From positions 62,001 through 126,000 of IMG/VR virus record IMGVR_UViG_3300036846_000743: a stretch of 64,000 nt of DNA. One strand, given 5' to 3'. A model generated the notes under the pieces. It was not told where the DNA came from, ran no database searches, and saw only the letters and a list, made by a program, of their open reading frames with translations. Within the stretch, counting starts at the first letter, position 1. Each line of letters starts with the position of its first letter. This document shows positions 1-64,000 of this stretch, in pieces. The position numbers and the translations under genes are program-made.

Positions 1-778
1 TGAGTTGAAGACCGTTGCTGAGCGGATTGATCGTCAGGCAGCTATCACCGGTCAGGGAGAAGTCGCCATTGGGCAAGGGCGATACGCCGTTGATCCTGCG
101 GATCGGTGGACCGATAGTTCCCTCGCAGGCGCATTGCTCAGTCAAGCCAGCACCATCGATGGCATCAAAACGAACCTCGGCCGGGACAGCCGGCGAGGTG
201 TCAGTGGCCTGGGAGCCCGGGGTCACCGAGATCTGCATGTTGCTCCCTGACGACAGGATCACGTGCCCGGTCAGCCTGTCACTCAGTTCGCCGTTATTCA
301 GGACCCGGAGCGACTGGATGCCGCGGATCATCGGCCGGATGCAATCACTGTCGAGCCCGCCGCCATTGATGTCGAAGGAGAACTGCCCGGTCGGCTGAAG
401 ATCGATCGAACCGAGCTGGCCGATGACGAGCTTGCCCACCGAGTCATCGAACGGGTAAACCCCTGGCAGGGAATAGGTCGTGTTCGGTACATGCGTGACC
501 TTGCTGATGATGGCCGAGGCAACAATGGCCACGCCGTCGCTGCTGTTGTACCCGATCGAGATGTTGTAGCCGGTCGCGAAGATCGAGATCGAGGCGAGAA
601 AGAATTGATCAACGTCAACGTTGACCCCGGCATGCGCGGGGAAATAAAGCTCCAGGATAAAGTCATCGGGCAGCTTGAACGTGCCGGTGAGATCGGTCTT
701 GGTGGCATCATCGGACAGCGGATAGGACCGCTGCGAGTTATGATTGAGCCACTCCAGGTTCCAGATACCTACTGGCAT
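1..778 (-). CDS. Putative baseplate/tail-associated structural protein, 3'-truncated by window edge
   Basis: Not in the ORF track because it has no stop in the window. My translation from ATG 778 (AAGGAG at 787-792) is open to base 1: MPVGIWNLEWLNHNSQRSYPLSDDATK...PPIRRINGVSPLPNGDFSLTGDSC. Lies downstream of the baseplate cluster. Confidence 0.75.
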   Translation of the reverse strand, partial: MPVGIWNLEWLNHNSQRSYPLSDDATKTDLTGTFKLPDDFILELYFPAHAGVNVDVDQFFLASISIFATGYNISIGYNSSDGVAIVASAIISKVTHVPNTTYSLPGVYPFDDSVGKLVIGQLGSIDLQPTGQFSFDINGGGLDSDCIRPMIRGIQSLRVLNNGELSDRLTGHVILSSGSNMQISVTPGSQATDTSPAVPAEVRFDAIDGAGLTEQCACEGTIGPPIRRINGVSPLPNGDFSLTGDSCLTINPLSNGLQL

Positions 779-808
779 TTATTGGTCTCCTTACCAATAG
801 GTATCCGG

Positions 809-2716
809 TCATGGTCCAGTGACGAGCGGGACGGCCGTCAGGATGCCGGCGGGCCGCATGAGCCCTACCTCGCCGGGATAGCCGTCATTGCTGGTGCGCA
901 CCAGGTTGACGAGGATCGTATCACCGGCCGTCACAGGGATCGGCACGCTCTCGACCTGGACGTACTGGTCGGAATTGATCAACACGTGAGTGTTGATGGT
1001 CAGCACCTGCTCGTTGACCACCCCCGGCAGATTGATCGGTGTCGTCACCGGCGGTGCCGGCGGCGCTGGCTGCGTTGGCGCCAGCGGTGGCTGGTTCAAG
1101 ATGCGATAGGTCGCCGTCATGATCGGCAGTGTGCCGTTGACCCCGCGGCCGATGAGCTGCATCCGTAGCGCCACCTGCGGGGTGTCCGGTATGCCTTTGG
1201 CCGGGACATTGAACCGCATCCGGATGCTGGTATCGCGGCCGGAGTCGAAGCCGATGTAGGGGATCTCCATGTAGAACCGTTCTTCGGTCTGGGCCAGCCG
1301 GATCAATTCAGCTGGTAGCTCACGCTCGCCGGACACGGTGTCGATTGAGATCTTGACCGTCCCCTGGTGCAGGATGCTGCCGTCGAGCTGTGGCGTCGGA
1401 TTGGTCGAAAGCAGCTCACATCCACTGTTGGCATCGGCTTGCAGGCCCTCGACCACGAGTCCCTGCCGGAAGGTGATCCCATCCAGGCGCTTGAAAGCGA
1501 TGGGGCCGGTGACCAGGTTCTCCGTGTCGACCAAGAACTCCAGGTCGAGATGTGCATACAGATCGCCGGTCGTCGCGTCAGCGTCATTGCAGTCGGTGAA
1601 CCGCAGCTCCGGGCTGTCCGCCGCCGGCTGCAAGCTGGTCACCGTCGTGCGCTCGGTAGTGAAGACCATCATGGTGTAGGACAGGATGATCTGGAAGTTC
1701 TCGGTGCGCGGGCACTCAGGCCCGGTAGCAGGATTGCCGGTCTCGTCTTCGACGGGAGCAGTCCAGTCGCTGGGCCATGGTTGATCGCCGTCGCAATCGC
1801 TCATCCACCAGATGCCGAAGCGATCAACCGAGCACAGGCCGCCAGGGCCCGCTGGTATCAGCGTCCCGCCCAGATAGTTCTCGCCGCGATCGAGAAAGAT
1901 AGCAGCTCCCGAAGGCGGGATCGGCGGGAAGATCTGGGCCAGCTCGGGATGCATGGCCAGGTTATAGCCAAAGGCCGCGCCGGTCGGTATCGGAACGCTA
2001 AAGTAGGTCGAAGTGGCCGGCAGCCAACCTGAAAAGTTCGGGTTGGGATTCTGCACGAAGCGGCGAGCAGCACCGCTGGTGCTGCTGATGCCATTCTCTC
2101 CTGCCGGCTCGGCGAAGAGCTTGACCTTGTAGTGAATGTGATCTTCCAGGAAGTCCCGCTGGATTGGCTGGACGATCGCCATACCGTCGTCGGTATAGAC
2201 CAGCACCGAGACCGAGACGGGCGGCCGCTGCCGGACGATCACGCCAGGCGTAGCAGCGGAGAGATAGTACCTGCCCGGGATCGGGGTGTGCAGCACGGGA
2301 TCGATATCCGCAGGCCCGACAGCCTGCGTGATATCGACCTGCCGCCGGCCGGCCAGCAGGATGTCGGCCTTGGTGGCGTTGTACTTGAAGACGATAATGC
2401 CGACAGTGTCGCATGACGGCAGCGGCACCAGCGTCCCGCTTGTCGGATTGGCGGGATCCACCTCGACGCCGGCCAGGGCGCGCTCGTACTGGGCGGTGAC
2501 GGCGTTGCGGTAAACGGCCATGCCGATCTGCGCGGCCGACTCGACCGTCTCGCCGTACGCGCAGACCGCTTCGCCCAGCTCGGCGGCGTCGATGCGGCTC
2601 TTCAGATACTGGGTATTGCCTTCGAGAGCGCGGGTCGGCCGGCTGTCGATGGCACCATTGACGGGCTCGCCGTCGTTGACATGCCGGATCCGGTTGTTCC
2701 ACGTCACGCCATTCAT
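809..2716 (-). CDS. Putative baseplate/tail fibre attachment protein (635 aa)
   Basis: Long ORF at the end of the baseplate cluster; N-terminal VNDGEPV...RPTRALEGNTQYLKSRID resembles tail-fibre N-termini; function inferred from position. Confidence 0.55.
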   Translation of the reverse strand: MNGVTWNNRIRHVNDGEPVNGAIDSRPTRALEGNTQYLKSRIDAAELGEAVCAYGETVESAAQIGMAVYRNAVTAQYERALAGVEVDPANPTSGTLVPLPSCDTVGIIVFKYNATKADILLAGRRQVDITQAVGPADIDPVLHTPIPGRYYLSAATPGVIVRQRPPVSVSVLVYTDDGMAIVQPIQRDFLEDHIHYKVKLFAEPAGENGISSTSGAARRFVQNPNPNFSGWLPATSTYFSVPIPTGAAFGYNLAMHPELAQIFPPIPPSGAAIFLDRGENYLGGTLIPAGPGGLCSVDRFGIWWMSDCDGDQPWPSDWTAPVEDETGNPATGPECPRTENFQIILSYTMMVFTTERTTVTSLQPAADSPELRFTDCNDADATTGDLYAHLDLEFLVDTENLVTGPIAFKRLDGITFRQGLVVEGLQADANSGCELLSTNPTPQLDGSILHQGTVKISIDTVSGERELPAELIRLAQTEERFYMEIPYIGFDSGRDTSIRMRFNVPAKGIPDTPQVALRMQLIGRGVNGTLPIMTATYRILNQPPLAPTQPAPPAPPVTTPINLPGVVNEQVLTINTHVLINSDQYVQVESVPIPVTAGDTILVNLVRTSNDGYPGEVGLMRPAGILTAVPLVTGP

Positions 2717-2734
2717 CAGCCCCTCCCTGAGCGA

Positions 2735-3325
2735 TCATTTGAAGGTGATCGGGTACTGGATGCCGATCTGCCCCGACGGCACCTTGGGAACCTGGTTGGC
2801 CGGATCGTAATAGCTCCGGGCGAACACGACATCCTGGGACGGATCATTAGGGACCGGACCGGCCGCCAGGGCGACACCGAAGACCTTCGAGTGCACGCCA
2901 TCGGAGAAGGGCCGGCCGTGCACCCCCACCCCGGTCTGACTCTGGGCATAGAAGGTGCACATGTTGCCCTGGTCGGGCGTCAGGAATTCCTCGTAGCCGG
3001 GGGCAACGACGATGTCCGGGCATGACGTGACCGGCACCCGGAGGTAGTCGCGGACTGGGCTAGACGACAATCCCATGTAGTAGTCGATCCCGTCGCTCCG
3101 ATCGAACGACGGCACCGAGATCGTTCCCTGGTTGTTCTCGAACTCCAGGTAGGTATACGAGATCTTGTACCTGATGTCGCCCATCCCGCAGCAGCGCGCG
3201 ATGACGTTGCCCCAGGTGTAGAGCATCGTGTTGGGAGTGAACAGGCCGTGGATCGGGGTCCAGATCCCCGTCTTATCGTCAACGTGAAATGCGAGGTGCT
3301 TGCCGACGGCGATAGGTCCATCCAT
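2735..3325 (-). CDS. Hypothetical baseplate-region protein (196 aa)
   Basis: Co-oriented ORF filling the gap between neighbours; AAGGA upstream. Confidence 0.6.
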   Translation of the reverse strand: MDGPIAVGKHLAFHVDDKTGIWTPIHGLFTPNTMLYTWGNVIARCCGMGDIRYKISYTYLEFENNQGTISVPSFDRSDGIDYYMGLSSSPVRDYLRVPVTSCPDIVVAPGYEEFLTPDQGNMCTFYAQSQTGVGVHGRPFSDGVHSKVFGVALAAGPVPNDPSQDVVFARSYYDPANQVPKVPSGQIGIQYPITFK

Positions 3326-3351
3326 GCGACTGCGTCCTTGCTAGGTGTTCG

Positions 3352-3600
3352 TCAGACCGGAACCGCTTTCATCCTAGTGGGCGAGACCAGATGAGTGGCC
3401 CCCAGGAAAACTGCCTCACCGGTCTCCATGTTGATCGCCGCCCGAAAGTCCCATGGCTGATTGCTTTGCGGATCGGCACGGCCCAGATCCGAAGTCAAGT
3501 ACTCGCCGTCCTTCCCTTTCCACCTGGTCCGGAAGGTCTGGCCGGGCGACATCTCGCGGAAGATCTGGTCAGGACCAGCTGTGCCAGGCGTCGTTTTCAT
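3352..3600 (-). CDS. Small hypothetical protein (82 aa)
   Basis: ATGA overlap with the upstream gene stop at 3597-3600. Confidence 0.55.
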   Translation of the reverse strand: MKTTPGTAGPDQIFREMSPGQTFRTRWKGKDGEYLTSDLGRADPQSNQPWDFRAAINMETGEAVFLGATHLVSPTRMKAVPV

Positions 3601-5114
3601 CCAGCAAACTCCGCGTAACAGGTCCCAATGACGATGCCGCCAGTGATCGGGCCGTCGCCAACCATACTCACGGGATCGACGATCTCCACGATGGGCTCGG
3701 CCGCACTGAAAGATCCGAGCGGCGTATCATCAACGAGGTCCACTGTAACAGAATCCTCTACGACCGGCATCTCGATCACAGGGATGACAATCTCGTGCGG
3801 CGGCACGATCCGCCGCAGGTGCCTGAGCTGATCCAGGCCCAGGGCGTTCGGGCCGAATCCGCCGGTCCTGATCCTGACAAGCAAAGCGTTGTATCGCAAG
3901 TAGTTATCTGCCAGGAACTCCAGCGGATTGATCGAAGCGGGCAAGCTGGCTGCCGTCGGCTCGCCAGCCGGGTCTGGTCGAGTGTCGAGCGAGTGGGCCA
4001 GGGTTTGGCCACTGGCCACCCCGCGGCGGTGAACCTCATCCCAGAACTCGGCCACATCGGCTGGGAACCCGCCCAGGGACCAGCTTATCTTGGTGTAACC
4101 GTCAACGTTCGGCTCGACGATCAGGGGCGTGTCGGTGTTGCCGAACGTGATATCGGACATGTAGTTGGATGGCAGCATCCCGCCGCCGATCGACAGGGTG
4201 TTCAGCCAGTCCGGCACTGTGCCATGGTTCAGGTAATGGGTCTCGACCGTATTGACGATCGCGTCACCGGCGATAAGTGCATCGCCAACGTTCACGACTG
4301 GAGTACACGCAGGTGTATATCGATAGACATGGCTATCGGTTATCACGAGCAGCTCGTTCCCGCTGACGATGTCCTCGACGACCTCGTCGCCCAGGGCGAA
4401 GCCGCAGTCCGTCACGGCGGCCAGCATGCCCAGCACCTGCTCGGTCGCCGTGCAGCCAGTGATCGCGTCCAGGATCGCATTGACCAGATCTTTGTAGTTC
4501 TGCGACGACGGCAACCGGATGCCCATGATGTAGCCGAAATGGGTCCAGATAAACTCCTGATCGATCGCGGGACGGAACAGCCAGAGGGCCAGCTGGTTAT
4601 CGATCTCCAGCCCCTGCTCGTCCAGGACCGGGCTTGTGACGAAGCGTGGATCGGCAAAAGGATCATTGCGGAAGACCAGCCGGCCGTCGTCGATCACGAA
4701 GTCCAGGCTACGAGTCAGCGTGGCTGACGGGTCGTAGATCCGGTTCATGATCAGGTCGACCGAGGTGACCGGACAGTCCCATGAATACACCGGCGCGACG
4801 CTGCCGCCATAGATCTGGCCGTCTCCAAAGTCACCAGCATCCGGGCCGTAGCGCAGCGGGGCTACTCCCTTCAGGGACTCGAGCAGGTAGAAGCTGTACC
4901 ACTGCTCCGTGTGCTGGACCGGCACGGTGAGCCGGCCGACCGAGTTGATCGTCTCCTCCAGATCGATGCTGGCCTGGTAGCCGACCTCACCAAGATCGGC
5001 ACAGTACGCACTGACTTGGTCGACGCTCTGGAAGGTGTCGGCCCAGAAGCTGCCCAGCAAGGAGAGCAGCTTGCGGGCATTATGCAGATCACTATCGACG
5101 TACGTGTAGCTCAT
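3597..5114 (-). CDS. Putative baseplate wedge protein (505 aa)
   Basis: Follows the baseplate J-like gene; ATGA coupling at both ends; function by synteny. Confidence 0.55.
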   Translation of the reverse strand: MSYTYVDSDLHNARKLLSLLGSFWADTFQSVDQVSAYCADLGEVGYQASIDLEETINSVGRLTVPVQHTEQWYSFYLLESLKGVAPLRYGPDAGDFGDGQIYGGSVAPVYSWDCPVTSVDLIMNRIYDPSATLTRSLDFVIDDGRLVFRNDPFADPRFVTSPVLDEQGLEIDNQLALWLFRPAIDQEFIWTHFGYIMGIRLPSSQNYKDLVNAILDAITGCTATEQVLGMLAAVTDCGFALGDEVVEDIVSGNELLVITDSHVYRYTPACTPVVNVGDALIAGDAIVNTVETHYLNHGTVPDWLNTLSIGGGMLPSNYMSDITFGNTDTPLIVEPNVDGYTKISWSLGGFPADVAEFWDEVHRRGVASGQTLAHSLDTRPDPAGEPTAASLPASINPLEFLADNYLRYNALLVRIRTGGFGPNALGLDQLRHLRRIVPPHEIVIPVIEMPVVEDSVTVDLVDDTPLGSFSAAEPIVEIVDPVSMVGDGPITGGIVIGTCYAEFAG

Positions 5115-5593
5115 GAGATCTCGATCTCGACATCACTGTGCTGACAGCCATCAGGCACAAGGATCATGACCAGTGCCGGATCCAGGATCAGCCTGTCAAC
5201 TGGGAATTCCGTGAAGTTCTCCGAAAGTTCAAGCCCCGGCAGCTGCGGTGATGCCTGGAGCGACAACCCGACATAAATGCCACTGATCTCGAACTTGTAA
5301 CGGATCGCGAGCTTGTCCGGAATGTGCAGGTAGCAGCCGGTATTGGACACGCGCGCCCAGATATCGGCATGACCGTGGTTACGGCGCAGCTGGCCGGCCG
5401 GATGGGGACGCCAGGGCTCGGGCTCGACGGTCAATTCCTCATCGCGAGGCAAGTCGGCAACCTCCTCGTTGGTCAGACAGTCAGCCAGGTTGCCCATGGT
5501 CGGCCGGACCGACCCGGGATCCAGATGGGCCTCCAGCAGGGTATCGATGAACTCGCGGATACAGTGCCGGCGACCAGGGAGAGTGATCGTCAT
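5111..5593 (-). CDS. Hypothetical protein (160 aa)
   Basis: AGGAGG upstream; ATGA overlap with the next gene. Confidence 0.6.
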   Translation of the reverse strand: MTITLPGRRHCIREFIDTLLEAHLDPGSVRPTMGNLADCLTNEEVADLPRDEELTVEPEPWRPHPAGQLRRNHGHADIWARVSNTGCYLHIPDKLAIRYKFEISGIYVGLSLQASPQLPGLELSENFTEFPVDRLILDPALVMILVPDGCQHSDVEIEIS

Positions 5594-5604
5594 GGGGGAT
5601 CCTC

Positions 5605-7272
5605 CTAGATATCAGGCATGTCGGCGTCAACGACGGAAATGCCGATATTGTGTACATCAAGCATGAAAGCTACGGTGCGAGGCGTGACCATATTACCGGG
5701 CTCGTCGGGAATTTCGAGCACTTCGGTGCTGCGGATCCGCCGCATGGTACCGTCGGGCCGCCGGATGGTCCCGAACATGTCGATGGCTCCGGTATAGGCG
5801 CCATCAGGCAGCTGGTCCTGAACCAGATCGGCAAGTAGACTGGCATAAAGCTGACCGATAAAACCCAGCGAGTTGACCAGCTGCATCATGGAAGCCGCGA
5901 TGGCGTCCACGGTCCCCTGATCGACGACGACCGTGGCCCGCTTGCGGATGTCAAAGCTGATTGCCAGGAAGCAGGGAACCGGGGCCTTGACCAGGCAATC
6001 CCCGGCGGGCGCCCCGAAGGACCGGCCGGAAACAGTATCCTGCAAGTCGGCGATCAGGGGCATGGCCAGTAGCGAGACGGCATAGTCGGCCGTGGACTGG
6101 TTCACGATCAGACTGGCAACCGGCGTGTCAGTATCCAGGAACTGGATCGTCGTGGTCTGATAACGACTGTACGCGGCTTCAATGGGATTCACGATGTCGG
6201 GCACGAAGCCGGGGAAGTCGAGATCGAAGGAGCGGTCGTCGCTGGTGATCTCGTAGCCGGCGTCGTCCTGCGACCCTCCCGCAGGCCCGACCCGGTCGAC
6301 CTGGTAGAAGCCGGGGGCATCGGTCGCGGTGATCGAGAGCTGCCAGATTCCGCCAGCGGCGAGTTTCTGGACCAGTGTAGCTGTCTTCGTGACGGTGATC
6401 GATAGCGGCATGTCCTGGGTGCGGGCATAGAGATCGACGCGGCCGAAATGTGAGATCGGCATGACGGTGTGCCGGTCGCGGAGCATCTCGGGATCGCCAG
6501 CGCCGATGATCGAAGTCTGGAGGATCCGGGAGAACTGGTCCATGGCCCTGAGCGAGGCGTCGATCGTGACCCGGTTCGACCAGGCGCGGGCCGCCATGCC
6601 TCCCTGGAGCCGGTTGAGCATCTCCTGGTTGCTCTCGGGGTCGAAGCCGCCGCTGAAGTCGCTCTCGGCGTATGCCCGGTCGAAGTAAGGGATCGGATCG
6701 GTCATGGCCAGGGAGGCTCCCCGGCGGAGCATGCCAGCCGCGCCGGGATCGTCGGCGGTCACCGGGATCGAGAACGAGTAGGTGCCGTCACCTACCGGGC
6801 GGAGCACGCGGTCCGTATCCGTGGTAGCCGTGGCATCGCTGATCCGCGCCGCATAGGCTTGGCCGGGGGTGAACGTGATGCCCCCGGACACGAACTGGGC
6901 TGCCGCCGGCACGACCACCGGAGCCAGGGTGGTAAGAACGATGGTGATCGTGCCGGTCGCGTTCGATCCGGCACCACGTTCGATCCGGAAGTTGGACAGG
7001 GCCCGGTTGACGATGTCATCGTCGGCCAGGGCGGGGTTCTCGGAGATCGCCATCAAGCTGTTCGAGTCCCGCATCAGCTCCATGCGGGCCCGCTGCTCGG
7101 CGCCCAGGATCGATACCAGGTACAGGACGATGTCGTGAATTACGCCCCGCTTGATCTCCAGTTCGGGGAATTGTTCTGCCATCCGCTCGGAGATCTGCTG
7201 GTGCGCCTGGTCCACGAGGGCAGGATCGATCGTTGACAGGTCGAGCACGTCGAGGATATCGGCCATGGGCAT
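5605..7272 (-). CDS. Baseplate J / gp6-like wedge protein (555 aa)
   Basis: Pattern typical of baseplate J: ELEIKRGVIHDIVLY, RGAGSNATGTITI, PGAAGML, FSGGFDPESNQEMLNRL, GRVDLY; directly after a gp25-like gene. Confidence 0.75.
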   Translation of the reverse strand: MPMADILDVLDLSTIDPALVDQAHQQISERMAEQFPELEIKRGVIHDIVLYLVSILGAEQRARMELMRDSNSLMAISENPALADDDIVNRALSNFRIERGAGSNATGTITIVLTTLAPVVVPAAAQFVSGGITFTPGQAYAARISDATATTDTDRVLRPVGDGTYSFSIPVTADDPGAAGMLRRGASLAMTDPIPYFDRAYAESDFSGGFDPESNQEMLNRLQGGMAARAWSNRVTIDASLRAMDQFSRILQTSIIGAGDPEMLRDRHTVMPISHFGRVDLYARTQDMPLSITVTKTATLVQKLAAGGIWQLSITATDAPGFYQVDRVGPAGGSQDDAGYEITSDDRSFDLDFPGFVPDIVNPIEAAYSRYQTTTIQFLDTDTPVASLIVNQSTADYAVSLLAMPLIADLQDTVSGRSFGAPAGDCLVKAPVPCFLAISFDIRKRATVVVDQGTVDAIAASMMQLVNSLGFIGQLYASLLADLVQDQLPDGAYTGAIDMFGTIRRPDGTMRRIRSTEVLEIPDEPGNMVTPRTVAFMLDVHNIGISVVDADMPDI

Positions 7273-7277
7273 CTCCG

Positions 7278-7754
7278 TCAGATCGGGACCACGCCAGGCG
7301 TGGTCGAGATGGGCATGATCACCTTGCGGCTGGTACCGGCCAGGCTCCGGAGCGTGACATGCATGACAATGGTGCCCGACAGGATGGACACCGAGTCCAG
7401 CGTAGCCAAGGCATACCGCTCATCGTCCGGATCGGTAGCCAGCTCCTCGGCGGTGAGCGACAGCTCGAGATCGTTCAGGGCCAGATTGAAAGCGATGAAA
7501 ACATCGGTCTCGGTACGAAGATAGCCCTGACGAAACTGGATCATGAACGTGGTGCCGCGGCCTGGCAGGTAGAGCATGGAGCCCTTCTCGGTGAGCAGCT
7601 CCAGGACGAACCGCTGGGCCAGCTTCTGGACGCCGGTGCAGAGCTGGCCGGCAGCAGCCTCGGTGAAGAGGATCTGCTCAAGCCGGACCTCGCCCATAGG
7701 CTTGGCCCCCTGAAGCGCCAGAACGTCATAGATTCGCAACTCGCCGTTGCTCAT
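7278..7754 (-). CDS. gp25/GpW-like baseplate wedge initiator (start re-placed to ATG 7754)
   Basis: GVQKLAQRFVLELLTEKGSMLYLPGRGT resembles the gp25/GpW signature; ATGA overlap with the upstream gene at 7751-7754. Confidence 0.7.
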   Translation of the reverse strand: MSNGELRIYDVLALQGAKPMGEVRLEQILFTEAAAGQLCTGVQKLAQRFVLELLTEKGSMLYLPGRGTTFMIQFRQGYLRTETDVFIAFNLALNDLELSLTAEELATDPDDERYALATLDSVSILSGTIVMHVTLRSLAGTSRKVIMPISTTPGVVPI

Positions 7755-8215
7755 CCTTGCCCCGACTGTAATGCATCCTGCACATGCTTGAGCACGCCAC
7801 CCAGGAAGACGCCTGCGTCGTAGGAATGACCGAACCGCCGGCCCATCGCGTGAGCGATGCACCGGACCGGTGTGGCGTGCCTGGCACGGAAGGCACGCTC
7901 CATGATCGCGATATAGTCGCCCTGGGTCTTGACCGAGATCACGTCGCCGCAGGTCCCAGGATCGGTACCATCCTGGATCAGCTCGGCGTAATTGGTATCG
8001 ATGTTCTCGCGGTCAAAGCCAGCCGTGATGCCGGCGATATCGAGAAGATCCAGCGCCCCCGCATCCTTGTGCTTGGACTGCACGCTGGTCTCAGGGATGT
8101 TCCATTTGCGGGGCCCATAGCCGCGAGATGCTTTACCCTGCTGACCATCCTGCGTGGTCAGGTCCTTGAGATTGTTCGTGAAGACATCGTCGATCTTGCC
8201 CTTGCTCGCCATCAT
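7751..8215 (-). CDS. Hypothetical protein (154 aa)
   Basis: Translationally coupled on both sides (ATGA). Confidence 0.6.
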   Translation of the reverse strand: MMASKGKIDDVFTNNLKDLTTQDGQQGKASRGYGPRKWNIPETSVQSKHKDAGALDLLDIAGITAGFDRENIDTNYAELIQDGTDPGTCGDVISVKTQGDYIAIMERAFRARHATPVRCIAHAMGRRFGHSYDAGVFLGGVLKHVQDALQSGQG

Positions 8216-9003
8216 AGCACCTCCGAGTCCTCGAGTTCGTTCAGCATCCGCTGGATCCGCGCCGCCCGCTGGCTGACGGCCCCCGGCGAGATCCGCAGCC
8301 GGCGAGCGATCTGGGTGGCCGGCAGCTTGGGAGCACCGTTTAAGCCCATGCCGTACTCTAAGATCACCTGGTCATGCGGGTCGAGGTCATGATAGAGAAA
8401 CTGAGCCCTGAGCATAGATCGATCAGGCCCTTCGACGGCCGGCTCGAACCCGCCACCGCCACTCCCTTCTTCATCCTCATCGGACAGAGCGGCCATCCGG
8501 CCTTCAGGTATTGCCGGCCGGTAGCCCCTGATGTGTGCGATGCGTCGCCGGGACAGCCCTATGTGATCTGACAGCTCCATGTCCGACGGATCACGGCCCA
8601 GCTGATCACGCAGCTCGGTCTCGGACTCGGTCAGGTGCTGTTGATCAAGCGCCACCGCTTCAGGAACCTTGATCGTCTGTGCCTGCTGCGCACTGTAGCG
8701 GCGCAGCCCCTGAAGGTGGGCCATCAGGTGGGTCTTGAGGCTGGCCTTGGTCGGGTCATACTTCTTGGCCGCATCCAGGGCAATCATCCGCGCGCGGCTG
8801 CGCATCATAGGGTTGACGTTCCGGCCGCCGTAGACAGAAAGCCCTTCATCGATCACCGGATTGATCGCTTTCAGGAACTCGTCGGACTGGCCGGGACCGG
8901 GATTGGCTGACCACGCATGAAAGGCGGGAGCGTACTGTGACTCGAGCCGGTCCTTGGGCGCGGCGAAGCCGGGCTCGAGCTTGTACGGGGTGAAACCAGG
9001 CAT
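8212..9003 (-). CDS. Phage sigma70-family RNA polymerase sigma factor (263 aa)
   Basis: Region 2-like AAKKYDPTKASLKTHL, region 3 LGRDPSDMELSDHIGLS, region 4 HTH LDPHDQVILEYGMGLNGAPKLPATQIARRLRISPGAVSQRAARIQRML. Confidence 0.88.
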   Translation of the reverse strand: MPGFTPYKLEPGFAAPKDRLESQYAPAFHAWSANPGPGQSDEFLKAINPVIDEGLSVYGGRNVNPMMRSRARMIALDAAKKYDPTKASLKTHLMAHLQGLRRYSAQQAQTIKVPEAVALDQQHLTESETELRDQLGRDPSDMELSDHIGLSRRRIAHIRGYRPAIPEGRMAALSDEDEEGSGGGGFEPAVEGPDRSMLRAQFLYHDLDPHDQVILEYGMGLNGAPKLPATQIARRLRISPGAVSQRAARIQRMLNELEDSEVL

Positions 9004-9036
9004 CCCAGGGTCCTCAATACGCTGCGTAACGCTTGA

Positions 9037-10653
9037 CTACTTGATATCGACCAGGGGGCATCCCTTGAAAGTCTCCTTGTAGAGCGGATGCGCCTTGATC
9101 GAGGTCTTGTCGTCGCCATTCTCCTTCTCGCTGCGGATGTGCGACAGGTGAAACGACGTGCCGATCATGGGCTGCTCGCCATCCACGGCGATCGAGACCC
9201 GGGCCACGTGGGCGTAGAACGGGGCCGCGAACGCGTCGCCACCTATATGCTGCTCAGCCTCGTTCTCGATCTTGAGCACCGAACCAGGGGCAATATCCAG
9301 CCGGAATGGGCCAGAGCACACGGCCTGCCGGGTGCGGAGCTTCTCCAGGGCGTAGTGAGCCTGCGCATACTTCTTGAGGAACGGGTTGATGGCATCGGTC
9401 AGGCGCTTCTTCACGTCGCCCGGCACGTCGTTAACCTTCGGGCCGCCCGGCTGCACGGCAGTGCCAATGGCGTTGCCCTTGGCGCCGGCCGATGCGCTGG
9501 CGTACAGGCTGGGCGAGTAAAGCCTGGCTGTCCAGTCCGGGCCTTGCTTGACGATGATGACGCCCTTGCTGTCGGGATCAGGCTCGAAGTAGCCGCCGAC
9601 GCCGACCGCAGGCGGGGCACCCTGACCGGACTTCAGGGCCCCGGTCGACGCCGAGGCGAAGGCCATGATCCCGACGGCACGCAAGGGCCGGCCAAGTCCG
9701 CGCATCCATTCAACCTGGGTTTCCTCATTGGTCGTGATGGTGAGGTACTGCTCGCGGTAGCCAGCCATGAACGGCGCCGCGATGGCATCCTCAACGCGAG
9801 GCACAATGGAGAAAAGGAACTGGCTACAGAACATGCCGATCAGCATATCCCAGAGCGTCTGATGAGCAATCTGCGAAGCATGCGAGACGCTGCTGGCAAC
9901 CTGGATCCTGATGCTATTGGTGATATCCGCGTCCGTCTTCAGGTCAAGACCCAGCTTCTGCTGGTATGGGCCGCCGAACCGGTTGAGAGCTGCCAACGCC
10001 TGATCGTTCTTGCCGCCGGGCTCGACGGCCCCGCCGGGAACTCTCGCAAAGAAGTTATCCCTGTTGCAGAGCTTCGTGAGAAACTGCTTTACCGCATCAC
10101 CCCAGAAGTCACTCTCGATGGTTGAGCCGTTCACATACTTGTCAGCAAGGGAATAGGAATAGAAGTTAGCGCCACTGTCATCCACCGGACTGATGGCCCC
10201 ATAGGAAAAGTCACCGATATTGGACGGATGACTGCTCTTGGAAAAGACCGAGCTGAAAGCCATCTCCGACAGCCAGTGTTCCATCTGGATGGTGAACTGG
10301 GCGTTCCCCCGGGAGCGGCTGAAGCCGGCCGCCGTGACGAAGCCGTCGAAGATCCTGACTTCATCACCAGAAAGCCCCAGATCGCCCCCTTGCATAGCCG
10401 ATGAGCCGGACTGGCCCAGCGCATTGGGAGTGATGTAGATCTGGCACGGCGCCCGGTTGACGAAGTTCTCGATCAGTGTGTGAACTGGCGATGGCTGGTT
10501 CTTGAAGTCACGACCCACGGCGAGTGTCGCCGACGCCTGGGGGATCGCGTTCAACTCGTAGTCGACATTGCAGCGGACGCAGGGCATCTCCTGGCCGTCG
10601 ACGACGAGCCTGATCCGCGGATCATAACGTGCCCATGGTGCGGTCGACGGCAT
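9037..10653 (-). CDS. Putative baseplate hub protein (gp27/GpD-like, 538 aa)
   Basis: N-terminal VDYELNAIPQASATLAVG and C-terminal GPFRLDIAPGSVLKI...YAHVARVSI fit contractile-tail hub proteins; position after the tape measure. Confidence 0.6.
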   Translation of the reverse strand: MPSTAPWARYDPRIRLVVDGQEMPCVRCNVDYELNAIPQASATLAVGRDFKNQPSPVHTLIENFVNRAPCQIYITPNALGQSGSSAMQGGDLGLSGDEVRIFDGFVTAAGFSRSRGNAQFTIQMEHWLSEMAFSSVFSKSSHPSNIGDFSYGAISPVDDSGANFYSYSLADKYVNGSTIESDFWGDAVKQFLTKLCNRDNFFARVPGGAVEPGGKNDQALAALNRFGGPYQQKLGLDLKTDADITNSIRIQVASSVSHASQIAHQTLWDMLIGMFCSQFLFSIVPRVEDAIAAPFMAGYREQYLTITTNEETQVEWMRGLGRPLRAVGIMAFASASTGALKSGQGAPPAVGVGGYFEPDPDSKGVIIVKQGPDWTARLYSPSLYASASAGAKGNAIGTAVQPGGPKVNDVPGDVKKRLTDAINPFLKKYAQAHYALEKLRTRQAVCSGPFRLDIAPGSVLKIENEAEQHIGGDAFAAPFYAHVARVSIAVDGEQPMIGTSFHLSHIRSEKENGDDKTSIKAHPLYKETFKGCPLVDIK

Positions 10654-11438
10654 CAGCTGACCTTCCTGCGTACTTCGTCAGTCCGGGCTGCCACCGCCAG
10701 GAGCACTGCCCCCAGGCGATATGGCAGCGGCTGATCGGAATGCCAGAGATTGCTCCAGGTGGTGTACGGCTCCGCGGTGGCACCACCGAAGAGCCCACCC
10801 AGGATGTTGGCGCCAGCCACGCCGAAGTCGGCAGCGACCTGGCCCGGGTCCTTGGCGGGTGCCGCCAGGCAGTCAACGATCCAGGTAGCCCCGGCGGGGA
10901 TGCCGGCATTGAAGCGAGCCAGAAGCGGCGAGCCGTCCAGGGGAAACTCGGTCGAGAGCCCGCTGACGTAGCTGATCTGGTGCTCGGCATAGCCCTGGCT
11001 CGGGCTCCGTCGGGTCACGGCAACTGCCGGCCCGCCGATGAGCTTGACCTGCCACGAGAACGTCATCCGCCCGTCGATAGCCAGCGGCCGGTCGCCAATG
11101 ACATAGAGTGTGTAACCGTTTCCAACTGCCTGAACAGACGGCGCGAAGTCGAAGTCGGCCATGGCACGGTCGCCAGGCGTGTAGGTGATCCGCGGGTCCT
11201 GGACGGTGACGAACTCCGCCAGTTCGGTCGCGTGCAGCATCGCCATGTACTGACGGAGCCGGTAGTCGAGCATCGCGGCATCTGCGCGGGGCCCGAACAG
11301 GAGACTGCGCGCCTGCTGAAGGTATAGCGGGAGAGCCACCGTCTGGAAGGACGGCGGGACGTACTCACCCATGAGCGTTGTGGCCGATGCCGGCAAGTTC
11401 AGCAGGAGTGTTCGCACGTGATTGACCACTGTTATCAT
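10653..11438 (-). CDS. Hypothetical tail/baseplate protein (261 aa)
   Basis: Coupled ORF within the tail operon. Confidence 0.6.
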   Translation of the reverse strand: MITVVNHVRTLLLNLPASATTLMGEYVPPSFQTVALPLYLQQARSLLFGPRADAAMLDYRLRQYMAMLHATELAEFVTVQDPRITYTPGDRAMADFDFAPSVQAVGNGYTLYVIGDRPLAIDGRMTFSWQVKLIGGPAVAVTRRSPSQGYAEHQISYVSGLSTEFPLDGSPLLARFNAGIPAGATWIVDCLAAPAKDPGQVAADFGVAGANILGGLFGGATAEPYTTWSNLWHSDQPLPYRLGAVLLAVAARTDEVRRKVS

Positions 11439-11911
11439 CCCGACTTGGAGCTGGGCAGCGCGTGGAACTGCATACCGAACTGGACCAGTCTCGCTTCGGG
11501 GCGAGAGATATCGACATTCAGTTCAGTAAGGAAGCCGCGGAAGCGGCCGTTGTTGCTCGTGCCGATGGCGATCGAGATCGGATCCGCCCTGGCCTCGAGC
11601 CGGTTGGCCTCGTAATACGCCAGCAATGCTTCCACGCCAGTGCCACCCTGGCACAGCCGGGTAAAGGCCATACCGCTGGTGCGAAGCTGGCCGATCCGCT
11701 CGCCGAAGCTGTAGACATAGATCAGGTCCTTGAGGGTGTGCAGGAACTGATAATTGCCGGCTCGCTGGACGGCCAGCTCACAGAGAATGACGCCTCCTGC
11801 GCCACCGGCTGCGTTGAAGCCGTCGATGGTCAGGCGGAACGGATTCTCGTCGTCGGTGGTCGTGTTGAGTACCGTGACGATGCCCGGCCTGTTATTGAAG
11901 ATCTCGGCCAT
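11435..11911 (-). CDS. Tube-like tail initiator protein (158 aa)
   Basis: IYVYSFGERIGQLRTSG parallels TYYVGGRTQGNMTVG in the tube protein at 20231..20794; lies immediately after the tape measure. Confidence 0.55.
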   Translation of the reverse strand: MAEIFNNRPGIVTVLNTTTDDENPFRLTIDGFNAAGGAGGVILCELAVQRAGNYQFLHTLKDLIYVYSFGERIGQLRTSGMAFTRLCQGGTGVEALLAYYEANRLEARADPISIAIGTSNNGRFRGFLTELNVDISRPEARLVQFGMQFHALPSSKSG

Positions 11912-11913
11912 TA

Positions 11914-14900
11914 CTAACTTCCAGCAACAGGTGTCGTGTTCATGCTCCCACTGCCAGTAATTACAGCCCTGTTATCAGCAGTGAGTATCAATTCGCCTTT
12001 CATATCCAGCTGACCTCCTCCCGTTGTTGCCTGCTTGTTGGCCGCCTCGGCCGCTATGGCCGACTTGATCTGCGTATCACTCTGCTCGACCGCCTCAGTG
12101 ATCGTCCGCATCGAACTGAAGCCCATCAGCTCGCCGGCTTCTGCGACGAGTCCCTCGGCGCCCTTTGACTTCTTGAGTTCTTCCATGCTGATGCCAGTGA
12201 CTTGGGCGATGTTCTTGAGAGCCTTCCGGGCATCGATCTTCTTCTGCAAGGCATATCGCTTCTGTGCGGACTCGGGCCCTTCGCCCAGGACGTCTTTCAG
12301 CCTGGCCTCTTCCGCCTCGTCGCCCATGATCCCCATCTCACGAACCATGCTGGAGATGATCGCCTTGTTCTTGTCCGTGTCAGTCTGCGTCTGCTCGGCG
12401 AAGTACTCGGTCCATTCCTTCTTCTCGGCCTCCGGCATGGGCGTGCGCTTGTCGGCCGGCAACTGCATCCGCTCGGCCATCCAGTCGCGATCTCCGGTAT
12501 TGGCCTTCTCGAGCGCACGGACCTCGTCGCCAATTCCCTCCATGCCCTTGGGCAGCACGGCCGTACCCGCCAGGATGTCTTCCACACTCACCTTTGCTTT
12601 GGCGGCAAGACGAGCCATCTCGTCGTACCTACCCTTGATCGCCTTTGCCTTGGCGAAAGAACCTGCTCCGGCGCCTTCCAGCGAGCCCAGGTTCCCGAGC
12701 ATGTAGTTACTCGCCTGACGGCCAAGATCGTAACTGGCCTTAGCGTGCCGCTTGCGAATCGCGATCGCTTCGTCGCGCGCGGCCCCTTTCTCGCTGGGTA
12801 TGGCCGTCTTGCGTGCTTCGTCCAGCTCTTTCGTACGGGCTGATGCTTCGACCAGGTCCCGCGCACCAATCTTGGCCTTGAGGTCGATACCAGCCGCATC
12901 CCCCTGGACAGTCAGGCCACCGGTCAACTCGCCAAGCTGCTTGAGCCTTTCCCGATCGGCGGCAAAACGTGCGTCCTTCATTCTCGGATCGTCATCCATC
13001 TTGCCTTCCCGGATCAGATCGAAGTCCTTGTCCTCGAAGCCCATCTTCTTGTAGATCTCGTTCTGATCCCTGCGGATCTTCTCCTTGTCGGCAGCGCCGC
13101 CGGCAGTCGTGAAATATCCAACTCGCTTGCGCAATTCATCCGAGATGCCCTTGGTGGCAGGATCGAGGACCCGCTGCCTGGCAGCCTGGAATGCGGCCTC
13201 GTCGGCACCTTTGGCGAGAACACCGGCATCTTCCAGCACGCCTCTCAGTCGTTGCCTGGCCGTATCGCCGCCCTGCTGGATCGCCTCGATATCCCCCGTG
13301 ATCTCCCTGAGCCTGTTCGTCTTCTGCTCTGGTGTCAGCTTGGCATTGCCCTGGACTTCCCGGAATTGCTGCACTGACTCGACCAGGGCCTGCGACAGGA
13401 CGTTCAGCTTCTTCTTGGCTCCGAGCCCGCCTTCGGCTTCGAGCGCATTGACGTCGACCTTACCCAGACTCTTCAGGATGTCTTCCGGATTCACGCCGCC
13501 CATGACCTTCGCGACCGCCGCGCCCAGGTTCGGCGACGGCTGCTGGAACTCGTCCATCAAGCGTGCCAGCCATGGGGCCTGCGCCATACCGCCCAGTGCC
13601 GTGCGCAGCGCCACCTCGGCCTGTCGCTCTTCGCCGATGACCCGGGTGCGCTCCCGCACCTCCGGCCTGTTCAGGTCACGAACAGCAGCCCAGCTGGCAT
13701 AGCCGTATGGCGCTTCGATAACCCGCTGCGCGAGCAGGCCGGTGACACCCGCAGCCATCGTGCCAAACTTTCCCGCCGGGAACATGCTGTTGAACTGGGC
13801 GTTGGCCTGATCATCGGTCATCCCCGGATTCGTAGCCTTGAGCTGAGCCACCACAGACTCGCGGGCCGCGGTCCGCATGTTCGTATCGCGCTTCTTCATG
13901 TCAAGCCAGTCGGCCTGCGACATGTTCATTGCGGAGGTTGTCATGGCCAGGGTGGCATTCCTGGCGATATCTCGTCTCCGGTCCACATCCATGCCGGGAG
14001 CAGTCTCTTGCAGCTGGTTCAGAACAACGCCCTGAGTCTCCAGCGCCAGCAGCCCTGCGAGTTCTTCACCCTGTCGCGGCCGCACGAGATTCTGCCCGAT
14101 GTTGAACCGGTCGATGAACTCACGGTTGGCAGCCGGGGCCCGCAGATAGGCCCGCGCCATCGCCGGATCGACCTTGCTCGCCTGCATGAGCTGGAACCAC
14201 CGCTCCTCGGTCACATCCAGCGACTCTTGCTCGCCGCGCTCATTGATGAACGTCCTCGCGCCTGGCGTCCTGATCGCCTTCATCAGGTTTGCCAGCGGCC
14301 CCTGGACATTGCCCTGGCCAAGGCCGCGTTCCTGCGCCTCGAAGAGCCGGGCGGTGGCGCCCAGGCGATTGGCCATCGGCGAAGCCGCCGCGTTGAGCTG
14401 AAGCTCCCGCTCCATGATCGACAGCTCTTCGCGGCTGCGCCGGCCCCAACCTCCCAGGTCGCCTTCACCAACCTGACCGTAAGCAGCGCCGAATTCGGCA
14501 GCGGCCTGCGATGCGCGCAGACCGAAGATGGGCTCTATGCCCCGCGCCCTGGCCGAGGCGGCGCCGCCGGCCGCAAACGCCTCGAACGCCTGCATTCCCA
14601 GGCCACTGCTGCGGGCGATGACCTGGGTCGTGCGCACGGTCCGCTCCAGCTGCGCCGGGTTCATCGTCGCCAGGCCGCCCTGGGTCAGCTTGTCGAGACC
14701 GTCGATCAGCTCCTTCATCGGCGCGTTGGGCCGGCCGATATCACCGAAGATCTCCCGCATCGCCGACACGGCACCTGCCATGTCCTTGAGCCGGTTGCCG
14801 ACGCGATTGGCGTCGAACCCACGCAGAAGTGCGTCGAACTGGTTCGGAGTCTCCCGCTGAAGCGCCTCTACCGTTTGCCTGGCAAGCCCCGGGGCCGCAG

Positions 14901-15780
14901 CCAGCTGGCGAACCTGCTCATTGCCGGCGGCCGCGGCAGCAGCAGGCGTTGCGGCAAGGAGTGCGGCGAACCGTTCCGGATCACGCTGGCGGATCAGCCG
15001 GTACATGTCTTCGCGGCCGGCAGCCGTGCCGGTCAGCTCTTCGAACTGTCTGGCCCTGGACATGGTGCCGATCGATCTGCCCATCACTCCGTGAGCTTGA
15101 AGCTCGTCATACATGGCGCCGGCCTGGCCGGCAGTGATGCCACGCCAGGCGGCCAGGTCGGCACCCTCACCGAAGAACCGCCGGTGCATCTCGGCAGCCA
15201 GCGTGCCGGCCGATGCGCCCGACAGTCCGGTGCGGCCAGTCGTCGGATCCACGGCCTGGAGGCCGGCGCGGTGCAGAAACGAGGACATGACCGTCGCCGA
15301 ACCCCGGATGCCATGCGCGGCATCGAATACCTCGGGCATCGCCATGGCAAAGAACGGCGCCATCGTCGCCATGTCGCCGGCCATGACGTTGGCCGAGCGC
15401 TGCTGTTCCAGCCCCCAGGGCGTACCCTGCATCTGACCAATGCCGCGGATGATCCGGACATAAGTCTCGCGATCGGCCTGGGAAGCAGTCTGCATGGCCA
15501 GCTGCTTGCCCTGCCAGTATTGCTTGGCGCGATGCTGATCGTAGAAGCTCTGCACGGGCGCGAACTGGGCCGGCATCATGCCGCCGTGCCCGAAAAAGGA
15601 GCTGATCAGCGGCTGGAGCAGCATCGGGACGAGCGGGTTCGCCATGATCCCGCCGCCAAAGCCCTCGCCGATATTGAGATCAAGGCGCTGCTGAGGCTCG
15701 AGATTCGCACTGCCCCACATCCCGCGATACGTGAGGAGTTCTTGCCGCAGCTGTTCCTGATCCATGCCGACTGCCATCAA
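11914..15780 (-). CDS. Tape measure protein (1288 aa)
   Basis: Long Ala/Gly/Met-rich helical ORF directly after two chaperone-like genes and before the hub/baseplate genes. Confidence 0.75.
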   Translation of the reverse strand: MMAVGMDQEQLRQELLTYRGMWGSANLEPQQRLDLNIGEGFGGGIMANPLVPMLLQPLISSFFGHGGMMPAQFAPVQSFYDQHRAKQYWQGKQLAMQTASQADRETYVRIIRGIGQMQGTPWGLEQQRSANVMAGDMATMAPFFAMAMPEVFDAAHGIRGSATVMSSFLHRAGLQAVDPTTGRTGLSGASAGTLAAEMHRRFFGEGADLAAWRGITAGQAGAMYDELQAHGVMGRSIGTMSRARQFEELTGTAAGREDMYRLIRQRDPERFAALLAATPAAAAAAGNEQVRQLAAAPGLARQTVEALQRETPNQFDALLRGFDANRVGNRLKDMAGAVSAMREIFGDIGRPNAPMKELIDGLDKLTQGGLATMNPAQLERTVRTTQVIARSSGLGMQAFEAFAAGGAASARARGIEPIFGLRASQAAAEFGAAYGQVGEGDLGGWGRRSREELSIMERELQLNAAASPMANRLGATARLFEAQERGLGQGNVQGPLANLMKAIRTPGARTFINERGEQESLDVTEERWFQLMQASKVDPAMARAYLRAPAANREFIDRFNIGQNLVRPRQGEELAGLLALETQGVVLNQLQETAPGMDVDRRRDIARNATLAMTTSAMNMSQADWLDMKKRDTNMRTAARESVVAQLKATNPGMTDDQANAQFNSMFPAGKFGTMAAGVTGLLAQRVIEAPYGYASWAAVRDLNRPEVRERTRVIGEERQAEVALRTALGGMAQAPWLARLMDEFQQPSPNLGAAVAKVMGGVNPEDILKSLGKVDVNALEAEGGLGAKKKLNVLSQALVESVQQFREVQGNAKLTPEQKTNRLREITGDIEAIQQGGDTARQRLRGVLEDAGVLAKGADEAAFQAARQRVLDPATKGISDELRKRVGYFTTAGGAADKEKIRRDQNEIYKKMGFEDKDFDLIREGKMDDDPRMKDARFAADRERLKQLGELTGGLTVQGDAAGIDLKAKIGARDLVEASARTKELDEARKTAIPSEKGAARDEAIAIRKRHAKASYDLGRQASNYMLGNLGSLEGAGAGSFAKAKAIKGRYDEMARLAAKAKVSVEDILAGTAVLPKGMEGIGDEVRALEKANTGDRDWMAERMQLPADKRTPMPEAEKKEWTEYFAEQTQTDTDKNKAIISSMVREMGIMGDEAEEARLKDVLGEGPESAQKRYALQKKIDARKALKNIAQVTGISMEELKKSKGAEGLVAEAGELMGFSSMRTITEAVEQSDTQIKSAIAAEAANKQATTGGGQLDMKGELILTADNRAVITGSGSMNTTPVAGS

Positions 15781-16238
15781 CCCCTCCCCTTCCGTGGGCT
15801 TCCCGCTCCTACGTCTACCTGTCTGACTCGCCGGGGCTGCTGCCGGACGCTATTCCTGAGCCACTCTGCCGTCTCATTGATCCGCCGCTGGGTCTCAGGA
15901 TCATCCAGCTTGCCGAACCAGGACTCCCAGGCTTCACGCAACTTGACAGCTTGCTGCTTTCGTACCTCCTCGCGACTCACTTCGAGCCACGGGAACAAGA
16001 GCTTGATGATGCTGGTGATTCGCGTTTCCGAGTCGTCCAGTAAAAGTTCGGTTGACTCCTTCGTTAGGTTGGAGCGACTCAACATCGCCAGGATCCGGTC
16101 ATTGTACAGGCGATAGCACTCCTTGAGGTTCTGTCGCTCCAGCTGGTCCAGGATCAGGCGCAGGTACCGCCACCACTTGGGATCACGGGGATCGGCCCTA
16201 CCGAAGTCTATGACCCCGGCGGCGGCAGCCTGCACCAT
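15777..16238 (-). CDS. Putative tail assembly chaperone (153 aa)
   Basis: Charged helical protein just upstream of the tape measure; TGATG and ATGA overlaps. Confidence 0.5.
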   Translation of the reverse strand: MVQAAAAGVIDFGRADPRDPKWWRYLRLILDQLERQNLKECYRLYNDRILAMLSRSNLTKESTELLLDDSETRITSIIKLLFPWLEVSREEVRKQQAVKLREAWESWFGKLDDPETQRRINETAEWLRNSVRQQPRRVRQVDVGAGSPRKGRG

Positions 16239-17482
16239 CAGAGCTGCGGATCGATCCCTTGCCAGAAAGACTCCTCGTCCGCGTTGGCTGAGAGCTTCTC
16301 ACACATCCGTTGAAACCGCATGAAACCTTGCCCGACTGCTCGCCGCACGCTCTCGCTGTGCAGCACGTTAGTCAGCAAGTGCCCGAGCAGCGCCGGTAAT
16401 GGAGTGGGACTGTCATCGTCAGAGTCGATATCCTCAAGATCGACGCCTTCGTAGACGCGCCCCACGTTCTTGATGTCGATGAAGCCGATGCACTGGGCCA
16501 TTCGATAGTCCATCAGCCGCTGCAACCACTCGCCGTCACCAACAATCCGACTCTTGCGAATATCATCGGCGATCTGGGTCAACGCGGCATCGGCCTCATT
16601 ACCGGTCAGCTCGCGGTAGCCAACCTTGACGAACCCGCCCAGCATCGCGCCCTCGCGCTCGAAACGGTGACCTGGTCCGGCCAGGGCAGCCATCAGGTAG
16701 GCCCGCTTGTCCTCATCGTCAGGCTCGGTTGGATCATGTCTCGTCAGTTCCCAGCCGCAGTGCGGACAATTCGTGATACCGGCTGCCCCGGTGCTCGAGA
16801 GTTCGCCGATCGGCGGCGGGCCCGGCATGGACGGCTCTGGCTCCGGCGGCTTCTGTAGTTCTGGTTTACGCCAGCCTGATGGCTTGGGCTGTCCCGGCGG
16901 GTCCGATCGCGGCCAGCCTGCCTGCCTGGGCCTTGGTGACGGCTCTGCGCTTGCCTGCGCTGACTGATCGGGCGGCGGTCGATCATCGACGACGGCAAAG
17001 CCTGGCTGGCCCCGCGAGGCAGTGTCGGCAACCTTGATCGCACTGGCAACACCAGGAGGCAGGCCGCCGGCAGCTATCTGCTCCGCGGTGAATTGCTGCT
17101 GAAAGGCGGCAGCCTTTTCGAGCGCCTCGCGCAGCTCCTTCTGCTTGGCGGCAGGAAGCGTGCTGATGTCAACGGGCTTGGGCACCTGCAAGGGGGGCGT
17201 GTCGGCAGGCACTGGCAGAACAGTGCTGCTGGCGACAGCCTCCCTCCGGGCAGCCGCGATCACCTCGGCGGCATTGCCTGGAACCGGCATGCCTTTGCCC
17301 CAGCCGATCGACTCCAGTTGCTGCCGTTCAAACGGGGTCATGTACTTCGGGTCCAAGACCTGACCCGGCTGGAAAAGAACAGGCGCCAGCGTGTCCTCGA
17401 GCGTGGGCGAAAGCGTCGCGGCCGCCGGCTGTGCGGGCTGTGGAATATGTCTGCGCAGGTCAAGTTTCTTCTTTTCAGTCAT
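16238..17482 (-). CDS. Putative tail assembly chaperone/hub assembly protein with Pro-rich N-half and CxxC (414 aa)
   Basis: Pro-rich linker followed by NCPHCGW; position between spike and tape measure. Confidence 0.5.
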   Translation of the reverse strand: MTEKKKLDLRRHIPQPAQPAAATLSPTLEDTLAPVLFQPGQVLDPKYMTPFERQQLESIGWGKGMPVPGNAAEVIAAARREAVASSTVLPVPADTPPLQVPKPVDISTLPAAKQKELREALEKAAAFQQQFTAEQIAAGGLPPGVASAIKVADTASRGQPGFAVVDDRPPPDQSAQASAEPSPRPRQAGWPRSDPPGQPKPSGWRKPELQKPPEPEPSMPGPPPIGELSSTGAAGITNCPHCGWELTRHDPTEPDDEDKRAYLMAALAGPGHRFEREGAMLGGFVKVGYRELTGNEADAALTQIADDIRKSRIVGDGEWLQRLMDYRMAQCIGFIDIKNVGRVYEGVDLEDIDSDDDSPTPLPALLGHLLTNVLHSESVRRAVGQGFMRFQRMCEKLSANADEESFWQGIDPQL

Positions 17483-17491
17483 GCTTGATCC

Positions 17492-20170
17492 TCACACGAT
17501 GATCAGGTAGCCCTGAGATGGGGGCTGCGGATCTGGGTCCTTGAACTTGGGTTGCTCGTAGTCATTCTGGTTATCCTTCCGTGACTTGCTGACCCCATTC
17601 TCGTGGTCGTAGAGGCTGAGATCCATCCTCATGTAGGTATCGTCATCGTCCCACGGCTCCTTGCCGGGATAGGGCATGGTCTCTTCAGATGAACCGCCGG
17701 TGACCGCTGTTTCTTCCCACGTCTTCAATTCCTGGCCGCTGAGCCGGGCCATCTGCTGCCATCGATCCTCGAAGAGCTTGAAGTTCGTGGTGAGATACTG
17801 CTGCGGATTGCGGAAGGTGAAATGGACTGCGCTGATCGTATCGTCATTGCCGGCTCCCTTGTCCGCGTAGAGCCAGTTGGCGAAGATAAGTTGCCAGTTC
17901 TTCGATACAGCGGCCACAGCCTTGGCTTCGTCATCGATAACTGTCTCCAGGTCCTGGATGTCTAGTTCCAGGCTCTCCCCTATGATCGTGCCGACCTTGC
18001 CGTCGTAGTCCTGGGCCAGCGGGCTGCCGAAGTAGCCCGCCACCGACAGGAAGGACTCCAGGGCGAGAATGCCGCCCAGGAAGATGCCCCAGCCCTCGAC
18101 GGAGATCTCCGAGCCGATGATGTTGGACTGGGCCCCCCACACGTGGCTGGTCACGATATTCCCGTCGCTGCCGAAGTTGTCCGTGATCGAATTGGAGACG
18201 TAATTGAGGATCGAGCTGGCCTGCATCGTGATCACCTGCTGGCCCTTGGCGGCGTCGAGAGTGATGGTACCAGGCTGGACATCACCGCCGCCGGTGCGAA
18301 GGTAAATGTTCGTGGCCCAGATGACAGCGTCGCCATGGTCCACCTTGACCTGGAAGCCGCCGCTGCCTACCTCCTCGCCTACCTTGTCCTGGTAGTCGTA
18401 GGCTCCGGGGGCCTTGCACTCGATGAGCACGCCCCCGATATCGCCGGCGTTGCCTCCCAGGAGATGCAAGTTATGTTCGGCCTTGAGCCGCAGGTCCTTC
18501 TTGGTAGTCGACAGGTCCATCGAGTTGTTGGCGCGAAGAATAATGTCGTGGCCGCCCAGGGCATTGAAGTTCCGTCCCGGCTTGGCCCATATATCCCCAG
18601 GGGCAGTCAGGAAAATGTGCCCGCCGCACATCCTGATCTCGGCACCGTAACCATCGCCGAGGACCACTCCGCCATCATCCTGCATGCTCAGATAGGAATG
18701 GTTCGGAAAGTAGCTCACGCCAGGCAAACGATGATCGATCTTCTGCTGAACTGGATCCGGCCGGTTCAGGTAGAAGTTACCGGCCAGATCGCCAAACGTG
18801 ATCGGCGCCTCGACCATCCCGATGAAGGTGTCTTCCTCTTCCGCAATGTTCCAGTCTTTCTTGTGGTAGAAGAACGGGTGCGCGCCCAGCCAGTTGAAGA
18901 CCCAGGCATGGACATCCATGAGGCCGGCGACCTGCTGGAGATGCGGGACCTGCGAGTCGGCCTCGATCTCGCCCGTGATCTTGTGATCCGGGCCGTCGCC
19001 GACCGCGCCAGCAAACTTGTAGTTCTCGTCGGTATCGCCGTTGCCATCCTCGCACCGTTTCATCCGCTTCACTGCCGGGATGGCCGCCCACTTGACGATG
19101 TGAATCGACTTGGCCGATCGCAGCGAGTAACGGCCGTCGACCCCGATGTTCTCCTCGAACAGCGCCAGGTTGGTGTTATCCCCGCTGTAGGTATAGGCAT
19201 CGTCCTGATATGGGGCCTGGATCATCCGCTTGCCGCCTTGCCCCAGGTAGCCCCGGAACTGGAGCGAGCGGTGGAACGGCTGCTGGTCGTCTTCCCCGGG
19301 CTCCCAGGAAGCGTAGTGGGGCTTGCTGATCTGAACTTCCTGTGGCGAGAAGTCCTGGAAGGGATCATCGACCGCGACCATGACGCCGGTCTGTTCCCAC
19401 GGGTAGGGCGTGAAGCCGTCGTAATGATAAACCTCAGCCTGGTCGACAGCGATCTCAGACTCGTGGCCACCCGAGAACGCCTGCATGTTAAACCCGGCCA
19501 GCCGCAGCAGCTGATCGTGATAGAACGCGAAGACACCAGTCGCTTCATCGACGGCTAGCTGGACCATGAACGGATCGAGTAATACCCGCAGCCCGGTCTC
19601 GGTGATCGCGCCCCATTCGCACATTGACATCCCGTCGAATGGCCGGCCGTTGGACCAGTCGGCGATGCCGCCGCTGCTCTCACACCCGAACGGCGTGGAG
19701 TGGGTGTGATCGACCCGCAGGCCACAGCGGCTGGCCTGATGAACGAAGTCTGATAGTGCCAGGTTCGGGGCCGTCATCGCGATGGGAATTACGCCCAGGA
19801 TGATCCCGTAGTCACCAAACGGAGGCCGCAGGACGTAGACCTCGGACCCGGGGGCGATCGAGTTGATCGGGTGGGGACCAAGAGGCATGAGCCCGCCGGC
19901 CGCCAGGGCCGTACAGAGCACCACCCCGGCCTGGCGCTCGAGCATCACGCGGTAGCAGTGGGCGTAGGCGATGACGTCCACGACCCGGCCGCGAAAAATA
20001 GTGGGCCCGAAGCCCATGTTCTTGTAGAGATCGTAAGCAGTCCCCTGAGCGTCATCGATCGAGGACAAGAGCGAGGTGGGAGTGAGCTTCCGGTTCCAGT
20101 CCAGTCCATACGCTGCCTGAGACATCGGCCCGAACAAGGGCCGACGCCCCTGGTTATTCTGCGCCGCCAT
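17492..20170 (-). CDS. VgrG/gp5-like baseplate hub-spike protein (892 aa)
   Basis: N-terminal OB-fold-like RGRVVDV...APGSEVYV; C-terminal beta-helix-like LSMQDDGGVVLGDGYGAEIRMCGGHIFLTAPGDIW repeats. Confidence 0.65.
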   Translation of the reverse strand: MAAQNNQGRRPLFGPMSQAAYGLDWNRKLTPTSLLSSIDDAQGTAYDLYKNMGFGPTIFRGRVVDVIAYAHCYRVMLERQAGVVLCTALAAGGLMPLGPHPINSIAPGSEVYVLRPPFGDYGIILGVIPIAMTAPNLALSDFVHQASRCGLRVDHTHSTPFGCESSGGIADWSNGRPFDGMSMCEWGAITETGLRVLLDPFMVQLAVDEATGVFAFYHDQLLRLAGFNMQAFSGGHESEIAVDQAEVYHYDGFTPYPWEQTGVMVAVDDPFQDFSPQEVQISKPHYASWEPGEDDQQPFHRSLQFRGYLGQGGKRMIQAPYQDDAYTYSGDNTNLALFEENIGVDGRYSLRSAKSIHIVKWAAIPAVKRMKRCEDGNGDTDENYKFAGAVGDGPDHKITGEIEADSQVPHLQQVAGLMDVHAWVFNWLGAHPFFYHKKDWNIAEEEDTFIGMVEAPITFGDLAGNFYLNRPDPVQQKIDHRLPGVSYFPNHSYLSMQDDGGVVLGDGYGAEIRMCGGHIFLTAPGDIWAKPGRNFNALGGHDIILRANNSMDLSTTKKDLRLKAEHNLHLLGGNAGDIGGVLIECKAPGAYDYQDKVGEEVGSGGFQVKVDHGDAVIWATNIYLRTGGGDVQPGTITLDAAKGQQVITMQASSILNYVSNSITDNFGSDGNIVTSHVWGAQSNIIGSEISVEGWGIFLGGILALESFLSVAGYFGSPLAQDYDGKVGTIIGESLELDIQDLETVIDDEAKAVAAVSKNWQLIFANWLYADKGAGNDDTISAVHFTFRNPQQYLTTNFKLFEDRWQQMARLSGQELKTWEETAVTGGSSEETMPYPGKEPWDDDDTYMRMDLSLYDHENGVSKSRKDNQNDYEQPKFKDPDPQPPSQGYLIIV

Positions 20171-20230
20171 TGCAAACCACCTTGCGGTGAGGTTACGGGC
20201 ACAAGGCCCAGAAAGACAGACTGCTAACTG

Positions 20231-20794
20231 CTATGCGACTAACGTACCACCAAAGCCACCAAGCCCGCCGCCACCCGTGTTACTGCCGAAGTCGCCGACG
20301 AGAGCGTTAGCGCCGGCTGTACCGTCGTTGTTTGACATCTGGATGAACATCAGCTGGAGGTTCTCGTTGATCACCATGTCCTGCGCAGCGACGCTGATGC
20401 CGACGCTGGTGAGCACACAGTAGCTGAACTTGAAGTTGCCATTCTTGAACTTGTCGGTCGTGTAGCATCCGGTGCCGATGTAGAGCATGATCGTGTTCTG
20501 GCTGGCGTTGCAGACGTCGCCGAACCGCGAGTAGAACGCCGACATGATCACGCCCGGGCCTACAACCCGGCCAACCGTCATGTTGCCCTGGGTACGGCCC
20601 CCGACGTAGTAGGTCAGGTCCGAGCCAACTTCCCAGAGCCGGGTAACCTGCTGCTGGTAGTTGATGTTGACCTGTTGCACAAGCATCCCCGACCCCAGCA
20701 GATTGCCTGCCTGGCCAGAGAAGGTGAACACCGCACCGTCGGCGGTGAATGCCTTGCCGAACCCATTGGTCGCCTTATTGAAAATGTCAGGCAT
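20231..20794 (-). CDS. Tail tube protein (187 aa)
   Basis: Directly downstream of the sheath; LVQQVNINYQQQVTRLWEVGS...ENLQLMF is typical of contractile tubes. Confidence 0.75.
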   Translation of the reverse strand: MPDIFNKATNGFGKAFTADGAVFTFSGQAGNLLGSGMLVQQVNINYQQQVTRLWEVGSDLTYYVGGRTQGNMTVGRVVGPGVIMSAFYSRFGDVCNASQNTIMLYIGTGCYTTDKFKNGNFKFSYCVLTSVGISVAAQDMVINENLQLMFIQMSNNDGTAGANALVGDFGSNTGGGGLGGFGGTLVA

Positions 20795-20851
20795 TTCTGC
20801 TCAACCTCCGTGTCGTGGAAGCGGGTCAGGCACCCGCAGGTTGTGGTCCTG

Positions 20852-23632
20852 TTAGACGACCAAGTGAATCTCAAGGTTGTTCATCGGGTAGGGCAGCGTG
20901 ACATCGATGACGCACACGACCCGATCCGCGAGGATGGCGTGTTTCTGAAGGGTGATGATCGTGGCGTCGACCAGCTGAGCACCCAGTCGCGGGACATACC
21001 CGTTGGACTTCAGGAAGTCGATGCACGACTCGATCTCGGTACCGAGCACCAGCAAGGCCGTCGGCGTGACGTTCATCCGGCCGATATAGATCGCCAGCCG
21101 CTGCTGGAACAGGTACGAGATCGAATCCAGGTTGGACGTGACCATCTCCTCGGACGAGTTCACGTCGGTGTTGTCGGTGGTCAGCGCATGCCGGTTGTAG
21201 ACCGTCCCGTCCGGGGCCTGCGTCACGATCCAGGTCCCGGCGCCAGCCATGGTGTTGAGCTGAGCACCACCCAGGAAGTTGGTGGTGCGAGTCAGATCAT
21301 CAAAGCCCGCCACCGCGACATTGGTCAGGCCCTGATGCGGGACGACGCCCGATCGCAGGCCGGCCAGCGCCGCAGCCAGGTAATAGCCCTCCTGAAGAAT
21401 ACCACCGGAACCAACGACGTCGGGCCAGACTGCCTTCACGCGACGGCTGCTGAAGCTGCCGGCCTGCTGGGCGAGATCCTGAGCGATCTCGTCCTTGTTC
21501 AGGAAACGCCAGACTTCCATTTTCTGGGCCACCGTCACCGGCTGATCGGGCCCGGCCATGAGCAGAAGCGAATCCTCGTTGAGCACCTCGTCGATGACGT
21601 ATTCATCGAAGATCTCGTTGCCGCCACTATCGATCCCGTAATTGGTCCGGACCACATCGCCGGGCCGGACCAGATTGGCCAGGAAGTTGGAATTACCGGC
21701 GGGTACAGTCAGCAAGGTGAACTGATTGCCGCTGGCATTTGGATTGTCGGCAATCTCGGCCATGACGACGGTGCCGTCCGCCGAGGTCGCATCGGAGACA
21801 ACTGCATCCTGGCTATTGGCCTTGATCGAGCAGAACACCGCGCGCCAGTGAGCTTGTTCTGCCGCTGACTCGTCCTGGACGTGAGCCGCATACAGATCGA
21901 TGATATTGCGATCGAACGTCAATGGCACCAGGTTGTAGACGTCGTCGCGGCCGATCAGGAGTGACAGGCATGCAACCCAGCTATCGATGTCATCGGGATT
22001 GGCGATAGCCGTGAACTTCACCTCGGTGCCATTGGCGTTGGCGAGCGCCTTGTAGACGCCCCACTTGAGCGGGTTGTCGGGCGAAAGCGGGCCAGGGATC
22101 ATCGTGTCCAGATCGCCAACGTCGAAGATCGTGCCGACCTGGCTGGCTAGATCAGGGATCCAGGCACGATACTCGAGATAGACCAAGCCGGACTCGACCG
22201 GCAAAGGCCGCGGCTCGCCGCCGGCAGTGAACGTCTCGTCATAGGCTTCGACGCCGCCGTGAATGATGACCTGGGTATCTTCCTGCTCCCAGTTAGTGAT
22301 ACCATCGACCGTCTCGTCGACCATGATGTTGCGTTCGACGGAGAGGGTCAGGTCGAGATCGGTTGCCGGCGTCGGGGTCCAGAGCTGTGCCGGCAGGTTG
22401 TTGCCCAGGACTAGCGTGGACATACGGCCATCTTGCGCAGCGAGGACCTGGATATAGAAACGATCACCCTTGCGGATGCCAGCGCCGGCCGTGAAAAGGA
22501 TCGTCACGCCCTGTGTGCCGACCGGGTAAGGGCTGCCCAGAGTCGAGGTAGTTACCGGCAGCGGCTGGCTGCTATCGGTGCCGTGGATGGTGATAGCACG
22601 GAACTGCGGGCAGGCCGTGAGATCGTCACTGATGGTGCCGCCCCTGCTGAACTCGATCACGTAGGTCGTCGACTGGGTGCCACGATACACACCGCCCGAC
22701 ACGGCAGTTATGGTCGTGTAGTCGTCATTGACTTCGATCTCCCAGGCTTCACCGGCGAGTAAATTGGTGCCGCCTGTCGTCGTGAATGTCAGTGCCAGCC
22801 CGCGACGTCCCACCGGGAAGGACGTGCCGGAAGCTGCTGGAGATACCGCCGCGACATCGTCGTAGCCGCTGGCGGTCGTGATTCTCAGCGAGGCGGTTGT
22901 CAGGTCTCCGCCGACCGATGAATTGATCACTGTGACCGTGTAGGTATCGACCAGCACGCCGTCAGCCAGGGCACTGTAGTTGGTGGTACTAGCCGTCGGC
23001 ATGATCGTCGGCGGCGGAGTGCCGAGGCCGGTAACGACAGCACTGGCCGTCTGAGTCTGCCCGTTGGTCGGAGGCGAGTCTTCGGTCACCGGATCAACAG
23101 TTGCGCCGATCGGATCGGCCAGAATAGCTGTGACATAGCTGTCGATCGTGTAGCTCGTGCTCGATACCACACCGCGGATATGCACCCGGTCGCCTGGCTG
23201 CACATCGCGATCGTAGAGCGCAGGGTGTCGCGGATAACTGGCGCCGTTGGCCTCGAAGCCGTAGATCGAACCCTTGAGATTGATCTGATTGGCTGCCGTC
23301 GGCACCACGGTGACGGCGCCGGCAGCGTCACCGGACGCGGGAAGATCAACGCCGATCTTCTTCACGAAATACTGGAGCATCGCCTTGTCGATGTAGACCT
23401 TGGTGTAGCTCTGGTCGATGACTCCACCCGGAGGCCGCTGGGGCCATCCAGCAACGAGATCGTTGAGCGGATCGTACGCACCCACGTAGGCGAGCAGCTT
23501 CTCGTTGGGGTCTGCGTATCGGAGCAGGAATGCGTGCGGCCCTGAGATGTGTGCCCGCAGCTGGGTGATCAGCGCGGTCGGGACGACATCGAATTCCTGG
23601 AAGACAAGAACCTGCGGCAGAATGTAGGCCAT
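20852..23632 (-). CDS. Tail sheath protein (about 926 aa; start re-placed to MAYILPQV)
   Basis: N-terminal YILPQVLVFQEF; C-terminal sheath core (YNLVPLT, AAALAGLRSGVVPHQGLTN, EEMVTSNLDSI, VTLPYPMNNLEIHLVV); followed by the tube gene. Confidence 0.85.
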   Translation of the reverse strand: MAYILPQVLVFQEFDVVPTALITQLRAHISGPHAFLLRYADPNEKLLAYVGAYDPLNDLVAGWPQRPPGGVIDQSYTKVYIDKAMLQYFVKKIGVDLPASGDAAGAVTVVPTAANQINLKGSIYGFEANGASYPRHPALYDRDVQPGDRVHIRGVVSSTSYTIDSYVTAILADPIGATVDPVTEDSPPTNGQTQTASAVVTGLGTPPPTIMPTASTTNYSALADGVLVDTYTVTVINSSVGGDLTTASLRITTASGYDDVAAVSPAASGTSFPVGRRGLALTFTTTGGTNLLAGEAWEIEVNDDYTTITAVSGGVYRGTQSTTYVIEFSRGGTISDDLTACPQFRAITIHGTDSSQPLPVTTSTLGSPYPVGTQGVTILFTAGAGIRKGDRFYIQVLAAQDGRMSTLVLGNNLPAQLWTPTPATDLDLTLSVERNIMVDETVDGITNWEQEDTQVIIHGGVEAYDETFTAGGEPRPLPVESGLVYLEYRAWIPDLASQVGTIFDVGDLDTMIPGPLSPDNPLKWGVYKALANANGTEVKFTAIANPDDIDSWVACLSLLIGRDDVYNLVPLTFDRNIIDLYAAHVQDESAAEQAHWRAVFCSIKANSQDAVVSDATSADGTVVMAEIADNPNASGNQFTLLTVPAGNSNFLANLVRPGDVVRTNYGIDSGGNEIFDEYVIDEVLNEDSLLLMAGPDQPVTVAQKMEVWRFLNKDEIAQDLAQQAGSFSSRRVKAVWPDVVGSGGILQEGYYLAAALAGLRSGVVPHQGLTNVAVAGFDDLTRTTNFLGGAQLNTMAGAGTWIVTQAPDGTVYNRHALTTDNTDVNSSEEMVTSNLDSISYLFQQRLAIYIGRMNVTPTALLVLGTEIESCIDFLKSNGYVPRLGAQLVDATIITLQKHAILADRVVCVIDVTLPYPMNNLEIHLVV

Positions 23633-23680
23633 CGCTATCGGAGCCTCCATGCAGATCGAACGATGTACTCAGTCCATTGT

Positions 23681-24370
23681 TTATCCGGCCCCAGGGTTGC
23701 AAGCCCCGCAGAGCCAGCCGCCAAGATCCGTTGGCGAGAACATATTCGCCGATAGCACAAACCGCTTCAGCTTGGGCACATCTTGCTCGATGTCCCATGA
23801 CAGGTCTGAAGCGTACGCGACGGTAACTGGAACGGCGTAGTTCTCCGTCGACTCTTGTAGCTCACTGACCGGACCTAACTCTGAAACGGTGAACCGTTTC
23901 AGACCCAGCGTCCGGCGGATGAGAGAACCGAAACCTAGCAACTCTCGGAACACTTCAGCACCGAGGATCTCGACCTCGCCGCCTTCACCTGCCAGACAGA
24001 AGATGGTGTGAGAGCCACGCATTATCGTGTAATAATGCTCAAAGCCATCTGCCATGGGAGTCAGCCGATCGTCGATGGCGAGACGCTCGGGTTGCCATGC
24101 GTTCCGCTTGATGATGACCGCCGGCCGTTTTTCAACGGCCTGGGGTTTCCAGTCCGTAATGCTCGCGATCAGGATACCATTTCTGGTGTTAGCTCTCCAG
24201 AGAATGTCTCGCAACTCCGGATGCTCGATGTTCTCACGTGTAGCAAAGTGATCCCCCAGCCATTGGAGCAGGAAGCCGGTCATCAGGATTGGCGTGAGGC
24301 CAAATGAGCACGGGCTCGAGAAATGCTCGACCTTCAGCTCAGGATTGCCGTTTGAAGGGGTTCCGTTCAT
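23681..24370 (-). CDS. Putative tail terminator/completion protein
   Basis: Immediately upstream of the sheath; KRPAVIIKRNAW and YAVPVTVAY patterns; start uncertain (24370 ATG or 24403 TTG). Confidence 0.55.
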   Translation of the reverse strand: MNGTPSNGNPELKVEHFSSPCSFGLTPILMTGFLLQWLGDHFATRENIEHPELRDILWRANTRNGILIASITDWKPQAVEKRPAVIIKRNAWQPERLAIDDRLTPMADGFEHYYTIMRGSHTIFCLAGEGGEVEILGAEVFRELLGFGSLIRRTLGLKRFTVSELGPVSELQESTENYAVPVTVAYASDLSWDIEQDVPKLKRFVLSANMFSPTDLGGWLCGACNPGAG

Positions 24371-24432
24371 CGCGCTTGGCTTCCCTGCCTCCGGGTTCGC
24401 CAAGGAGCTTGTCGATCAGCTCCCGGTTTGGC

Positions 24433-25365
24433 TCATAGCTCATCATGCCCTTGGGCGTTATTCTCGGCAATAAGCGACCGCCCCGCCATGGCTGGGATTG
24501 GCTGGGGGGCCACGATGCAATGTCCTCTGGGTTGCTCACGGGTTAATGGAACCTCCACAGTGTAGATGACATCGCTGAATGGTGCCAGTCGCAACTCGGC
24601 CTGGGAGACCAACGGCACCATGCCGATCTCGGCCACATGCTTGACTCGATGGAAGTAGAACCGCAGATCGGACTGGTCGGCCACGAACCCATCCCAATGG
24701 GCCACCGGCGGGTCATGAATGATCCGGGCTTGCCGAACCAGCGAGTCATCGTCGATGGTACCACGCTCCTGGACCTCGTCGCGCTGCTCGTAGAGCCCGC
24801 CGGGCTCGGAATCCAGATCATAGGGTACAGGCGAATAGAAGCCGCCCAGGAACTCGGTCCCGACGGTAGCGGGATCGGTTGTCTTCGTGATCTCGCCGGT
24901 CAGATAGTCGGTGACCGAGTTCATGCGATCGGTCGGATCGGGGATGTCGCCGCGACGCTTCCGCTTGAGCAGCCAGCCTTTGACGACGCCCGCGACCTGG
25001 AACCGCAGCCGCTCCTTCTTGATGATCAGGCGGGCCTTGACCCATTGCTTGCTTTGCAGGGTACCGAAGACGCCCTGGGGTTGCGAGACATAGATACCCA
25101 CAGGCGTCATAAGCTGGACCCGGAAATGGGTCGTCAGATTGCGGCCGCCCGTCAAGACGGGATCGACGGTGATGGTCCACCAGTCAGGCAGCCAATCGGT
25201 CAGATTGTCCCACTCCGATGTCGACACGCCTGTATCGGAGACCTGCAACAGGAACTGCCATGGCTCGGGATCGCAGAACCAAGGTGCGATCTCCCAGGTT
25301 ATCCGGGTCTGGCCCAGAACCATGTGATCGATACGCAGCCGTTTGAAAACCGGATCTCGCATCAT
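24433..25365 (-). CDS. Putative head closure/neck protein
   Basis: TAATG overlap with the upstream stop; sits between the adaptor-like gene and the terminator. Confidence 0.55.
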   Translation of the reverse strand: MMRDPVFKRLRIDHMVLGQTRITWEIAPWFCDPEPWQFLLQVSDTGVSTSEWDNLTDWLPDWWTITVDPVLTGGRNLTTHFRVQLMTPVGIYVSQPQGVFGTLQSKQWVKARLIIKKERLRFQVAGVVKGWLLKRKRRGDIPDPTDRMNSVTDYLTGEITKTTDPATVGTEFLGGFYSPVPYDLDSEPGGLYEQRDEVQERGTIDDDSLVRQARIIHDPPVAHWDGFVADQSDLRFYFHRVKHVAEIGMVPLVSQAELRLAPFSDVIYTVEVPLTREQPRGHCIVAPQPIPAMAGRSLIAENNAQGHDEL

Positions 25366-26594
25366 TAGCAGTGGTGCCACCCGTAGTCAGAACCAAGCTC
25401 GGCCCAGCCCTGATCAAGATTCATCGAGATCTTCTTCTGCTGGGCCCATTGCCGGTACTCTTGCCAGTAAGCCTGGGCCGCCTGCTCGTACTGCTGAGCC
25501 TTCTGGCCGTGCTCGTCGAACGAGACGCCGCCAGCCGAATAGGCCGCCTGGTTCCTGCGATGCCACTCGGCGGCGATCCAGAAGAGCTGGGCCTTGGCGC
25601 CCCGCTTCCACCAGTACCTGTACGGGAAATTCTGCGTGGTATAAGAACCGATCGGCGGCAGCGACTCGTTCCAGTAGTCGACGACGTTGCGCAGCGCCAC
25701 AGCAATCTCGCTGTTGTCGAAGGCCACCGAGTCGTCGAGTAGATCGTTCTCGAGCGGAGAGCTATCCCGTAACTCCAGGCGCATCTCGGCCAGGCTGGGC
25801 GGTCCATGCCACTGGTAGTTCATGCCGAAGAGGCTTTCCTGGACATACAGGTAGAACTGGTTCTGGGCGGCGACGCAATCACCCGCAGCATCGAAGACGG
25901 CCATCTCGGCAACGTAAATGCCAGGCCCACCCAGCTGCGAAGGATCGATCTGGGCGACCATCAGCCCGGAGGCCGGGTCCGATGCGGTAGCCGGATAGTT
26001 GACGACGTAGTTGTAACAGTCGGGCGCAATATTAAGTGAACCCAGGACTTGGGCTGGATCGCCAGCCTCACACCCACTCAGATCGATCGGGCAGCCATCG
26101 CTGTCCACCATGATCCAGGCGATGGACGGGCACGGGCTAGACATGACCGTAACCGTCCTGAGCCTGGGCGTCACCGGCAGCGAATCCACCGTGCCGATAA
26201 CCGGCACGGCTGGAGGAGCTTCGCAATTCTCCAGGTAAGACGACGACCTGGCGAAGACGGGCGGTGGAGTCACGCGCGCCCGGGGAACAGCCCGGCGAAC
26301 CGGCGAGGTTCTCTTCACGGCGGCTGCCGTGCCGATCAGGATCGCGCCTTGCTCGGGCGTGACGTTGAAGGCAACAGTCTGCGGGCTGGGCCCACCCGTG
26401 TCCCAGACCAGCTGGCCACGGAAATGGCTGGGGTAGTCGACGACCGCACCGTACTGGCCGCTGCCCAGGTCCTCGATCCCCTGGGAGATTCGTGGGCCGA
26501 TCGGCTTGCCAGCCTTCACCAGTGTATAGCCGACGGCTCTCAGGCCAGCCTTGGCCGGTCCGAAGTCAACCCGCGTGTATGGTTCAAAAGCCAT
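25365..26594 (-). CDS. Putative head-tail adaptor/neck protein with Ig-like N-terminal domains (409 aa)
   Basis: C-terminal LRDSSPLENDLL...FDNSEI...AEWHRRNQAAYSAGGVSFD...YEQAAQ is adaptor-like; position before neck and sheath. Confidence 0.6.
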   Translation of the reverse strand: MAFEPYTRVDFGPAKAGLRAVGYTLVKAGKPIGPRISQGIEDLGSGQYGAVVDYPSHFRGQLVWDTGGPSPQTVAFNVTPEQGAILIGTAAAVKRTSPVRRAVPRARVTPPPVFARSSSYLENCEAPPAVPVIGTVDSLPVTPRLRTVTVMSSPCPSIAWIMVDSDGCPIDLSGCEAGDPAQVLGSLNIAPDCYNYVVNYPATASDPASGLMVAQIDPSQLGGPGIYVAEMAVFDAAGDCVAAQNQFYLYVQESLFGMNYQWHGPPSLAEMRLELRDSSPLENDLLDDSVAFDNSEIAVALRNVVDYWNESLPPIGSYTTQNFPYRYWWKRGAKAQLFWIAAEWHRRNQAAYSAGGVSFDEHGQKAQQYEQAAQAYWQEYRQWAQQKKISMNLDQGWAELGSDYGWHHC

Positions 26595-26650
26595 GAAGTA
26601 AGCCTCCGTGCCGCTTCGATCCTATCCTTCTGGTCCTGTTTGGTCCACTC

Positions 26651-29600
26651 TCAGCTTCCCGGAGGATACGGGGTCTGCCCCCGGACCGGCGGGACCGCAG
26701 CGTTGGTATCCACGTCGGCCTTCCAGGCTGTCGTCGTATCCTCGGCATAGATAGTCATCGGCAGGATCCCACTCGTTGCGCTCCAGTTCGTCGTCCATTG
26801 TATCAGCGACCGTGCTGCCTGGAGTATCGTTCGCCTGATCGTGGAAGCCGCGGAAGCGAAGCTCCGTGTCAGAGTCGCATCCGCGATGGCCGTGATCTCG
26901 GTCTGGGGCAGATCGATGAAGTCATACGTGTCGTAGGCTACGATGTCGAATTTGACATTGGTCGCCGGGAACCCTGGAACGACAGCCCTCAAGATGGTCT
27001 CGCCCAGCGTGCTGCGATCGGCAGTATCGCCGGCCAGCTGGTACCAGCCATCGCCAATCTCGCTGACGACCCCAGCGGCCGGCACCCAGCTTGTGGCCCC
27101 GGACTTCAGAAGCTGGACCGTCGGATGGGCGCCGAGGATCGGAGTGATCCGGTCGGCTTGGGTCATCAGGAAGCCGATCGGATAGTAAGTGATGGCTCGC
27201 GGATCGGCCCTGCGGCCCGCCACGGCCGACGACTTGCGATCCTTGCTGGCCATGGAGATCGGAATGCGGGTCCCGGTCCGGGGCGACATCGGCCGGCCCT
27301 GGATTGGATGGGGAGCGATATCGGTGATGGTATCGTGGCTGCGGACCCTGACCCGGCACACGACCGTGTCTGTCAGCTGCACGACTTCCGGCAGCTTCAA
27401 GAGCATCGTGTCGACCGTGTGACTCTCCTGGTACGACACCACTGCCAGAGTATCGGTCTGATAGGGCAGATCACGCCCGCCGCTGATCGTAGCGTCGGTG
27501 CTGTGCCAGAAGACATGGAAGTTGGCACAGACCGTGTCCGTACTGTGGTGATCGGTGAAGGTTCCTCGCTTCAGCCCCCAGGTGTAATGGGGCACCCAGG
27601 ACGAGGCTCGGCGCCCGGTGTCAGTACTGTGAGTCTTCGCCCGCGTCGCGTAGGCCAGCGTGTTAGTCGTGTGCGTGGTGATCACGGTCCGGAACGCTCG
27701 AAGATCAGTCTTGTGCGTCCGGGTTCGCGTGCCGTACTTCAGAGCATCAGTCTTGCTCGAGGCCGTGCGCACGGCGTAAAGCAGGCTATCGGTCGCGGAC
27801 GATCTCGCGAAGGTCGCACGGGCTCGCGTGTCGGTATTGTGGGCCCGGCTGCTCGTCCCTCGTTTCACCGTGTTGGTGGTATGAGTTCGAGTACTTGCCT
27901 TGAGCAGCAGAGCATCGGTGGCGTGGGTCACAACGGCCGTTTGCCGCAGCCGCGAATTCGTGGCATGGGTGCGTATGCTGGTGCCGCGGCACCGGATATC
28001 GGTACGGTGAGTGCAAGTCACCGCCCCGAGGCAATCAACATCCGTGGTGTGCGTCCTGAAGCCGACGCCACGCATCGACGGGAAGGAGTCAGCACCGTGA
28101 GCGATGATCGAACCGAGTCGGCAGCGCGTGTCAGTGCCGTGCGAACGCACCGAAGTGAGATAACGCAGGGCGCTGGTGGTGTGCGTCTTGATCCTAGTTC
28201 CGGCGCGGTCAACATCGGTCGAATGCACCTGCGTCGTTACGCTGCGTATTGCGGCACGAACGTCGGTGGTATGCGCCCAGACAACATTGAGTCGGCAGCG
28301 CGTGTCAGTGCCGTGCGACCGCGCCGGAGTAAGATAACGCCGCGTGTCGGTCGTGTGGGTTCGAGTCTGGCTCCCGGCGAGATCAGCATCGGTAGTATGG
28401 GCCTGGACGACGGTGCCGCGGAGCGCAAGCTGGCTATTCGTACTGTGAGTGATCGTATTGGCGCCACGAACCAGCGCATTGGTGCCATGCGGACGGCCCG
28501 CAACGGCGCGTTTCAACGCATCAGTCGTCTGGGTCCGGGTCGTTGACCCGGCAAGATCGGCATCAGCGAAGTGCGACTGGTATCCAACGCCAAGCTGGGC
28601 GAGCCAGCTATCGGTGTTGTGGCTGCAACTGTGGGTGTCAAGAAGCCAGGCATCGGTACTGTGCGTGCAGACGGCAGCGGCGAAAGTCCCGACATCAGTT
28701 GTGTGGCTGTGAGTGATCGCTCCGCCGAGATCGACGTCAGTCGTGTGAGATTGAAGCGCGACGCCAAGCTGAGCGGTCCAGCTAGCAGTGCTATGAGCCC
28801 GGCTGGAAGTAGCAAGGAGCCGAGCGTCGGTGCTGTGGATACGGACGGTGGTAGCGAAAGCCAGGGCGTCAGTCGCATGCGTCCAGGTAACCGACCCGTG
28901 GAGATCGATGTCGGTGTAGTGAACCCAGGAAGAGGTACTGAGCCTGGAAACCCGGCTGTCTGTGCTGTGAGTCCAGGTGACCGTCGTTGCCACCTGGACC
29001 AAGGTTCGCAGGACCAGCTGCGTCGCGCGCAGGTTGACACCAGTCGGCTGCACGAGGGTACGAACTGACAGCTGGGTATCACGCAGGTTGACACCAGTCG
29101 GCTGCACGAGAATGCGAACCGGCAGCTGAGTGTCGCGCAGGTTGATGCTAGTTGAAGTGCTGGTAGTGTGAGTCTTGGTCAGAGCGCCCTTGGCGTCCGT
29201 GTCGGTGACGTGAACCCGCGGGTAGCCCACCGGAGTCGCAACTATGCTGTCCGCGGTATGACTGGACAGTGATGACGCAAGGAGCAGAGCATTGGTGCCG
29301 TGATTGACAGTTCGAGACAGGTAAGTCGCACTGTCAGTCTTGTGAACCTGGAGCAGGGCTCCCTTGGCGTTCGTGTCGGTGCCGTGAACTCGCGGGTAGG
29401 CTGCCGAGATCGCGACCGTAGTGTCGGTTGTATGGGTTCGAGTCTGGGTCGCCCTGAGACTGACATCAATGCTATGGGTTTTCGCGACGGTGGTCAGCCG
29501 CGAAGTCTGCATATCAGTGCTGTGAGTCTTGATGGTCGTCGCGCGCACCAGAATATCGGTGCTATGAGCCTTCACGGCGATCCCTGCCGTCAAGGCAAGT

Positions 29601-32566
29601 GCATCGGCACCATGGGTTCGGGTCAGGGTCGCCCAGCGACCTGTATCGGTGGTGTGAGTCTTCACCGACGTTATGCAGGGCACAGCGTCGGTCGCGTGGG
29701 TCCGGGTCACGGGCCCCTTGAGATCGGCATCAGTCGCGTGAATCTTCGAGACAGTCGCCAGTACCACAGCCCGGACGTCTGTGGTGTGCGTATGGATGGC
29801 GACAGAGTAGGACCGAACATCGGTCGTATGGGTGCGAACAGCCGTGGCCTGGACCAGCGTATCGGTCGTCTGGATCTTGCTCGCCATGGCACGAGCCAGT
29901 GCATCGGTCGTTTGGGTCCTGCTTGCCACGGCGCGCGGCAGAACGTCGGTCGTGTGAATCCTGATCGTCGTGGCACGAACCAGAACATCAGTCGTCTGGG
30001 TCTTGACCGACGTAGCGCGAAGCAGAACGTCGGTCGTCTGGGTACGAGTCAAGGCCCCCTTGAGATCGGCATCGGTCGCGTGAGTCCTCGAGACAGTCGC
30101 CAGCAGAGCAGCCCGTACATCGGTCGTGTGAATCTTGGCGGCCGTACCACGGACCAGGCTGCTAGTGGCATGGATCTGGGTCTGCCCGCCAGGCAACAGA
30201 CTGTCGGTCGCATGGGCTCGAGTCGGGGCCCCCTTGAGGTCCGCGTCGCTGGCATGGGCTTTCGAGCTGGTAACCAGTCGCGAAGCCTGCGTATCGGTAC
30301 CATGAGTCTTGGTGGTCGTCGCGCGCAACAGAACGTTGGTAACGTGACCCTTGGCTCCTGCCACTACCGTTATTGCGCCGGTATCAGTGCCATGCGTCCT
30401 GCTCGTAGGCGTGACGTTGAACGGTTCATTGCCGCCGGCCAGGCTCTGGATCTGATCATTGTTAAGCGCGACGCCGTAGATCCGGACGTCATCGAGATCA
30501 CCGGTGAGATAGGTGGAAACGCCAGTGGTCGCACTCCGCCCAAGATACGTATGCATCGTCGGGCTGGGAGCAGGCACCTGAGCGCTCGTACTCGACTGAC
30601 GCCTGCCACCGACGAAGATGCGAGTGAAGGTGGGATAGACAATTCCAGTGACATGGGCCCAGACTCCAGCCGTCAGGGCCGCGTCGGCCTGCACCGTGGC
30701 GGTGCCGCCGTTGCCCGTCAACATGTACGGTATGCCGCTGGTCAGGCCCAGGGTCCAGCCCTGCGTCGCCGGGTTGTCCGTGTGACCTATGAGCGAGTAA
30801 TTACCAACAGCCGTAGGCCGGACCCAGGCCGATACCGTGAAGTTGGTAGTGAGGTTATGGGTCGGCTGAATCCCGGCGTCGAGATAGTTGGAGCCACCAG
30901 GAAAATGGCGAGCGCCTGGGTTGGTGAAGCCGTTAGGCAGAGGGCTGGTCGGCGCTGGAGTCGACGCGGTTGTGGTGCCAGGCGTATCAGTAGCATTGGC
31001 AACAGGCGGCGCCGAGTCGATCGCGACCTGAGCAGTTCCGGTCTCGTCGAGCGCCCAGTGGGCGATCAGAACGCCGAGCAGATTGCTGGAAGTGCCGTGA
31101 GTTCTGGTTACCGACGACTGTTGTACAGCGTCGGTGCTGTGCGTCTTGACTGTTGTCGCCAGCGAGACGGCATCGGTGGTATGAGTCCTGACCGGCGTTA
31201 CTCGTAGCGAAGCATTGGTCGTGTGGGTCTTGGTGGCCGTAGCGAGAGCCAGGGCGTTTGTCGTGTGAGTCTTGACCTGGACTCCCTTGGCATCTGCATC
31301 GGTAGCATGAGCCCTGGCCGCCGTCACAAGCGCCGAGACTTGCGAAGAAGTGCCGTGACTCGTGGTGTTTGCGGCACGAGCCAGATCATCAGTCTGATGC
31401 ACCCGGGTTGCCGTCGCCCTCGACAGCGCATTGGTAGTATGGGTCCGGACAGAGGTTCCCCGGAGCAGCATATCGGTCGAATGCGTCCTGACCGACGTCG
31501 CCCGCAGTGAAAGACTGGTACTGTGCGTGATCGAGCGACGGAAGACCAGCATCGAGCTGGTGCCGTGACTCGTGGGCACGCTGATATTCGCCTGGGAGAC
31601 ACCGCCCAGCCAGAGGCCAAAAATGCTCCTGTAGCCCGGTATGTGAACGCCAGGCGCCAGCTTCAGCAACGTACTGGTGCCGTGACTCCGGGAGGCCCAA
31701 GCATGTACGTAGGTCGCATCAGTCGTACTGGAGCGGGTCTGGGTACGCCGCGAGACGCCATCGGTCGAACTGGTACGAGTATGCGTTGCTGGTAGTAAAG
31801 CGTCGGTGCTGTGACTCGTGACGACGGTAGTGAGAATGAAAAGCCTGGTATCAGTGCTGTGAGTCTGGATCGTGGGTGTAGGCCCGGCGACCGTGTAGCT
31901 GCTGGTGCCGTGAGTCTTTGTCTGCGTTACCGGCGGAGGATTCAGTAATTCGAGTATGAAACCGACCCAGTTCCCGGTCGCATTGAAGGAGCAGGCACCT
32001 GTATAGTTTCCGGAGGTGGTCGTGACGTTGTAGGCACCCTGCGACACGGAAGTGGTGGCAGATACAATACCGCCCACTGCGACCGAAGTAGCCGGGGTCC
32101 CTGCCATGGCAGCTGTCGTCGGGGCAGCAACCGTCCCGAACGCCATGACGATGATCTCGGGACTGGGCAGGGACGGTATGACGATGGTCCCAGTGTTGGG
32201 CTTGGTACTGGATCCAGTAGAACTGTTGTACCCGCCCACCACATTAGCGAACGTCGTGGCAGTGCCCGAGACCTCGAAGACGTTGAGCGTGAGATGGTTC
32301 ACACCACCTGTGGCACCGAAGGTACCCGTAGTAGTCTGAGATGCCGAGTTCGCACGGACATAGCAAGCTACGCCGATGTTGGTGCCATTATCAGCCCGCG
32401 CTACCAGGGTCCAACCACTGGGCGTAGTCGGCGTTCCGACTGTTCCACCCTGCCAGAACAAAAAGGCAACGAGGCAGTTACCAGCCGTAGTGGCTGCGGG
32501 CCACGACGCACCGACTGTCGAGGTAGTAGAGCCATTCGTAGCAGTTTGGACGTAAGCAGCAGGCAT
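26651..32566 (-). CDS. Giant virion fibre/appendage protein: N-terminal beta domain, T-H-x-T-D repeat stalk, LamG domain, C-terminal anchor domain (1971 aa)
   Basis: Repeat stalk is visible in the translation; LamG signature AHWALDE...FTVSAWVRP...WAHVTG...LTGDLDDVRIYGVAL at about 30431-31075. Confidence 0.8.
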   Translation of the reverse strand: MPAAYVQTATNGSTTSTVGASWPAATTAGNCLVAFLFWQGGTVGTPTTPSGWTLVARADNGTNIGVACYVRANSASQTTTGTFGATGGVNHLTLNVFEVSGTATTFANVVGGYNSSTGSSTKPNTGTIVIPSLPSPEIIVMAFGTVAAPTTAAMAGTPATSVAVGGIVSATTSVSQGAYNVTTTSGNYTGACSFNATGNWVGFILELLNPPPVTQTKTHGTSSYTVAGPTPTIQTHSTDTRLFILTTVVTSHSTDALLPATHTRTSSTDGVSRRTQTRSSTTDATYVHAWASRSHGTSTLLKLAPGVHIPGYRSIFGLWLGGVSQANISVPTSHGTSSMLVFRRSITHSTSLSLRATSVRTHSTDMLLRGTSVRTHTTNALSRATATRVHQTDDLARAANTTSHGTSSQVSALVTAARAHATDADAKGVQVKTHTTNALALATATKTHTTNASLRVTPVRTHTTDAVSLATTVKTHSTDAVQQSSVTRTHGTSSNLLGVLIAHWALDETGTAQVAIDSAPPVANATDTPGTTTASTPAPTSPLPNGFTNPGARHFPGGSNYLDAGIQPTHNLTTNFTVSAWVRPTAVGNYSLIGHTDNPATQGWTLGLTSGIPYMLTGNGGTATVQADAALTAGVWAHVTGIVYPTFTRIFVGGRRQSSTSAQVPAPSPTMHTYLGRSATTGVSTYLTGDLDDVRIYGVALNNDQIQSLAGGNEPFNVTPTSRTHGTDTGAITVVAGAKGHVTNVLLRATTTKTHGTDTQASRLVTSSKAHASDADLKGAPTRAHATDSLLPGGQTQIHATSSLVRGTAAKIHTTDVRAALLATVSRTHATDADLKGALTRTQTTDVLLRATSVKTQTTDVLVRATTIRIHTTDVLPRAVASRTQTTDALARAMASKIQTTDTLVQATAVRTHTTDVRSYSVAIHTHTTDVRAVVLATVSKIHATDADLKGPVTRTHATDAVPCITSVKTHTTDTGRWATLTRTHGADALALTAGIAVKAHSTDILVRATTIKTHSTDMQTSRLTTVAKTHSIDVSLRATQTRTHTTDTTVAISAAYPRVHGTDTNAKGALLQVHKTDSATYLSRTVNHGTNALLLASSLSSHTADSIVATPVGYPRVHVTDTDAKGALTKTHTTSTSTSINLRDTQLPVRILVQPTGVNLRDTQLSVRTLVQPTGVNLRATQLVLRTLVQVATTVTWTHSTDSRVSRLSTSSWVHYTDIDLHGSVTWTHATDALAFATTVRIHSTDARLLATSSRAHSTASWTAQLGVALQSHTTDVDLGGAITHSHTTDVGTFAAAVCTHSTDAWLLDTHSCSHNTDSWLAQLGVGYQSHFADADLAGSTTRTQTTDALKRAVAGRPHGTNALVRGANTITHSTNSQLALRGTVVQAHTTDADLAGSQTRTHTTDTRRYLTPARSHGTDTRCRLNVVWAHTTDVRAAIRSVTTQVHSTDVDRAGTRIKTHTTSALRYLTSVRSHGTDTRCRLGSIIAHGADSFPSMRGVGFRTHTTDVDCLGAVTCTHRTDIRCRGTSIRTHATNSRLRQTAVVTHATDALLLKASTRTHTTNTVKRGTSSRAHNTDTRARATFARSSATDSLLYAVRTASSKTDALKYGTRTRTHKTDLRAFRTVITTHTTNTLAYATRAKTHSTDTGRRASSWVPHYTWGLKRGTFTDHHSTDTVCANFHVFWHSTDATISGGRDLPYQTDTLAVVSYQESHTVDTMLLKLPEVVQLTDTVVCRVRVRSHDTITDIAPHPIQGRPMSPRTGTRIPISMASKDRKSSAVAGRRADPRAITYYPIGFLMTQADRITPILGAHPTVQLLKSGATSWVPAAGVVSEIGDGWYQLAGDTADRSTLGETILRAVVPGFPATNVKFDIVAYDTYDFIDLPQTEITAIADATLTRSFASAASTIRRTILQAARSLIQWTTNWSATSGILPMTIYAEDTTTAWKADVDTNAAVPPVRGQTPYPPGS
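27350..31920 (-). repeat. Degenerate 14/16-residue coding repeat (T/S-H-x-T-D core)
   Basis: Example: ATSVRTHSTDMLLR GTSVRTHTTNALSR ATATRVHQTDDLAR; His spacing is 14 or 16; interrupted by the LamG domain. Confidence 0.9.
28995..29154 (-). repeat. 54-nt (18-aa) triplicated insert NLRDTQLxVRxLVQPTGV
   Basis: caggttgacaccagtcggctgcacgag occurs twice exactly; translation shows three units. Confidence 0.85.
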
Positions 32567-32576
32567 TTGTGGTCCG

Positions 32577-33137
32577 TCAGGTGGTCGGGCTCTGGCCTAC
32601 AATCGGATCGGCACCAGTCTGGCCGGTGGTGTTCATCTGCCAGGCCGTAGACGCATCGTCCTCGGTGCACACGGTGAGCAGGCCCGTGCCAGCGGCGATC
32701 GACCACTTGTTGCGCAGCAGTCGCATGGCCTGGAGCAGACAGCGGGCTGGCCAGCTCGCAATCTGTCGCCAGTCACGAGTCAGAACCGCGTCGGCGATGG
32801 CCGTGCGCTCGGCGGCCGGCAGGCTCACGGCGGCGAATGGATCGTACGAGACGACGTCGTACTTCTCGTCGTATGGGTCCGAGTTAGCGTCATCGACGTG
32901 GATCTTCAGCTCACCAAGCGTATCTCGATCAGCTGCGATGGGAGTCCAGCTGTACCAGCCATAGCCTGTCTCGCTGATGACACCGCTAGGATCCTTGGGA
33001 CCAAAAGCGGCACCATTCTTGGAGATCGTCAGACTGAGAAAAGCACTGCGCCCGGTGGCACCGGTGATGTGATCGGACTTGAGCACCAGCATGAACCCGA
33101 TCGGGTAATTGGTGCTGCTCTGCTGGCGTTCTTTCAT
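32577..33137 (-). CDS. Stand-alone paralogue of the C-terminal domain of the 1971-aa fibre (186 aa)
   Basis: YPIGF...GVISETGYGWY...DRDTLGE...YDVVSYD...TAIADAVLTR...LLQA...TAW...P aligns by eye with the fibre C-terminus. Confidence 0.8.
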   Translation of the reverse strand: MKERQQSSTNYPIGFMLVLKSDHITGATGRSAFLSLTISKNGAAFGPKDPSGVISETGYGWYSWTPIAADRDTLGELKIHVDDANSDPYDEKYDVVSYDPFAAVSLPAAERTAIADAVLTRDWRQIASWPARCLLQAMRLLRNKWSIAAGTGLLTVCTEDDASTAWQMNTTGQTGADPIVGQSPTT

Positions 33138-33173
33138 CGGTCTGTCTCCGAAACAAAGGAATGAACAGTCGTA

Positions 33174-34208
33174 TCAGGTCACTTTCTTGACGCCGAACTG
33201 GGCATTGTTGACTCCCGCAATAGTCCAGGCGAGACCGGTAGCCGGATCATGACCCTGGATGTCCGGATAGGCGTTGTAGGTTGTGGAACCGACGGGCTGC
33301 GCGCTTGTACCGTCGTAGTTGGTGCCACCGGATCGGTATTCCGGCACTGCCGTCGCGGTACCGGCCGAATCATTCTTGAGAATTGGGCAGGCCATTACCC
33401 CGTAGACGGTGCCTGCGGCCACCGGCAAAGCCGGGTAGGTATAGAGATCGATAGCCCCGGCGGCAGCAGTCTGGACGTAATTGGTATCGTCGTTGGCCGG
33501 GCTTTCATTGACCTGGGACCAGTTGGCGCCCGAGTCGGTACCGCCGCGGGTGAAACCGGTTACGAAACCGTTGCCCGTAGGCAGAGATGAGATCACCCGG
33601 CAGTCACCGCAGAAAATACCATCAGCACGACTGTAGAGATCGTCGAACCAGAGTTGCTGGCTGGCCTGGTTGCCGTCGAAAAACGTAAGCACGTTGGTAG
33701 TGGCGTTGGCAGTCGACTGCGTGTTGACACCAGTACCCGATACAACGACCACGCCATTGACTTTCAGCGTGAACGAACCGGTTGTACCGCTGCCGATCGT
33801 CGCCGAGAATTCGATGTAGTACCAGATATTGGCACTGAGTGGCTGCGTCGCTGTCCCGAGCGACGTGCCGTTACGGGTCACAAACAGCAGTCCAGTGGCA
33901 CTCAGCCGGACATCTACCTGATCCGCGCCGCTATCCTCGAAGATCAGGAAAGGCCCTCCGTTGATCTGGCTGAAACCGCTGGGCTTAAAGGCGAACCCGA
34001 CCGTGCGTGTCTGTTTGGACGGAAGCGTCAGTTTCACGTAGTCGGAGTAGCTGACGAGCATCAAACAGTTGCTGCCGTTGCGTCCACCGGAAGTGATCTG
34101 ATAATTACCAAAGACCGAAGTCCAGTAGCGGTTGATCTGTGCCGTGTTGTAGTCGTCGAATCCGTCGAAGTACTCGAGCGTGGTGTTGCTGACAGTGGAT
34201 ATGCTCAT
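33174..34208 (-). CDS. Concanavalin/LamG-like fibre-tip protein (344 aa)
   Basis: YFDGFDDY, TVGFAFKP, NIWYYIEFSATI, LKVNGVVV, WFDDLY beta-sandwich signature. Confidence 0.65.
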   Translation of the reverse strand: MSISTVSNTTLEYFDGFDDYNTAQINRYWTSVFGNYQITSGGRNGSNCLMLVSYSDYVKLTLPSKQTRTVGFAFKPSGFSQINGGPFLIFEDSGADQVDVRLSATGLLFVTRNGTSLGTATQPLSANIWYYIEFSATIGSGTTGSFTLKVNGVVVVSGTGVNTQSTANATTNVLTFFDGNQASQQLWFDDLYSRADGIFCGDCRVISSLPTGNGFVTGFTRGGTDSGANWSQVNESPANDDTNYVQTAAAGAIDLYTYPALPVAAGTVYGVMACPILKNDSAGTATAVPEYRSGGTNYDGTSAQPVGSTTYNAYPDIQGHDPATGLAWTIAGVNNAQFGVKKVT

Positions 34209-34211
34209 CGA

Positions 34212-34898
34212 TCATCCCTCATTGAAGGCGATGCCGCGCGTGCCCACGCGCTGGCTTCGGGACCGTGACGCCGCGATCCCCAGGGCAACAAGCGAGTCAG
34301 TCGAATATATGGCCGTTTTAGGTCCTGGCGTGTAGGTGCTGGTACCATGAGTCCTGGCCGTCGTTGCGCGCAGTGTACTACCAGTAGTGAAAGTCTTGGT
34401 TGCCGCGGCGGGCAGCAGAAAGTCGGTGGTATGGGTCCTGAGCTGCGTGGCGCGCAGCAGCAGATCCGTAGTGAAGATCCTGATCGACGTGGCACGCAGC
34501 AGCACATCGGTAGCATAGGTCCTGATCGACGTGGCGAGTGGCAGCGTACCGGTAGCATGGGTCCTGATCGACGTGGCGCGCAGCAAGACGTCAGTGCTGT
34601 GAGTCTTGGTTGTTCCTACCGTCTTCGGCAGGAGATCGGTAGTAAAGGTCCTGGTCGACGTCGCCCGACGCAGAAGGTCAGTACCATGCGTCCTGGTCGT
34701 CCCTACCGCCTGCCGCAGGAGATCGGTAGTAACGGTCCTGGTCGTCCCTACCGCCTTCGGCAGGAGATTGGTAGTAAAGGTCCTGGTCGACGTCGTGACC
34801 AGCTGGGCGCCGGTAGTATGTGTCTTGACGACGGTCGCCGGCCCGGTGGGCCCGAGAGCGGAAAACGGAACAGAAGCAAATGGTCGGGCAGCAAACAT
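34212..34898 (-). CDS. Short T-H-x-T-D repeat stalk protein (228 aa)
   Basis: Starts MFAARPFASVPFSALG, then about a dozen 14-15-aa repeats like those of the giant fibre. Confidence 0.75.
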   Translation of the reverse strand: MFAARPFASVPFSALGPTGPATVVKTHTTGAQLVTTSTRTFTTNLLPKAVGTTRTVTTDLLRQAVGTTRTHGTDLLRRATSTRTFTTDLLPKTVGTTKTHSTDVLLRATSIRTHATGTLPLATSIRTYATDVLLRATSIRIFTTDLLLRATQLRTHTTDFLLPAAATKTFTTGSTLRATTARTHGTSTYTPGPKTAIYSTDSLVALGIAASRSRSQRVGTRGIAFNEG

Positions 34899-34914
34899 GG
34901 GTTTTGCCCAACCT

Positions 34915-34962
34915 TTATGGCATCAGAACGGTCTGGGTCTCACAGCTCTTAACATTGGACAT
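34915..34962 (-). CDS. Possible 15-aa micro-ORF MSNVKSCETQTVLMP
   Basis: GGAGG 8 nt upstream of ATG 34962; TAA at 34915-34917; fills an otherwise empty intergenic gap. Confidence 0.3.
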   Translation of the reverse strand: MSNVKSCETQTVLMP

Positions 34963-35005
34963 GATCGCAACCTCCATGCTGCTGCATTCACGGAGCTGAC
35001 AGGTT

Positions 35006-36214
35006 TCAGCCAGGGAATGTCGTGTATAACCCGACGAGGCCGTAACTGGAGCCAAGATTGACAGTCGCGCTGTAATTGGCATTTTCCATCATAGCCATGA
35101 ATACGTAACCACCAGATAGTTTTGCTTGAACGTTAATTTGTAGCGAGAAGTTTATAGCGCCAGAGCCAGTATTGGCGGCACTGACAGACCAGTTGTTGGC
35201 AGTCGGAGTAGTATTGGGGGTTTGTACGAATGCTACCCCTGCGAACAAACCAGTATTGACAGGAAAACTGCCGGATAACGTACTGTTGACAGAGACGGGT
35301 TCTTCGTTGATCCCTCGCATCAACTCTATACCGTCATTCGGATAAACGGAGCCCCTGATAACACGGCTGACGCCGGAAGCATAAGTCCATGCTGCACTGT
35401 TATCGTACATGTAAGAGTCACGTATTACTCTATTGTTATAATTCCATACCATTCGCTTGCCGCCGGCGCCATTAGCGCCCCCGTTGCCTATGTCGTAGGC
35501 CACTCCCGCAGCATGCGTAAAGATACTGCCCAGGTACCGCCTGGTAGGATCAGTCGACTTGCAAATGAAGCCATTCTGATAAGTGAGCCCGACAGCGCTC
35601 CTGGTATTTGGACTGGTCCAGGCCACCAGCTCCAAGCCGAGAAGTCCAGACGTAGCGCGATAGCCAAAGACGTCATAAGCCGTGTTGGCCTGCGTATTGG
35701 CCCCGCCAGAAGTGAGGTTCAGGTTAGCCCCGGCAGGAAACTGCACAATCTCGATACCGTAACCGTTCCATAATGGAATTTTATCGTGAAGATATGGCGC
35801 ATAATACAACCAGTTACTGCCGTTCGTATCGGCCACTGGAGCATTTTGAGTCAGTGTCAACCGGCCGCCCGGCGCCGGATAAATGATGGACGTATCCGAC
35901 ATCGGAGCAGATCCGCACCGGACGTTCGTACTGAAGGTATTGAAGTAGTTGGGGCCGTTGGTGGAATCCGCCACAAGGTTCCTAGCCAGCGAGTTGTTAC
36001 TGCTGGAGTATGTGCCGTAACCGCGCTCCCATAGCCCAGTCGGGACCCCGTTGCTGTCCACGGCTTCGATGTAGTAAGCACAGGTATCATTATTGGCCAT
36101 GACACTGCTGAAGGTACGGAAGCCCGGCACCGCGCCTCCTAGCAGCACTCCACCTACCCCTGGAGAACTTGCAGACACTTCCAGTACCCGGTCTGAGCCG
36201 ATCAGATAAGCCAT
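35006..36214 (-). CDS. Tail fibre / receptor-binding-like protein (402 aa)
   Basis: N-terminal SDRVLEVS...LGGAVPGFRTF...WERGYGTY and internal GGRLTLT...DPTRRYLGSI motifs typical of phage fibre proteins; visibly lower GC. Confidence 0.7.
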   Translation of the reverse strand: MAYLIGSDRVLEVSASSPGVGGVLLGGAVPGFRTFSSVMANNDTCAYYIEAVDSNGVPTGLWERGYGTYSSSNNSLARNLVADSTNGPNYFNTFSTNVRCGSAPMSDTSIIYPAPGGRLTLTQNAPVADTNGSNWLYYAPYLHDKIPLWNGYGIEIVQFPAGANLNLTSGGANTQANTAYDVFGYRATSGLLGLELVAWTSPNTRSAVGLTYQNGFICKSTDPTRRYLGSIFTHAAGVAYDIGNGGANGAGGKRMVWNYNNRVIRDSYMYDNSAAWTYASGVSRVIRGSVYPNDGIELMRGINEEPVSVNSTLSGSFPVNTGLFAGVAFVQTPNTTPTANNWSVSAANTGSGAINFSLQINVQAKLSGGYVFMAMMENANYSATVNLGSSYGLVGLYTTFPG

Positions 36215-36244
36215 CTATCACCCCTCCTTGGACTGGAAGATCGG

Positions 36245-37048
36245 TCAAGACCCAGGCATCGCTGCACCGATCTCCCAGGAGTCCGCAGGAACGTAAACCG
36301 GGGCGTGGAACCAGGGATGGCTCTCCTGGAACGCGCCACCCATGACCAGCGACTCGTCGTTGATGGCGTAAACGATGTGCTGCACGTTGGAGTCTTGCCC
36401 ATTGGAAGACTGGGCTGTGAGCTGCCAGCCCAGCATGTTGACGACCGGCGGCGTGCCTACCGCCAGCCCGCCAGGGGCCTCGAACTTGCGGCGGCGGAAG
36501 ATCATCCGCTGGCCACGATCGAAGTACTGCTCGAACCAGGGCAGGCCGCCGTTGCCATAGAAGACCATCGACAGAAGCCGGCTGCGATCGAGCTGCTCGC
36601 TCGAGATCTCGGCGCGCGTGATCGGCTCGGTCTGGGGATCGGTCTTGCCGTCCTCGTAGTGGGCGATCCAGGTCAGGTCCGGAATGCGATCATCGACGCC
36701 CCGGACCACGGCGAACCAGGGAAGGCTTTCGTCGTAACGACCAGCCATGATGATCCGACCGTCTTCCGAGACATAGGCGATGTGCTGAACGCTGAAATTA
36801 CGCCCATCACGGATAAGCGTCTCCTGCCAGCCCAGCATGTGACAGGGAAAGCCGGTCAAAGGGGTATGCGGCAAGACGTGATAGATTGCCCGCTGCTGGG
36901 GCTCGAAGAGCTGTTCAAGAAATGGCCGACCCGAATGATCGGTGAGCTGGATGCTCTTGAGCGCGCTGGTATCGAGATTGAGCTGATCGCCACGGCGCTC
37001 TTGCGCAAAACCGCCATCTCGGTAGAAGGCGGTCCAGGTAAAAGGCAT
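36245..37048 (-). CDS. Hypothetical protein with a tandemly duplicated domain of about 130 aa (267 aa)
   Basis: FTWTAFYRDG...FLEQLFEPQQRAIY...MLGWQ...VQHIAY repeats as LTWIAHYEDG...WFEQYFDRGQRMIF...MLGWQ...VQHIVY. Confidence 0.8.
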   Translation of the reverse strand: MPFTWTAFYRDGGFAQERRGDQLNLDTSALKSIQLTDHSGRPFLEQLFEPQQRAIYHVLPHTPLTGFPCHMLGWQETLIRDGRNFSVQHIAYVSEDGRIIMAGRYDESLPWFAVVRGVDDRIPDLTWIAHYEDGKTDPQTEPITRAEISSEQLDRSRLLSMVFYGNGGLPWFEQYFDRGQRMIFRRRKFEAPGGLAVGTPPVVNMLGWQLTAQSSNGQDSNVQHIVYAINDESLVMGGAFQESHPWFHAPVYVPADSWEIGAAMPGS

Positions 37049-37134
37049 TGTATTGCCCTCCTGACCGGTTGCGGGCCGTAGGTGGTCGCCGGTAATTGTA
37101 TTCAGCGGCGGCCGGCCCTGTAGTTTTTGGTGGG

Positions 37135-37818
37135 TTACTTGTCCTCGTCCTCGTCCTCGTCTTCCAGGTCTTCAGCCTTGATCGTACCGACGTCGTCCTT
37201 GCCGATCGTCATCGTCTCCCGCCCGGAGGTATCCATGAGCGGGGTCTGCACCTGTGAGTGCTGCGGCCCGACGGTCATCTCGTTGTATTCTTCGAACTTC
37301 GACTCTGCTTCCTGCTTCTCCGTGGTCTGGCGGGCCTTATGGGCCTGCATGGCCTTCTCGTCCAGCACCTGGTCGGGCCGTACGTAGAGACAGTGGCCGA
37401 GCTTGCCCCGGCCGTCGCAGGTGTGACTGACGCCCCAGGGCTGGCCGTGCTCGTCTACGCCACCGATCGGCTCGGCGAACTCGACGCCGATCGTCTTGCC
37501 GACCTCGTTGGACAGCCGAATGACCTTGGCCTTGCGAGGCGCCGCCGGCGAATCTTCACTGCCAACGATCCAGTAGCTCTCGCCCTTCTTGAGCTTCCGC
37601 TCGACCTCAACGGGTGGGGCCTGCTCTTCCGGAGCCAGCGGCCGGACCGGCCGGGCGGCACCGCGCTTGGCGGCGGCATTGGGATCGCCTGCATGGATAC
37701 CTGCGGGGAGATCCTTGTGCTCACTGGGGACCGGACGCTCCTGGGGACGGCCGGCAGGCTGGGGTGCCGGCTGCCGGGACTGGGGCTGCCGAGATTGTGG
37801 GTATCGTGGATCGGGCAT
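37135..37818 (-). CDS. Hypothetical protein with a CAP-Gly/SH3-like central domain (227 aa)
   Basis: KVIRLS...IGVEFAEPIGG...HTCDGRGKLGHCLYVRPDQV; Pro/Gln-rich N-terminus, acidic C-terminus. Confidence 0.6.
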   Translation of the reverse strand: MPDPRYPQSRQPQSRQPAPQPAGRPQERPVPSEHKDLPAGIHAGDPNAAAKRGAARPVRPLAPEEQAPPVEVERKLKKGESYWIVGSEDSPAAPRKAKVIRLSNEVGKTIGVEFAEPIGGVDEHGQPWGVSHTCDGRGKLGHCLYVRPDQVLDEKAMQAHKARQTTEKQEAESKFEEYNEMTVGPQHSQVQTPLMDTSGRETMTIGKDDVGTIKAEDLEDEDEDEDK

Positions 37819-37819
37819 G

Positions 37820-38353
37820 TCAGGCTCCTTCCATGAACGAGGCTAACCAAGAACGGATGTCGAAGTCTGGGTTCTTGGTCTTCATGATCTTGATCATTGC
37901 ATCAACCACCATGTGGCAGTGGCGACAAGCAGCCCCCAGGTTGTCCTCGTCATGGCTACCTTCATATTCGCGAGGAACTAAGTGGTGAGTCTGGAGGTTC
38001 TTGGTACGGCCACAGAAGATACAGGCTTTATCCCGATCGATGATCTTGGTACTCAACTTTTCCCAGTTCTTGCTACGACCTCGTCTAAGTCTGAAGGCAT
38101 TATCGATCGGGGCTCGGTGTTTCTCGCCAAGACAAGTCAAGGAGCAGTAGATCACGGACGGCTTTCGACCGCTACGTCCTCCGGCCTCGAACTTGGTTCG
38201 GCATTGTGGACAGGTCTTCGTAACTCTCCGTTTGCGTGCCTCACAAGTTGCGCCTCGCCGTGAGTCGTGATAACACTTGCCCGAGCAGTGGACCATATCG
38301 GTTCTGGGTATGACCTTGCCGCAGGTACAGTAGCGAGTCGCGTGCTTGTTCAT
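37820..38353 (-). CDS. Free-standing HNH endonuclease with N-terminal Cys (Zn) repeats
   Basis: IIDRDKACIFCG...LQTHHLVP...HDEDNLGAACRHCHMVVD; CxC/CxxC repeats upstream. Confidence 0.88.
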   Translation of the reverse strand: MNKHATRYCTCGKVIPRTDMVHCSGKCYHDSRRGATCEARKRRVTKTCPQCRTKFEAGGRSGRKPSVIYCSLTCLGEKHRAPIDNAFRLRRGRSKNWEKLSTKIIDRDKACIFCGRTKNLQTHHLVPREYEGSHDEDNLGAACRHCHMVVDAMIKIMKTKNPDFDIRSWLASFMEGA

Positions 38354-38405
38354 CCCGCCAGGATACACAGATAAAGGCGGTCCTGACCACCTTCACCTGT
38401 CATAT

Positions 38406-38948
38406 CTACGTTTCATCATATTTCCATGTGAAGGTCTCTTGTGCGGTTGCTCCTGGCGTTGCTGTACTTGCGACCACTATTTGGTACACGAACCAGGACC
38501 CGAAGTCGCCGGTGGTCGGGTTCGCGATCGAGCCAGCCAGGCTCTTGGGTGACGCCGCCGTGAAGGTGAAGGGATCCACGGGCGTCGTGATCGTAGAATA
38601 GGCACCGGTGGTGAGCTGGATGCCGGTCTGACCAACCGTGCCGGTAGCCTGGACGTAGGTCGTGGCCTCGTTACCTATGGCCGTGATCCCGGTGCCGAAG
38701 TTATTGGCACCATCCGCGTACCAGCGCAGATTGTTGATGGTCCCGGCTGGCGATGTCCCGGCCGTCAGCCGGGTGCAGACCCAGAAGCTGTAATTACTGC
38801 CGGAGGCCGGGATCTGGACCGGGCTCGACGTGTCGGCCGTCGTATGCGAGTCCAGAGCGTTGGCCCGGGTATTGATCCCGGTGATGGTGCTCTTGACAGG
38901 CGCACCAGTGGCTCCGGTCCAACGCAAGATGTCAACGGTTGCTGCCAT
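38406..38948 (-). CDS. Putative virion structural protein (180 aa, Thr-rich beta)
   Basis: Strong RBS; Thr/Gly-rich beta composition; lies between the head and fibre genes. Confidence 0.55.
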   Translation of the reverse strand: MAATVDILRWTGATGAPVKSTITGINTRANALDSHTTADTSSPVQIPASGSNYSFWVCTRLTAGTSPAGTINNLRWYADGANNFGTGITAIGNEATTYVQATGTVGQTGIQLTTGAYSTITTPVDPFTFTAASPKSLAGSIANPTTGDFGSWFVYQIVVASTATPGATAQETFTWKYDET

Positions 38949-39003
38949 GGGGAACTCCCTTTCCTCGAATGACCTCCGTGCGGGCCACGGGTATTAGGCG
39001 CCG

Positions 39004-39032
39004 ATTCTACGGCCTGACTAGATCAACTGCAA
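39004..39032 (-). promoter_or_regulatory. Candidate sigma70-type promoter TTGCAG-N17-TAGAAT
   Basis: -35 at 39027-39032, -10 at 39004-39009, 17-nt spacer, upstream of 38406..38948. Confidence 0.45.
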
Positions 39033-40289
39033 GCCTGGGTGGCGTTGACCTTTCAAGGCTACGAGATCAGCGTACACGTATTTTAACTCTTGCAGCTTGT
39101 GCCAGTCACTCGGATAGCACTCCCAAACCCGCACGGCCTGAAAGCGACAGATGATCTCCGGGCAATACGCTGCGTAACGCCGATCACAATAATACCGAAA
39201 GCTCAAGTCATTCCAAAAGGAGGCATGGGTCGGATCGCAAAAAGCCCCCTTGCCGCCCGTCGAGGGCGTGCGGCTGATGATCCAGCCGCCCGGCACCAGG
39301 CAGCGCCACAGATCGTTCATGACCGGGATGACGTGCTCCCGGGGGATATGCTCCAGGAAGTCAGCCGCCCGGAAGATGCCGACCGAATTATCCTCGAACG
39401 GTAGCCCCTTGGTCACGTCACAGATGATATCGGCATCTCGCAGGTCGATCGACTTGTAGCCTTCGGGACAGTCAATCCGGCCGCCCAGATCGAACCTGGG
39501 AAGCCCGTTGCGGCGGGACCATTCATGCGCCAGCTTCCAGGTATACCGGTTCTGGTTCCTGTGATGGACTTTTTCCAGAGTCCCGTCTTCGCGGAAGGTA
39601 CGGAAGCTATTCTGCGCCTCCTCCGCCACGTTGATGCGCTCCCGGTACATATAGAGTGGCCGCGGGACGTGATGGAAGGGCACTTCAGCCAGGTACATGC
39701 GGCAGATCATGTCGTGATCGTCGCAGATGGGCAGTTCCGGGTCATGACCGTCGACGAGGGCGTAAGCGGTCTTGGTCCAGGCCCGGACGTGATTGGGAGC
39801 ATAGTAGATCTGGCGGAGACTTGAAGCTGTCGGCTCGAAGGCGCTCGTCGCCATGTAGGACCGGCCGGCATACTGGAACGGGTAGCTCCGCCATCCCTGG
39901 TCCTCGCCGAAGGTATGACTGCTGTGGTCGACCCAGAATTGGATGAAGTCCGAGTAGACGAACGCTGGCTGTTCCGGATCATACACTGCTGCCGCCACTT
40001 CGGTGAGGCAATCGGGTGTCAGCATGTCATCGTGATCCAGCTCGACGATCACTGGTCCAGCAGCCTGATTGCAAAGCTGCCGCTTCAGGGCCCCGACATT
40101 ACCGACCATGGTCCAGTCTTCAGGCAACACCTTGACGCGAGCATCCGTCATGATGCGCGCAGGGACCCTGGCACCACCATTGGGCAAGAGCAACCAGTCC
40201 CAATCCGTATGTGTCTGTGCCTGTAGGCTGGTCCATGCATCGTCCAGCCAACTTATATCGTGGGTCGGCGTCACAACGGTCAAATGCAT
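39018..40289 (-). CDS. GT2 glycosyltransferase fused to a class I SAM methyltransferase (start re-placed to MHLTVVTPTH)
   Basis: GT-A: TVVTPTH, LQAQTHTDWDWLLL, VELDHDD, DDHDMICR, LYMYR. MTase: RFDLGG, DIICDVTKGLPFEDNSV, DFLEHI, MNDLWRCLVPGGW, DPTHASFW. Confidence 0.9.
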   Translation of the reverse strand: MHLTVVTPTHDISWLDDAWTSLQAQTHTDWDWLLLPNGGARVPARIMTDARVKVLPEDWTMVGNVGALKRQLCNQAAGPVIVELDHDDMLTPDCLTEVAAAVYDPEQPAFVYSDFIQFWVDHSSHTFGEDQGWRSYPFQYAGRSYMATSAFEPTASSLRQIYYAPNHVRAWTKTAYALVDGHDPELPICDDHDMICRMYLAEVPFHHVPRPLYMYRERINVAEEAQNSFRTFREDGTLEKVHHRNQNRYTWKLAHEWSRRNGLPRFDLGGRIDCPEGYKSIDLRDADIICDVTKGLPFEDNSVGIFRAADFLEHIPREHVIPVMNDLWRCLVPGGWIISRTPSTGGKGAFCDPTHASFWNDLSFRYYCDRRYAAYCPEIICRFQAVRVWECYPSDWHKLQELKYVYADLVALKGQRHPGLQLI

Positions 40290-40326
40290 CCTGCGGGCTC
40301 CGCGGCCAACCCTTATCCGAGCAACA

Positions 40327-40689
40327 TCACGTTGGCATCTTCGGAGGATCGATTGGCTCGGGCCAGGTCGGATCGACGCCGCCGAGTACGGCGCCGGGAT
40401 AGCCAATGGCCTGGGGATCGAGCACCACGCCCAGTGCCTTGGTGTTGTCGTAGACGAACACCGAAGGTGTCGCGATGATGGTCAGAAGGCCAGCGGATAC
40501 GGCCGCCTCCATCGCCTTGAACTGGCGATTGCTGGACTTGGCGGCCAGCCGATCGACAAGGTTGCCGGCGACCGTCAGCTGCTCCTGGGGAGCCATGGTC
40601 TTACCATGAGGCGGGATGAAGCTGAAAATGATCTCCCGCCCGCTGGTGTTCTGGATCGTGGTGTAGAGATAATTAAGTGCGGCTGGCAC
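40327..40689 (-). CDS. Hypothetical protein, possibly head-associated (120 aa)
   Basis: GTG start with AAGGAG upstream; downstream of the capsid genes. Confidence 0.6.
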   Translation of the reverse strand: MPAALNYLYTTIQNTSGREIIFSFIPPHGKTMAPQEQLTVAGNLVDRLAAKSSNRQFKAMEAAVSAGLLTIIATPSVFVYDNTKALGVVLDPQAIGYPGAVLGGVDPTWPEPIDPPKMPT

Positions 40690-40712
40690 GGCGATGTCTC
40701 CTTGTCCTGGGC

Positions 40713-41141
40713 TCAGCCTGCTTGCTGCTGAGTCAGATATAGTTGATACGCCAGGGCCGCAGCCCGAACGCGGGGATCCTTGGTCAGCTCAGCCGCCGCA
40801 GTCTTGACCAGCTGATCATTAGCCTGAGTCTGTGCGGTCCGGCCGCTGGCCTGCTTGCCCATGAGCAGCCGAAGACTGCCGTGGGCCTGGTCAATGAAGC
40901 CGCCCTGTGCATTGGCCTGCTTCTCCTGGCTCTGCCGCTCGGCCGCGAACAGATCAGCGCCCATCTCCAGAAGTTGCGTGGCCTCAGCCTCATTACGAGG
41001 GACGATACTGTAGTCCTGGGCGAGCTTGGTGAAGAAGACCGGAGCGTGGATCTGGCCGTACAGGAAGTCGTACGCCGTATCCGCCGGCAGGACCTGGACC
41101 TCGTTGCCAGCCGCCCGCTGGCTTTGGTTGTTACCGGCCAC
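40713..41141 (-). CDS. Hypothetical protein (GTG start re-placed to 41141)
   Basis: AGGAGGAGG 7 nt upstream; contains EKQA and VKTAA motifs. Confidence 0.65.
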   Translation of the reverse strand: MAGNNQSQRAAGNEVQVLPADTAYDFLYGQIHAPVFFTKLAQDYSIVPRNEAEATQLLEMGADLFAAERQSQEKQANAQGGFIDQAHGSLRLLMGKQASGRTAQTQANDQLVKTAAAELTKDPRVRAAALAYQLYLTQQQAG

Positions 41142-41202
41142 CGTTTGCCTCCTCCTGGACCACTTGTTTATATGTGTAGGTAGAAACTCAAGACACGAGT
41201 GA

Positions 41203-42144
41203 TCAGGCGAAGTCAGCGCGGGCGAGGCCGCCGGTGTGGCCGATCGTGCCACCCATGGTCTCGTAGGCGAAGAACTCGAGAAGATATGCTTCTCTCTTTA
41301 TATACATCGTCGTGTCTTCCAAAACATACATTTTCCCAATAAACTTCGGATCAGCATACATGAATATGGTATCCGTAGGCACCAGATCATGTTTGATGCT
41401 GATGATCCAACGCTTATCGAGAAAGTCGGTCTCGCTCCAGCCATTTCGCAGCACGTCCTGGCTGAAGTCACCGCCCATCTCATCACGGCCCCACTTCATG
41501 ACCTCCTTGATGGAGATGTTGTTGATCAAGACGGTCGCGGCTTCGAGCCGCGCATCAGTGCTCGGCATGATCTTGAGCGAATCCAGCACCGAGTCGCGCG
41601 TGATGCCGCCATGGATCGTGACCCATTGGGGAATGCCCGACCAGGGCACGTTCAAGTCAGCGCCCATGAGCGCTAAGTTGGTTGCCCCTATGAGTTTGCT
41701 ATCCTCTTCCGCCAGCATGTCCTTGATAGCATTGTCAGAAAGGACCTGCCGGATGTCCATGATCCAGGTGCGGAGTTCGTCGACGTCCTTGGTGAACCGT
41801 GGTGTCACGATGCGATCGAACGCAACGCGATATCGCGGGCCGCGGATGTAGACGTTGGTGGGCAGGGTAGCGAAGGGAATGGAAATGGCAGCCGGCGAAT
41901 CCGGCTCTTTGTCCACAATCTTCACTGGTTTGTCGGTATCAACCTGCCGGTCCAGCTCATCATTGGCGATCTGGAGCGGCGGCATGATGCGTCGTGCGAA
42001 TCCATCTTCACGCATCTTGATGCGAGTGAAGTCGTTGACCGCGTCGATCGCGGTCTTGATCATCCCCGGGTTCGTCAGGTTAGCGAAGAGCGTCTCATTC
42101 ATGAGCTGCACTTCGGACCTGGTCATGATGGCGCCAGCTGCCAC
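41203..42144 (-). CDS. Major capsid protein, HK97/encapsulin-like fold (about 313 aa)
   Basis: REDGFARRIMPP...RYRVAFDRIVTPRFTKDVDELR...DIRQV...DMLAEEDSKLI...LEFFAYETMGGTIGH; GTG 42144 with GGAGGAG; follows protease, scaffold and decoration genes. Confidence 0.82.
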   Translation of the reverse strand: MAAGAIMTRSEVQLMNETLFANLTNPGMIKTAIDAVNDFTRIKMREDGFARRIMPPLQIANDELDRQVDTDKPVKIVDKEPDSPAAISIPFATLPTNVYIRGPRYRVAFDRIVTPRFTKDVDELRTWIMDIRQVLSDNAIKDMLAEEDSKLIGATNLALMGADLNVPWSGIPQWVTIHGGITRDSVLDSLKIMPSTDARLEAATVLINNISIKEVMKWGRDEMGGDFSQDVLRNGWSETDFLDKRWIISIKHDLVPTDTIFMYADPKFIGKMYVLEDTTMYIKREAYLLEFFAYETMGGTIGHTGGLARADFA

Positions 42145-42196
42145 TTTAGTCTCCTCCGTGAATGGGTATCCTGACGAACAAACGACGACGATTGAC

Positions 42197-42814
42197 TCAA
42201 GTGCACTTGGGGACGTAAACCGGCCAGAACGACAAGACCGGCACCCGATGGTGATTGATGTGATCAGCACGACTGACAACGGCACAGATCCCATTGGTCA
42301 AGTTGGTGACCGCAGTGCCCGGAGCCGGAAATGCCGTCCAGAACGCGGTAGCACCCAGCTTGCCAGCGAAGGATCGATCGACGCCGGTACCGACCGGGAA
42401 CATGGCCTCGGTGGGTGCGGTCAGCTGCTGACCAGGGGTGTAGTGGACGGTGGGATTCTGCGTGGGATCGCCCTGGAAGAATTCCGTCGTCTCCAGCTCG
42501 AAGCCGCCGGCGGCGACCAGGCCGGACATCTTGCCCGTGGGCGCGATGGCGGTCCAGTTATTCCCGCCAGGGTTCTGAACATCCAGCTCATGGGACCCCT
42601 GGAGCAGGAAGATCCCCATGTTGCTGGGGCCGAGACCCAGCTCGAACTCACCAGCTGCGTTGACATGGACGACGCTCCCGCCATAGACGGGATCAACCGT
42701 CACGTTGGCCGACAGAAACGCGTCGAAGTCAAGGGCAGCCTCATCGGGCCACCCTTTGAGTTCATCGAGGCAATGCTCGAACATCAGAATTGGACCGGTG
42801 TAAGCGGTAACCAT
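42197..42814 (-). CDS. Capsid decoration/cement-like protein (205 aa)
   Basis: Immediately upstream of the MCP; beta-rich, with GGFELETTEF and YTPGQQLTA. Confidence 0.55.
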   Translation of the reverse strand: MVTAYTGPILMFEHCLDELKGWPDEAALDFDAFLSANVTVDPVYGGSVVHVNAAGEFELGLGPSNMGIFLLQGSHELDVQNPGGNNWTAIAPTGKMSGLVAAGGFELETTEFFQGDPTQNPTVHYTPGQQLTAPTEAMFPVGTGVDRSFAGKLGATAFWTAFPAPGTAVTNLTNGICAVVSRADHINHHRVPVLSFWPVYVPKCT

Positions 42815-42868
42815 AGTTTTCCTCGTTGCCTCCTTGAATGTGCCTCGATGCCGTGGTATCCGTTCCCC

Positions 42869-43282
42869 TTAGTTACCCATGAGTCGCTCGCGAAAGACAC
42901 GAAAACTCTCGGGTTCTTCCCCTTCGCCATGACGACGCCCAGCATAGGGGCCTGCCCCGGCGTTGGCTCGCTTCTCGGTCCCGTTCGTAGCCGGATGGCC
43001 GAGCGTGATCGAGTTGTCTTCTTGCTTGGCCCGCGCTGTCTTGATCAGGATCTGGAGCGTACGCACCGGATCCTTGAGCGCGGTGATCGCGGCCTGCTTC
43101 TCCTCCGGGTCGATGAGTTTGGCTTTGAGCAACTCATCGACGGCCGCGGGGATCAGGTCAGCGGCCTGCTTCTCCATCGTTTCTTGCCGCGAGAGGATCG
43201 AGGCCGCCTTCTCCGCCATTGCAGCGGACATGTCGACGAACTCGAGCACCTTCTCAGGAATGGTCTTGGGTTTTGAGGCCAT
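42869..43282 (-). CDS. Putative scaffolding protein (137 aa)
   Basis: Helical and charged; lies between the protease region and the capsid genes. Confidence 0.5.
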   Translation of the reverse strand: MASKPKTIPEKVLEFVDMSAAMAEKAASILSRQETMEKQAADLIPAAVDELLKAKLIDPEEKQAAITALKDPVRTLQILIKTARAKQEDNSITLGHPATNGTEKRANAGAGPYAGRRHGEGEEPESFRVFRERLMGN

Positions 43283-43323
43283 CGATGATCTTCCTCCGTG
43301 ACTAGACGGGCTCCCTTACATGG

Positions 43324-44676
43324 TCAGCTGCCGATGACCTCGGCGAGATATTGCCGCATCTCGGCCCGGATCTGCTGGTCCTGCGGGCTGCTGGCTACCT
43401 TGTAGCCGAGCTTTCCGGAACGTCGTTTGGTCTTGACCGCCTCGGCAATCTTCAACAGGGTCTCTCGCTGATCGGCAGCGACCTTGGGGGCAGCCGATTG
43501 CAGCTCTTCGGGCGAAACGCCCATTTCATGCATGGCGCCGCTCAAGTTCTCAGTTGGATCACTGCCGCCGCCACCGGGTGGGCCGCCGGGTGGGCCGCCA
43601 GGAGGACCGCCAGGAGGACCGCCAGGAGGACCGCCAGGAGGACCGCCAGGGCCACCGCCGCCACCGAGAAGTCCGCCTTGTTCCACGGCAGCTACCAGCT
43701 GCTGCAAGACTTCCGGCGGTAGCTGTGCCAGGACTTCCATGGGATCTTGCCCACCGGCGCCAGGCGGGCCTGCTGGCATGCCACCGCCGCCCATGTCCCC
43801 AGCTGGGCCGCCACCAGCCGTAGCATCACCACCGCCAGGTGGCATTGCTTCAGCTTCCGTGGCAGCCGGATCGGCGGCTTGCTTGACGGTACGTGCGAAG
43901 CCGTCAAGGTACTCGGCAACCCTGTCGGCCTGAAACTGTGCTTCCTTGATGATGGTCTCGACCATCGCCGAGACCTGAGCGTCAGCGGCACCGTCGTCCA
44001 GCCCCAGCGCGGCGGCCAGTTTGTAGCCGGCGGCTGCGGCCTGCTTGGTCTCCTCGCTGACTTCACTGTCATCGGCCTCCTTCGCCTTTGTCGCGGGCGG
44101 AGTCACCGATTGTGCGTGGCGAACTGGCTTGGTCTCGCCACGACTGTGAACCATAGCGCTGCCGGGGGTGGCTCGCTTCTCGCTGAGCTTGCCTTGCCCC
44201 AGGTCGGCCATCAGCTCGTTGCCGAGCTGGCCAATCGCGACGGCGAGCTTCTTGAAGTGCCACTCGCCGTACTTCTCACCGTCGTCGGCTTTCATGACCG
44301 ACGTCGTACCCGGGTCTTCCTTGGTGCCTTTGAAGTCGTCTTCGGCGGACGGATCCTCGCCGGTCGGGGCGTGCTTGACCCCGATCTGCATCTCGTACTG
44401 CATCTGGTCGCTGGGCCCGCCCTCACCCTCGACCGATGGTGCGCCGATCTCTTCCTTGACGTCCTTGGTGTTCTCGGAATACCGAGCACCGGTCTGCTCG
44501 GCGATGAGACCATCATCGACGTTCTTGGAGGGATGGGTCGTTGCGCCACCGATCGAGCCGGGTTCGCTCAGTGGCTCGCCCGTCTTCACGGCAGCCTGTT
44601 TCTCGTCGTTGATCTCGTCGAAGAACGAGCGAAGGCTGGAAAAGACCGCGTTCTTCGGAGTTTTCAGAGTTGACAT
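43324..44676 (-). CDS. Scaffold-like/internal head protein with PPGG repeats (450 aa)
   Basis: Acidic, low-complexity; several K-x-A motifs; directly after the protease. Confidence 0.55.
   Translation of the reverse strand: MSTLKTPKNAVFSSLRSFFDEINDEKQAAVKTGEPLSEPGSIGGATTHPSKNVDDGLIAEQTGARYSENTKDVKEEIGAPSVEGEGGPSDQMQYEMQIGVKHAPTGEDPSAEDDFKGTKEDPGTTSVMKADDGEKYGEWHFKKLAVAIGQLGNELMADLGQGKLSEKRATPGSAMVHSRGETKPVRHAQSVTPPATKAKEADDSEVSEETKQAAAAGYKLAAALGLDDGAADAQVSAMVETIIKEAQFQADRVAEYLDGFARTVKQAADPAATEAEAMPPGGGDATAGGGPAGDMGGGGMPAGPPGAGGQDPMEVLAQLPPEVLQQLVAAVEQGGLLGGGGGPGGPPGGPPGGPPGGPPGGPPGGPPGGGGSDPTENLSGAMHEMGVSPEELQSAAPKVAADQRETLLKIAEAVKTKRRSGKLGYKVASSPQDQQIRAEMRQYLAEVIGS
43574..43655 (-). repeat. 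12-nt tandem repeat encoding (GGPP)n
   Basis: ccgccaggagga units seen directly. Confidence 0.9.
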
Positions 44677-44807
44677 GGAGGGTCACTCCCTTGACCAGTA
44701 GTGGCCGCCGTGCCGGACGTTAGCTGCTTAGCCTACACGATGACGCCATACGGTGCTAGATGTTGTCAAGATCTCTTGCCCAGTTCAGCCCGCATTCCCG
44801 TTCCCCG

Positions 44808-46307
44808 TCATGCTACATAGTTCTGGCGTATAAGCAAGTTCATGATTGTCGTTTCGGACTGATCTGCGGTCGCAGGGATTGCTGACGCCAGAGCCAGTTT
44901 GTAAAGAGCATACTGCCGGGCAAGCCGCTCGGCACCGCCCATGTCAGCCGCTTGTTTGCGCATTCCCTCGCCATGGCTGCGATGCCGGGGGGAGGGCAAA
45001 CCACGGATCACGTGCAGGGAAACGCGATCCTGAAGATGCTTCGGTTGCAGTCCGGATGACATGGCGAGCTTGGTTGCCCAGCGCTGCATGCTCATCGGCG
45101 GCTCAGCCCCATGGCTATTGATCGCGTAGATGCTGTCCCGGACCTGGACATCCAGAGCCGGACTTCGTGTAAGTCTACCGTAGATGCCCGGCAACTGCGC
45201 TGCCACTTCTTCGTAGGCATCACTGGCTTGCTTCTCGTCCCCGGACACCAGAACCAGAAAGTCACGAAGTGGAAGGGCTACTTTTTCTTGCGATAGTGCT
45301 CCGAGCATGTGTTCGAGCCGGTTGCGGGTATGCAGCTCGCTTGGGAATTCACGGACTGGATCCTGGACCATGAGATCGAAGGCCCTGTCCGTATTGCGCG
45401 GGCCTTCCGCCTCCACCTGCCGCTCAATCTCGGCCAGCCGGTGGGCTACCTTGACGTGCTGGGCAACCCAGCCTGGCATGAATGGATCAACCATCAATTC
45501 CGTTGGCATCGTCAGGCCGATCTCCTCGGCCAGTGCCGCACCACCCAGGCCAATCACGCGACCACCGGCGGCTGCCGCTTTCTCCAGGCGACCCAGGCTC
45601 CAGGCGATCCGGTCGGCTGGCTTGTGAACATGCGAGTCATCGAACCAGACCGGGCTGGGGTTTCTGGCGTGGAGGGTGTGTCCATCGTCGAAGGTACGGC
45701 CGATGTTGTCCTTCAGGCCACCGTACTTGCACATCGTATTGTCGCAGTACTCCTGCCGGGTACGAGCCTTGTTGCCACAACCCGAGCAAATATCGTGGGC
45801 AACCTTGCAGGCCATACTCGTGGGGATGTCATCCCCGCGCTCAAGCAGCTCCAGCTCCTTGTCGGCGACGAGCCCACCATTGGCCTTGGCGGTCTTCTCA
45901 CTACCGTTCAAGCCGGCCAGTAACTCGATCCGCTTCATGGGCTCGTTGAAGGCCGTGTCCAGGAACCGGCCGTAGCTCTTGTCGGGGTCTTTGTTGGCAT
46001 GGTTCCGGTAGAACCGGCCATACTTCTGGAAGGTTCCGTGATGTTGCCGGCATTCACTACGATCGAAGCCGTCGCCATTCCGGTTCGGACCATAGTCTTC
46101 GGTGGCACCCAGTCCGATGATGTGCACCGGGACTTCGTCCTGGGCCAGCTTGATGCGCCGCAGCTTCTCGACGAACTCCACTCCGGCGCGCTTCTCGAGC
46201 ACGGAGCGATCATTGGGCCCCAAGCGACCGTCGCGGCGGAGCCGGACCAGCGCCACGGTCGGTTCGCCGAAGTCATAAGCATGGATACCAGAGCACTTGA
46301 GCATCAT
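44808..46307 (-). CDS. Prohead (capsid maturation) protease-like protein (499 aa)
   Basis: NRNGDGFD...HGTF...YRNHANKDPDKSYG...TSMACKVAHDICSGCGNKA...EYC...DDSHVHKPADRIAWSL resembles herpes/HK97-type phage head proteases; position upstream of scaffold and MCP. Confidence 0.7.
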   Translation of the reverse strand: MMLKCSGIHAYDFGEPTVALVRLRRDGRLGPNDRSVLEKRAGVEFVEKLRRIKLAQDEVPVHIIGLGATEDYGPNRNGDGFDRSECRQHHGTFQKYGRFYRNHANKDPDKSYGRFLDTAFNEPMKRIELLAGLNGSEKTAKANGGLVADKELELLERGDDIPTSMACKVAHDICSGCGNKARTRQEYCDNTMCKYGGLKDNIGRTFDDGHTLHARNPSPVWFDDSHVHKPADRIAWSLGRLEKAAAAGGRVIGLGGAALAEEIGLTMPTELMVDPFMPGWVAQHVKVAHRLAEIERQVEAEGPRNTDRAFDLMVQDPVREFPSELHTRNRLEHMLGALSQEKVALPLRDFLVLVSGDEKQASDAYEEVAAQLPGIYGRLTRSPALDVQVRDSIYAINSHGAEPPMSMQRWATKLAMSSGLQPKHLQDRVSLHVIRGLPSPRHRSHGEGMRKQAADMGGAERLARQYALYKLALASAIPATADQSETTIMNLLIRQNYVA

Positions 46308-46308
46308 A

Positions 46309-47412
46309 TCAGTAGCTGGGTTCGGTGGCCTTCATGTACGCGGGCAAGAGGAAAGGCGAAACGCGCAGGGCCAATCCGCCCCATCGCTTCGTGCGGCTCA
46401 GGGGGTTCGCGGTCATGTCCCGCATGCCGCGAGCGATCGTATCCCTGACGTGCGATCCTTCGATGTAATTCTTGTAGTCCGCCAAGCCGCGCGGCGGCAC
46501 ATTCCCCGGTTGGCCTGTCGGCGTGTTCTTGCGCAACTTGCCGACTATGCGGCCAATCCTGGACTCCTGGAATCCCCTGAATGGATTGGGAGCATCCCAG
46601 GTTCTCCTGGACATCTCATCGTGGAGCAACCTGGTGGCTTCCTCCGGTGTATATCCCGGCGTAGTGCGGGCAGGATCGACGGGTTTCAGATCCGCAGCAC
46701 CCCTGCGGAATGCTTCCGCGAGCCTGGCGTTATGCTGTCTCCGCCAGATCTCGCCGGAGAGGCCGGTAGCTCCCACCATCGCTGTGCCGACCGTCCACGG
46801 TCGATCACTGGCCCCAGTGACCGTGTTGACTCCTTGGCCTACGGCAGAGGCGCCCTCACGGGCTGCCTGTCCGATGTCCTGGCCCCAGCCACCCTTGTCC
46901 TTGGCCGTCTGAGGAACAGCAGCCGCACCAGCCGCACCAGTCGGTGCTATCTTCGTGGGATCAACCGTGATATCCGATCCCGTTGCCCTTGCATAGAGCT
47001 TCTGCGCGCCCGATGCCTCATTCCAGGCTTTATCCGCCGCAGCTTGCTGATCAGCGACTCGCTGCGCCTGTGTAGCCGACGGTCTGGAACTCAGCTGGTT
47101 CCAGGCCCTCCATGCCTCGGGAACGGCACCACCCGCAACACCGCCCAGAACGGCACCGGTCAGCGCCGACGTCAGCGGGTTCTTCTTCCGCTTGGAGAAC
47201 AGGCCAACCCCCAGGCCACCGAATCCGCCAATACCGGCACCAATGGCGGCATGGGTGAGAACTCGTTGCAGGTTAGGATCCAGCGCAGGCATACCCTGGG
47301 CCGTCTTGATGAATCCACCCACGGCGCGGCTGGCGACAGCCGTGCGCGCCAGGAACTGGGCAGCCTCGGCCGGATCCCTACTTAGCCAGTACACTGGTTG
47401 ATGCTGATCCAC
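46309..47412 (-). CDS. Glycine-zipper hydrophobic protein (367 aa), possible ejection protein
   Basis: AAIGAGIGGFGGLGVGLF and ALTGAVLGGVAGGAV segments; start uncertain. Confidence 0.6.
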   Translation of the reverse strand: MDQHQPVYWLSRDPAEAAQFLARTAVASRAVGGFIKTAQGMPALDPNLQRVLTHAAIGAGIGGFGGLGVGLFSKRKKNPLTSALTGAVLGGVAGGAVPEAWRAWNQLSSRPSATQAQRVADQQAAADKAWNEASGAQKLYARATGSDITVDPTKIAPTGAAGAAAVPQTAKDKGGWGQDIGQAAREGASAVGQGVNTVTGASDRPWTVGTAMVGATGLSGEIWRRQHNARLAEAFRRGAADLKPVDPARTTPGYTPEEATRLLHDEMSRRTWDAPNPFRGFQESRIGRIVGKLRKNTPTGQPGNVPPRGLADYKNYIEGSHVRDTIARGMRDMTANPLSRTKRWGGLALRVSPFLLPAYMKATEPSY

Positions 47413-48772
47413 CCTTGCCCCCAGGTGATTGCGTCGCGGTTGGTGGCAGAGGAATGCCGCCGACTTCCCTCAGTCCTTGCTCGGTCTTGACGACGTCACC
47501 TACGTCGAATGGATCGATGGCGCCCTGCTGGAGCCGCTTCCGCAAGAGGCCGCTCATGAGCAAGGGCTGCTGGCTGGCCCGCGGGGCCAGCTGGCTGACG
47601 TCGTTGAATGCATTGAGTACTTCGTCCCGGTGAAAACCTTTGAGGACCGGGTCGTGAGACAGCATCTCCTCAAGCATCGCCCGGGTCTTGATGTCTCGCA
47701 GCGCCTGCTCGTGCTCCGGAGTGGCGATCTGATTGAGCTTGCTCTGGACGAGCTTCTCCTTCTCGGTCGGCACCAGGCTCATGAGCATCGGCGTGGTGAT
47801 GTTGCTGGCCATGAGTGCGTTGAAGTTGGGCCAGAACCCCGTGTCGGCTGCTGCCTTAGTCCCAGGTAAGGGCAGCGGATCTAGGATGGAGCCGCGCGGG
47901 GCCACGACAAAAGGGCGCTCAATCTCCGCAAGAACGGCACCTCGATCGGCCGCTCGCTTTTCATTGTCAGTGACGACCTGGCGGAGCCGGCCCGCCAGGT
48001 CGACCAGTCGCGAGAAGGTGTGATAAGGCTCGCCCATCGCCGAATGGAACCGGCCGGTACCTGCCTGCTTCATCAGGTTAGGGCGAGTGCGACGAAGCTG
48101 GTTGTAGACCGCCACGCCCTCTCTGCCGAAGAGGGTCTCGACGTTCTCGCGAACGTCGTATATCGACAGGTTGCCAGGTGTGGCGAAGTAGTCGGCTAAC
48201 TTGGCGAAGCCATCCATGATCTGGTGCTGAACCCGCACCGTCTCCATACGATCCGCCTCTTCGGCCTGAGCGGCCTTCTGGCGGGCAATTACGACGCGTT
48301 CGCCAGCCTGCTCGTCGCGGACCGTCGGGTAGGCCGGGACCGGCTTGTCGGCCAGTCGCCAGTCGGTCGCTGCCGCCGCTTTCTCCATCTGGGCCTCCTG
48401 TGAGGCCCGGACGTACCACGACGGCGACAGCGAATAGGCGACATGGACTCCGGACTCGCGCTCGACCGCGGCGGCTGACTTGACCTGGGATGGGTACAGC
48501 CGCTCGAGGATCGCCGGCGCGTCGGCGATCGGGAAGTCCGCTGCCTTGTCCAGCAGCGAAGAGTGCGACTCCCGGTGCCGGGTGGTCCGGCCCGTGTTGT
48601 AAGCAGCGACCATGAGGCCGATGTGGCCAGGCGGGATTGCACGCTGGGATGCCACCTTGACGATGGCATCGTCGGGATCGGTGCCCCTGTTGACCAGATC
48701 AACGATGTTGTCGAGGGCTTCGCGTAGTCGCGATTCGCCCTCCTTGGTCATCCTCGGCATCATCCTGGGCAT
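47378..48772 (-). CDS. Hypothetical protein (464 aa), K-x-A motifs
   Basis: Long ORF with good RBS; VKVAS, DKAAD, VKSAA, EKAAA, MKQAG, EKRAA, TKAAA. Confidence 0.7.
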   Translation of the reverse strand: MPRMMPRMTKEGESRLREALDNIVDLVNRGTDPDDAIVKVASQRAIPPGHIGLMVAAYNTGRTTRHRESHSSLLDKAADFPIADAPAILERLYPSQVKSAAAVERESGVHVAYSLSPSWYVRASQEAQMEKAAAATDWRLADKPVPAYPTVRDEQAGERVVIARQKAAQAEEADRMETVRVQHQIMDGFAKLADYFATPGNLSIYDVRENVETLFGREGVAVYNQLRRTRPNLMKQAGTGRFHSAMGEPYHTFSRLVDLAGRLRQVVTDNEKRAADRGAVLAEIERPFVVAPRGSILDPLPLPGTKAAADTGFWPNFNALMASNITTPMLMSLVPTEKEKLVQSKLNQIATPEHEQALRDIKTRAMLEEMLSHDPVLKGFHRDEVLNAFNDVSQLAPRASQQPLLMSGLLRKRLQQGAIDPFDVGDVVKTEQGLREVGGIPLPPTATQSPGGKGGSASTSVLAK

Positions 48773-49740
48773 CAGTCTTGACCCTCCGTGGCCTGATCGC
48801 CATTGCGGCTGGGAAATGCCAGCAGCTGTAACATTCCTGCGGCGGGAACCTCCTGCCCAGCTGACGCGGCCATGACCTCTTCATACCGAAGGTCGGCCGC
48901 CAGATCATCGTACCGGTCCATCGGCGCGGAGTCCACATGGATGGCCTGATGGCCTACCGCGAACGGGAGCGAGATCAGCATCGCATGCACGTTCTGCTTC
49001 ATGGCCTCGGCGGCAATTCCGGCGCCTGAGCCGCCGGTGCGCTCCAGCTCGACCAGCTTCAGGAAGTTATTGATCAGCTCGACGGCATTAAAAGAGTTAA
49101 TTCTAAGAGTTTTCAAGGCAACCATGGCGACCCGGCGCAGATCGTTCTGGGCAATGTCAGCTACGAAGTACTTCAGATCGCCGGCGCGATCGGGGCGTGC
49201 GTGTCCCACGGACTGGTCGATCATGAGGTCGACCGCCAGGGGCCCGCCGAGCAATCCGAAAAGTTTCCACAGAAGGTCATACTCGCTGGCCTGGAAGCCC
49301 AGATGAACTGCCGGCCCCAGGACGCAGTGCATCAGGTAGCCCCTGTTATAGAGCCGCTCGCGAACGTTGAAGAACAATCTCTCGAAAGCCTCGATGACCT
49401 CGACGCTGGTGGCTATCCGTCTCGCGATGTTCTCGACGGCGTCATCAGCTAGTAGACGTGCTTCCACCTCAGATCGCATCGGGTTGCCCACATCTTCTTT
49501 CTGGGTGTGCCAGATATCGTGAGCCCAGAAAATGACCGGATGGTTCTCTTCCAGCTGGGCCATGTCCATTTCGGTCTGACAGTTTGCCTGGTCACGGAGA
49601 AACCTGGCAGCGCGGCCGACCCAGACATCGCCGTCGCGGCGCCGTGATAATGGGTATTTGTTCTCTGCGGCCAGCGAAGCTCGCTGCCATCGCCAGTCCA
49701 CCGGTCTGCGGGGGTTTCGCGGGGAGTAAGTCTGGAGCAT
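48772..49740 (-). CDS. Hypothetical protein (about 322 aa)
   Basis: Start re-placed to MLQTYSPRN to avoid overlap with the upstream gene; TGATG coupling downstream. Confidence 0.7.
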   Translation of the reverse strand: MLQTYSPRNPRRPVDWRWQRASLAAENKYPLSRRRDGDVWVGRAARFLRDQANCQTEMDMAQLEENHPVIFWAHDIWHTQKEDVGNPMRSEVEARLLADDAVENIARRIATSVEVIEAFERLFFNVRERLYNRGYLMHCVLGPAVHLGFQASEYDLLWKLFGLLGGPLAVDLMIDQSVGHARPDRAGDLKYFVADIAQNDLRRVAMVALKTLRINSFNAVELINNFLKLVELERTGGSGAGIAAEAMKQNVHAMLISLPFAVGHQAIHVDSAPMDRYDDLAADLRYEEVMAASAGQEVPAAGMLQLLAFPSRNGDQATEGQD

Positions 49741-49756
49741 AGCGTTACGCTGCGTA

Positions 49757-50200
49757 TTAGTCGCCTTTGGTCTTGATCGTGATGAAGATCCCGAAGGTCC
49801 CGGTACCGCCTGCAACGAACTTCAGGTATAGCTTCCCTTGCGCGGTAGTAGGACTAGCGCCATCGGCATTGATGTACGGCGTAGGAAAAGACCAGCCGCC
49901 GTCCGAGCCGTCGGCCAGCAGGTACCGGTCGGCGGCCGTGGCTACCGACCGGACGGGGCCTATCTGGCCCGCATACTCGACCATGGGGTCGACCGTCGCG
50001 TCGCCACTGGTAGTAGCCTGGCCCGGCGGACAGCTCGCGGCCGCGTTGTACATCGCGAACGAGAAGGTGCTCTTGCTGCCGCCGGTCTGGATGCACTGCA
50101 TCTGGATGATCTCGCCCCGCGGCGGCGCATTGAGCGCCATGCGATAGGTCTGACCAGCAGTGACGTTGACATTAGGTGCAGCGATGCGAGTGACGCCCAT
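49757..50200 (-). CDS. Hypothetical beta-rich protein (147 aa)
   Basis: GGAGGA upstream; co-oriented. Confidence 0.65.
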   Translation of the reverse strand: MGVTRIAAPNVNVTAGQTYRMALNAPPRGEIIQMQCIQTGGSKSTFSFAMYNAAASCPPGQATTSGDATVDPMVEYAGQIGPVRSVATAADRYLLADGSDGGWSFPTPYINADGASPTTAQGKLYLKFVAGGTGTFGIFITIKTKGD

Positions 50201-50215
50201 GGACCATCCTCCCTG

Positions 50216-52807
50216 CTAGTCGTTGGTATCGCTCTTGAAGTCGGTCCGCTGCATGGCCGCCTCGGGATCAGCCTCGACCGTCTTCTGCTTCAGATCCAGT
50301 ACCAGGTCACCCATGTCCTCGAACGAGTTTCTGAGCATGTCCTCCAGCTCGGGCACGTGGCTCTTGCCGTACCGTTCTTCGAATGCCTCACGGTGCCAGT
50401 AGAGCTGGAACAAGATCCGGCCGATCCGGTCCATGCCCTTCATGAGATCGCCCAGGTAACGATCCGTGAGCTGGTCGTCCCGGGTGGTCTTCAGGAGGCT
50501 CCCCAGCATGGACGTATCGAAGATCTCGCGCTGGCCAGTGGCGGCTGCTTCAGTTGCGGCCTGGGCCGCGCCGGGGTCCGGGCTGGCGGAATTGTTATTA
50601 CGCCATGGCGGATCGGGGTCCAGGTTCGTGTTGGGCCGCTGTAGCTCCCGATTGGCCGGGTCGGGAAACATGCCATCGACCGGGATGGACTCCGACTGCG
50701 GGTCCTGCGACGGGTAGTCGGGGTTCATGAAGTTGCCCGAGCTGTAAGTAGGGTCCGGAATGGCCGGCGCGGTCGGTCCCTCGTCGGTCATGTATGGCCC
50801 CCTGGCCTGCTTGACCCAGGGGGCATACTCGACCCGGAATTCCAGCGCAGGTCCGGGCTTCTTGAAGCGGTTCTCCTCGGCCATCTTGAGCATGTTCCGG
50901 GCGACGCCTTCGGTGAAGCCGTGATCACGCACCAGATGCACGATCGCCTGCTTCTCGGTCATGGATCGCCTGCCGTTGACCGCAGCCCGGCTGCCGTCGA
51001 AAGCAATTGCGATGCGATGATGCGGGATCGTCGAGCCGACCTTGTCGCGCCACATGCCCATCTCGATGCTCATGACGTGGGCCGTGCTGACCGGCGGCGT
51101 CTTGCTCTCACCCTTGCCGCCGGTCAGGCTCTTGATCGGCCGGGTGACCTTGGTCAGGTCCTCCTCGGGCACGTCCCACTGATCATCGTCATAGTCGGCT
51201 TTCTCGACCGTGAAGAGCTTGGAGCCCTTGGGCATGAACAGATCACCCATGCGGCTTCGTACTTCAGAACCAGTCGGAGCGCCGAGATGAATTCGTTCGC
51301 CGTCGTTCCAGCGATCGTAGAAGTCAACGGGATCAGAAAGCCTTGACTTGTAGTACGACCACAGCGTGATGCCTCTATGCGATGCTGGCCGTGGTCGGGC
51401 CGCGAACATATCGAACCGGACGTTCAACATCTTGTAGCCTTCGTTGCTGCCAACGCTCCCCTCGACGATGAATGGCAGCGTACCGTCGGGCCGGCCCGGC
51501 CCGACGACGATGTACTGGCCGTCGCTGTCACCAGTCAGTGTGTCAGCATCCGGCAGGCTCTCAACCCAGTTCTTCCAGTCTTCGTCGGAGTACTGCTTCG
51601 CCGCCCAGAGATAGGACGCGTGGACATTGATCCAGCCCTTGGGCTCACCTTCGACTCGTGCCACTGTAGCGAAGACCTTGCGGCCGTCAGGCCCATGCGG
51701 CCCGATGATCACCAGCATCTTCTCGAGCACGTCAGGCTTGACCAGGATGTCGTAGAGCCCGGTCGTGTCAGGGTTGACCATGGCCTGCCGCATCTGGACC
51801 TTGTAGGCGACGGACTTGTCCGCGACCTCGCGCTGGTCCTTGATCAGCATGCCGTTTTCAAGCAGGTTCTCGGTATCGGGCACGGTCAAGGTCTTGGGGA
51901 GCTTCGAGAGCGCGTTCGGGTTGTAAGTGTAGACCTGGAGTGATCCCTTCTTGATCGGATGCTCTGGACCAACATCGCCCAGCACGGAATCACCGCGTGC
52001 CCATCCCGGCAGCGGACGGTACGGCGGTACGTCGAGCCCGGACAGGACCGACACCGCTGCGGCAGTTTTCTCACGCTTGAGATCAGCCAGCAAGTCCTGG
52101 ATCAGCTTCAGGTCGTAAAACTGATCGAGACCGCGGGCGATCCCCGGATATGTCTGAGCGTACTTGAGCAGTGCGCGAACAGTCTTGATACCGCCTTCCT
52201 TGAGCAGCGTGGGCAGGGTGCGCACGTCCTTGTAGCGGGGATCGGTGTAAGGGTTCGTGGTCGCGGCGTAGGCCAGGGCCGGCAATCCCTGCTGGAGCCA
52301 GCCGGGCATGGCCGAGGCGAACTTGCTTGGCGAGTGCACGATGCGGCTTAACGTGGGCGCCCGCACGCCGATACGCCGTAGGTCCTTGTGCACGCCTTCG
52401 CCCAGGGAGAGCGGCTTCTTCTTGAGCAGATAGTTGATCCAGTTCTCTTTCAAGGGCACGAACTGGTCATCGTTCTTAATGTAGAGTAGCTCGTTCCCTT
52501 TCAGGTCTCCGTCGATGAAGAAGACGGGGGCATACAGGATCTGGGAACCAACCTTGAAGCCACGCACGCCGACGGCCTTTGAATTGTCTTCATTGCGGTC
52601 GAGCAGCTGGAAGCCGACTTCGTAGTCGAGCAGCCCGGGCGCTTTGTCCTTGAGATAAGCATGAGCCAGATTCGCAAGCGCTTGTTCATACGGTTGGTCT
52701 TGACCATCGCCACCAAGCTCCGCGTGTTTGACAATGTGACTCTGAACTGCTGCTCGCCAGCGGGCTACTTCACTCCGTCCCCGTTGGCGATCAATGATCG
52801 TGGGCAT
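50216..52807 (-). CDS. Large hypothetical protein (863 aa), likely virion-internal
   Basis: Long ORF with AAGGAGG RBS; VKHAE, SKFAS, EKTAA, VKQAR motifs. Confidence 0.75.
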   Translation of the reverse strand: MPTIIDRQRGRSEVARWRAAVQSHIVKHAELGGDGQDQPYEQALANLAHAYLKDKAPGLLDYEVGFQLLDRNEDNSKAVGVRGFKVGSQILYAPVFFIDGDLKGNELLYIKNDDQFVPLKENWINYLLKKKPLSLGEGVHKDLRRIGVRAPTLSRIVHSPSKFASAMPGWLQQGLPALAYAATTNPYTDPRYKDVRTLPTLLKEGGIKTVRALLKYAQTYPGIARGLDQFYDLKLIQDLLADLKREKTAAAVSVLSGLDVPPYRPLPGWARGDSVLGDVGPEHPIKKGSLQVYTYNPNALSKLPKTLTVPDTENLLENGMLIKDQREVADKSVAYKVQMRQAMVNPDTTGLYDILVKPDVLEKMLVIIGPHGPDGRKVFATVARVEGEPKGWINVHASYLWAAKQYSDEDWKNWVESLPDADTLTGDSDGQYIVVGPGRPDGTLPFIVEGSVGSNEGYKMLNVRFDMFAARPRPASHRGITLWSYYKSRLSDPVDFYDRWNDGERIHLGAPTGSEVRSRMGDLFMPKGSKLFTVEKADYDDDQWDVPEEDLTKVTRPIKSLTGGKGESKTPPVSTAHVMSIEMGMWRDKVGSTIPHHRIAIAFDGSRAAVNGRRSMTEKQAIVHLVRDHGFTEGVARNMLKMAEENRFKKPGPALEFRVEYAPWVKQARGPYMTDEGPTAPAIPDPTYSSGNFMNPDYPSQDPQSESIPVDGMFPDPANRELQRPNTNLDPDPPWRNNNSASPDPGAAQAATEAAATGQREIFDTSMLGSLLKTTRDDQLTDRYLGDLMKGMDRIGRILFQLYWHREAFEERYGKSHVPELEDMLRNSFEDMGDLVLDLKQKTVEADPEAAMQRTDFKSDTND

Positions 52808-53448
52808 TGAGGAGCCTCCTTGCTCAATTGGTGAGGACAGGTCCCGAGCAAATGGATTGCGATGTTGCAGTTGGAACAGAGAACCCGGTAACCGGGCGGA
52901 CAGCCATTCCTGTGCAGCCAGTGATAAAAGTTCTGCCCGCCGTACTTGCCAAGCGCCTTGCGTTCGGCCCTCCCGCCGCCATCAATATGGTCGATCTCCA
53001 GGAACACTGGCTCCGTCTCGTCGCAGCAAGCGCAACGGTACCCGCCGTACGCCGCAAAGACCTCGTCTCGCATCTTCTGTCGCCGCGCTTTCGCGTTGGC
53101 GAGACAGGCCGAACATTCCGCGGTCGTATTGCTGTGCGGATTGTGACATGTAACACAGAACCCGGAAGCGACCAACGCCGCCTTCTTTGCTCGCCGCTTG
53201 CACTGACAGGAAGAACAATATCTGTCCCTGGCATAGGCATAACGGCGCGAACCATTTTCGTCGCGATCCCTGTGAATGACCACCGCGCCGCCGACGGCTG
53301 GATGCGTCTTGCAGCCGACGCAGATACCGGCGGCAACCAGCCGATCGTACCTCTCCCTCTCGCGTTCGATGCATCCATTACATTGGACCCTGCCGGGAAA
53401 AACTGGCCAGCGCTTGCACCGAATACACACGATCCTACGATGTTTCAT
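52765..53448 (-). CDS. Free-standing HNH endonuclease with multiple CxxC repeats
   Basis: RDEVFAAYGGYRCACCDETEPVFLEIDHIDGGG...YRVLCSNCNIA; overlaps the next gene start by 43 nt; lower GC. Confidence 0.85.
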   Translation of the reverse strand: MKHRRIVCIRCKRWPVFPGRVQCNGCIERERERYDRLVAAGICVGCKTHPAVGGAVVIHRDRDENGSRRYAYARDRYCSSCQCKRRAKKAALVASGFCVTCHNPHSNTTAECSACLANAKARRQKMRDEVFAAYGGYRCACCDETEPVFLEIDHIDGGGRAERKALGKYGGQNFYHWLHRNGCPPGYRVLCSNCNIAIHLLGTCPHQLSKEAPQCPRSLIANGDGVK

Positions 53449-53522
53449 GATGGTGGCCCCTTGCACGGGTCATCGTCACGACTCGGCGCTGGACCCCAAT
53501 CCGGCGCCGAGTCACGTTCACG

Positions 53523-54047
53523 TCACGTGACTCTCCCCTTCAAGATATTTTGCAGGTTCGCGCCACCGCTGCGACCAAAGTCAGCCGCCGCGGCAAACAG
53601 TGGCATCCCGCCCATCCCCAGGGCTGCTTCGGTGAACGGCTTGACCGGCCCGCTGGTGAGCAGATTGGCCATGCCAGTCGGGCTTTTCATGCCACTGAAC
53701 ATTCCACCAAGCATGCCGCCGATCCCGCCGCCAGCCGGCGCAGAAGCAACGGGAGCACCAGGTCTGATTGCCGTTGCCTGGGTCGTGGTAGGAGCGGTTG
53801 CCACCGGAGTGGGCGCAGTCGGAGCGGACGTTGTCGGTGCAACCTTCGGGACAATCGGCCCGATGGAAGCGTTCTGAACCGGCTTGGCGCCGAAGGTGGT
53901 TGCTGACGACGCGCCACCGGTCGTGGGCTTGGCCCCGGCCGATGGCGTCGTCGAGAGCGATGAAGACGACGAGATTGTCGCCGGATTCACCGCAGCCAAC
54001 TTCAGGTGTAGAAGAGCGGCTTGCCGCCCTAACTCACGCGCGTTCAT
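53523..54047 (-). CDS. Hypothetical Thr/Pro-linker, Gly-rich hydrophobic protein (174 aa)
   Basis: GGAGG RBS; HLKLAA motif then a T/A/P linker and GGGIGGMLGGMFSGM. Confidence 0.65.
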   Translation of the reverse strand: MNARELGRQAALLHLKLAAVNPATISSSSSLSTTPSAGAKPTTGGASSATTFGAKPVQNASIGPIVPKVAPTTSAPTAPTPVATAPTTTQATAIRPGAPVASAPAGGGIGGMLGGMFSGMKSPTGMANLLTSGPVKPFTEAALGMGGMPLFAAAADFGRSGGANLQNILKGRVT

Positions 54048-54071
54048 CCGGATCCTCCGCTACACGATGCT

Positions 54072-54341
54072 TCAATCTTCAGGATCGACTGACTCGGTTG
54101 TTTCAAAGTCTTCATCGTCAGCATCTTTGCCAGGCGAGTGTGCTGGTGCCGGTTTCCCTGGCTGTCGCCCTGGTTGTCCTGGTTGGCCTGGCTGTCGCCC
54201 TGGTTGCCCTGGTTGGCCTGGCTGTTGCCCCGGTTGCCCTGGTTGCTGCCCAGGCTGTGTTGGCTGCTTTCCAGGCTGCTGCGCTGGATGTTCGCCCGGA
54301 TCATCTTCTTCACGGTGCGGTTTACCTGCTGCACTCATCAT
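54072..54341 (-). CDS. Small (QPG)n repeat protein (89 aa)
   Basis: GGAGG upstream of ATGATG; QPG repeats with acidic ends. Confidence 0.55.
   Translation of the reverse strand: MMSAAGKPHREEDDPGEHPAQQPGKQPTQPGQQPGQPGQQPGQPGQPGRQPGQPGQPGRQPGKPAPAHSPGKDADDEDFETTESVDPED
54156..54287 (-). repeat. 9/12-nt tandem repeat encoding QPG/QQPG
   Basis: cctggttgc/cctggctg units seen directly. Confidence 0.85.
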
Positions 54342-54388
54342 CAGGAGTTTCCTCCAGTAAAGCCAACGGCTTTCGCCACATCATAACA

Positions 54389-56365
54389 TCAACTGCCGCC
54401 ACGCCAGGTAGCAGCGCCTCCGTGGACCGGCATTTTGAGTCGGTCCACTGATGCATCATGACCATCCAGGTCGTCGTTGTCGACATCCCAGGATCCGTCG
54501 TCAGGATCCCAACCCTTGGTCAGGCCCTGCCGCCCGAAGTGAGTGCGCTCGGCCAGCGCGGGCACGTAGCTCGTACCGGCAACGTCACTGGTAGCGCCCC
54601 GATGCGCCGCCTGCAACGTGGCCTTCTCAAGGCCGGACCCCAGATGCCGGGTCATGAAGTCGGGATCATGCTGGAGGTTGTACATGCCCCGGACCATCAT
54701 GGGTTCGAAGGGCGGCGGCTCGTCATGGACTTCCAGATTGTTCACTCCGAACTCCCTGAGTTCGGGAAGCATCCCCTGGCGGACCTTGGTGCCTATGGTG
54801 TGATGCAGGACCGGACGCTCGAGATACTTGCCCACAGCCGATGGCAGCTCGACCACACGGGACCCTTCCCGGGGACGCCAGTTGTTCTCGACGTGTGAGT
54901 ACGGCACCACGTCATCCTCCACGTGATCACCGAATTCGTCCGTGACCCGAACGTGATCGATCAGGCCGCGGGCCAGCAACTCGACATTGCGCCGGTGGCT
55001 GCTCATGCCCGAGTTACGATAGGCGTCTCCGAATGCCCCGACGAAATACCGGCGGCCCTCGCCAATGCCTTTGTGCCGAACGACTTCGGCAGGGTTGGGT
55101 ATCCCGTCCGAGAGCACGTCGCCAGCCTCGACACTATCGCCGATCTCGACCTTCGGGTCCATACCGGCGGGGACGTAGTGCTGCTCGGATCCGACCATGA
55201 CGTACTTGCCGCCCTGGGGAGCGTCAGTGATCGCCGAGACCTTGCCGTCGAGCTGAGCATGCGTGGCCCCGCCCTTGAAGGTCTTGGGCACCTGAATTAA
55301 CTGGTTGATATGGGCAAACCCAGAGACGGCTTTGTCGGCCCCGGCGACGCCGCCGGTATGCCGGGCCGAAAGCTGGCCCTGGGAGAGCTTCTCCGAAACG
55401 GCCTGCGCAGCAGCCAGGCCCACGTAGTCGCCCAGCGGGGGTAAACCGCCCCGCTCCCGGATGCCGACATCCCGGGCATAGACGCCTCCCTGGGGCGGCC
55501 CGCCAATCATGGGCGATCGGACCAGGATACGACCATGCCCCTGAGCCTGGAGGTCCTTGAGGACCTTGGGCGTCAGGGTCGTATTTCGCTTGTAGGGGCC
55601 GATGGGGCGAGCCAGCAGGGCACCTTCGTTATCGGGATCATCGGTCGCGACTGGCAGGCCGCGCACCGAGGTCGTATCGTCAGGGCCGTCGTGATCGGTC
55701 ACGATCAGACGGTGCACGACCTGGTTGAGCTGCTTGCTCAGGAAGCCAGCGTCCTGGGTGGCAAACTTGGTCGAGACAACGCCCTTGCGAGCACCGAAGG
55801 CACCGGCCCAGTACTCGGCAGGCGAAAGACCATGAGGGTACGAGTTCAGGACAGGGATCGGGATCGGCCGGTCGTGATGATCGACGTACATCAGGTCGGA
55901 GCCCATGAAAGACTTCAGGTTCGTCTTGCTGCCCCGCGCGCCTGAGAGCACCTGGCGGACAAACGGATTGTCAGCCGCCTTGGCCTCGTCGAAGATCGCG
56001 TTCTCCATGTGATCACGGTACTTGTCCACCGCGGCAACGATCGCCTGCTCTTTTTGGTCGTCAGTTGTCCGGGTGTTGGCCTGGATCATCTGGACTTCGC
56101 GGCGAATCTGTTCCTTGATCCGCTCGCCAGTCTTGCTGGGCCGCATGTCTTCCAGAGCGACCGAGAAGCCGCCGGTGGAATATGCTACATCACGACCAAC
56201 GTCAGAAAGCCGCTTGGCAACGTCGCGGTAGATCTCGGGGCGGCGCTCGGCGATGTCCTGGAAAAGTTGCCTGATACCTTTGGCGTCGAGAACGCGATTG
56301 TAGTCTTTGAGTTCAGGCGGTAAACTTTCGTTCACCATCAAATTCCCTAGAGTTGTCCGGAGCAT
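54389..56365 (-). CDS. rpoC: RNA polymerase beta' subunit, C-terminal part
   Basis: SGARG; bridge helix EYWAGAFGARKGVVSTKFATQDAGFLSKQL; trigger loop AAQAVSEKLSQGQLSARHTGG; RRNVELLARGL. Start 56365 (or 56392). Confidence 0.92.
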   Translation of the reverse strand: MLRTTLGNLMVNESLPPELKDYNRVLDAKGIRQLFQDIAERRPEIYRDVAKRLSDVGRDVAYSTGGFSVALEDMRPSKTGERIKEQIRREVQMIQANTRTTDDQKEQAIVAAVDKYRDHMENAIFDEAKAADNPFVRQVLSGARGSKTNLKSFMGSDLMYVDHHDRPIPIPVLNSYPHGLSPAEYWAGAFGARKGVVSTKFATQDAGFLSKQLNQVVHRLIVTDHDGPDDTTSVRGLPVATDDPDNEGALLARPIGPYKRNTTLTPKVLKDLQAQGHGRILVRSPMIGGPPQGGVYARDVGIRERGGLPPLGDYVGLAAAQAVSEKLSQGQLSARHTGGVAGADKAVSGFAHINQLIQVPKTFKGGATHAQLDGKVSAITDAPQGGKYVMVGSEQHYVPAGMDPKVEIGDSVEAGDVLSDGIPNPAEVVRHKGIGEGRRYFVGAFGDAYRNSGMSSHRRNVELLARGLIDHVRVTDEFGDHVEDDVVPYSHVENNWRPREGSRVVELPSAVGKYLERPVLHHTIGTKVRQGMLPELREFGVNNLEVHDEPPPFEPMMVRGMYNLQHDPDFMTRHLGSGLEKATLQAAHRGATSDVAGTSYVPALAERTHFGRQGLTKGWDPDDGSWDVDNDDLDGHDASVDRLKMPVHGGAATWRGGS

Positions 56366-56401
56366 GGCAACGTCACACCCCCGCTTCACCATACGCTTTC
56401 G

Positions 56402-56656
56402 TCAGACTTGCCAGTCGTAGTCCTTGACGCCGTTAGGCTTGATCGTGTCGATCTGGACCCGGTCGAGGCCGAGATTGGCCAGGATGCGGTTGAAGTGCGG
56501 GTCCCTGGCGTGCGCCGCCGTGACATGCGTTCCGTTGGTATCGCCCACCCATTCCACGACCACGGCCAGCGGGGTCCCGTCACCGCTCTTGACGACCACG
56601 CGGGTGGCCGGGATCACCAGCGGATTGCCCAGGCCGTCGAGGATCTCCAGGATCAT
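56402..56656 (-). CDS. Hypothetical protein (84 aa)
   Basis: ATGA-coupled to the upstream gene. Confidence 0.65.
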   Translation of the reverse strand: MILEILDGLGNPLVIPATRVVVKSGDGTPLAVVVEWVGDTNGTHVTAAHARDPHFNRILANLGLDRVQIDTIKPNGVKDYDWQV

Positions 56657-57456
56657 GCATCACCACTTTTGAGCGATCGGGACAGGGCAGCCAGGGCGCC
56701 CGCCTTGCTGCGAACCGTACGTAATTCATCGAGCGTGTACTCATTACCGACATCGAACGACTGGCGGCGATGATCCTCGCCGAGAATTCTGGAGATCCCT
56801 TGAACACCCGAACCCGCTCTGACCGAGGCCGCCTTGGCGCCGCCGCCAATGGGGCCCTGGTCGGGAGTCAGCGGCGGAATTGGGCCAGGACCAGCCCCGC
56901 CACCCGGAGGCGCACCGCCGCCCGGAGGCGCGCCGCCGCCCGGAGGCATACCGCCTGGTCCCGGCATGGTGGTACCACCACCGCCAGGTGCTGCCTGCTC
57001 CGCCTGTGCCTGTTGCTGCATCATCGGATCAGGCGGCGGACCGACCACGATCGATGGCGGCACCTGGACGTTCAGGGCCTCGCAGACCTTCACGAGCAGG
57101 AACTGGATCGTCCAGAGCTTGGTGTCCAGTAATTGCTGCTCGGCCTTCTTGCCGCCACCCTTGCCAGCAGGCCCGCCGGCCATGCCGCCGGCGCCTTGAG
57201 CTGCCTGGGTGATCTGGGCCAGCGTCGCCGGATCGAGCGGTCCTGGAGGCGGAGCTGGTGCTCCACCCATAGCACCGCCCCCGCCGGCCATCGCGGCTGG
57301 ATCCGGCATGGGCGGCGGAGCGCCGCCAGCCATTGCGCCCGGATCAGGGGGCTGCGCGACCTTCTCGAACTCGTTGTTGTCCAGTACGTCGTTGTCGACC
57401 CGCCATCGTGCTACTGCCCGCAGGTGTGGATTGATGAGCGGAAGTGTCGCTGACAT
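56653..57456 (-). CDS. Pro/Gly/Ala-rich hypothetical protein (267 aa)
   Basis: Low-complexity PPGGG repeats; EKVAQ and AKAAS motifs. Confidence 0.65.
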   Translation of the reverse strand: MSATLPLINPHLRAVARWRVDNDVLDNNEFEKVAQPPDPGAMAGGAPPPMPDPAAMAGGGGAMGGAPAPPPGPLDPATLAQITQAAQGAGGMAGGPAGKGGGKKAEQQLLDTKLWTIQFLLVKVCEALNVQVPPSIVVGPPPDPMMQQQAQAEQAAPGGGGTTMPGPGGMPPGGGAPPGGGAPPGGGAGPGPIPPLTPDQGPIGGGAKAASVRAGSGVQGISRILGEDHRRQSFDVGNEYTLDELRTVRSKAGALAALSRSLKSGDA

Positions 57457-57648
57457 GGTTCACCGTCCCTGATGAGTGGGTTCCCGGTCCCTGAGTCGAC
57501 AGCCGGCTTCACGCCGTCATCTTAACGCGAGTCAGCCTTCCCGAGCAACGCAGCGGCTAAAGTTCGCCGCTGTTCCCGTCATATACCAATGCAAGACGCC
57601 TGGTTGTCAGGCATCCCGATCTGTCCATCACGATGAAAGGGTTTTCTG

Positions 57649-57747
57649 ATGGGAACTGTTCTGTTCTGGCTCTTCGTGCTCTTTTGTCTTGCAGCCGCAG
57701 GACGTAGCGCTTGCAGCTGTACCAATCACTATCACTACCGGAGGTGA
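57649..57747 (+). CDS. Possible 32-aa hydrophobic peptide MGTVLFWLFVLFCLAAAGRSACSCTNHYHYRR (antisense to the operon)
   Basis: GAAAGG upstream; one TM/signal-like segment; followed by hairpins and a U-tract on the + strand. Confidence 0.4.
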   Translation: MGTVLFWLFVLFCLAAAGRSACSCTNHYHYRR

Positions 57748-57756
57748 TCGACCCGC

Positions 57757-57821
57757 CGGAAAGCTAACCCACCCTAGCTTTCCGATGGGTCGGAAGACCC
57801 GTCGGACTGTCTTTTCTTTTT
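57757..57821 (+). terminator. Two adjacent hairpins followed by a T-rich tract (intrinsic terminator-like on +)
   Basis: CGGAAAGCTA-8nt-TAGCTTTCCG (57757-57784) overlaps TCCGATGGGTC-GGAA-GACCCGTCGGA (57781-57806); then CTGTCTTTTCTTTTT. Confidence 0.6.
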
Positions 57822-57826
57822 AGCTA

Positions 57827-59815
57827 TCAGCGATCCATAACGATCTCGACGGGCTGATCTGCGCTAATATCACCCCGCCGGTAAGCCGCCAGGGCATCGG
57901 CCTTGGTAGCGAAAGTCCGCGGTCGCTTACCGGACCGTCCGGCCGTGGCCGCGTAGAGCCCGGCGGCGTATTCGCGGCTCGGAAGTTGATGCGCTTTGAA
58001 AGATGCTGCCGCAAGCAGGTTCCGGCTGGGAAGCATCTTCTCATAAGCGTCCCTGACCGCTTCCTTGGTAACCGGGACGTGGTACTGCATGGCGTCGCCA
58101 TCGAAGTCAGCGCCGAAGCCGGTGACGATCATGGGCGACACGTGCAGGGTCTCGCCCTGCTCGAGCCTCGGGCGGAAAGCCATGATCCCGTACCGGTGCA
58201 GGACTGGTGCTCTGTTGATGATCACCGGCCGGGAGTCCATCTCGTGCATCATCTCGGCGCGCGCCGACGGCTTACGCTCCTTGACCGCCCTGACGGCATC
58301 GATACGAGCCATGCCGCGCTGAACTAACCGGCGAACGATAAAAGGCTGGTAGACATCCCAGGCCCGGTTCTCCGGCAGGCCGACCTGATCCATGTCCAGA
58401 TCGGGATTGGGCACTATAGTCGCTCGACCCACCAGGTCCGTGGCGCTGGAGAGCAGCTTGCGCTGGACCATGCCCGTCTTGGGGCTATTCCCGAAAACCT
58501 GCTTGAGCACGCCCCGGACCCCTCGCTCCTGGTTCTTGGGATGAAGCGGATCACCGAGGCCAGTCACAGCCTTCAGGGTCTGGTAAGCAGCCAGCCGCTC
58601 CTCCGAGACGTCGTTGACCTTGGTCTTCATGTCCCGGAGGTTATCACGAGCATCGATCAGTTCTTTGTAAAGATAATTGGCATCAGCCACCATGGGCAGC
58701 TTGGAGCCAGCCATCGTCGAGACCGGCCGGAACATAGGGGGCAGCACAGGGGCTTTATCGAGCATCCAGTCCCTGGGATGCAGCCCGGCTTTCTGGGCAC
58801 CCTTCAGGTAGCCCAGCTTGCGCACGGCCGTATCACGGGCACCCTTACGTCCTGAGCGAATATCAGCTCGGGCCTGGTTGATGGCCTGATCGAGCTTGAT
58901 CCCATCCAGCGCCTTCGAGATCGCTTCGGAGCCCGTCCGGCCATTGAGTTCCTCCTTGCCGGACAGCACGGACAGGAACTTCTTCTCGGTCATGCCCAGC
59001 ATCCGCCGGATCGGTTCTTCCATCGCTGGGTTGGGTAAGGGCTCGGCCAGCTTAATATGCGCCCACCTGTTTCCCCCGTGACCACCGGTCAAGGCTTCGT
59101 CGAACAAGCCTCCTTTCAGGGGCTTCAGGCCCTCTTTCCAGTCGACCGTGTCGCCGTGGGTGATCTCGCGGTCGCCAGATAATTCATCGACATCTTTCCC
59201 TGAAAGAGCCATCGCATTCAGCCTGGTACCTTGGCGGACGACGTTAATTCCGCCGGCCTTGAGCATGTTGATGAACTTGTCATAGACCATGGGCGTCTTG
59301 GGCGTCGGCAGCGGCCGGCCGGACATGAACTGCGCCCAGAATTCGGGATGCTGCTGGCCCCGAACGGCACCAGCATCACGAAGCACTTCGGTAGCTCCAT
59401 GCGAGAGCAGCGCGTTCACGTCCATGAGTGATATTCTCTTGGAGCCGGCTTCGCCGCCACGTGCTGGGGCCCCCTCGGCCGTGTAGCCGCCGGTGCCGCG
59501 GCCCTGGCCCTTGGATTCGCTGGTGTGGTGAAGTTTCATGAACCAGCGGTTGCCCGTAAGTATGCGCGGGATATCGCGCCCGGCGACCGGATCCTTGATC
59601 GTCTCGGCCGATGTCATGCCATGCCGGGCCAGCTCCTGGATGGCCCATTCGTTGTAGTCCCGGCCGTCGAAGTCAGGAACACGATAGGGCCTGCCGGTCT
59701 TCTCGGCAATCTTGCCCAGAGCGGCCTCGATGCTCTGGGCCGGGTTCGTGCGGGTGATCACACCTAAAGGATTCAACAATACTTCATACGGCCGACCTTT
59801 CATATCTTGTGGCAT
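57827..59815 (-). CDS. rpoC: Fused RNA polymerase beta C-terminus + beta' N-terminal (catalytic) part; conserved coding extends upstream to 59857 without a start codon
   Basis: beta: MPQD...VLLNPLGVITRTNPAQ, MKLHH...KGQGR, KRISLMDVNALLSHGA. beta': GGLFD, VLPPMFRP, DLVGRATIVPNPDLDMDQVGLP, NRAPVLHR, GADFDGD at 58094-58114. Confidence 0.93.
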   Translation of the reverse strand: MPQDMKGRPYEVLLNPLGVITRTNPAQSIEAALGKIAEKTGRPYRVPDFDGRDYNEWAIQELARHGMTSAETIKDPVAGRDIPRILTGNRWFMKLHHTSESKGQGRGTGGYTAEGAPARGGEAGSKRISLMDVNALLSHGATEVLRDAGAVRGQQHPEFWAQFMSGRPLPTPKTPMVYDKFINMLKAGGINVVRQGTRLNAMALSGKDVDELSGDREITHGDTVDWKEGLKPLKGGLFDEALTGGHGGNRWAHIKLAEPLPNPAMEEPIRRMLGMTEKKFLSVLSGKEELNGRTGSEAISKALDGIKLDQAINQARADIRSGRKGARDTAVRKLGYLKGAQKAGLHPRDWMLDKAPVLPPMFRPVSTMAGSKLPMVADANYLYKELIDARDNLRDMKTKVNDVSEERLAAYQTLKAVTGLGDPLHPKNQERGVRGVLKQVFGNSPKTGMVQRKLLSSATDLVGRATIVPNPDLDMDQVGLPENRAWDVYQPFIVRRLVQRGMARIDAVRAVKERKPSARAEMMHEMDSRPVIINRAPVLHRYGIMAFRPRLEQGETLHVSPMIVTGFGADFDGDAMQYHVPVTKEAVRDAYEKMLPSRNLLAAASFKAHQLPSREYAAGLYAATAGRSGKRPRTFATKADALAAYRRGDISADQPVEIVMDR

Positions 59816-59858
59816 CTCATGATCAGGAATGATTGCGGAAACTACGCCTTTATCGCCT

Positions 59859-62800
59859 TCAACCGTACCGGCCGCTGTTCAGCGACCAGTACGTTTTGTC
59901 CTCTCTTTTGCAGTAGACGATATGGTTGGGGACTGTGACGCAGTAAACGTCACCCGAATAGTCGACCATCCTTTCTTCGTTCGCCTCGTAGATCCCGATC
60001 CGGCCATGTTTGAACCAAGGACGCAAATGCTTCCGATTGACACGACCCCGCCAATGCGGCTGTTTCTGCCAGTTATCCGTCCGCTCCGTCCGTTTGAGCG
60101 TCACGGCCCAGCCTAGTTTCAAGCAAATGATCTGGATATCGACAGCTAGCTGTTCAGACGAAGAACCGTATTCCCATGCATCGCCTTGATGACCATCGCC
60201 GGCCATGTAAGCGTCAAAGAAAATGCGGAGCTGCCGCGGGCACAACTCCTGAACGTAGTCTGGAATGTACTTGGTATAGCTATCGCCTAACAGCGCCAGA
60301 ACCCCGTAGAGCCATTTGCTGGTAATCTCGAACCGCTGATCGTCGCTATTGTAGGTGAAACGAATCCCTAGCCGAACTAGGCTATCGTAGATCGCTTGCC
60401 AGTGCGGTGAGTTACGGAACTGGGCAATCTTCACCTTGAAGCTACCATTGGCCTTATTGTAGTCGCACCAACCTTCAGCCAAGTAATAGCCCAGAAACTC
60501 GAGCCAGTCGTCCATTCGGACCTGCTCATAATACTGCTCGCGCGATGTGTATTGCGCGTATGGCTCGAACTTGATCCATTCTTGCTCGATGCCAATCCAG
60601 CGGCAGTCTTTCTTGAAATTCCATTCGCCTTTCGACTCGTAAAATGCCTGTGCCGTGATCGGCTGATAGGACTTGCCTGGCCGTGCTACCCAGAGTCGGT
60701 GCTCGGGCGTGACCAGCATGTTGATGTGCTTGGTGTTCAGGTAGTACATCAATCCATCATGACGATACCGATGCAGATGAGTCGGCTGCTGATATTCCAG
60801 CGCATCCGTCTCAGGGTTGAGAGTTGTCAGCTCGTCATCGGTCACAACCTCCGCAACCGGTTTCCAACCCCGACGGGTCAGAAGCCAGGTCGCCGGGTCG
60901 TAGCACATCTTGTCGCCGACTTCCATGGGGTTCAGGCTCTTGACCGAGACCACGATACCCTTGGGCGTCTTCTCGACGTCGGTAACTTCGCCAGGTGCAT
61001 GATGGTTCCAGGTCTCAGAGTGATCGGCCCACGCCGCTTGCCGGCCCCGGGAGAGCGACCCGTGGGTCCGCTCGCGTTCCTTGACGGCCAGGATCAGCGG
61101 ATCGCCGTGATTGACGATCGTGCCCGGCCTGACCACGCCCTCGTCGTCAATGGTATCAAGCATCTTGCGGTCGAATACACCTGGAAAAGTCGCGATGTGG
61201 GCGCTCTTGCCCGGCTTGACCTCGCCGTCGTGCTCGAGCGAGTGCTGATACATGTGCTCCGAGGAGAACCGCTTGGCCATCGCCTCGCTGATGACGATCG
61301 CGTCCTCGAAGTTCAGGCCGCGGAAGGGGATGTAGGCCGTGCGGGCGTTCTGACCCAGGGCCGATACACCGTGTTCGTCGGTGTAGTTGGACCTGGCCAG
61401 CAGGCTGCCGGCAGCGATCCGGTCGCCAGGCTTGACTACCGGAGTCTGGTGAATATAGGTTTTCCGGTTGTAAGGATAGTTCACGTAAAGCTCGTGCTCG
61501 CGGGGCTTGCCGTCGTCGCCCTGGACGGTGATCTTGCCGTCCTCCACCCTGGTGACGATACCGGGAGCGTCACTGTGCATGGCGCCGAAATGCCGGCCAT
61601 AGCGGGACTCGTAACTGTCACCCTGGCTCCCCCTGACGCCGGCCTGCACCAGCGGGGCCTGGGGATCCTTCACCGGCAGGGCCTGGGTGATCATGCGGCC
61701 GGCCATGACCTCACGCTGCCCCTTGACGGTCGACTTCATCGGCACCAGGTTCGAGATCGAGCTGAAGGCATCGTCCATGTTGGGCAGCTCGTACTGGACC
61801 TGGTTCCGCGGCACGTCGCGGGTCTTGCCGCCGGCCAGCGCCGAGACGTAGGGCTTGACCGTCTGTAGCTCGCCCGGAAAGGCAATCACCGAGTCGGTCA
61901 GGTCCTGCGCGCTGCGGTGTTCGAGCCGGCCAGTACGCACGTTGCGAAACGGCGCGTAGAGCCGGCCGTCGGCCCCCTTGAATGTCCCCTGGGCCACACG
62001 GCCGTCGACACCGGCATGAAAGCTCTCCGGGGTGACCAGGGGATCGATCAGGCCGAAGTGCGACGGCTGAACGTTGCGAGCTTCGGCGGGGATTGCATCA
62101 AGCGAAGGAATCCCTCCAGTGCCCAGCCGGCTGACCCGGGCCTGCTGGTCGAAGATCATGGCCGGGTTAATTCCCTCGGTGGGCTGGCCCAGGCCGCTGG
62201 ACTGGATAGCGGCGTTGATATTCCGGGTCAGTAACTCGGCCGGGATGTGCTTGAGGCTCCCGGTCATGGACGCTTTCCAGAGGACCTTGCCCAGAAGCAT
62301 GCGGTCCTTGCCGACCCGCTCGGATAACAGATCTTCGGGACCCATGGCGTACATGTAGGCCAGGTGATCACGGTCATCGGGTTCTGCTTCTTGTTTGTTT
62401 ATCGCAGCCAGTTTCCTGGTGGTATCCAGCATCTGATCCAGCGAGACCTTGTCGTACGGCTTACCGAGGGTCCGCCTGGTGACCTCTGGGTCGAGCTTCA
62501 TGGCCTCGAACGCTTCGCGGACTTCCTGCTCCTGGGTCTTGGTCGGATCAGGTTTGCGAACCAACCGGCTATGCAGCTTACCGATGACCGATGGATCATC
62601 CTTGAGCATGTTGGGCTGGTAGAGATCACCCCAGGCTTCGCGAAGCTGCTTGTCGCTGGCCCCCATGGCATGGAGCAAGGACGTCAAGGGCATCTTGGAC
62701 TGACCGACTTTGAGGCGGAACACGCCGGTCTCGGGCTCCATGAAGATCCGGTGCGCGGCACCCTGGCCGGGCATGACGTTCACATGGGCTTCGAGTTCGC

Positions 62801-63329
62801 CGTTGGCCTGGCGGCGAGTAAAGACGCCGGGCCGGAGCCTGAGCTGGTGAGCCAGCGTATATTCGGACCCATTCTGGATAAAAGTCCCGTGATCGGTCAG
62901 GTACGGGATCGTAGCCACGGTGGATCGTTTCTGATCGATGACCGCGCCGGTCGCGTTATCACGCAGCGTCCAGGTGCCCCGGAGCCGGGCCCCCAGACTG
63001 CGGCCTCCCAGGATGGCCTTCTTCCAGTCGGCCTTGCCGTACCGCTGCGCGCCTTCATAGCCGACGTCGTCAAGGGTCAGGGTGTGTCGCTGGTTCGAGA
63101 CCGGCGGGATCTTGCCAGCTGCCTCCTTGACGCGATCGAAGATCCGGCTCCGGATCGCGGCCGCATCGCCAAAGGCACGAAGGCCGGCCGGAGCGTGTGC
63201 CGGCAAGGCGGGTGATCGCTCAACACCCTGTTCCTTGTGCGTGCCGTCGTTGATCCTGCCGTCGCCGTCACCGTCTCGCGGGACGCTGGACAGCGATCCC
63301 AGGGCCGACTCTGCCAGAACGCTAGGCAC
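59859..63329 (-). CDS. rpoB: RNA polymerase beta subunit, N-terminal/major part, intein-containing
   Basis: GTFIQNGSEY...LRPGVF, SRLGTGG...ARNVQPSHFGLIDPLVTPE, MAGRMITQA, LGQNARTAYIPFRGLNFEDAIVISE, VGDKM. GTG 63329 with AAGGAGG. Confidence 0.93.
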   Translation of the reverse strand: MPSVLAESALGSLSSVPRDGDGDGRINDGTHKEQGVERSPALPAHAPAGLRAFGDAAAIRSRIFDRVKEAAGKIPPVSNQRHTLTLDDVGYEGAQRYGKADWKKAILGGRSLGARLRGTWTLRDNATGAVIDQKRSTVATIPYLTDHGTFIQNGSEYTLAHQLRLRPGVFTRRQANGELEAHVNVMPGQGAAHRIFMEPETGVFRLKVGQSKMPLTSLLHAMGASDKQLREAWGDLYQPNMLKDDPSVIGKLHSRLVRKPDPTKTQEQEVREAFEAMKLDPEVTRRTLGKPYDKVSLDQMLDTTRKLAAINKQEAEPDDRDHLAYMYAMGPEDLLSERVGKDRMLLGKVLWKASMTGSLKHIPAELLTRNINAAIQSSGLGQPTEGINPAMIFDQQARVSRLGTGGIPSLDAIPAEARNVQPSHFGLIDPLVTPESFHAGVDGRVAQGTFKGADGRLYAPFRNVRTGRLEHRSAQDLTDSVIAFPGELQTVKPYVSALAGGKTRDVPRNQVQYELPNMDDAFSSISNLVPMKSTVKGQREVMAGRMITQALPVKDPQAPLVQAGVRGSQGDSYESRYGRHFGAMHSDAPGIVTRVEDGKITVQGDDGKPREHELYVNYPYNRKTYIHQTPVVKPGDRIAAGSLLARSNYTDEHGVSALGQNARTAYIPFRGLNFEDAIVISEAMAKRFSSEHMYQHSLEHDGEVKPGKSAHIATFPGVFDRKMLDTIDDEGVVRPGTIVNHGDPLILAVKERERTHGSLSRGRQAAWADHSETWNHHAPGEVTDVEKTPKGIVVSVKSLNPMEVGDKMCYDPATWLLTRRGWKPVAEVVTDDELTTLNPETDALEYQQPTHLHRYRHDGLMYYLNTKHINMLVTPEHRLWVARPGKSYQPITAQAFYESKGEWNFKKDCRWIGIEQEWIKFEPYAQYTSREQYYEQVRMDDWLEFLGYYLAEGWCDYNKANGSFKVKIAQFRNSPHWQAIYDSLVRLGIRFTYNSDDQRFEITSKWLYGVLALLGDSYTKYIPDYVQELCPRQLRIFFDAYMAGDGHQGDAWEYGSSSEQLAVDIQIICLKLGWAVTLKRTERTDNWQKQPHWRGRVNRKHLRPWFKHGRIGIYEANEERMVDYSGDVYCVTVPNHIVYCKREDKTYWSLNSGRYG
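59877..60905 (-). mobile_element. Intein with LAGLIDADG homing endonuclease (343 aa) at GDKM|S of beta
   Basis: Block A CYDPATWLLTRRGW; block B LVTPEHRLWV; LAGLIDADG FLGYYLAEG and FFDAYMAGDG; block F/G VYCVTVPNH...WSLN followed by +1 Ser; lower GC. Confidence 0.95.
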
Positions 63330-63339
63330 AGGGCCCTCC

Positions 63340-64000
63340 TTACTTGGGGTGCGGCTGTACCAGTTGCTGTCCAGCGACGCGGCCCAGCGATCCAGCCAGG
63401 CTGGGTAATTGCGGCGGGGACGGCTCTGCCGGCTTCTCGGGCTTCGCCGGCTTGCCATCGGTCGGCGTCATGAGCCGGTTCCAGACGGCCATCTGATTGG
63501 CCTTGATCCGGTTCAGGAATTGGTCGGCCGCCTGGCCGACACTGGCGTGCTTCTCTTTCTTCGCCGGCTCCTCGTCTGGTTCCTTCCTGGCCCCGAACGC
63601 ACGGTGCCAGATCGACGGCTTCGGCCGCATGATCGGTGTCGGCATCGGGATCGCCATGATCGGGCTCGGGGCCTGCTCGGCAATCTGGGCCTGCCGCCGC
63701 TTCACTGCCTCCTCGACGGCCTTGTCCTCGGCCGTTGATCTGGCCCAGTGATAACCACCCAGGCCGGCACCCAGCATGAGGCCGCCGCCCAGCGTCAGGG
63801 CACCACCCATAAGCGGACCGTACCAGCCTTCTGCCTGCTTCTCGTAGAGACTGGCCAGCACATCGAGCGAGCTGGGCTTCGGATCTGCCGAAGCCAGCTT
63901 GCGCCGGCCGGCCAGCGCACTCTCGTAGCCCTTGCGCGCCTCTTCCAGCTCACTCTCCTGCTCGGCCGTCCGGGTCTTGTCGAGCAGATAGTCAGTCAGC
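63340..64000 (-). CDS. Glycine-zipper hypothetical protein, 5'-truncated by window edge
   Basis: The track ORF 63340..63861 stays open upstream to base 64000 (LTDYLLDKTRTAEQ...); MGGALTLGGGLMLGAGLGGY; EKQAE and EKHAS motifs. Confidence 0.7.
   Translation of the reverse strand, partial: LTDYLLDKTRTAEQESELEEARKGYESALAGRRKLASADPKPSSLDVLASLYEKQAEGWYGPLMGGALTLGGGLMLGAGLGGYHWARSTAEDKAVEEAVKRRQAQIAEQAPSPIMAIPMPTPIMRPKPSIWHRAFGARKEPDEEPAKKEKHASVGQAADQFLNRIKANQMAVWNRLMTPTDGKPAKPEKPAEPSPPQLPSLAGSLGRVAGQQLVQPHPK

What the first reader, a model, noticed from the sequence alone, without database searches (positions are those of the whole stretch)
58094..59212. Streamlined beta': GADFDGD active site and loss of both zinc sites
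Seen: the catalytic motif is GADFDGD rather than NADFDGD. GGLFDEALTGGHGGNRWAHIKLAEP lacks the four-Cys zinc-binding domain found between GLFC..IFG and MGHIELA in bacteria. In beta'C the second Zn site is also Cys-free (VTDHDG; VRSPMIGGPPQGGVYARDVG). Known: the Asn of NADFDGD (E. coli beta' N458) contributes to ribo/deoxy discrimination, and the ZBD acts in promoter binding and termination. Inference: altered NTP selectivity or promoter and termination behaviour.
Basis: partly seen in the sequence, partly recalled or inferred. Interest (0 to 1): 0.6.

Follow-up and report, generated by a model that had tools for sequence, protein, structure and literature searches.

The report
Cysteine-free, zinc-free jumbo-phage RNA polymerase
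A 226-kb soil phage encodes a bacterial-type RNA polymerase that has lost both zinc sites, has no cysteine, and carries glycine in place of the "universal" active-site asparagine; all three traits are shared across a large, barely studied clade of phage enzymes that is probably carried inside the virion.

Summary
On the minus strand, GADFDGD lies at 58094-58114. The four-Cys zinc-binding domain (ZBD) is replaced by a 12-residue Gly-rich linker at 59060-59095. The four ligands of the second zinc site (Zn2) in beta'C read G, G, Y, D. The exteins hold no cysteine in about 2170 residues, against 1.33% genome-wide.

The window lies in a 226-kb IMG/VR jumbo phage from soil. It has one RNA polymerase (RNAP) set: beta carrying an intein, fused to beta'N, with beta'C separate. 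It also has sigma-like genes and no detectable alpha. The cultured relatives are Salmonella phage Arash and Vibrio phage D181.

Across 82 relatives:
- ZBD is absent in all.
- Zn2 is lost in 75 of 80 beta'C sequences and kept in the deeper branches, so its loss is derived.
- The Asn position is G 52, N 27, A 3, with about 10 switches on the tree.
- R425, the Asp triad, the bridge helix and the trigger-loop Gln and His are kept.

So N-to-G is widespread and tolerated, and a large change in NTP selectivity is unlikely. In Arash these subunits are the most abundant virion proteins, and Arash virion proteins are Cys-poor. My best explanation is an active, zinc-free RNAP adapted to virion packaging.

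In passing: a stop or frameshift insert beside the intein looks like a translational hop.

The parts
59859..63458 (-). beta subunit, N-terminal 4/5 (P0002, 1199 aa as an ORF), interrupted by an intein
   Evidence: Pfam RNA_pol_Rpb2_6 78.4 bits and Rpb2_3. The ORF ends ...GDKM|intein|SGRYG-stop.
59877..60905 (-). LAGLIDADG intein (P0002 residues 852-1194), inserted in the conserved beta motif GDKM|SGRYGDKG
   Evidence: Begins with C852 and ends with Asn before Ser+1. Weak Pfam LAGLIDADG_3 match. Intein-less relatives read GDKMSGRYGDKGVV without interruption.
59852..59864 (-). Recoding site: GGT TGA A GGC GAT. A 7-nt insert (TGAAGGC) after a Gly codon breaks the frame between beta and the following ORF.
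   Evidence: The same letters appear in an independent Logan contig of the soil run. Three IMG/VR contigs carry a 6-nt form, TGAGGT.
57827..59857 (-). beta C-terminus fused to beta' N-terminal half (P0001 from ATG 59815; the frame is open upstream and encodes GDKGVVSAIIPDHE)
   Evidence: Pfam Rpb2_6 C-terminal part, Rpb1_2 83.8 bits, Rpb1_1 below cut-off. In about 70 of 80 relatives beta and beta'N are one ORF of 1460-1500 aa. Arash gp206 has the same fusion.
59060..59095 (-). 12-residue Gly-rich linker (ALTGGHGGNRWA) in place of the four-Cys zinc-binding domain
   Evidence: Alignment with Salmonella rpoC: columns C70, C72, C85 and C88 are gaps in all 82 clade members.
58424..58426 (-). Arg464 of P0001, equivalent to E. 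coli beta' R425 (main 2'-OH reader), conserved
   Evidence: Invariant in 82 of 82 sequences. Coordinates.
58094..58114 (-). Catalytic loop GADFDGD (Gly568 at the N458 position, codon GGC; Asp triad 570, 572, 574)
   Evidence: Asp triad invariant; position 458 is G 52, N 27, A 3.
56653..57456 (-). Gly/Pro-rich 267-aa ORF (P0004) between beta'N and beta'C; a conserved syntenic gene and possible accessory subunit
   Evidence: No Pfam match. tblastn finds homologues just downstream of beta'N in 14 relatives (62% and 56% identity in L011 and L012).
54389..56365 (-). beta' C-terminal half (P0003, probable start M10), with bridge helix (55763-55804) and trigger loop (55349-55384)
   Evidence: Pfam Rpb1_5 67.7 bits and Rpb1_4 26.5 bits. 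phmmer to Streptomyces beta' 4e-37. Start inferred from relatives.
55469..55687 (-). Former second zinc site: G236 (55685-55687), G298 (55499-55501), Y305 (55478-55480), D308 (55469-55471) at the positions of E. coli C814, C888, C895, C898
   Evidence: alignment. The pattern x-G-Y/F-D holds in 75 of 80 IMG/VR beta'C sequences. CCCC is kept in 4 of these and in Arash and D181.
8212..9003 (-). Sigma-like protein, homologue of Arash Gp10 (virion-associated 'sigma factor')
   Evidence: tblastn with Arash gp10, E 8e-10. Sub-threshold Sigma70_r3 and r4 hits. A clearer sigma70-family ORF lies outside the window at G000:C1:20150-21055.

Best explanation
The region encodes the beta' N-terminal half, translationally fused to the beta C-terminus, of the only multisubunit RNA polymerase (RNAP) of an uncultivated 226-kb soil jumbo phage. 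The enzyme is of bacterial type. It belongs to a large clade of phage RNAPs whose cultured members are Salmonella phage Arash and Vibrio phage D181.

It is most likely a fully active, zinc-free and cysteine-free polymerase:
- The catalytic machinery is intact: Asp triad, R425, bridge helix, trigger-loop Gln and His, and the beta Lys motif.
- The N-terminal ZBD was deleted to a short Gly-rich loop in the ancestor of the whole clade.
- The four Zn2 cysteines were later replaced (x, G, Y/F, D) in the window's subclade.
- The NADFDGD Asn is a tolerated two-state site, with Gly more common than Asn.

Inferred driver. In Arash these subunits are the most abundant virion proteins, so the enzyme is probably packaged and delivered with the DNA for early transcription, together with a phage sigma-like factor. 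Virion proteins of this phage group avoid cysteine. Zinc-thiolate sites would be a liability for a protein that is stored outside the cell and probably has to unfold and refold during ejection.

Inferred consequences. [quoted passage not shown] That would make the enzyme less dependent on host termination and antitermination factors. Gly at position 458 relaxes ribose positioning only mildly, because R425 and the trigger-loop Gln remain.

Shown: the anatomy, the conservation pattern, the order of the losses, and cysteine avoidance. Inferred: activity, virion packaging in this particular phage, and the selective reason.
For: - Bacterial-type enzyme. The best solved relatives are bacterial beta' (Thermus 1e-51 for the N half, Streptomyces 4e-37 for the C half). 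Pfam Rpb1_2, Rpb1_4, Rpb1_5 and Rpb2_6 score above their cut-offs.
- Phage context. The window lies in a 226,073-bp virus record with one RNAP set. It shares terminase, portal, sigma-like, baseplate-neighbour and helicase homologues with Arash.
- Clade pattern. 80 IMG/VR loci are 55-84% identical, and most have beta and beta'N as one ORF. ZBD is absent in 82 of 82. R425 and D460, D462, D464 are invariant.
- Zn2. Lost in 75 of 80 beta'C sequences. Kept in Arash, D181, L152-L155 and in the single-ORF beta-beta' of L079, L083 and L087, where the four ligands are almost the only Cys.
- N458 position. G 52, N 27, A 3. About 10 changes on a careful tree, bootstrap range 9-11.
- Cysteine. 0 in about 2170 extein residues against 1.33% genome-wide.
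- Arash virion data. Gp206 and Gp216 are among the most abundant virion proteins by mass spectrometry, and sigma Gp10 is also in virions (PMC10585845).
- Arash cysteine use. Structural proteins defined by mass spectrometry hold 0.45% Cys against 1.51% in other ORFs (P 1.5e-20).
- Literature. N458S has less than a 5-fold effect and R425 is the main determinant (PMC7862312). Thermus delta-ZBD RNAP is active (PMC9908020). AR9 nvRNAP also lacks ZBD (PMC7618050).
Against: - No biochemical data exist for any member of the clade.
- Virion packaging is known only for Arash, which is 33% identical. The Arash authors themselves note that carry-over of an abundant protein is possible.
- The beta gene of this particular genome is interrupted by a stop or frameshift at 59859-59861. 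This copy makes a full enzyme only if the ribosome recodes there.
- AlphaFold gave low confidence (pLDDT below 50) for exactly the two former Zn2 segments. What replaces the zinc is therefore unknown.
- The neighbouring Cys-free large ORFs could not be identified as virion proteins.
- Cysteine avoidance could have other causes.
Confidence: 0.6

Rival explanations
1. One reading: Gly at the N458 position gives the enzyme a substantially altered substrate choice, for example use of dNTPs or sugar-modified NTPs, as a specific adaptation of this phage.
For: N458 contacts the NTP ribose and is described as universally conserved (PMC7862312). N458S also raises intrinsic RNA cleavage (bioRxiv 2024.06.20.599782). 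N-to-G needs two base changes, and no Ser or Asp intermediate is seen in 82 sequences. This hints that both states are selected.
Against: N and G alternate among close relatives (84% identical) and switched about 10 times. R425 and the trigger-loop Gln are conserved. N458S changes selectivity less than 5-fold. No co-varying site was found in beta'N.
Confidence: 0.15
2. The polymerase is a non-virion enzyme for middle or late genes. It lost its zinc sites and cysteines for another reason, such as escaping host or rival factors that dock on the ZBD, resisting thiol- or zinc-directed stress, or zinc scarcity.
For: The genome encodes its own sigma70-family protein, which suits promoter-specific transcription in the cell. 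ZBD is a known docking site in Rho complexes. Virion detection in Arash could be carry-over.
Against: Gp206 is the most abundant protein in gradient-purified Arash virions. Cysteine avoidance is shared with Arash virion proteins. There is only one RNAP set, so early transcription would then depend on the host.
Confidence: 0.2
3. The metal sites persist with non-Cys ligands (His, Asp), so the enzyme is not zinc-free.
For: D308 is invariant at the C898 position (75 of 75). Asp and His occur near the first ligand (VTDHDG).
Against: Three of the four Zn2 positions are G, G and Y/F, which cannot bind metal. The His near ligand 1 is not conserved. The ZBD region is only 10-12 residues long and its His varies.
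Confidence: 0.07
4. The gene set is decaying. Frameshift, intein and lost motifs would mean a non-functional remnant.
For: A stop or frameshift separates beta from beta'N in this genome and is present in the reads-derived contig.
Against: More than 80 relatives keep long open frames and all catalytic residues. The zinc-site losses are clade-wide and old. The insert has a matched Gly-stop-Gly design, also seen in a 6-nt form elsewhere.
Confidence: 0.05

Closest known systems
Salmonella phage Arash Gp206 (beta-beta'N fusion) and Gp216 (beta'C); Vibrio phages D181, D148, D69
   Same: Same architecture: beta fused to beta'N, with beta'C separate. ZBD is absent and a short GG-x-G linker stands in its place. 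The N458 position is not Asn (AADYDGD). Almost Cys-free. The genomes share terminase, portal, sigma-like protein and helicase.
   Different: Only 33% identical. Arash and D181 keep all four Zn2 cysteines, have DYDGD rather than DFDGD, and have no intein at this site. D181 has free-standing homing endonuclease genes instead.
Bacterial RNAP beta' (E. coli/Salmonella RpoC; Thermus and Streptomyces structures)
   Same: Clear sequence homology along the clamp, catalytic loop, bridge helix and trigger loop. R425 and the Asp triad are conserved.
   Different: No ZBD, no Zn2 cysteines, Gly for N458, beta' split near E. coli residues 550-580, fused to beta, and no alpha gene detected.
Engineered Thermus thermophilus delta-ZBD RNAP (PMC9908020)
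   Same: ZBD replaced by a very short linker, and the enzyme stays active.
   Different: A laboratory construct that keeps Zn2 and N458.
phiKZ and AR9 jumbo-phage non-canonical RNAPs
   Same: Phage-encoded multisubunit RNAPs with split subunits and no alpha. AR9 nvRNAP also lacks the ZBD (PMC7618050).
   Different: Those enzymes are far more divergent; no Pseudomonas phiKZ-type record appears among the tblastn hits. They come as two sets of 4-5 polypeptides without sigma homologues (PMC7598289, PMC13282480). Here there is one set, a beta-beta' fusion and sigma-family genes.
mReC: RNAP-encoding Caudovirales of Weinheimer & Aylward 2020 (PMC7481178)
   Same: Metagenomic tailed phages, some over 200 kb, with recognisable beta and beta'.
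   Different: Their screen required a beta' of at least 800 aa and the NADxDGD motif. It would therefore have skipped split, Gly-bearing genes like this one. Membership was not tested.
Natural rpoB-rpoC fusions (Helicobacter, Wolbachia) and the cyanobacterial gamma/beta' split
   Same: Precedents for fusing beta to beta' and for splitting beta' (own knowledge; the gamma subunit 8h3v_E aligns).
   Different: Cellular enzymes that keep both zinc sites and Asn. The split point here lies about 60 residues earlier than in cyanobacteria.

Membership tests
Multisubunit RNAP beta' (bacterial type) | Double-psi beta-barrel with DxDGD metal-binding loop; Pfam Rpb1 domains | tested here: met
   DFDGD at P0001 570-574. 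Rpb1_2 83.8 bits (cut-off 25.3), Rpb1_5 67.7 (28.5), Rpb1_4 26.5 (24.8).
Multisubunit RNAP beta' (bacterial type) | N-terminal four-Cys zinc-binding domain (E. coli C70, C72, C85, C88) | tested here: not met
   A 12-residue linker with no Cys stands in its place. Pfam Rpb1_1 scores 20.4 bits, below the 39.7 cut-off.
Multisubunit RNAP beta' (bacterial type) | Second zinc site (E. coli C814, C888, C895, C898) | tested here: not met
   The aligned residues are G236, G298, Y305 and D308.
Multisubunit RNAP beta' (bacterial type) | Asn of NADFDGD (N458) | tested here: not met
   Gly568, codon GGC.
Multisubunit RNAP beta' (bacterial type) | R425, bridge helix, trigger-loop Gln and His | tested here: met
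   R464 is invariant in the clade. Bridge helix and trigger loop align with Salmonella beta' (SQGQLSARHTGG against TQLTMRTFHIGG).
Arash-like phage RNAP clade (beta-beta'N fusion plus beta'C) | beta C-terminus continuous with beta' N-terminus; beta'C as a separate gene; ZBD-less linker | tested here: met
   P0001 holds Rpb2_6 followed by Rpb1 domains. Relatives have one ORF of 1460-1500 aa. The linker is shared. In the window, beta and beta'N are separated by a 7-nt insert.
Arash-like phage RNAP clade | Presence in virions | not testable with these tools
   Known only for Arash by mass spectrometry (PMC10585845). Indirect support from cysteine avoidance.
phiKZ/AR9-type jumbo-phage RNAPs | Two RNAP sets, each of 4-5 beta/beta' fragments, and no sigma homologue | tested here: not met
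   A single set is present. Sigma70_r2 and r4 ORF in the genome.
Bacterial RNAP core (alpha2-beta-beta'-omega) | alpha subunit gene | tested here: not met
   PF01000 has no match at E<=0.1 in the 226-kb genome. omega was not searched.
mReC clade (Weinheimer & Aylward 2020) | beta' of at least 800 aa with NADxDGD; placement in their RNAP tree | not tested
   Their inclusion filter would not pass this gene. No joint tree was built.

The most novel reading that the evidence does not exclude
This clade would be the first bacterial-type multisubunit RNA polymerase built to be injected: alpha-less, beta-beta' fused, and free of zinc and cysteine so that it survives storage in the virion and passage through the tail. 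The repeated Asn/Gly switching at the "universal" N458 position would mark two functionally different enzyme states, such as different sugar selectivity or proofreading, under alternating selection rather than drift.
Probability: 0.15. Interest if true: 0.8.

Novelty: new variant of a known kind. Interest (0 to 1): 0.55.

Why it matters
Textbook and recent literature treat three features as universal in multisubunit RNA polymerases: the N-terminal zinc-binding domain of beta', the second zinc site, and Asn458. This is a natural, well-populated clade that is still clearly bacterial in type and can be aligned residue by residue. It has dispensed with all three in a resolvable order: ZBD first, Zn2 later, and Asn repeatedly.

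That gives a ready-made set of natural variants for asking what these elements are needed for. It also gives a minimal cysteine-free RNAP scaffold for biochemistry. And it suggests that an Arash-like group of jumbo phages carries a sigma-associated bacterial-type RNAP in the virion, a transcription strategy not covered in current jumbo-phage reviews.

Tried and rejected
- The search for related loci with beta'C alone found nothing, because its peptide patterns were too specific. It worked once I gave an alignment.
- PHROGs, Pfam and tblastn against cultured phages gave nothing for the neighbouring Cys-free large ORFs. Their virion role stays unproven.
- The AlphaFold2 model of beta'C (31-row alignment) had mean pLDDT 65.7. 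It fell below 50 at exactly the former Zn2 segments (model residues 191-229 and 286-314). It cannot say what replaces the zinc, so I ran no fold search.
- A mutual-information scan of beta'N columns against N/G state showed only phylogenetic signal and no clean partner site. beta and beta'C were not scanned.
- I looked for a recombination tract around the N/G codon in 7 closely related N/G pairs. Mismatches were not elevated there, and the lineages are diverged enough for stepwise mutation.
- One IMG/VR pattern scan was wasted on a mistyped pattern.
- I considered reading the in-frame TGA of L064 under a UGA=Gly code and rejected it. The window's version is out of frame, and nothing in the genome shows another code. 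No alternative code was used anywhere.
- A pseudogene reading is rejected on clade-wide conservation.
- Relocated Cys ligands are rejected because there are none.
- I did not use the large protein searches or complex prediction. The conclusions do not rest on absence of relatives or on a claimed contact.
Full report
**1. What is at the coordinates**

The RNA polymerase (RNAP) genes lie on the minus strand:
- A 1199-aa ORF at 59859-63458 is beta, carrying a LAGLIDADG intein.
- A 662-aa ORF at 57827-59815 (P0001) starts with the C-terminal part of beta (Pfam Rpb2_6) and continues into beta' (Rpb1_1 weak; Rpb1_2 83.8 bits).
- A Gly/Pro-rich 267-aa ORF lies at 56653-57456 (P0004).
- beta'C lies at 54389-56392 (P0003; Rpb1_4, Rpb1_5).

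- GADFDGD is P0001 568-574 (58094-58114).
- GGLFDE is P0001 235-240.
- HIKLAEP is P0001 253-259.
- VTDHDG is P0003 231-236.
- VRSPMIGG...YARDVG is P0003 291-310.

**2. Are the zinc sites really gone?**

ZBD. In an alignment with Salmonella RpoC (same numbering as E. coli), about 42 residues carry C70, C72, C85 and C88. Here they are replaced by a 10-12 residue Gly-rich linker.

Zn2. phmmer against solved structures aligns the Zn2 ligands of Streptomyces beta' with G236, G298, Y305 and D308.

Cysteine. P0001 has no cysteine. P0003 has one, at residue 6, before the conserved start. All seven Cys of the beta ORF lie in the intein. The genome-wide frequency in crude ORFs is 1.33%. Zero in about 2170 residues is therefore far beyond chance, at about 2e-13. 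The ligands have not moved elsewhere, and the few His in the linker are not conserved among relatives.

**3. What organism and what enzyme**

The window is bases 62001-126000 of a 226,073-bp IMG/VR virus record that CheckV rates as complete. The only public run holding it is a soil metagenome. The genome has:
- one RNAP set;
- no alpha by Pfam;
- a sigma70-family ORF outside the window;
- a second, weaker sigma-like ORF in the window at 8212-9003, homologous to Arash Gp10.

The closest solved proteins are ordinary bacterial beta' (1e-51 and 4e-37). This is not the highly divergent phiKZ/AR9 type.

Among cultured phages the relatives are Salmonella phage Arash (33% identity over the full length) and Vibrio phages D181, D148 and D69. 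Arash gp206 is a 1525-aa beta-beta'N fusion and gp216 is beta'C. Arash also shares terminase, portal, a baseplate-region structural protein and helicase with this genome.

**4. How general are the three traits?**

IMG/VR holds at least 80 loci that are 55-84% identical to P0001, on contigs up to 235 kb.

- Fusion. In about 70 of them beta and beta'N form one ORF of 1460-1500 aa with 0-2 Cys. Longer ORFs carry inteins.
- ZBD. It is absent in all 82 sequences compared. R425 and the three Asp are invariant.
- N458 position. It is Gly in 52, Asn in 27 and Ala in 3 (Arash, D181, L080).
- Codons. They are GGN against AAY, a two-base change. No Ser or Asp is seen.
- Switches. A careful ML tree of 75 rows needs 10 changes, with a bootstrap range of 9-11; well-supported branches alone force 8-9 (quick tree).
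- Nearest relatives. They differ in state: L011 is N and L012 is G, both 84% identical.
- Recombination. No local tract is visible around the codon.
- Covariation. No co-varying beta'N site was found.

For beta'C, 75 of 80 IMG/VR sequences show x-G-Y/F-D at the Zn2 columns. Four more distant ones (about 45% identity), plus Arash and D181, keep C-C-C-C. The deep-branching L079, L083 and L087 encode beta and the whole of beta' as one ORF of about 2050 aa. They keep Zn2, and its four ligands are almost their only cysteines.

The order of events is therefore:
1. ZBD deletion and general Cys avoidance arose in the clade ancestor.
2. Zn2 was lost later, in the window's subclade.
3. Asn and Gly have toggled throughout.

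**5. Function**

The catalytic elements are conserved: Asp triad, R425, bridge helix and trigger loop with Gln and His. The beta Lys motif is also present, so activity is expected.

- N458S lowers NTP/dNTP selectivity less than 5-fold, whereas R425 is the main determinant (PMC7862312).
- N458S raises intrinsic cleavage (bioRxiv 2024.06.20.599782).
- A Thermus enzyme with ZBD replaced by three alanines is active and still released by Rho (PMC9908020).
- ZBD is described as common to all multisubunit RNAPs except the AR9 nvRNAP (PMC7618050).

Altered interplay with exit-channel factors is plausible but untested.

**6. Why lose zinc and cysteine?**

In gradient-purified Arash virions, Gp206 gave the highest spectral count of all proteins. 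Gp216 and sigma Gp10 were also detected (PMC10585845). I compared Arash ORFs annotated as structural from that mass spectrometry with the other ORFs, over 116 kb of the genome. Cys was 0.45% against 1.51% (Fisher 1.5e-20).

In the window's genome the RNAP sits among several large Cys-free or Cys-poor ORFs of unknown function. The best-supported explanation is that this is a virion-carried polymerase and shares the cysteine avoidance of virion proteins. The zinc-thiolate sites were casualties of that pressure. This step is inference.

**7. Literature position**

Reviews state that jumbo-phage multisubunit RNAPs lack sigma, and that sigma-encoding jumbo phages lack RNAPs (PMC7598289, PMC7824862, PMC13282480). 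This clade has both.

The mReC survey required NADxDGD and a beta' of at least 800 aa (PMC7481178). It would have missed this type.

**8. Noticed beside the finding**

Intein-less relatives read GDKMSGRYGDKGVV. In the window the intein sits between M and S. Fifteen bases after it there is a 7-nt insert: GGT TGA A GGC GAT (59864-59852).
- An independent assembly of the soil run has the same letters at k-mer depth 23.5.
- Three IMG/VR contigs have a near-identical intein 3' end in a host gene that is only 55% identical. They carry a 6-nt form, GGC TGA GGT GAT, which is an in-frame stop.
- A Gly-tRNA hop from GGY to GGY would restore the wild-type protein in both forms. The alternatives are +1 frameshifting in one and read-through in the other.
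- A 13-bp hairpin ends at the take-off codon.
- This recalls hop-over-stop sites, and (from my own knowledge) the T4 gene 60 bypass that travels with a homing endonuclease.

**9. Verdict**

The object is a new variant of a known kind: a bacterial-type RNAP that is naturally free of zinc and cysteine, in an under-described phage clade. The traits are clade-wide rather than unique to this gene.

Noticed in passing
window 59852-59864 (-), with 59877-60905 (-): A 7-nt insert (TGAAGGC) follows a Gly codon, 15 nt downstream of the intein, and puts a stop and frameshift between beta and beta'N. Three IMG/VR contigs (L064, L065, L086) with the same intein site carry a 6-nt form (TGAGGT, an in-frame stop). 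A Gly-tRNA hop from GGY to GGY would give the wild-type SGRYGDKG in both. A 13-bp hairpin ends at the take-off codon. The letters are confirmed in a Logan contig of the soil run.
   Followed up: partly
window 59877-60905 (-): A 343-aa LAGLIDADG intein (Cys1; C-terminal Asn without the penultimate His; Ser+1) is inserted in the conserved beta motif GDKM|SGRYGDKG. Its 3' end is nearly identical in a phage whose host gene is only 55% identical, which suggests horizontal spread. Other relatives carry inteins at other sites (ORFs of 1800-2200 aa).
   Followed up: partly
window 56653-57456 (-): A Gly/Pro-rich 267-aa ORF lies between beta'N and beta'C. Homologues sit in the same position in 14 relatives (conserved core around residues 100-141). 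It may be an extra RNAP subunit or assembly factor. No Pfam match.
   Followed up: partly
window 11914-15780, 43324-44676, 47378-48772, 50216-52807 (all -): Four large ORFs (1288, 450, 464 and 863 aa) have no cysteine at all. None matches Pfam, PHROGs or cultured phages. They may be virion or ejected proteins. Outside the window, a 2977-aa ORF (G000 134681-143614) has only 0.2% Cys.
   Followed up: partly
window 8212-9003 (-) and G000:C1:20150-21055 (outside the window): The genome has two sigma-like genes alongside its own beta-beta'. One is homologous to the virion-associated Arash Gp10. The other has Pfam Sigma70_r2 (25.8 bits, over the 24.0 cut-off) and r4 (22.9, just under 24.1). Reviews say RNAP-encoding jumbo phages lack sigma.
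   Followed up: partly
L079, L083, L087 (IMG/VR relatives): In these deep-branching relatives beta and the complete beta' are one polypeptide of about 2040-2080 aa. It has only 4-5 cysteines, four of which are the Zn2 ligands.
   Followed up: partly
window 5605-7272 (-) and 39018-40406 (-): A Baseplate_J-like protein lies next to the Gp10-like sigma. Separately, one ORF combines a family-2 glycosyltransferase domain with a weak methyltransferase domain match.
   Followed up: no
L006 (Vibrio phage D181): In D181 the beta gene is split by free-standing homing endonuclease genes rather than by an intein. This shows that different mobile elements repeatedly target this RNAP locus.
   Followed up: no
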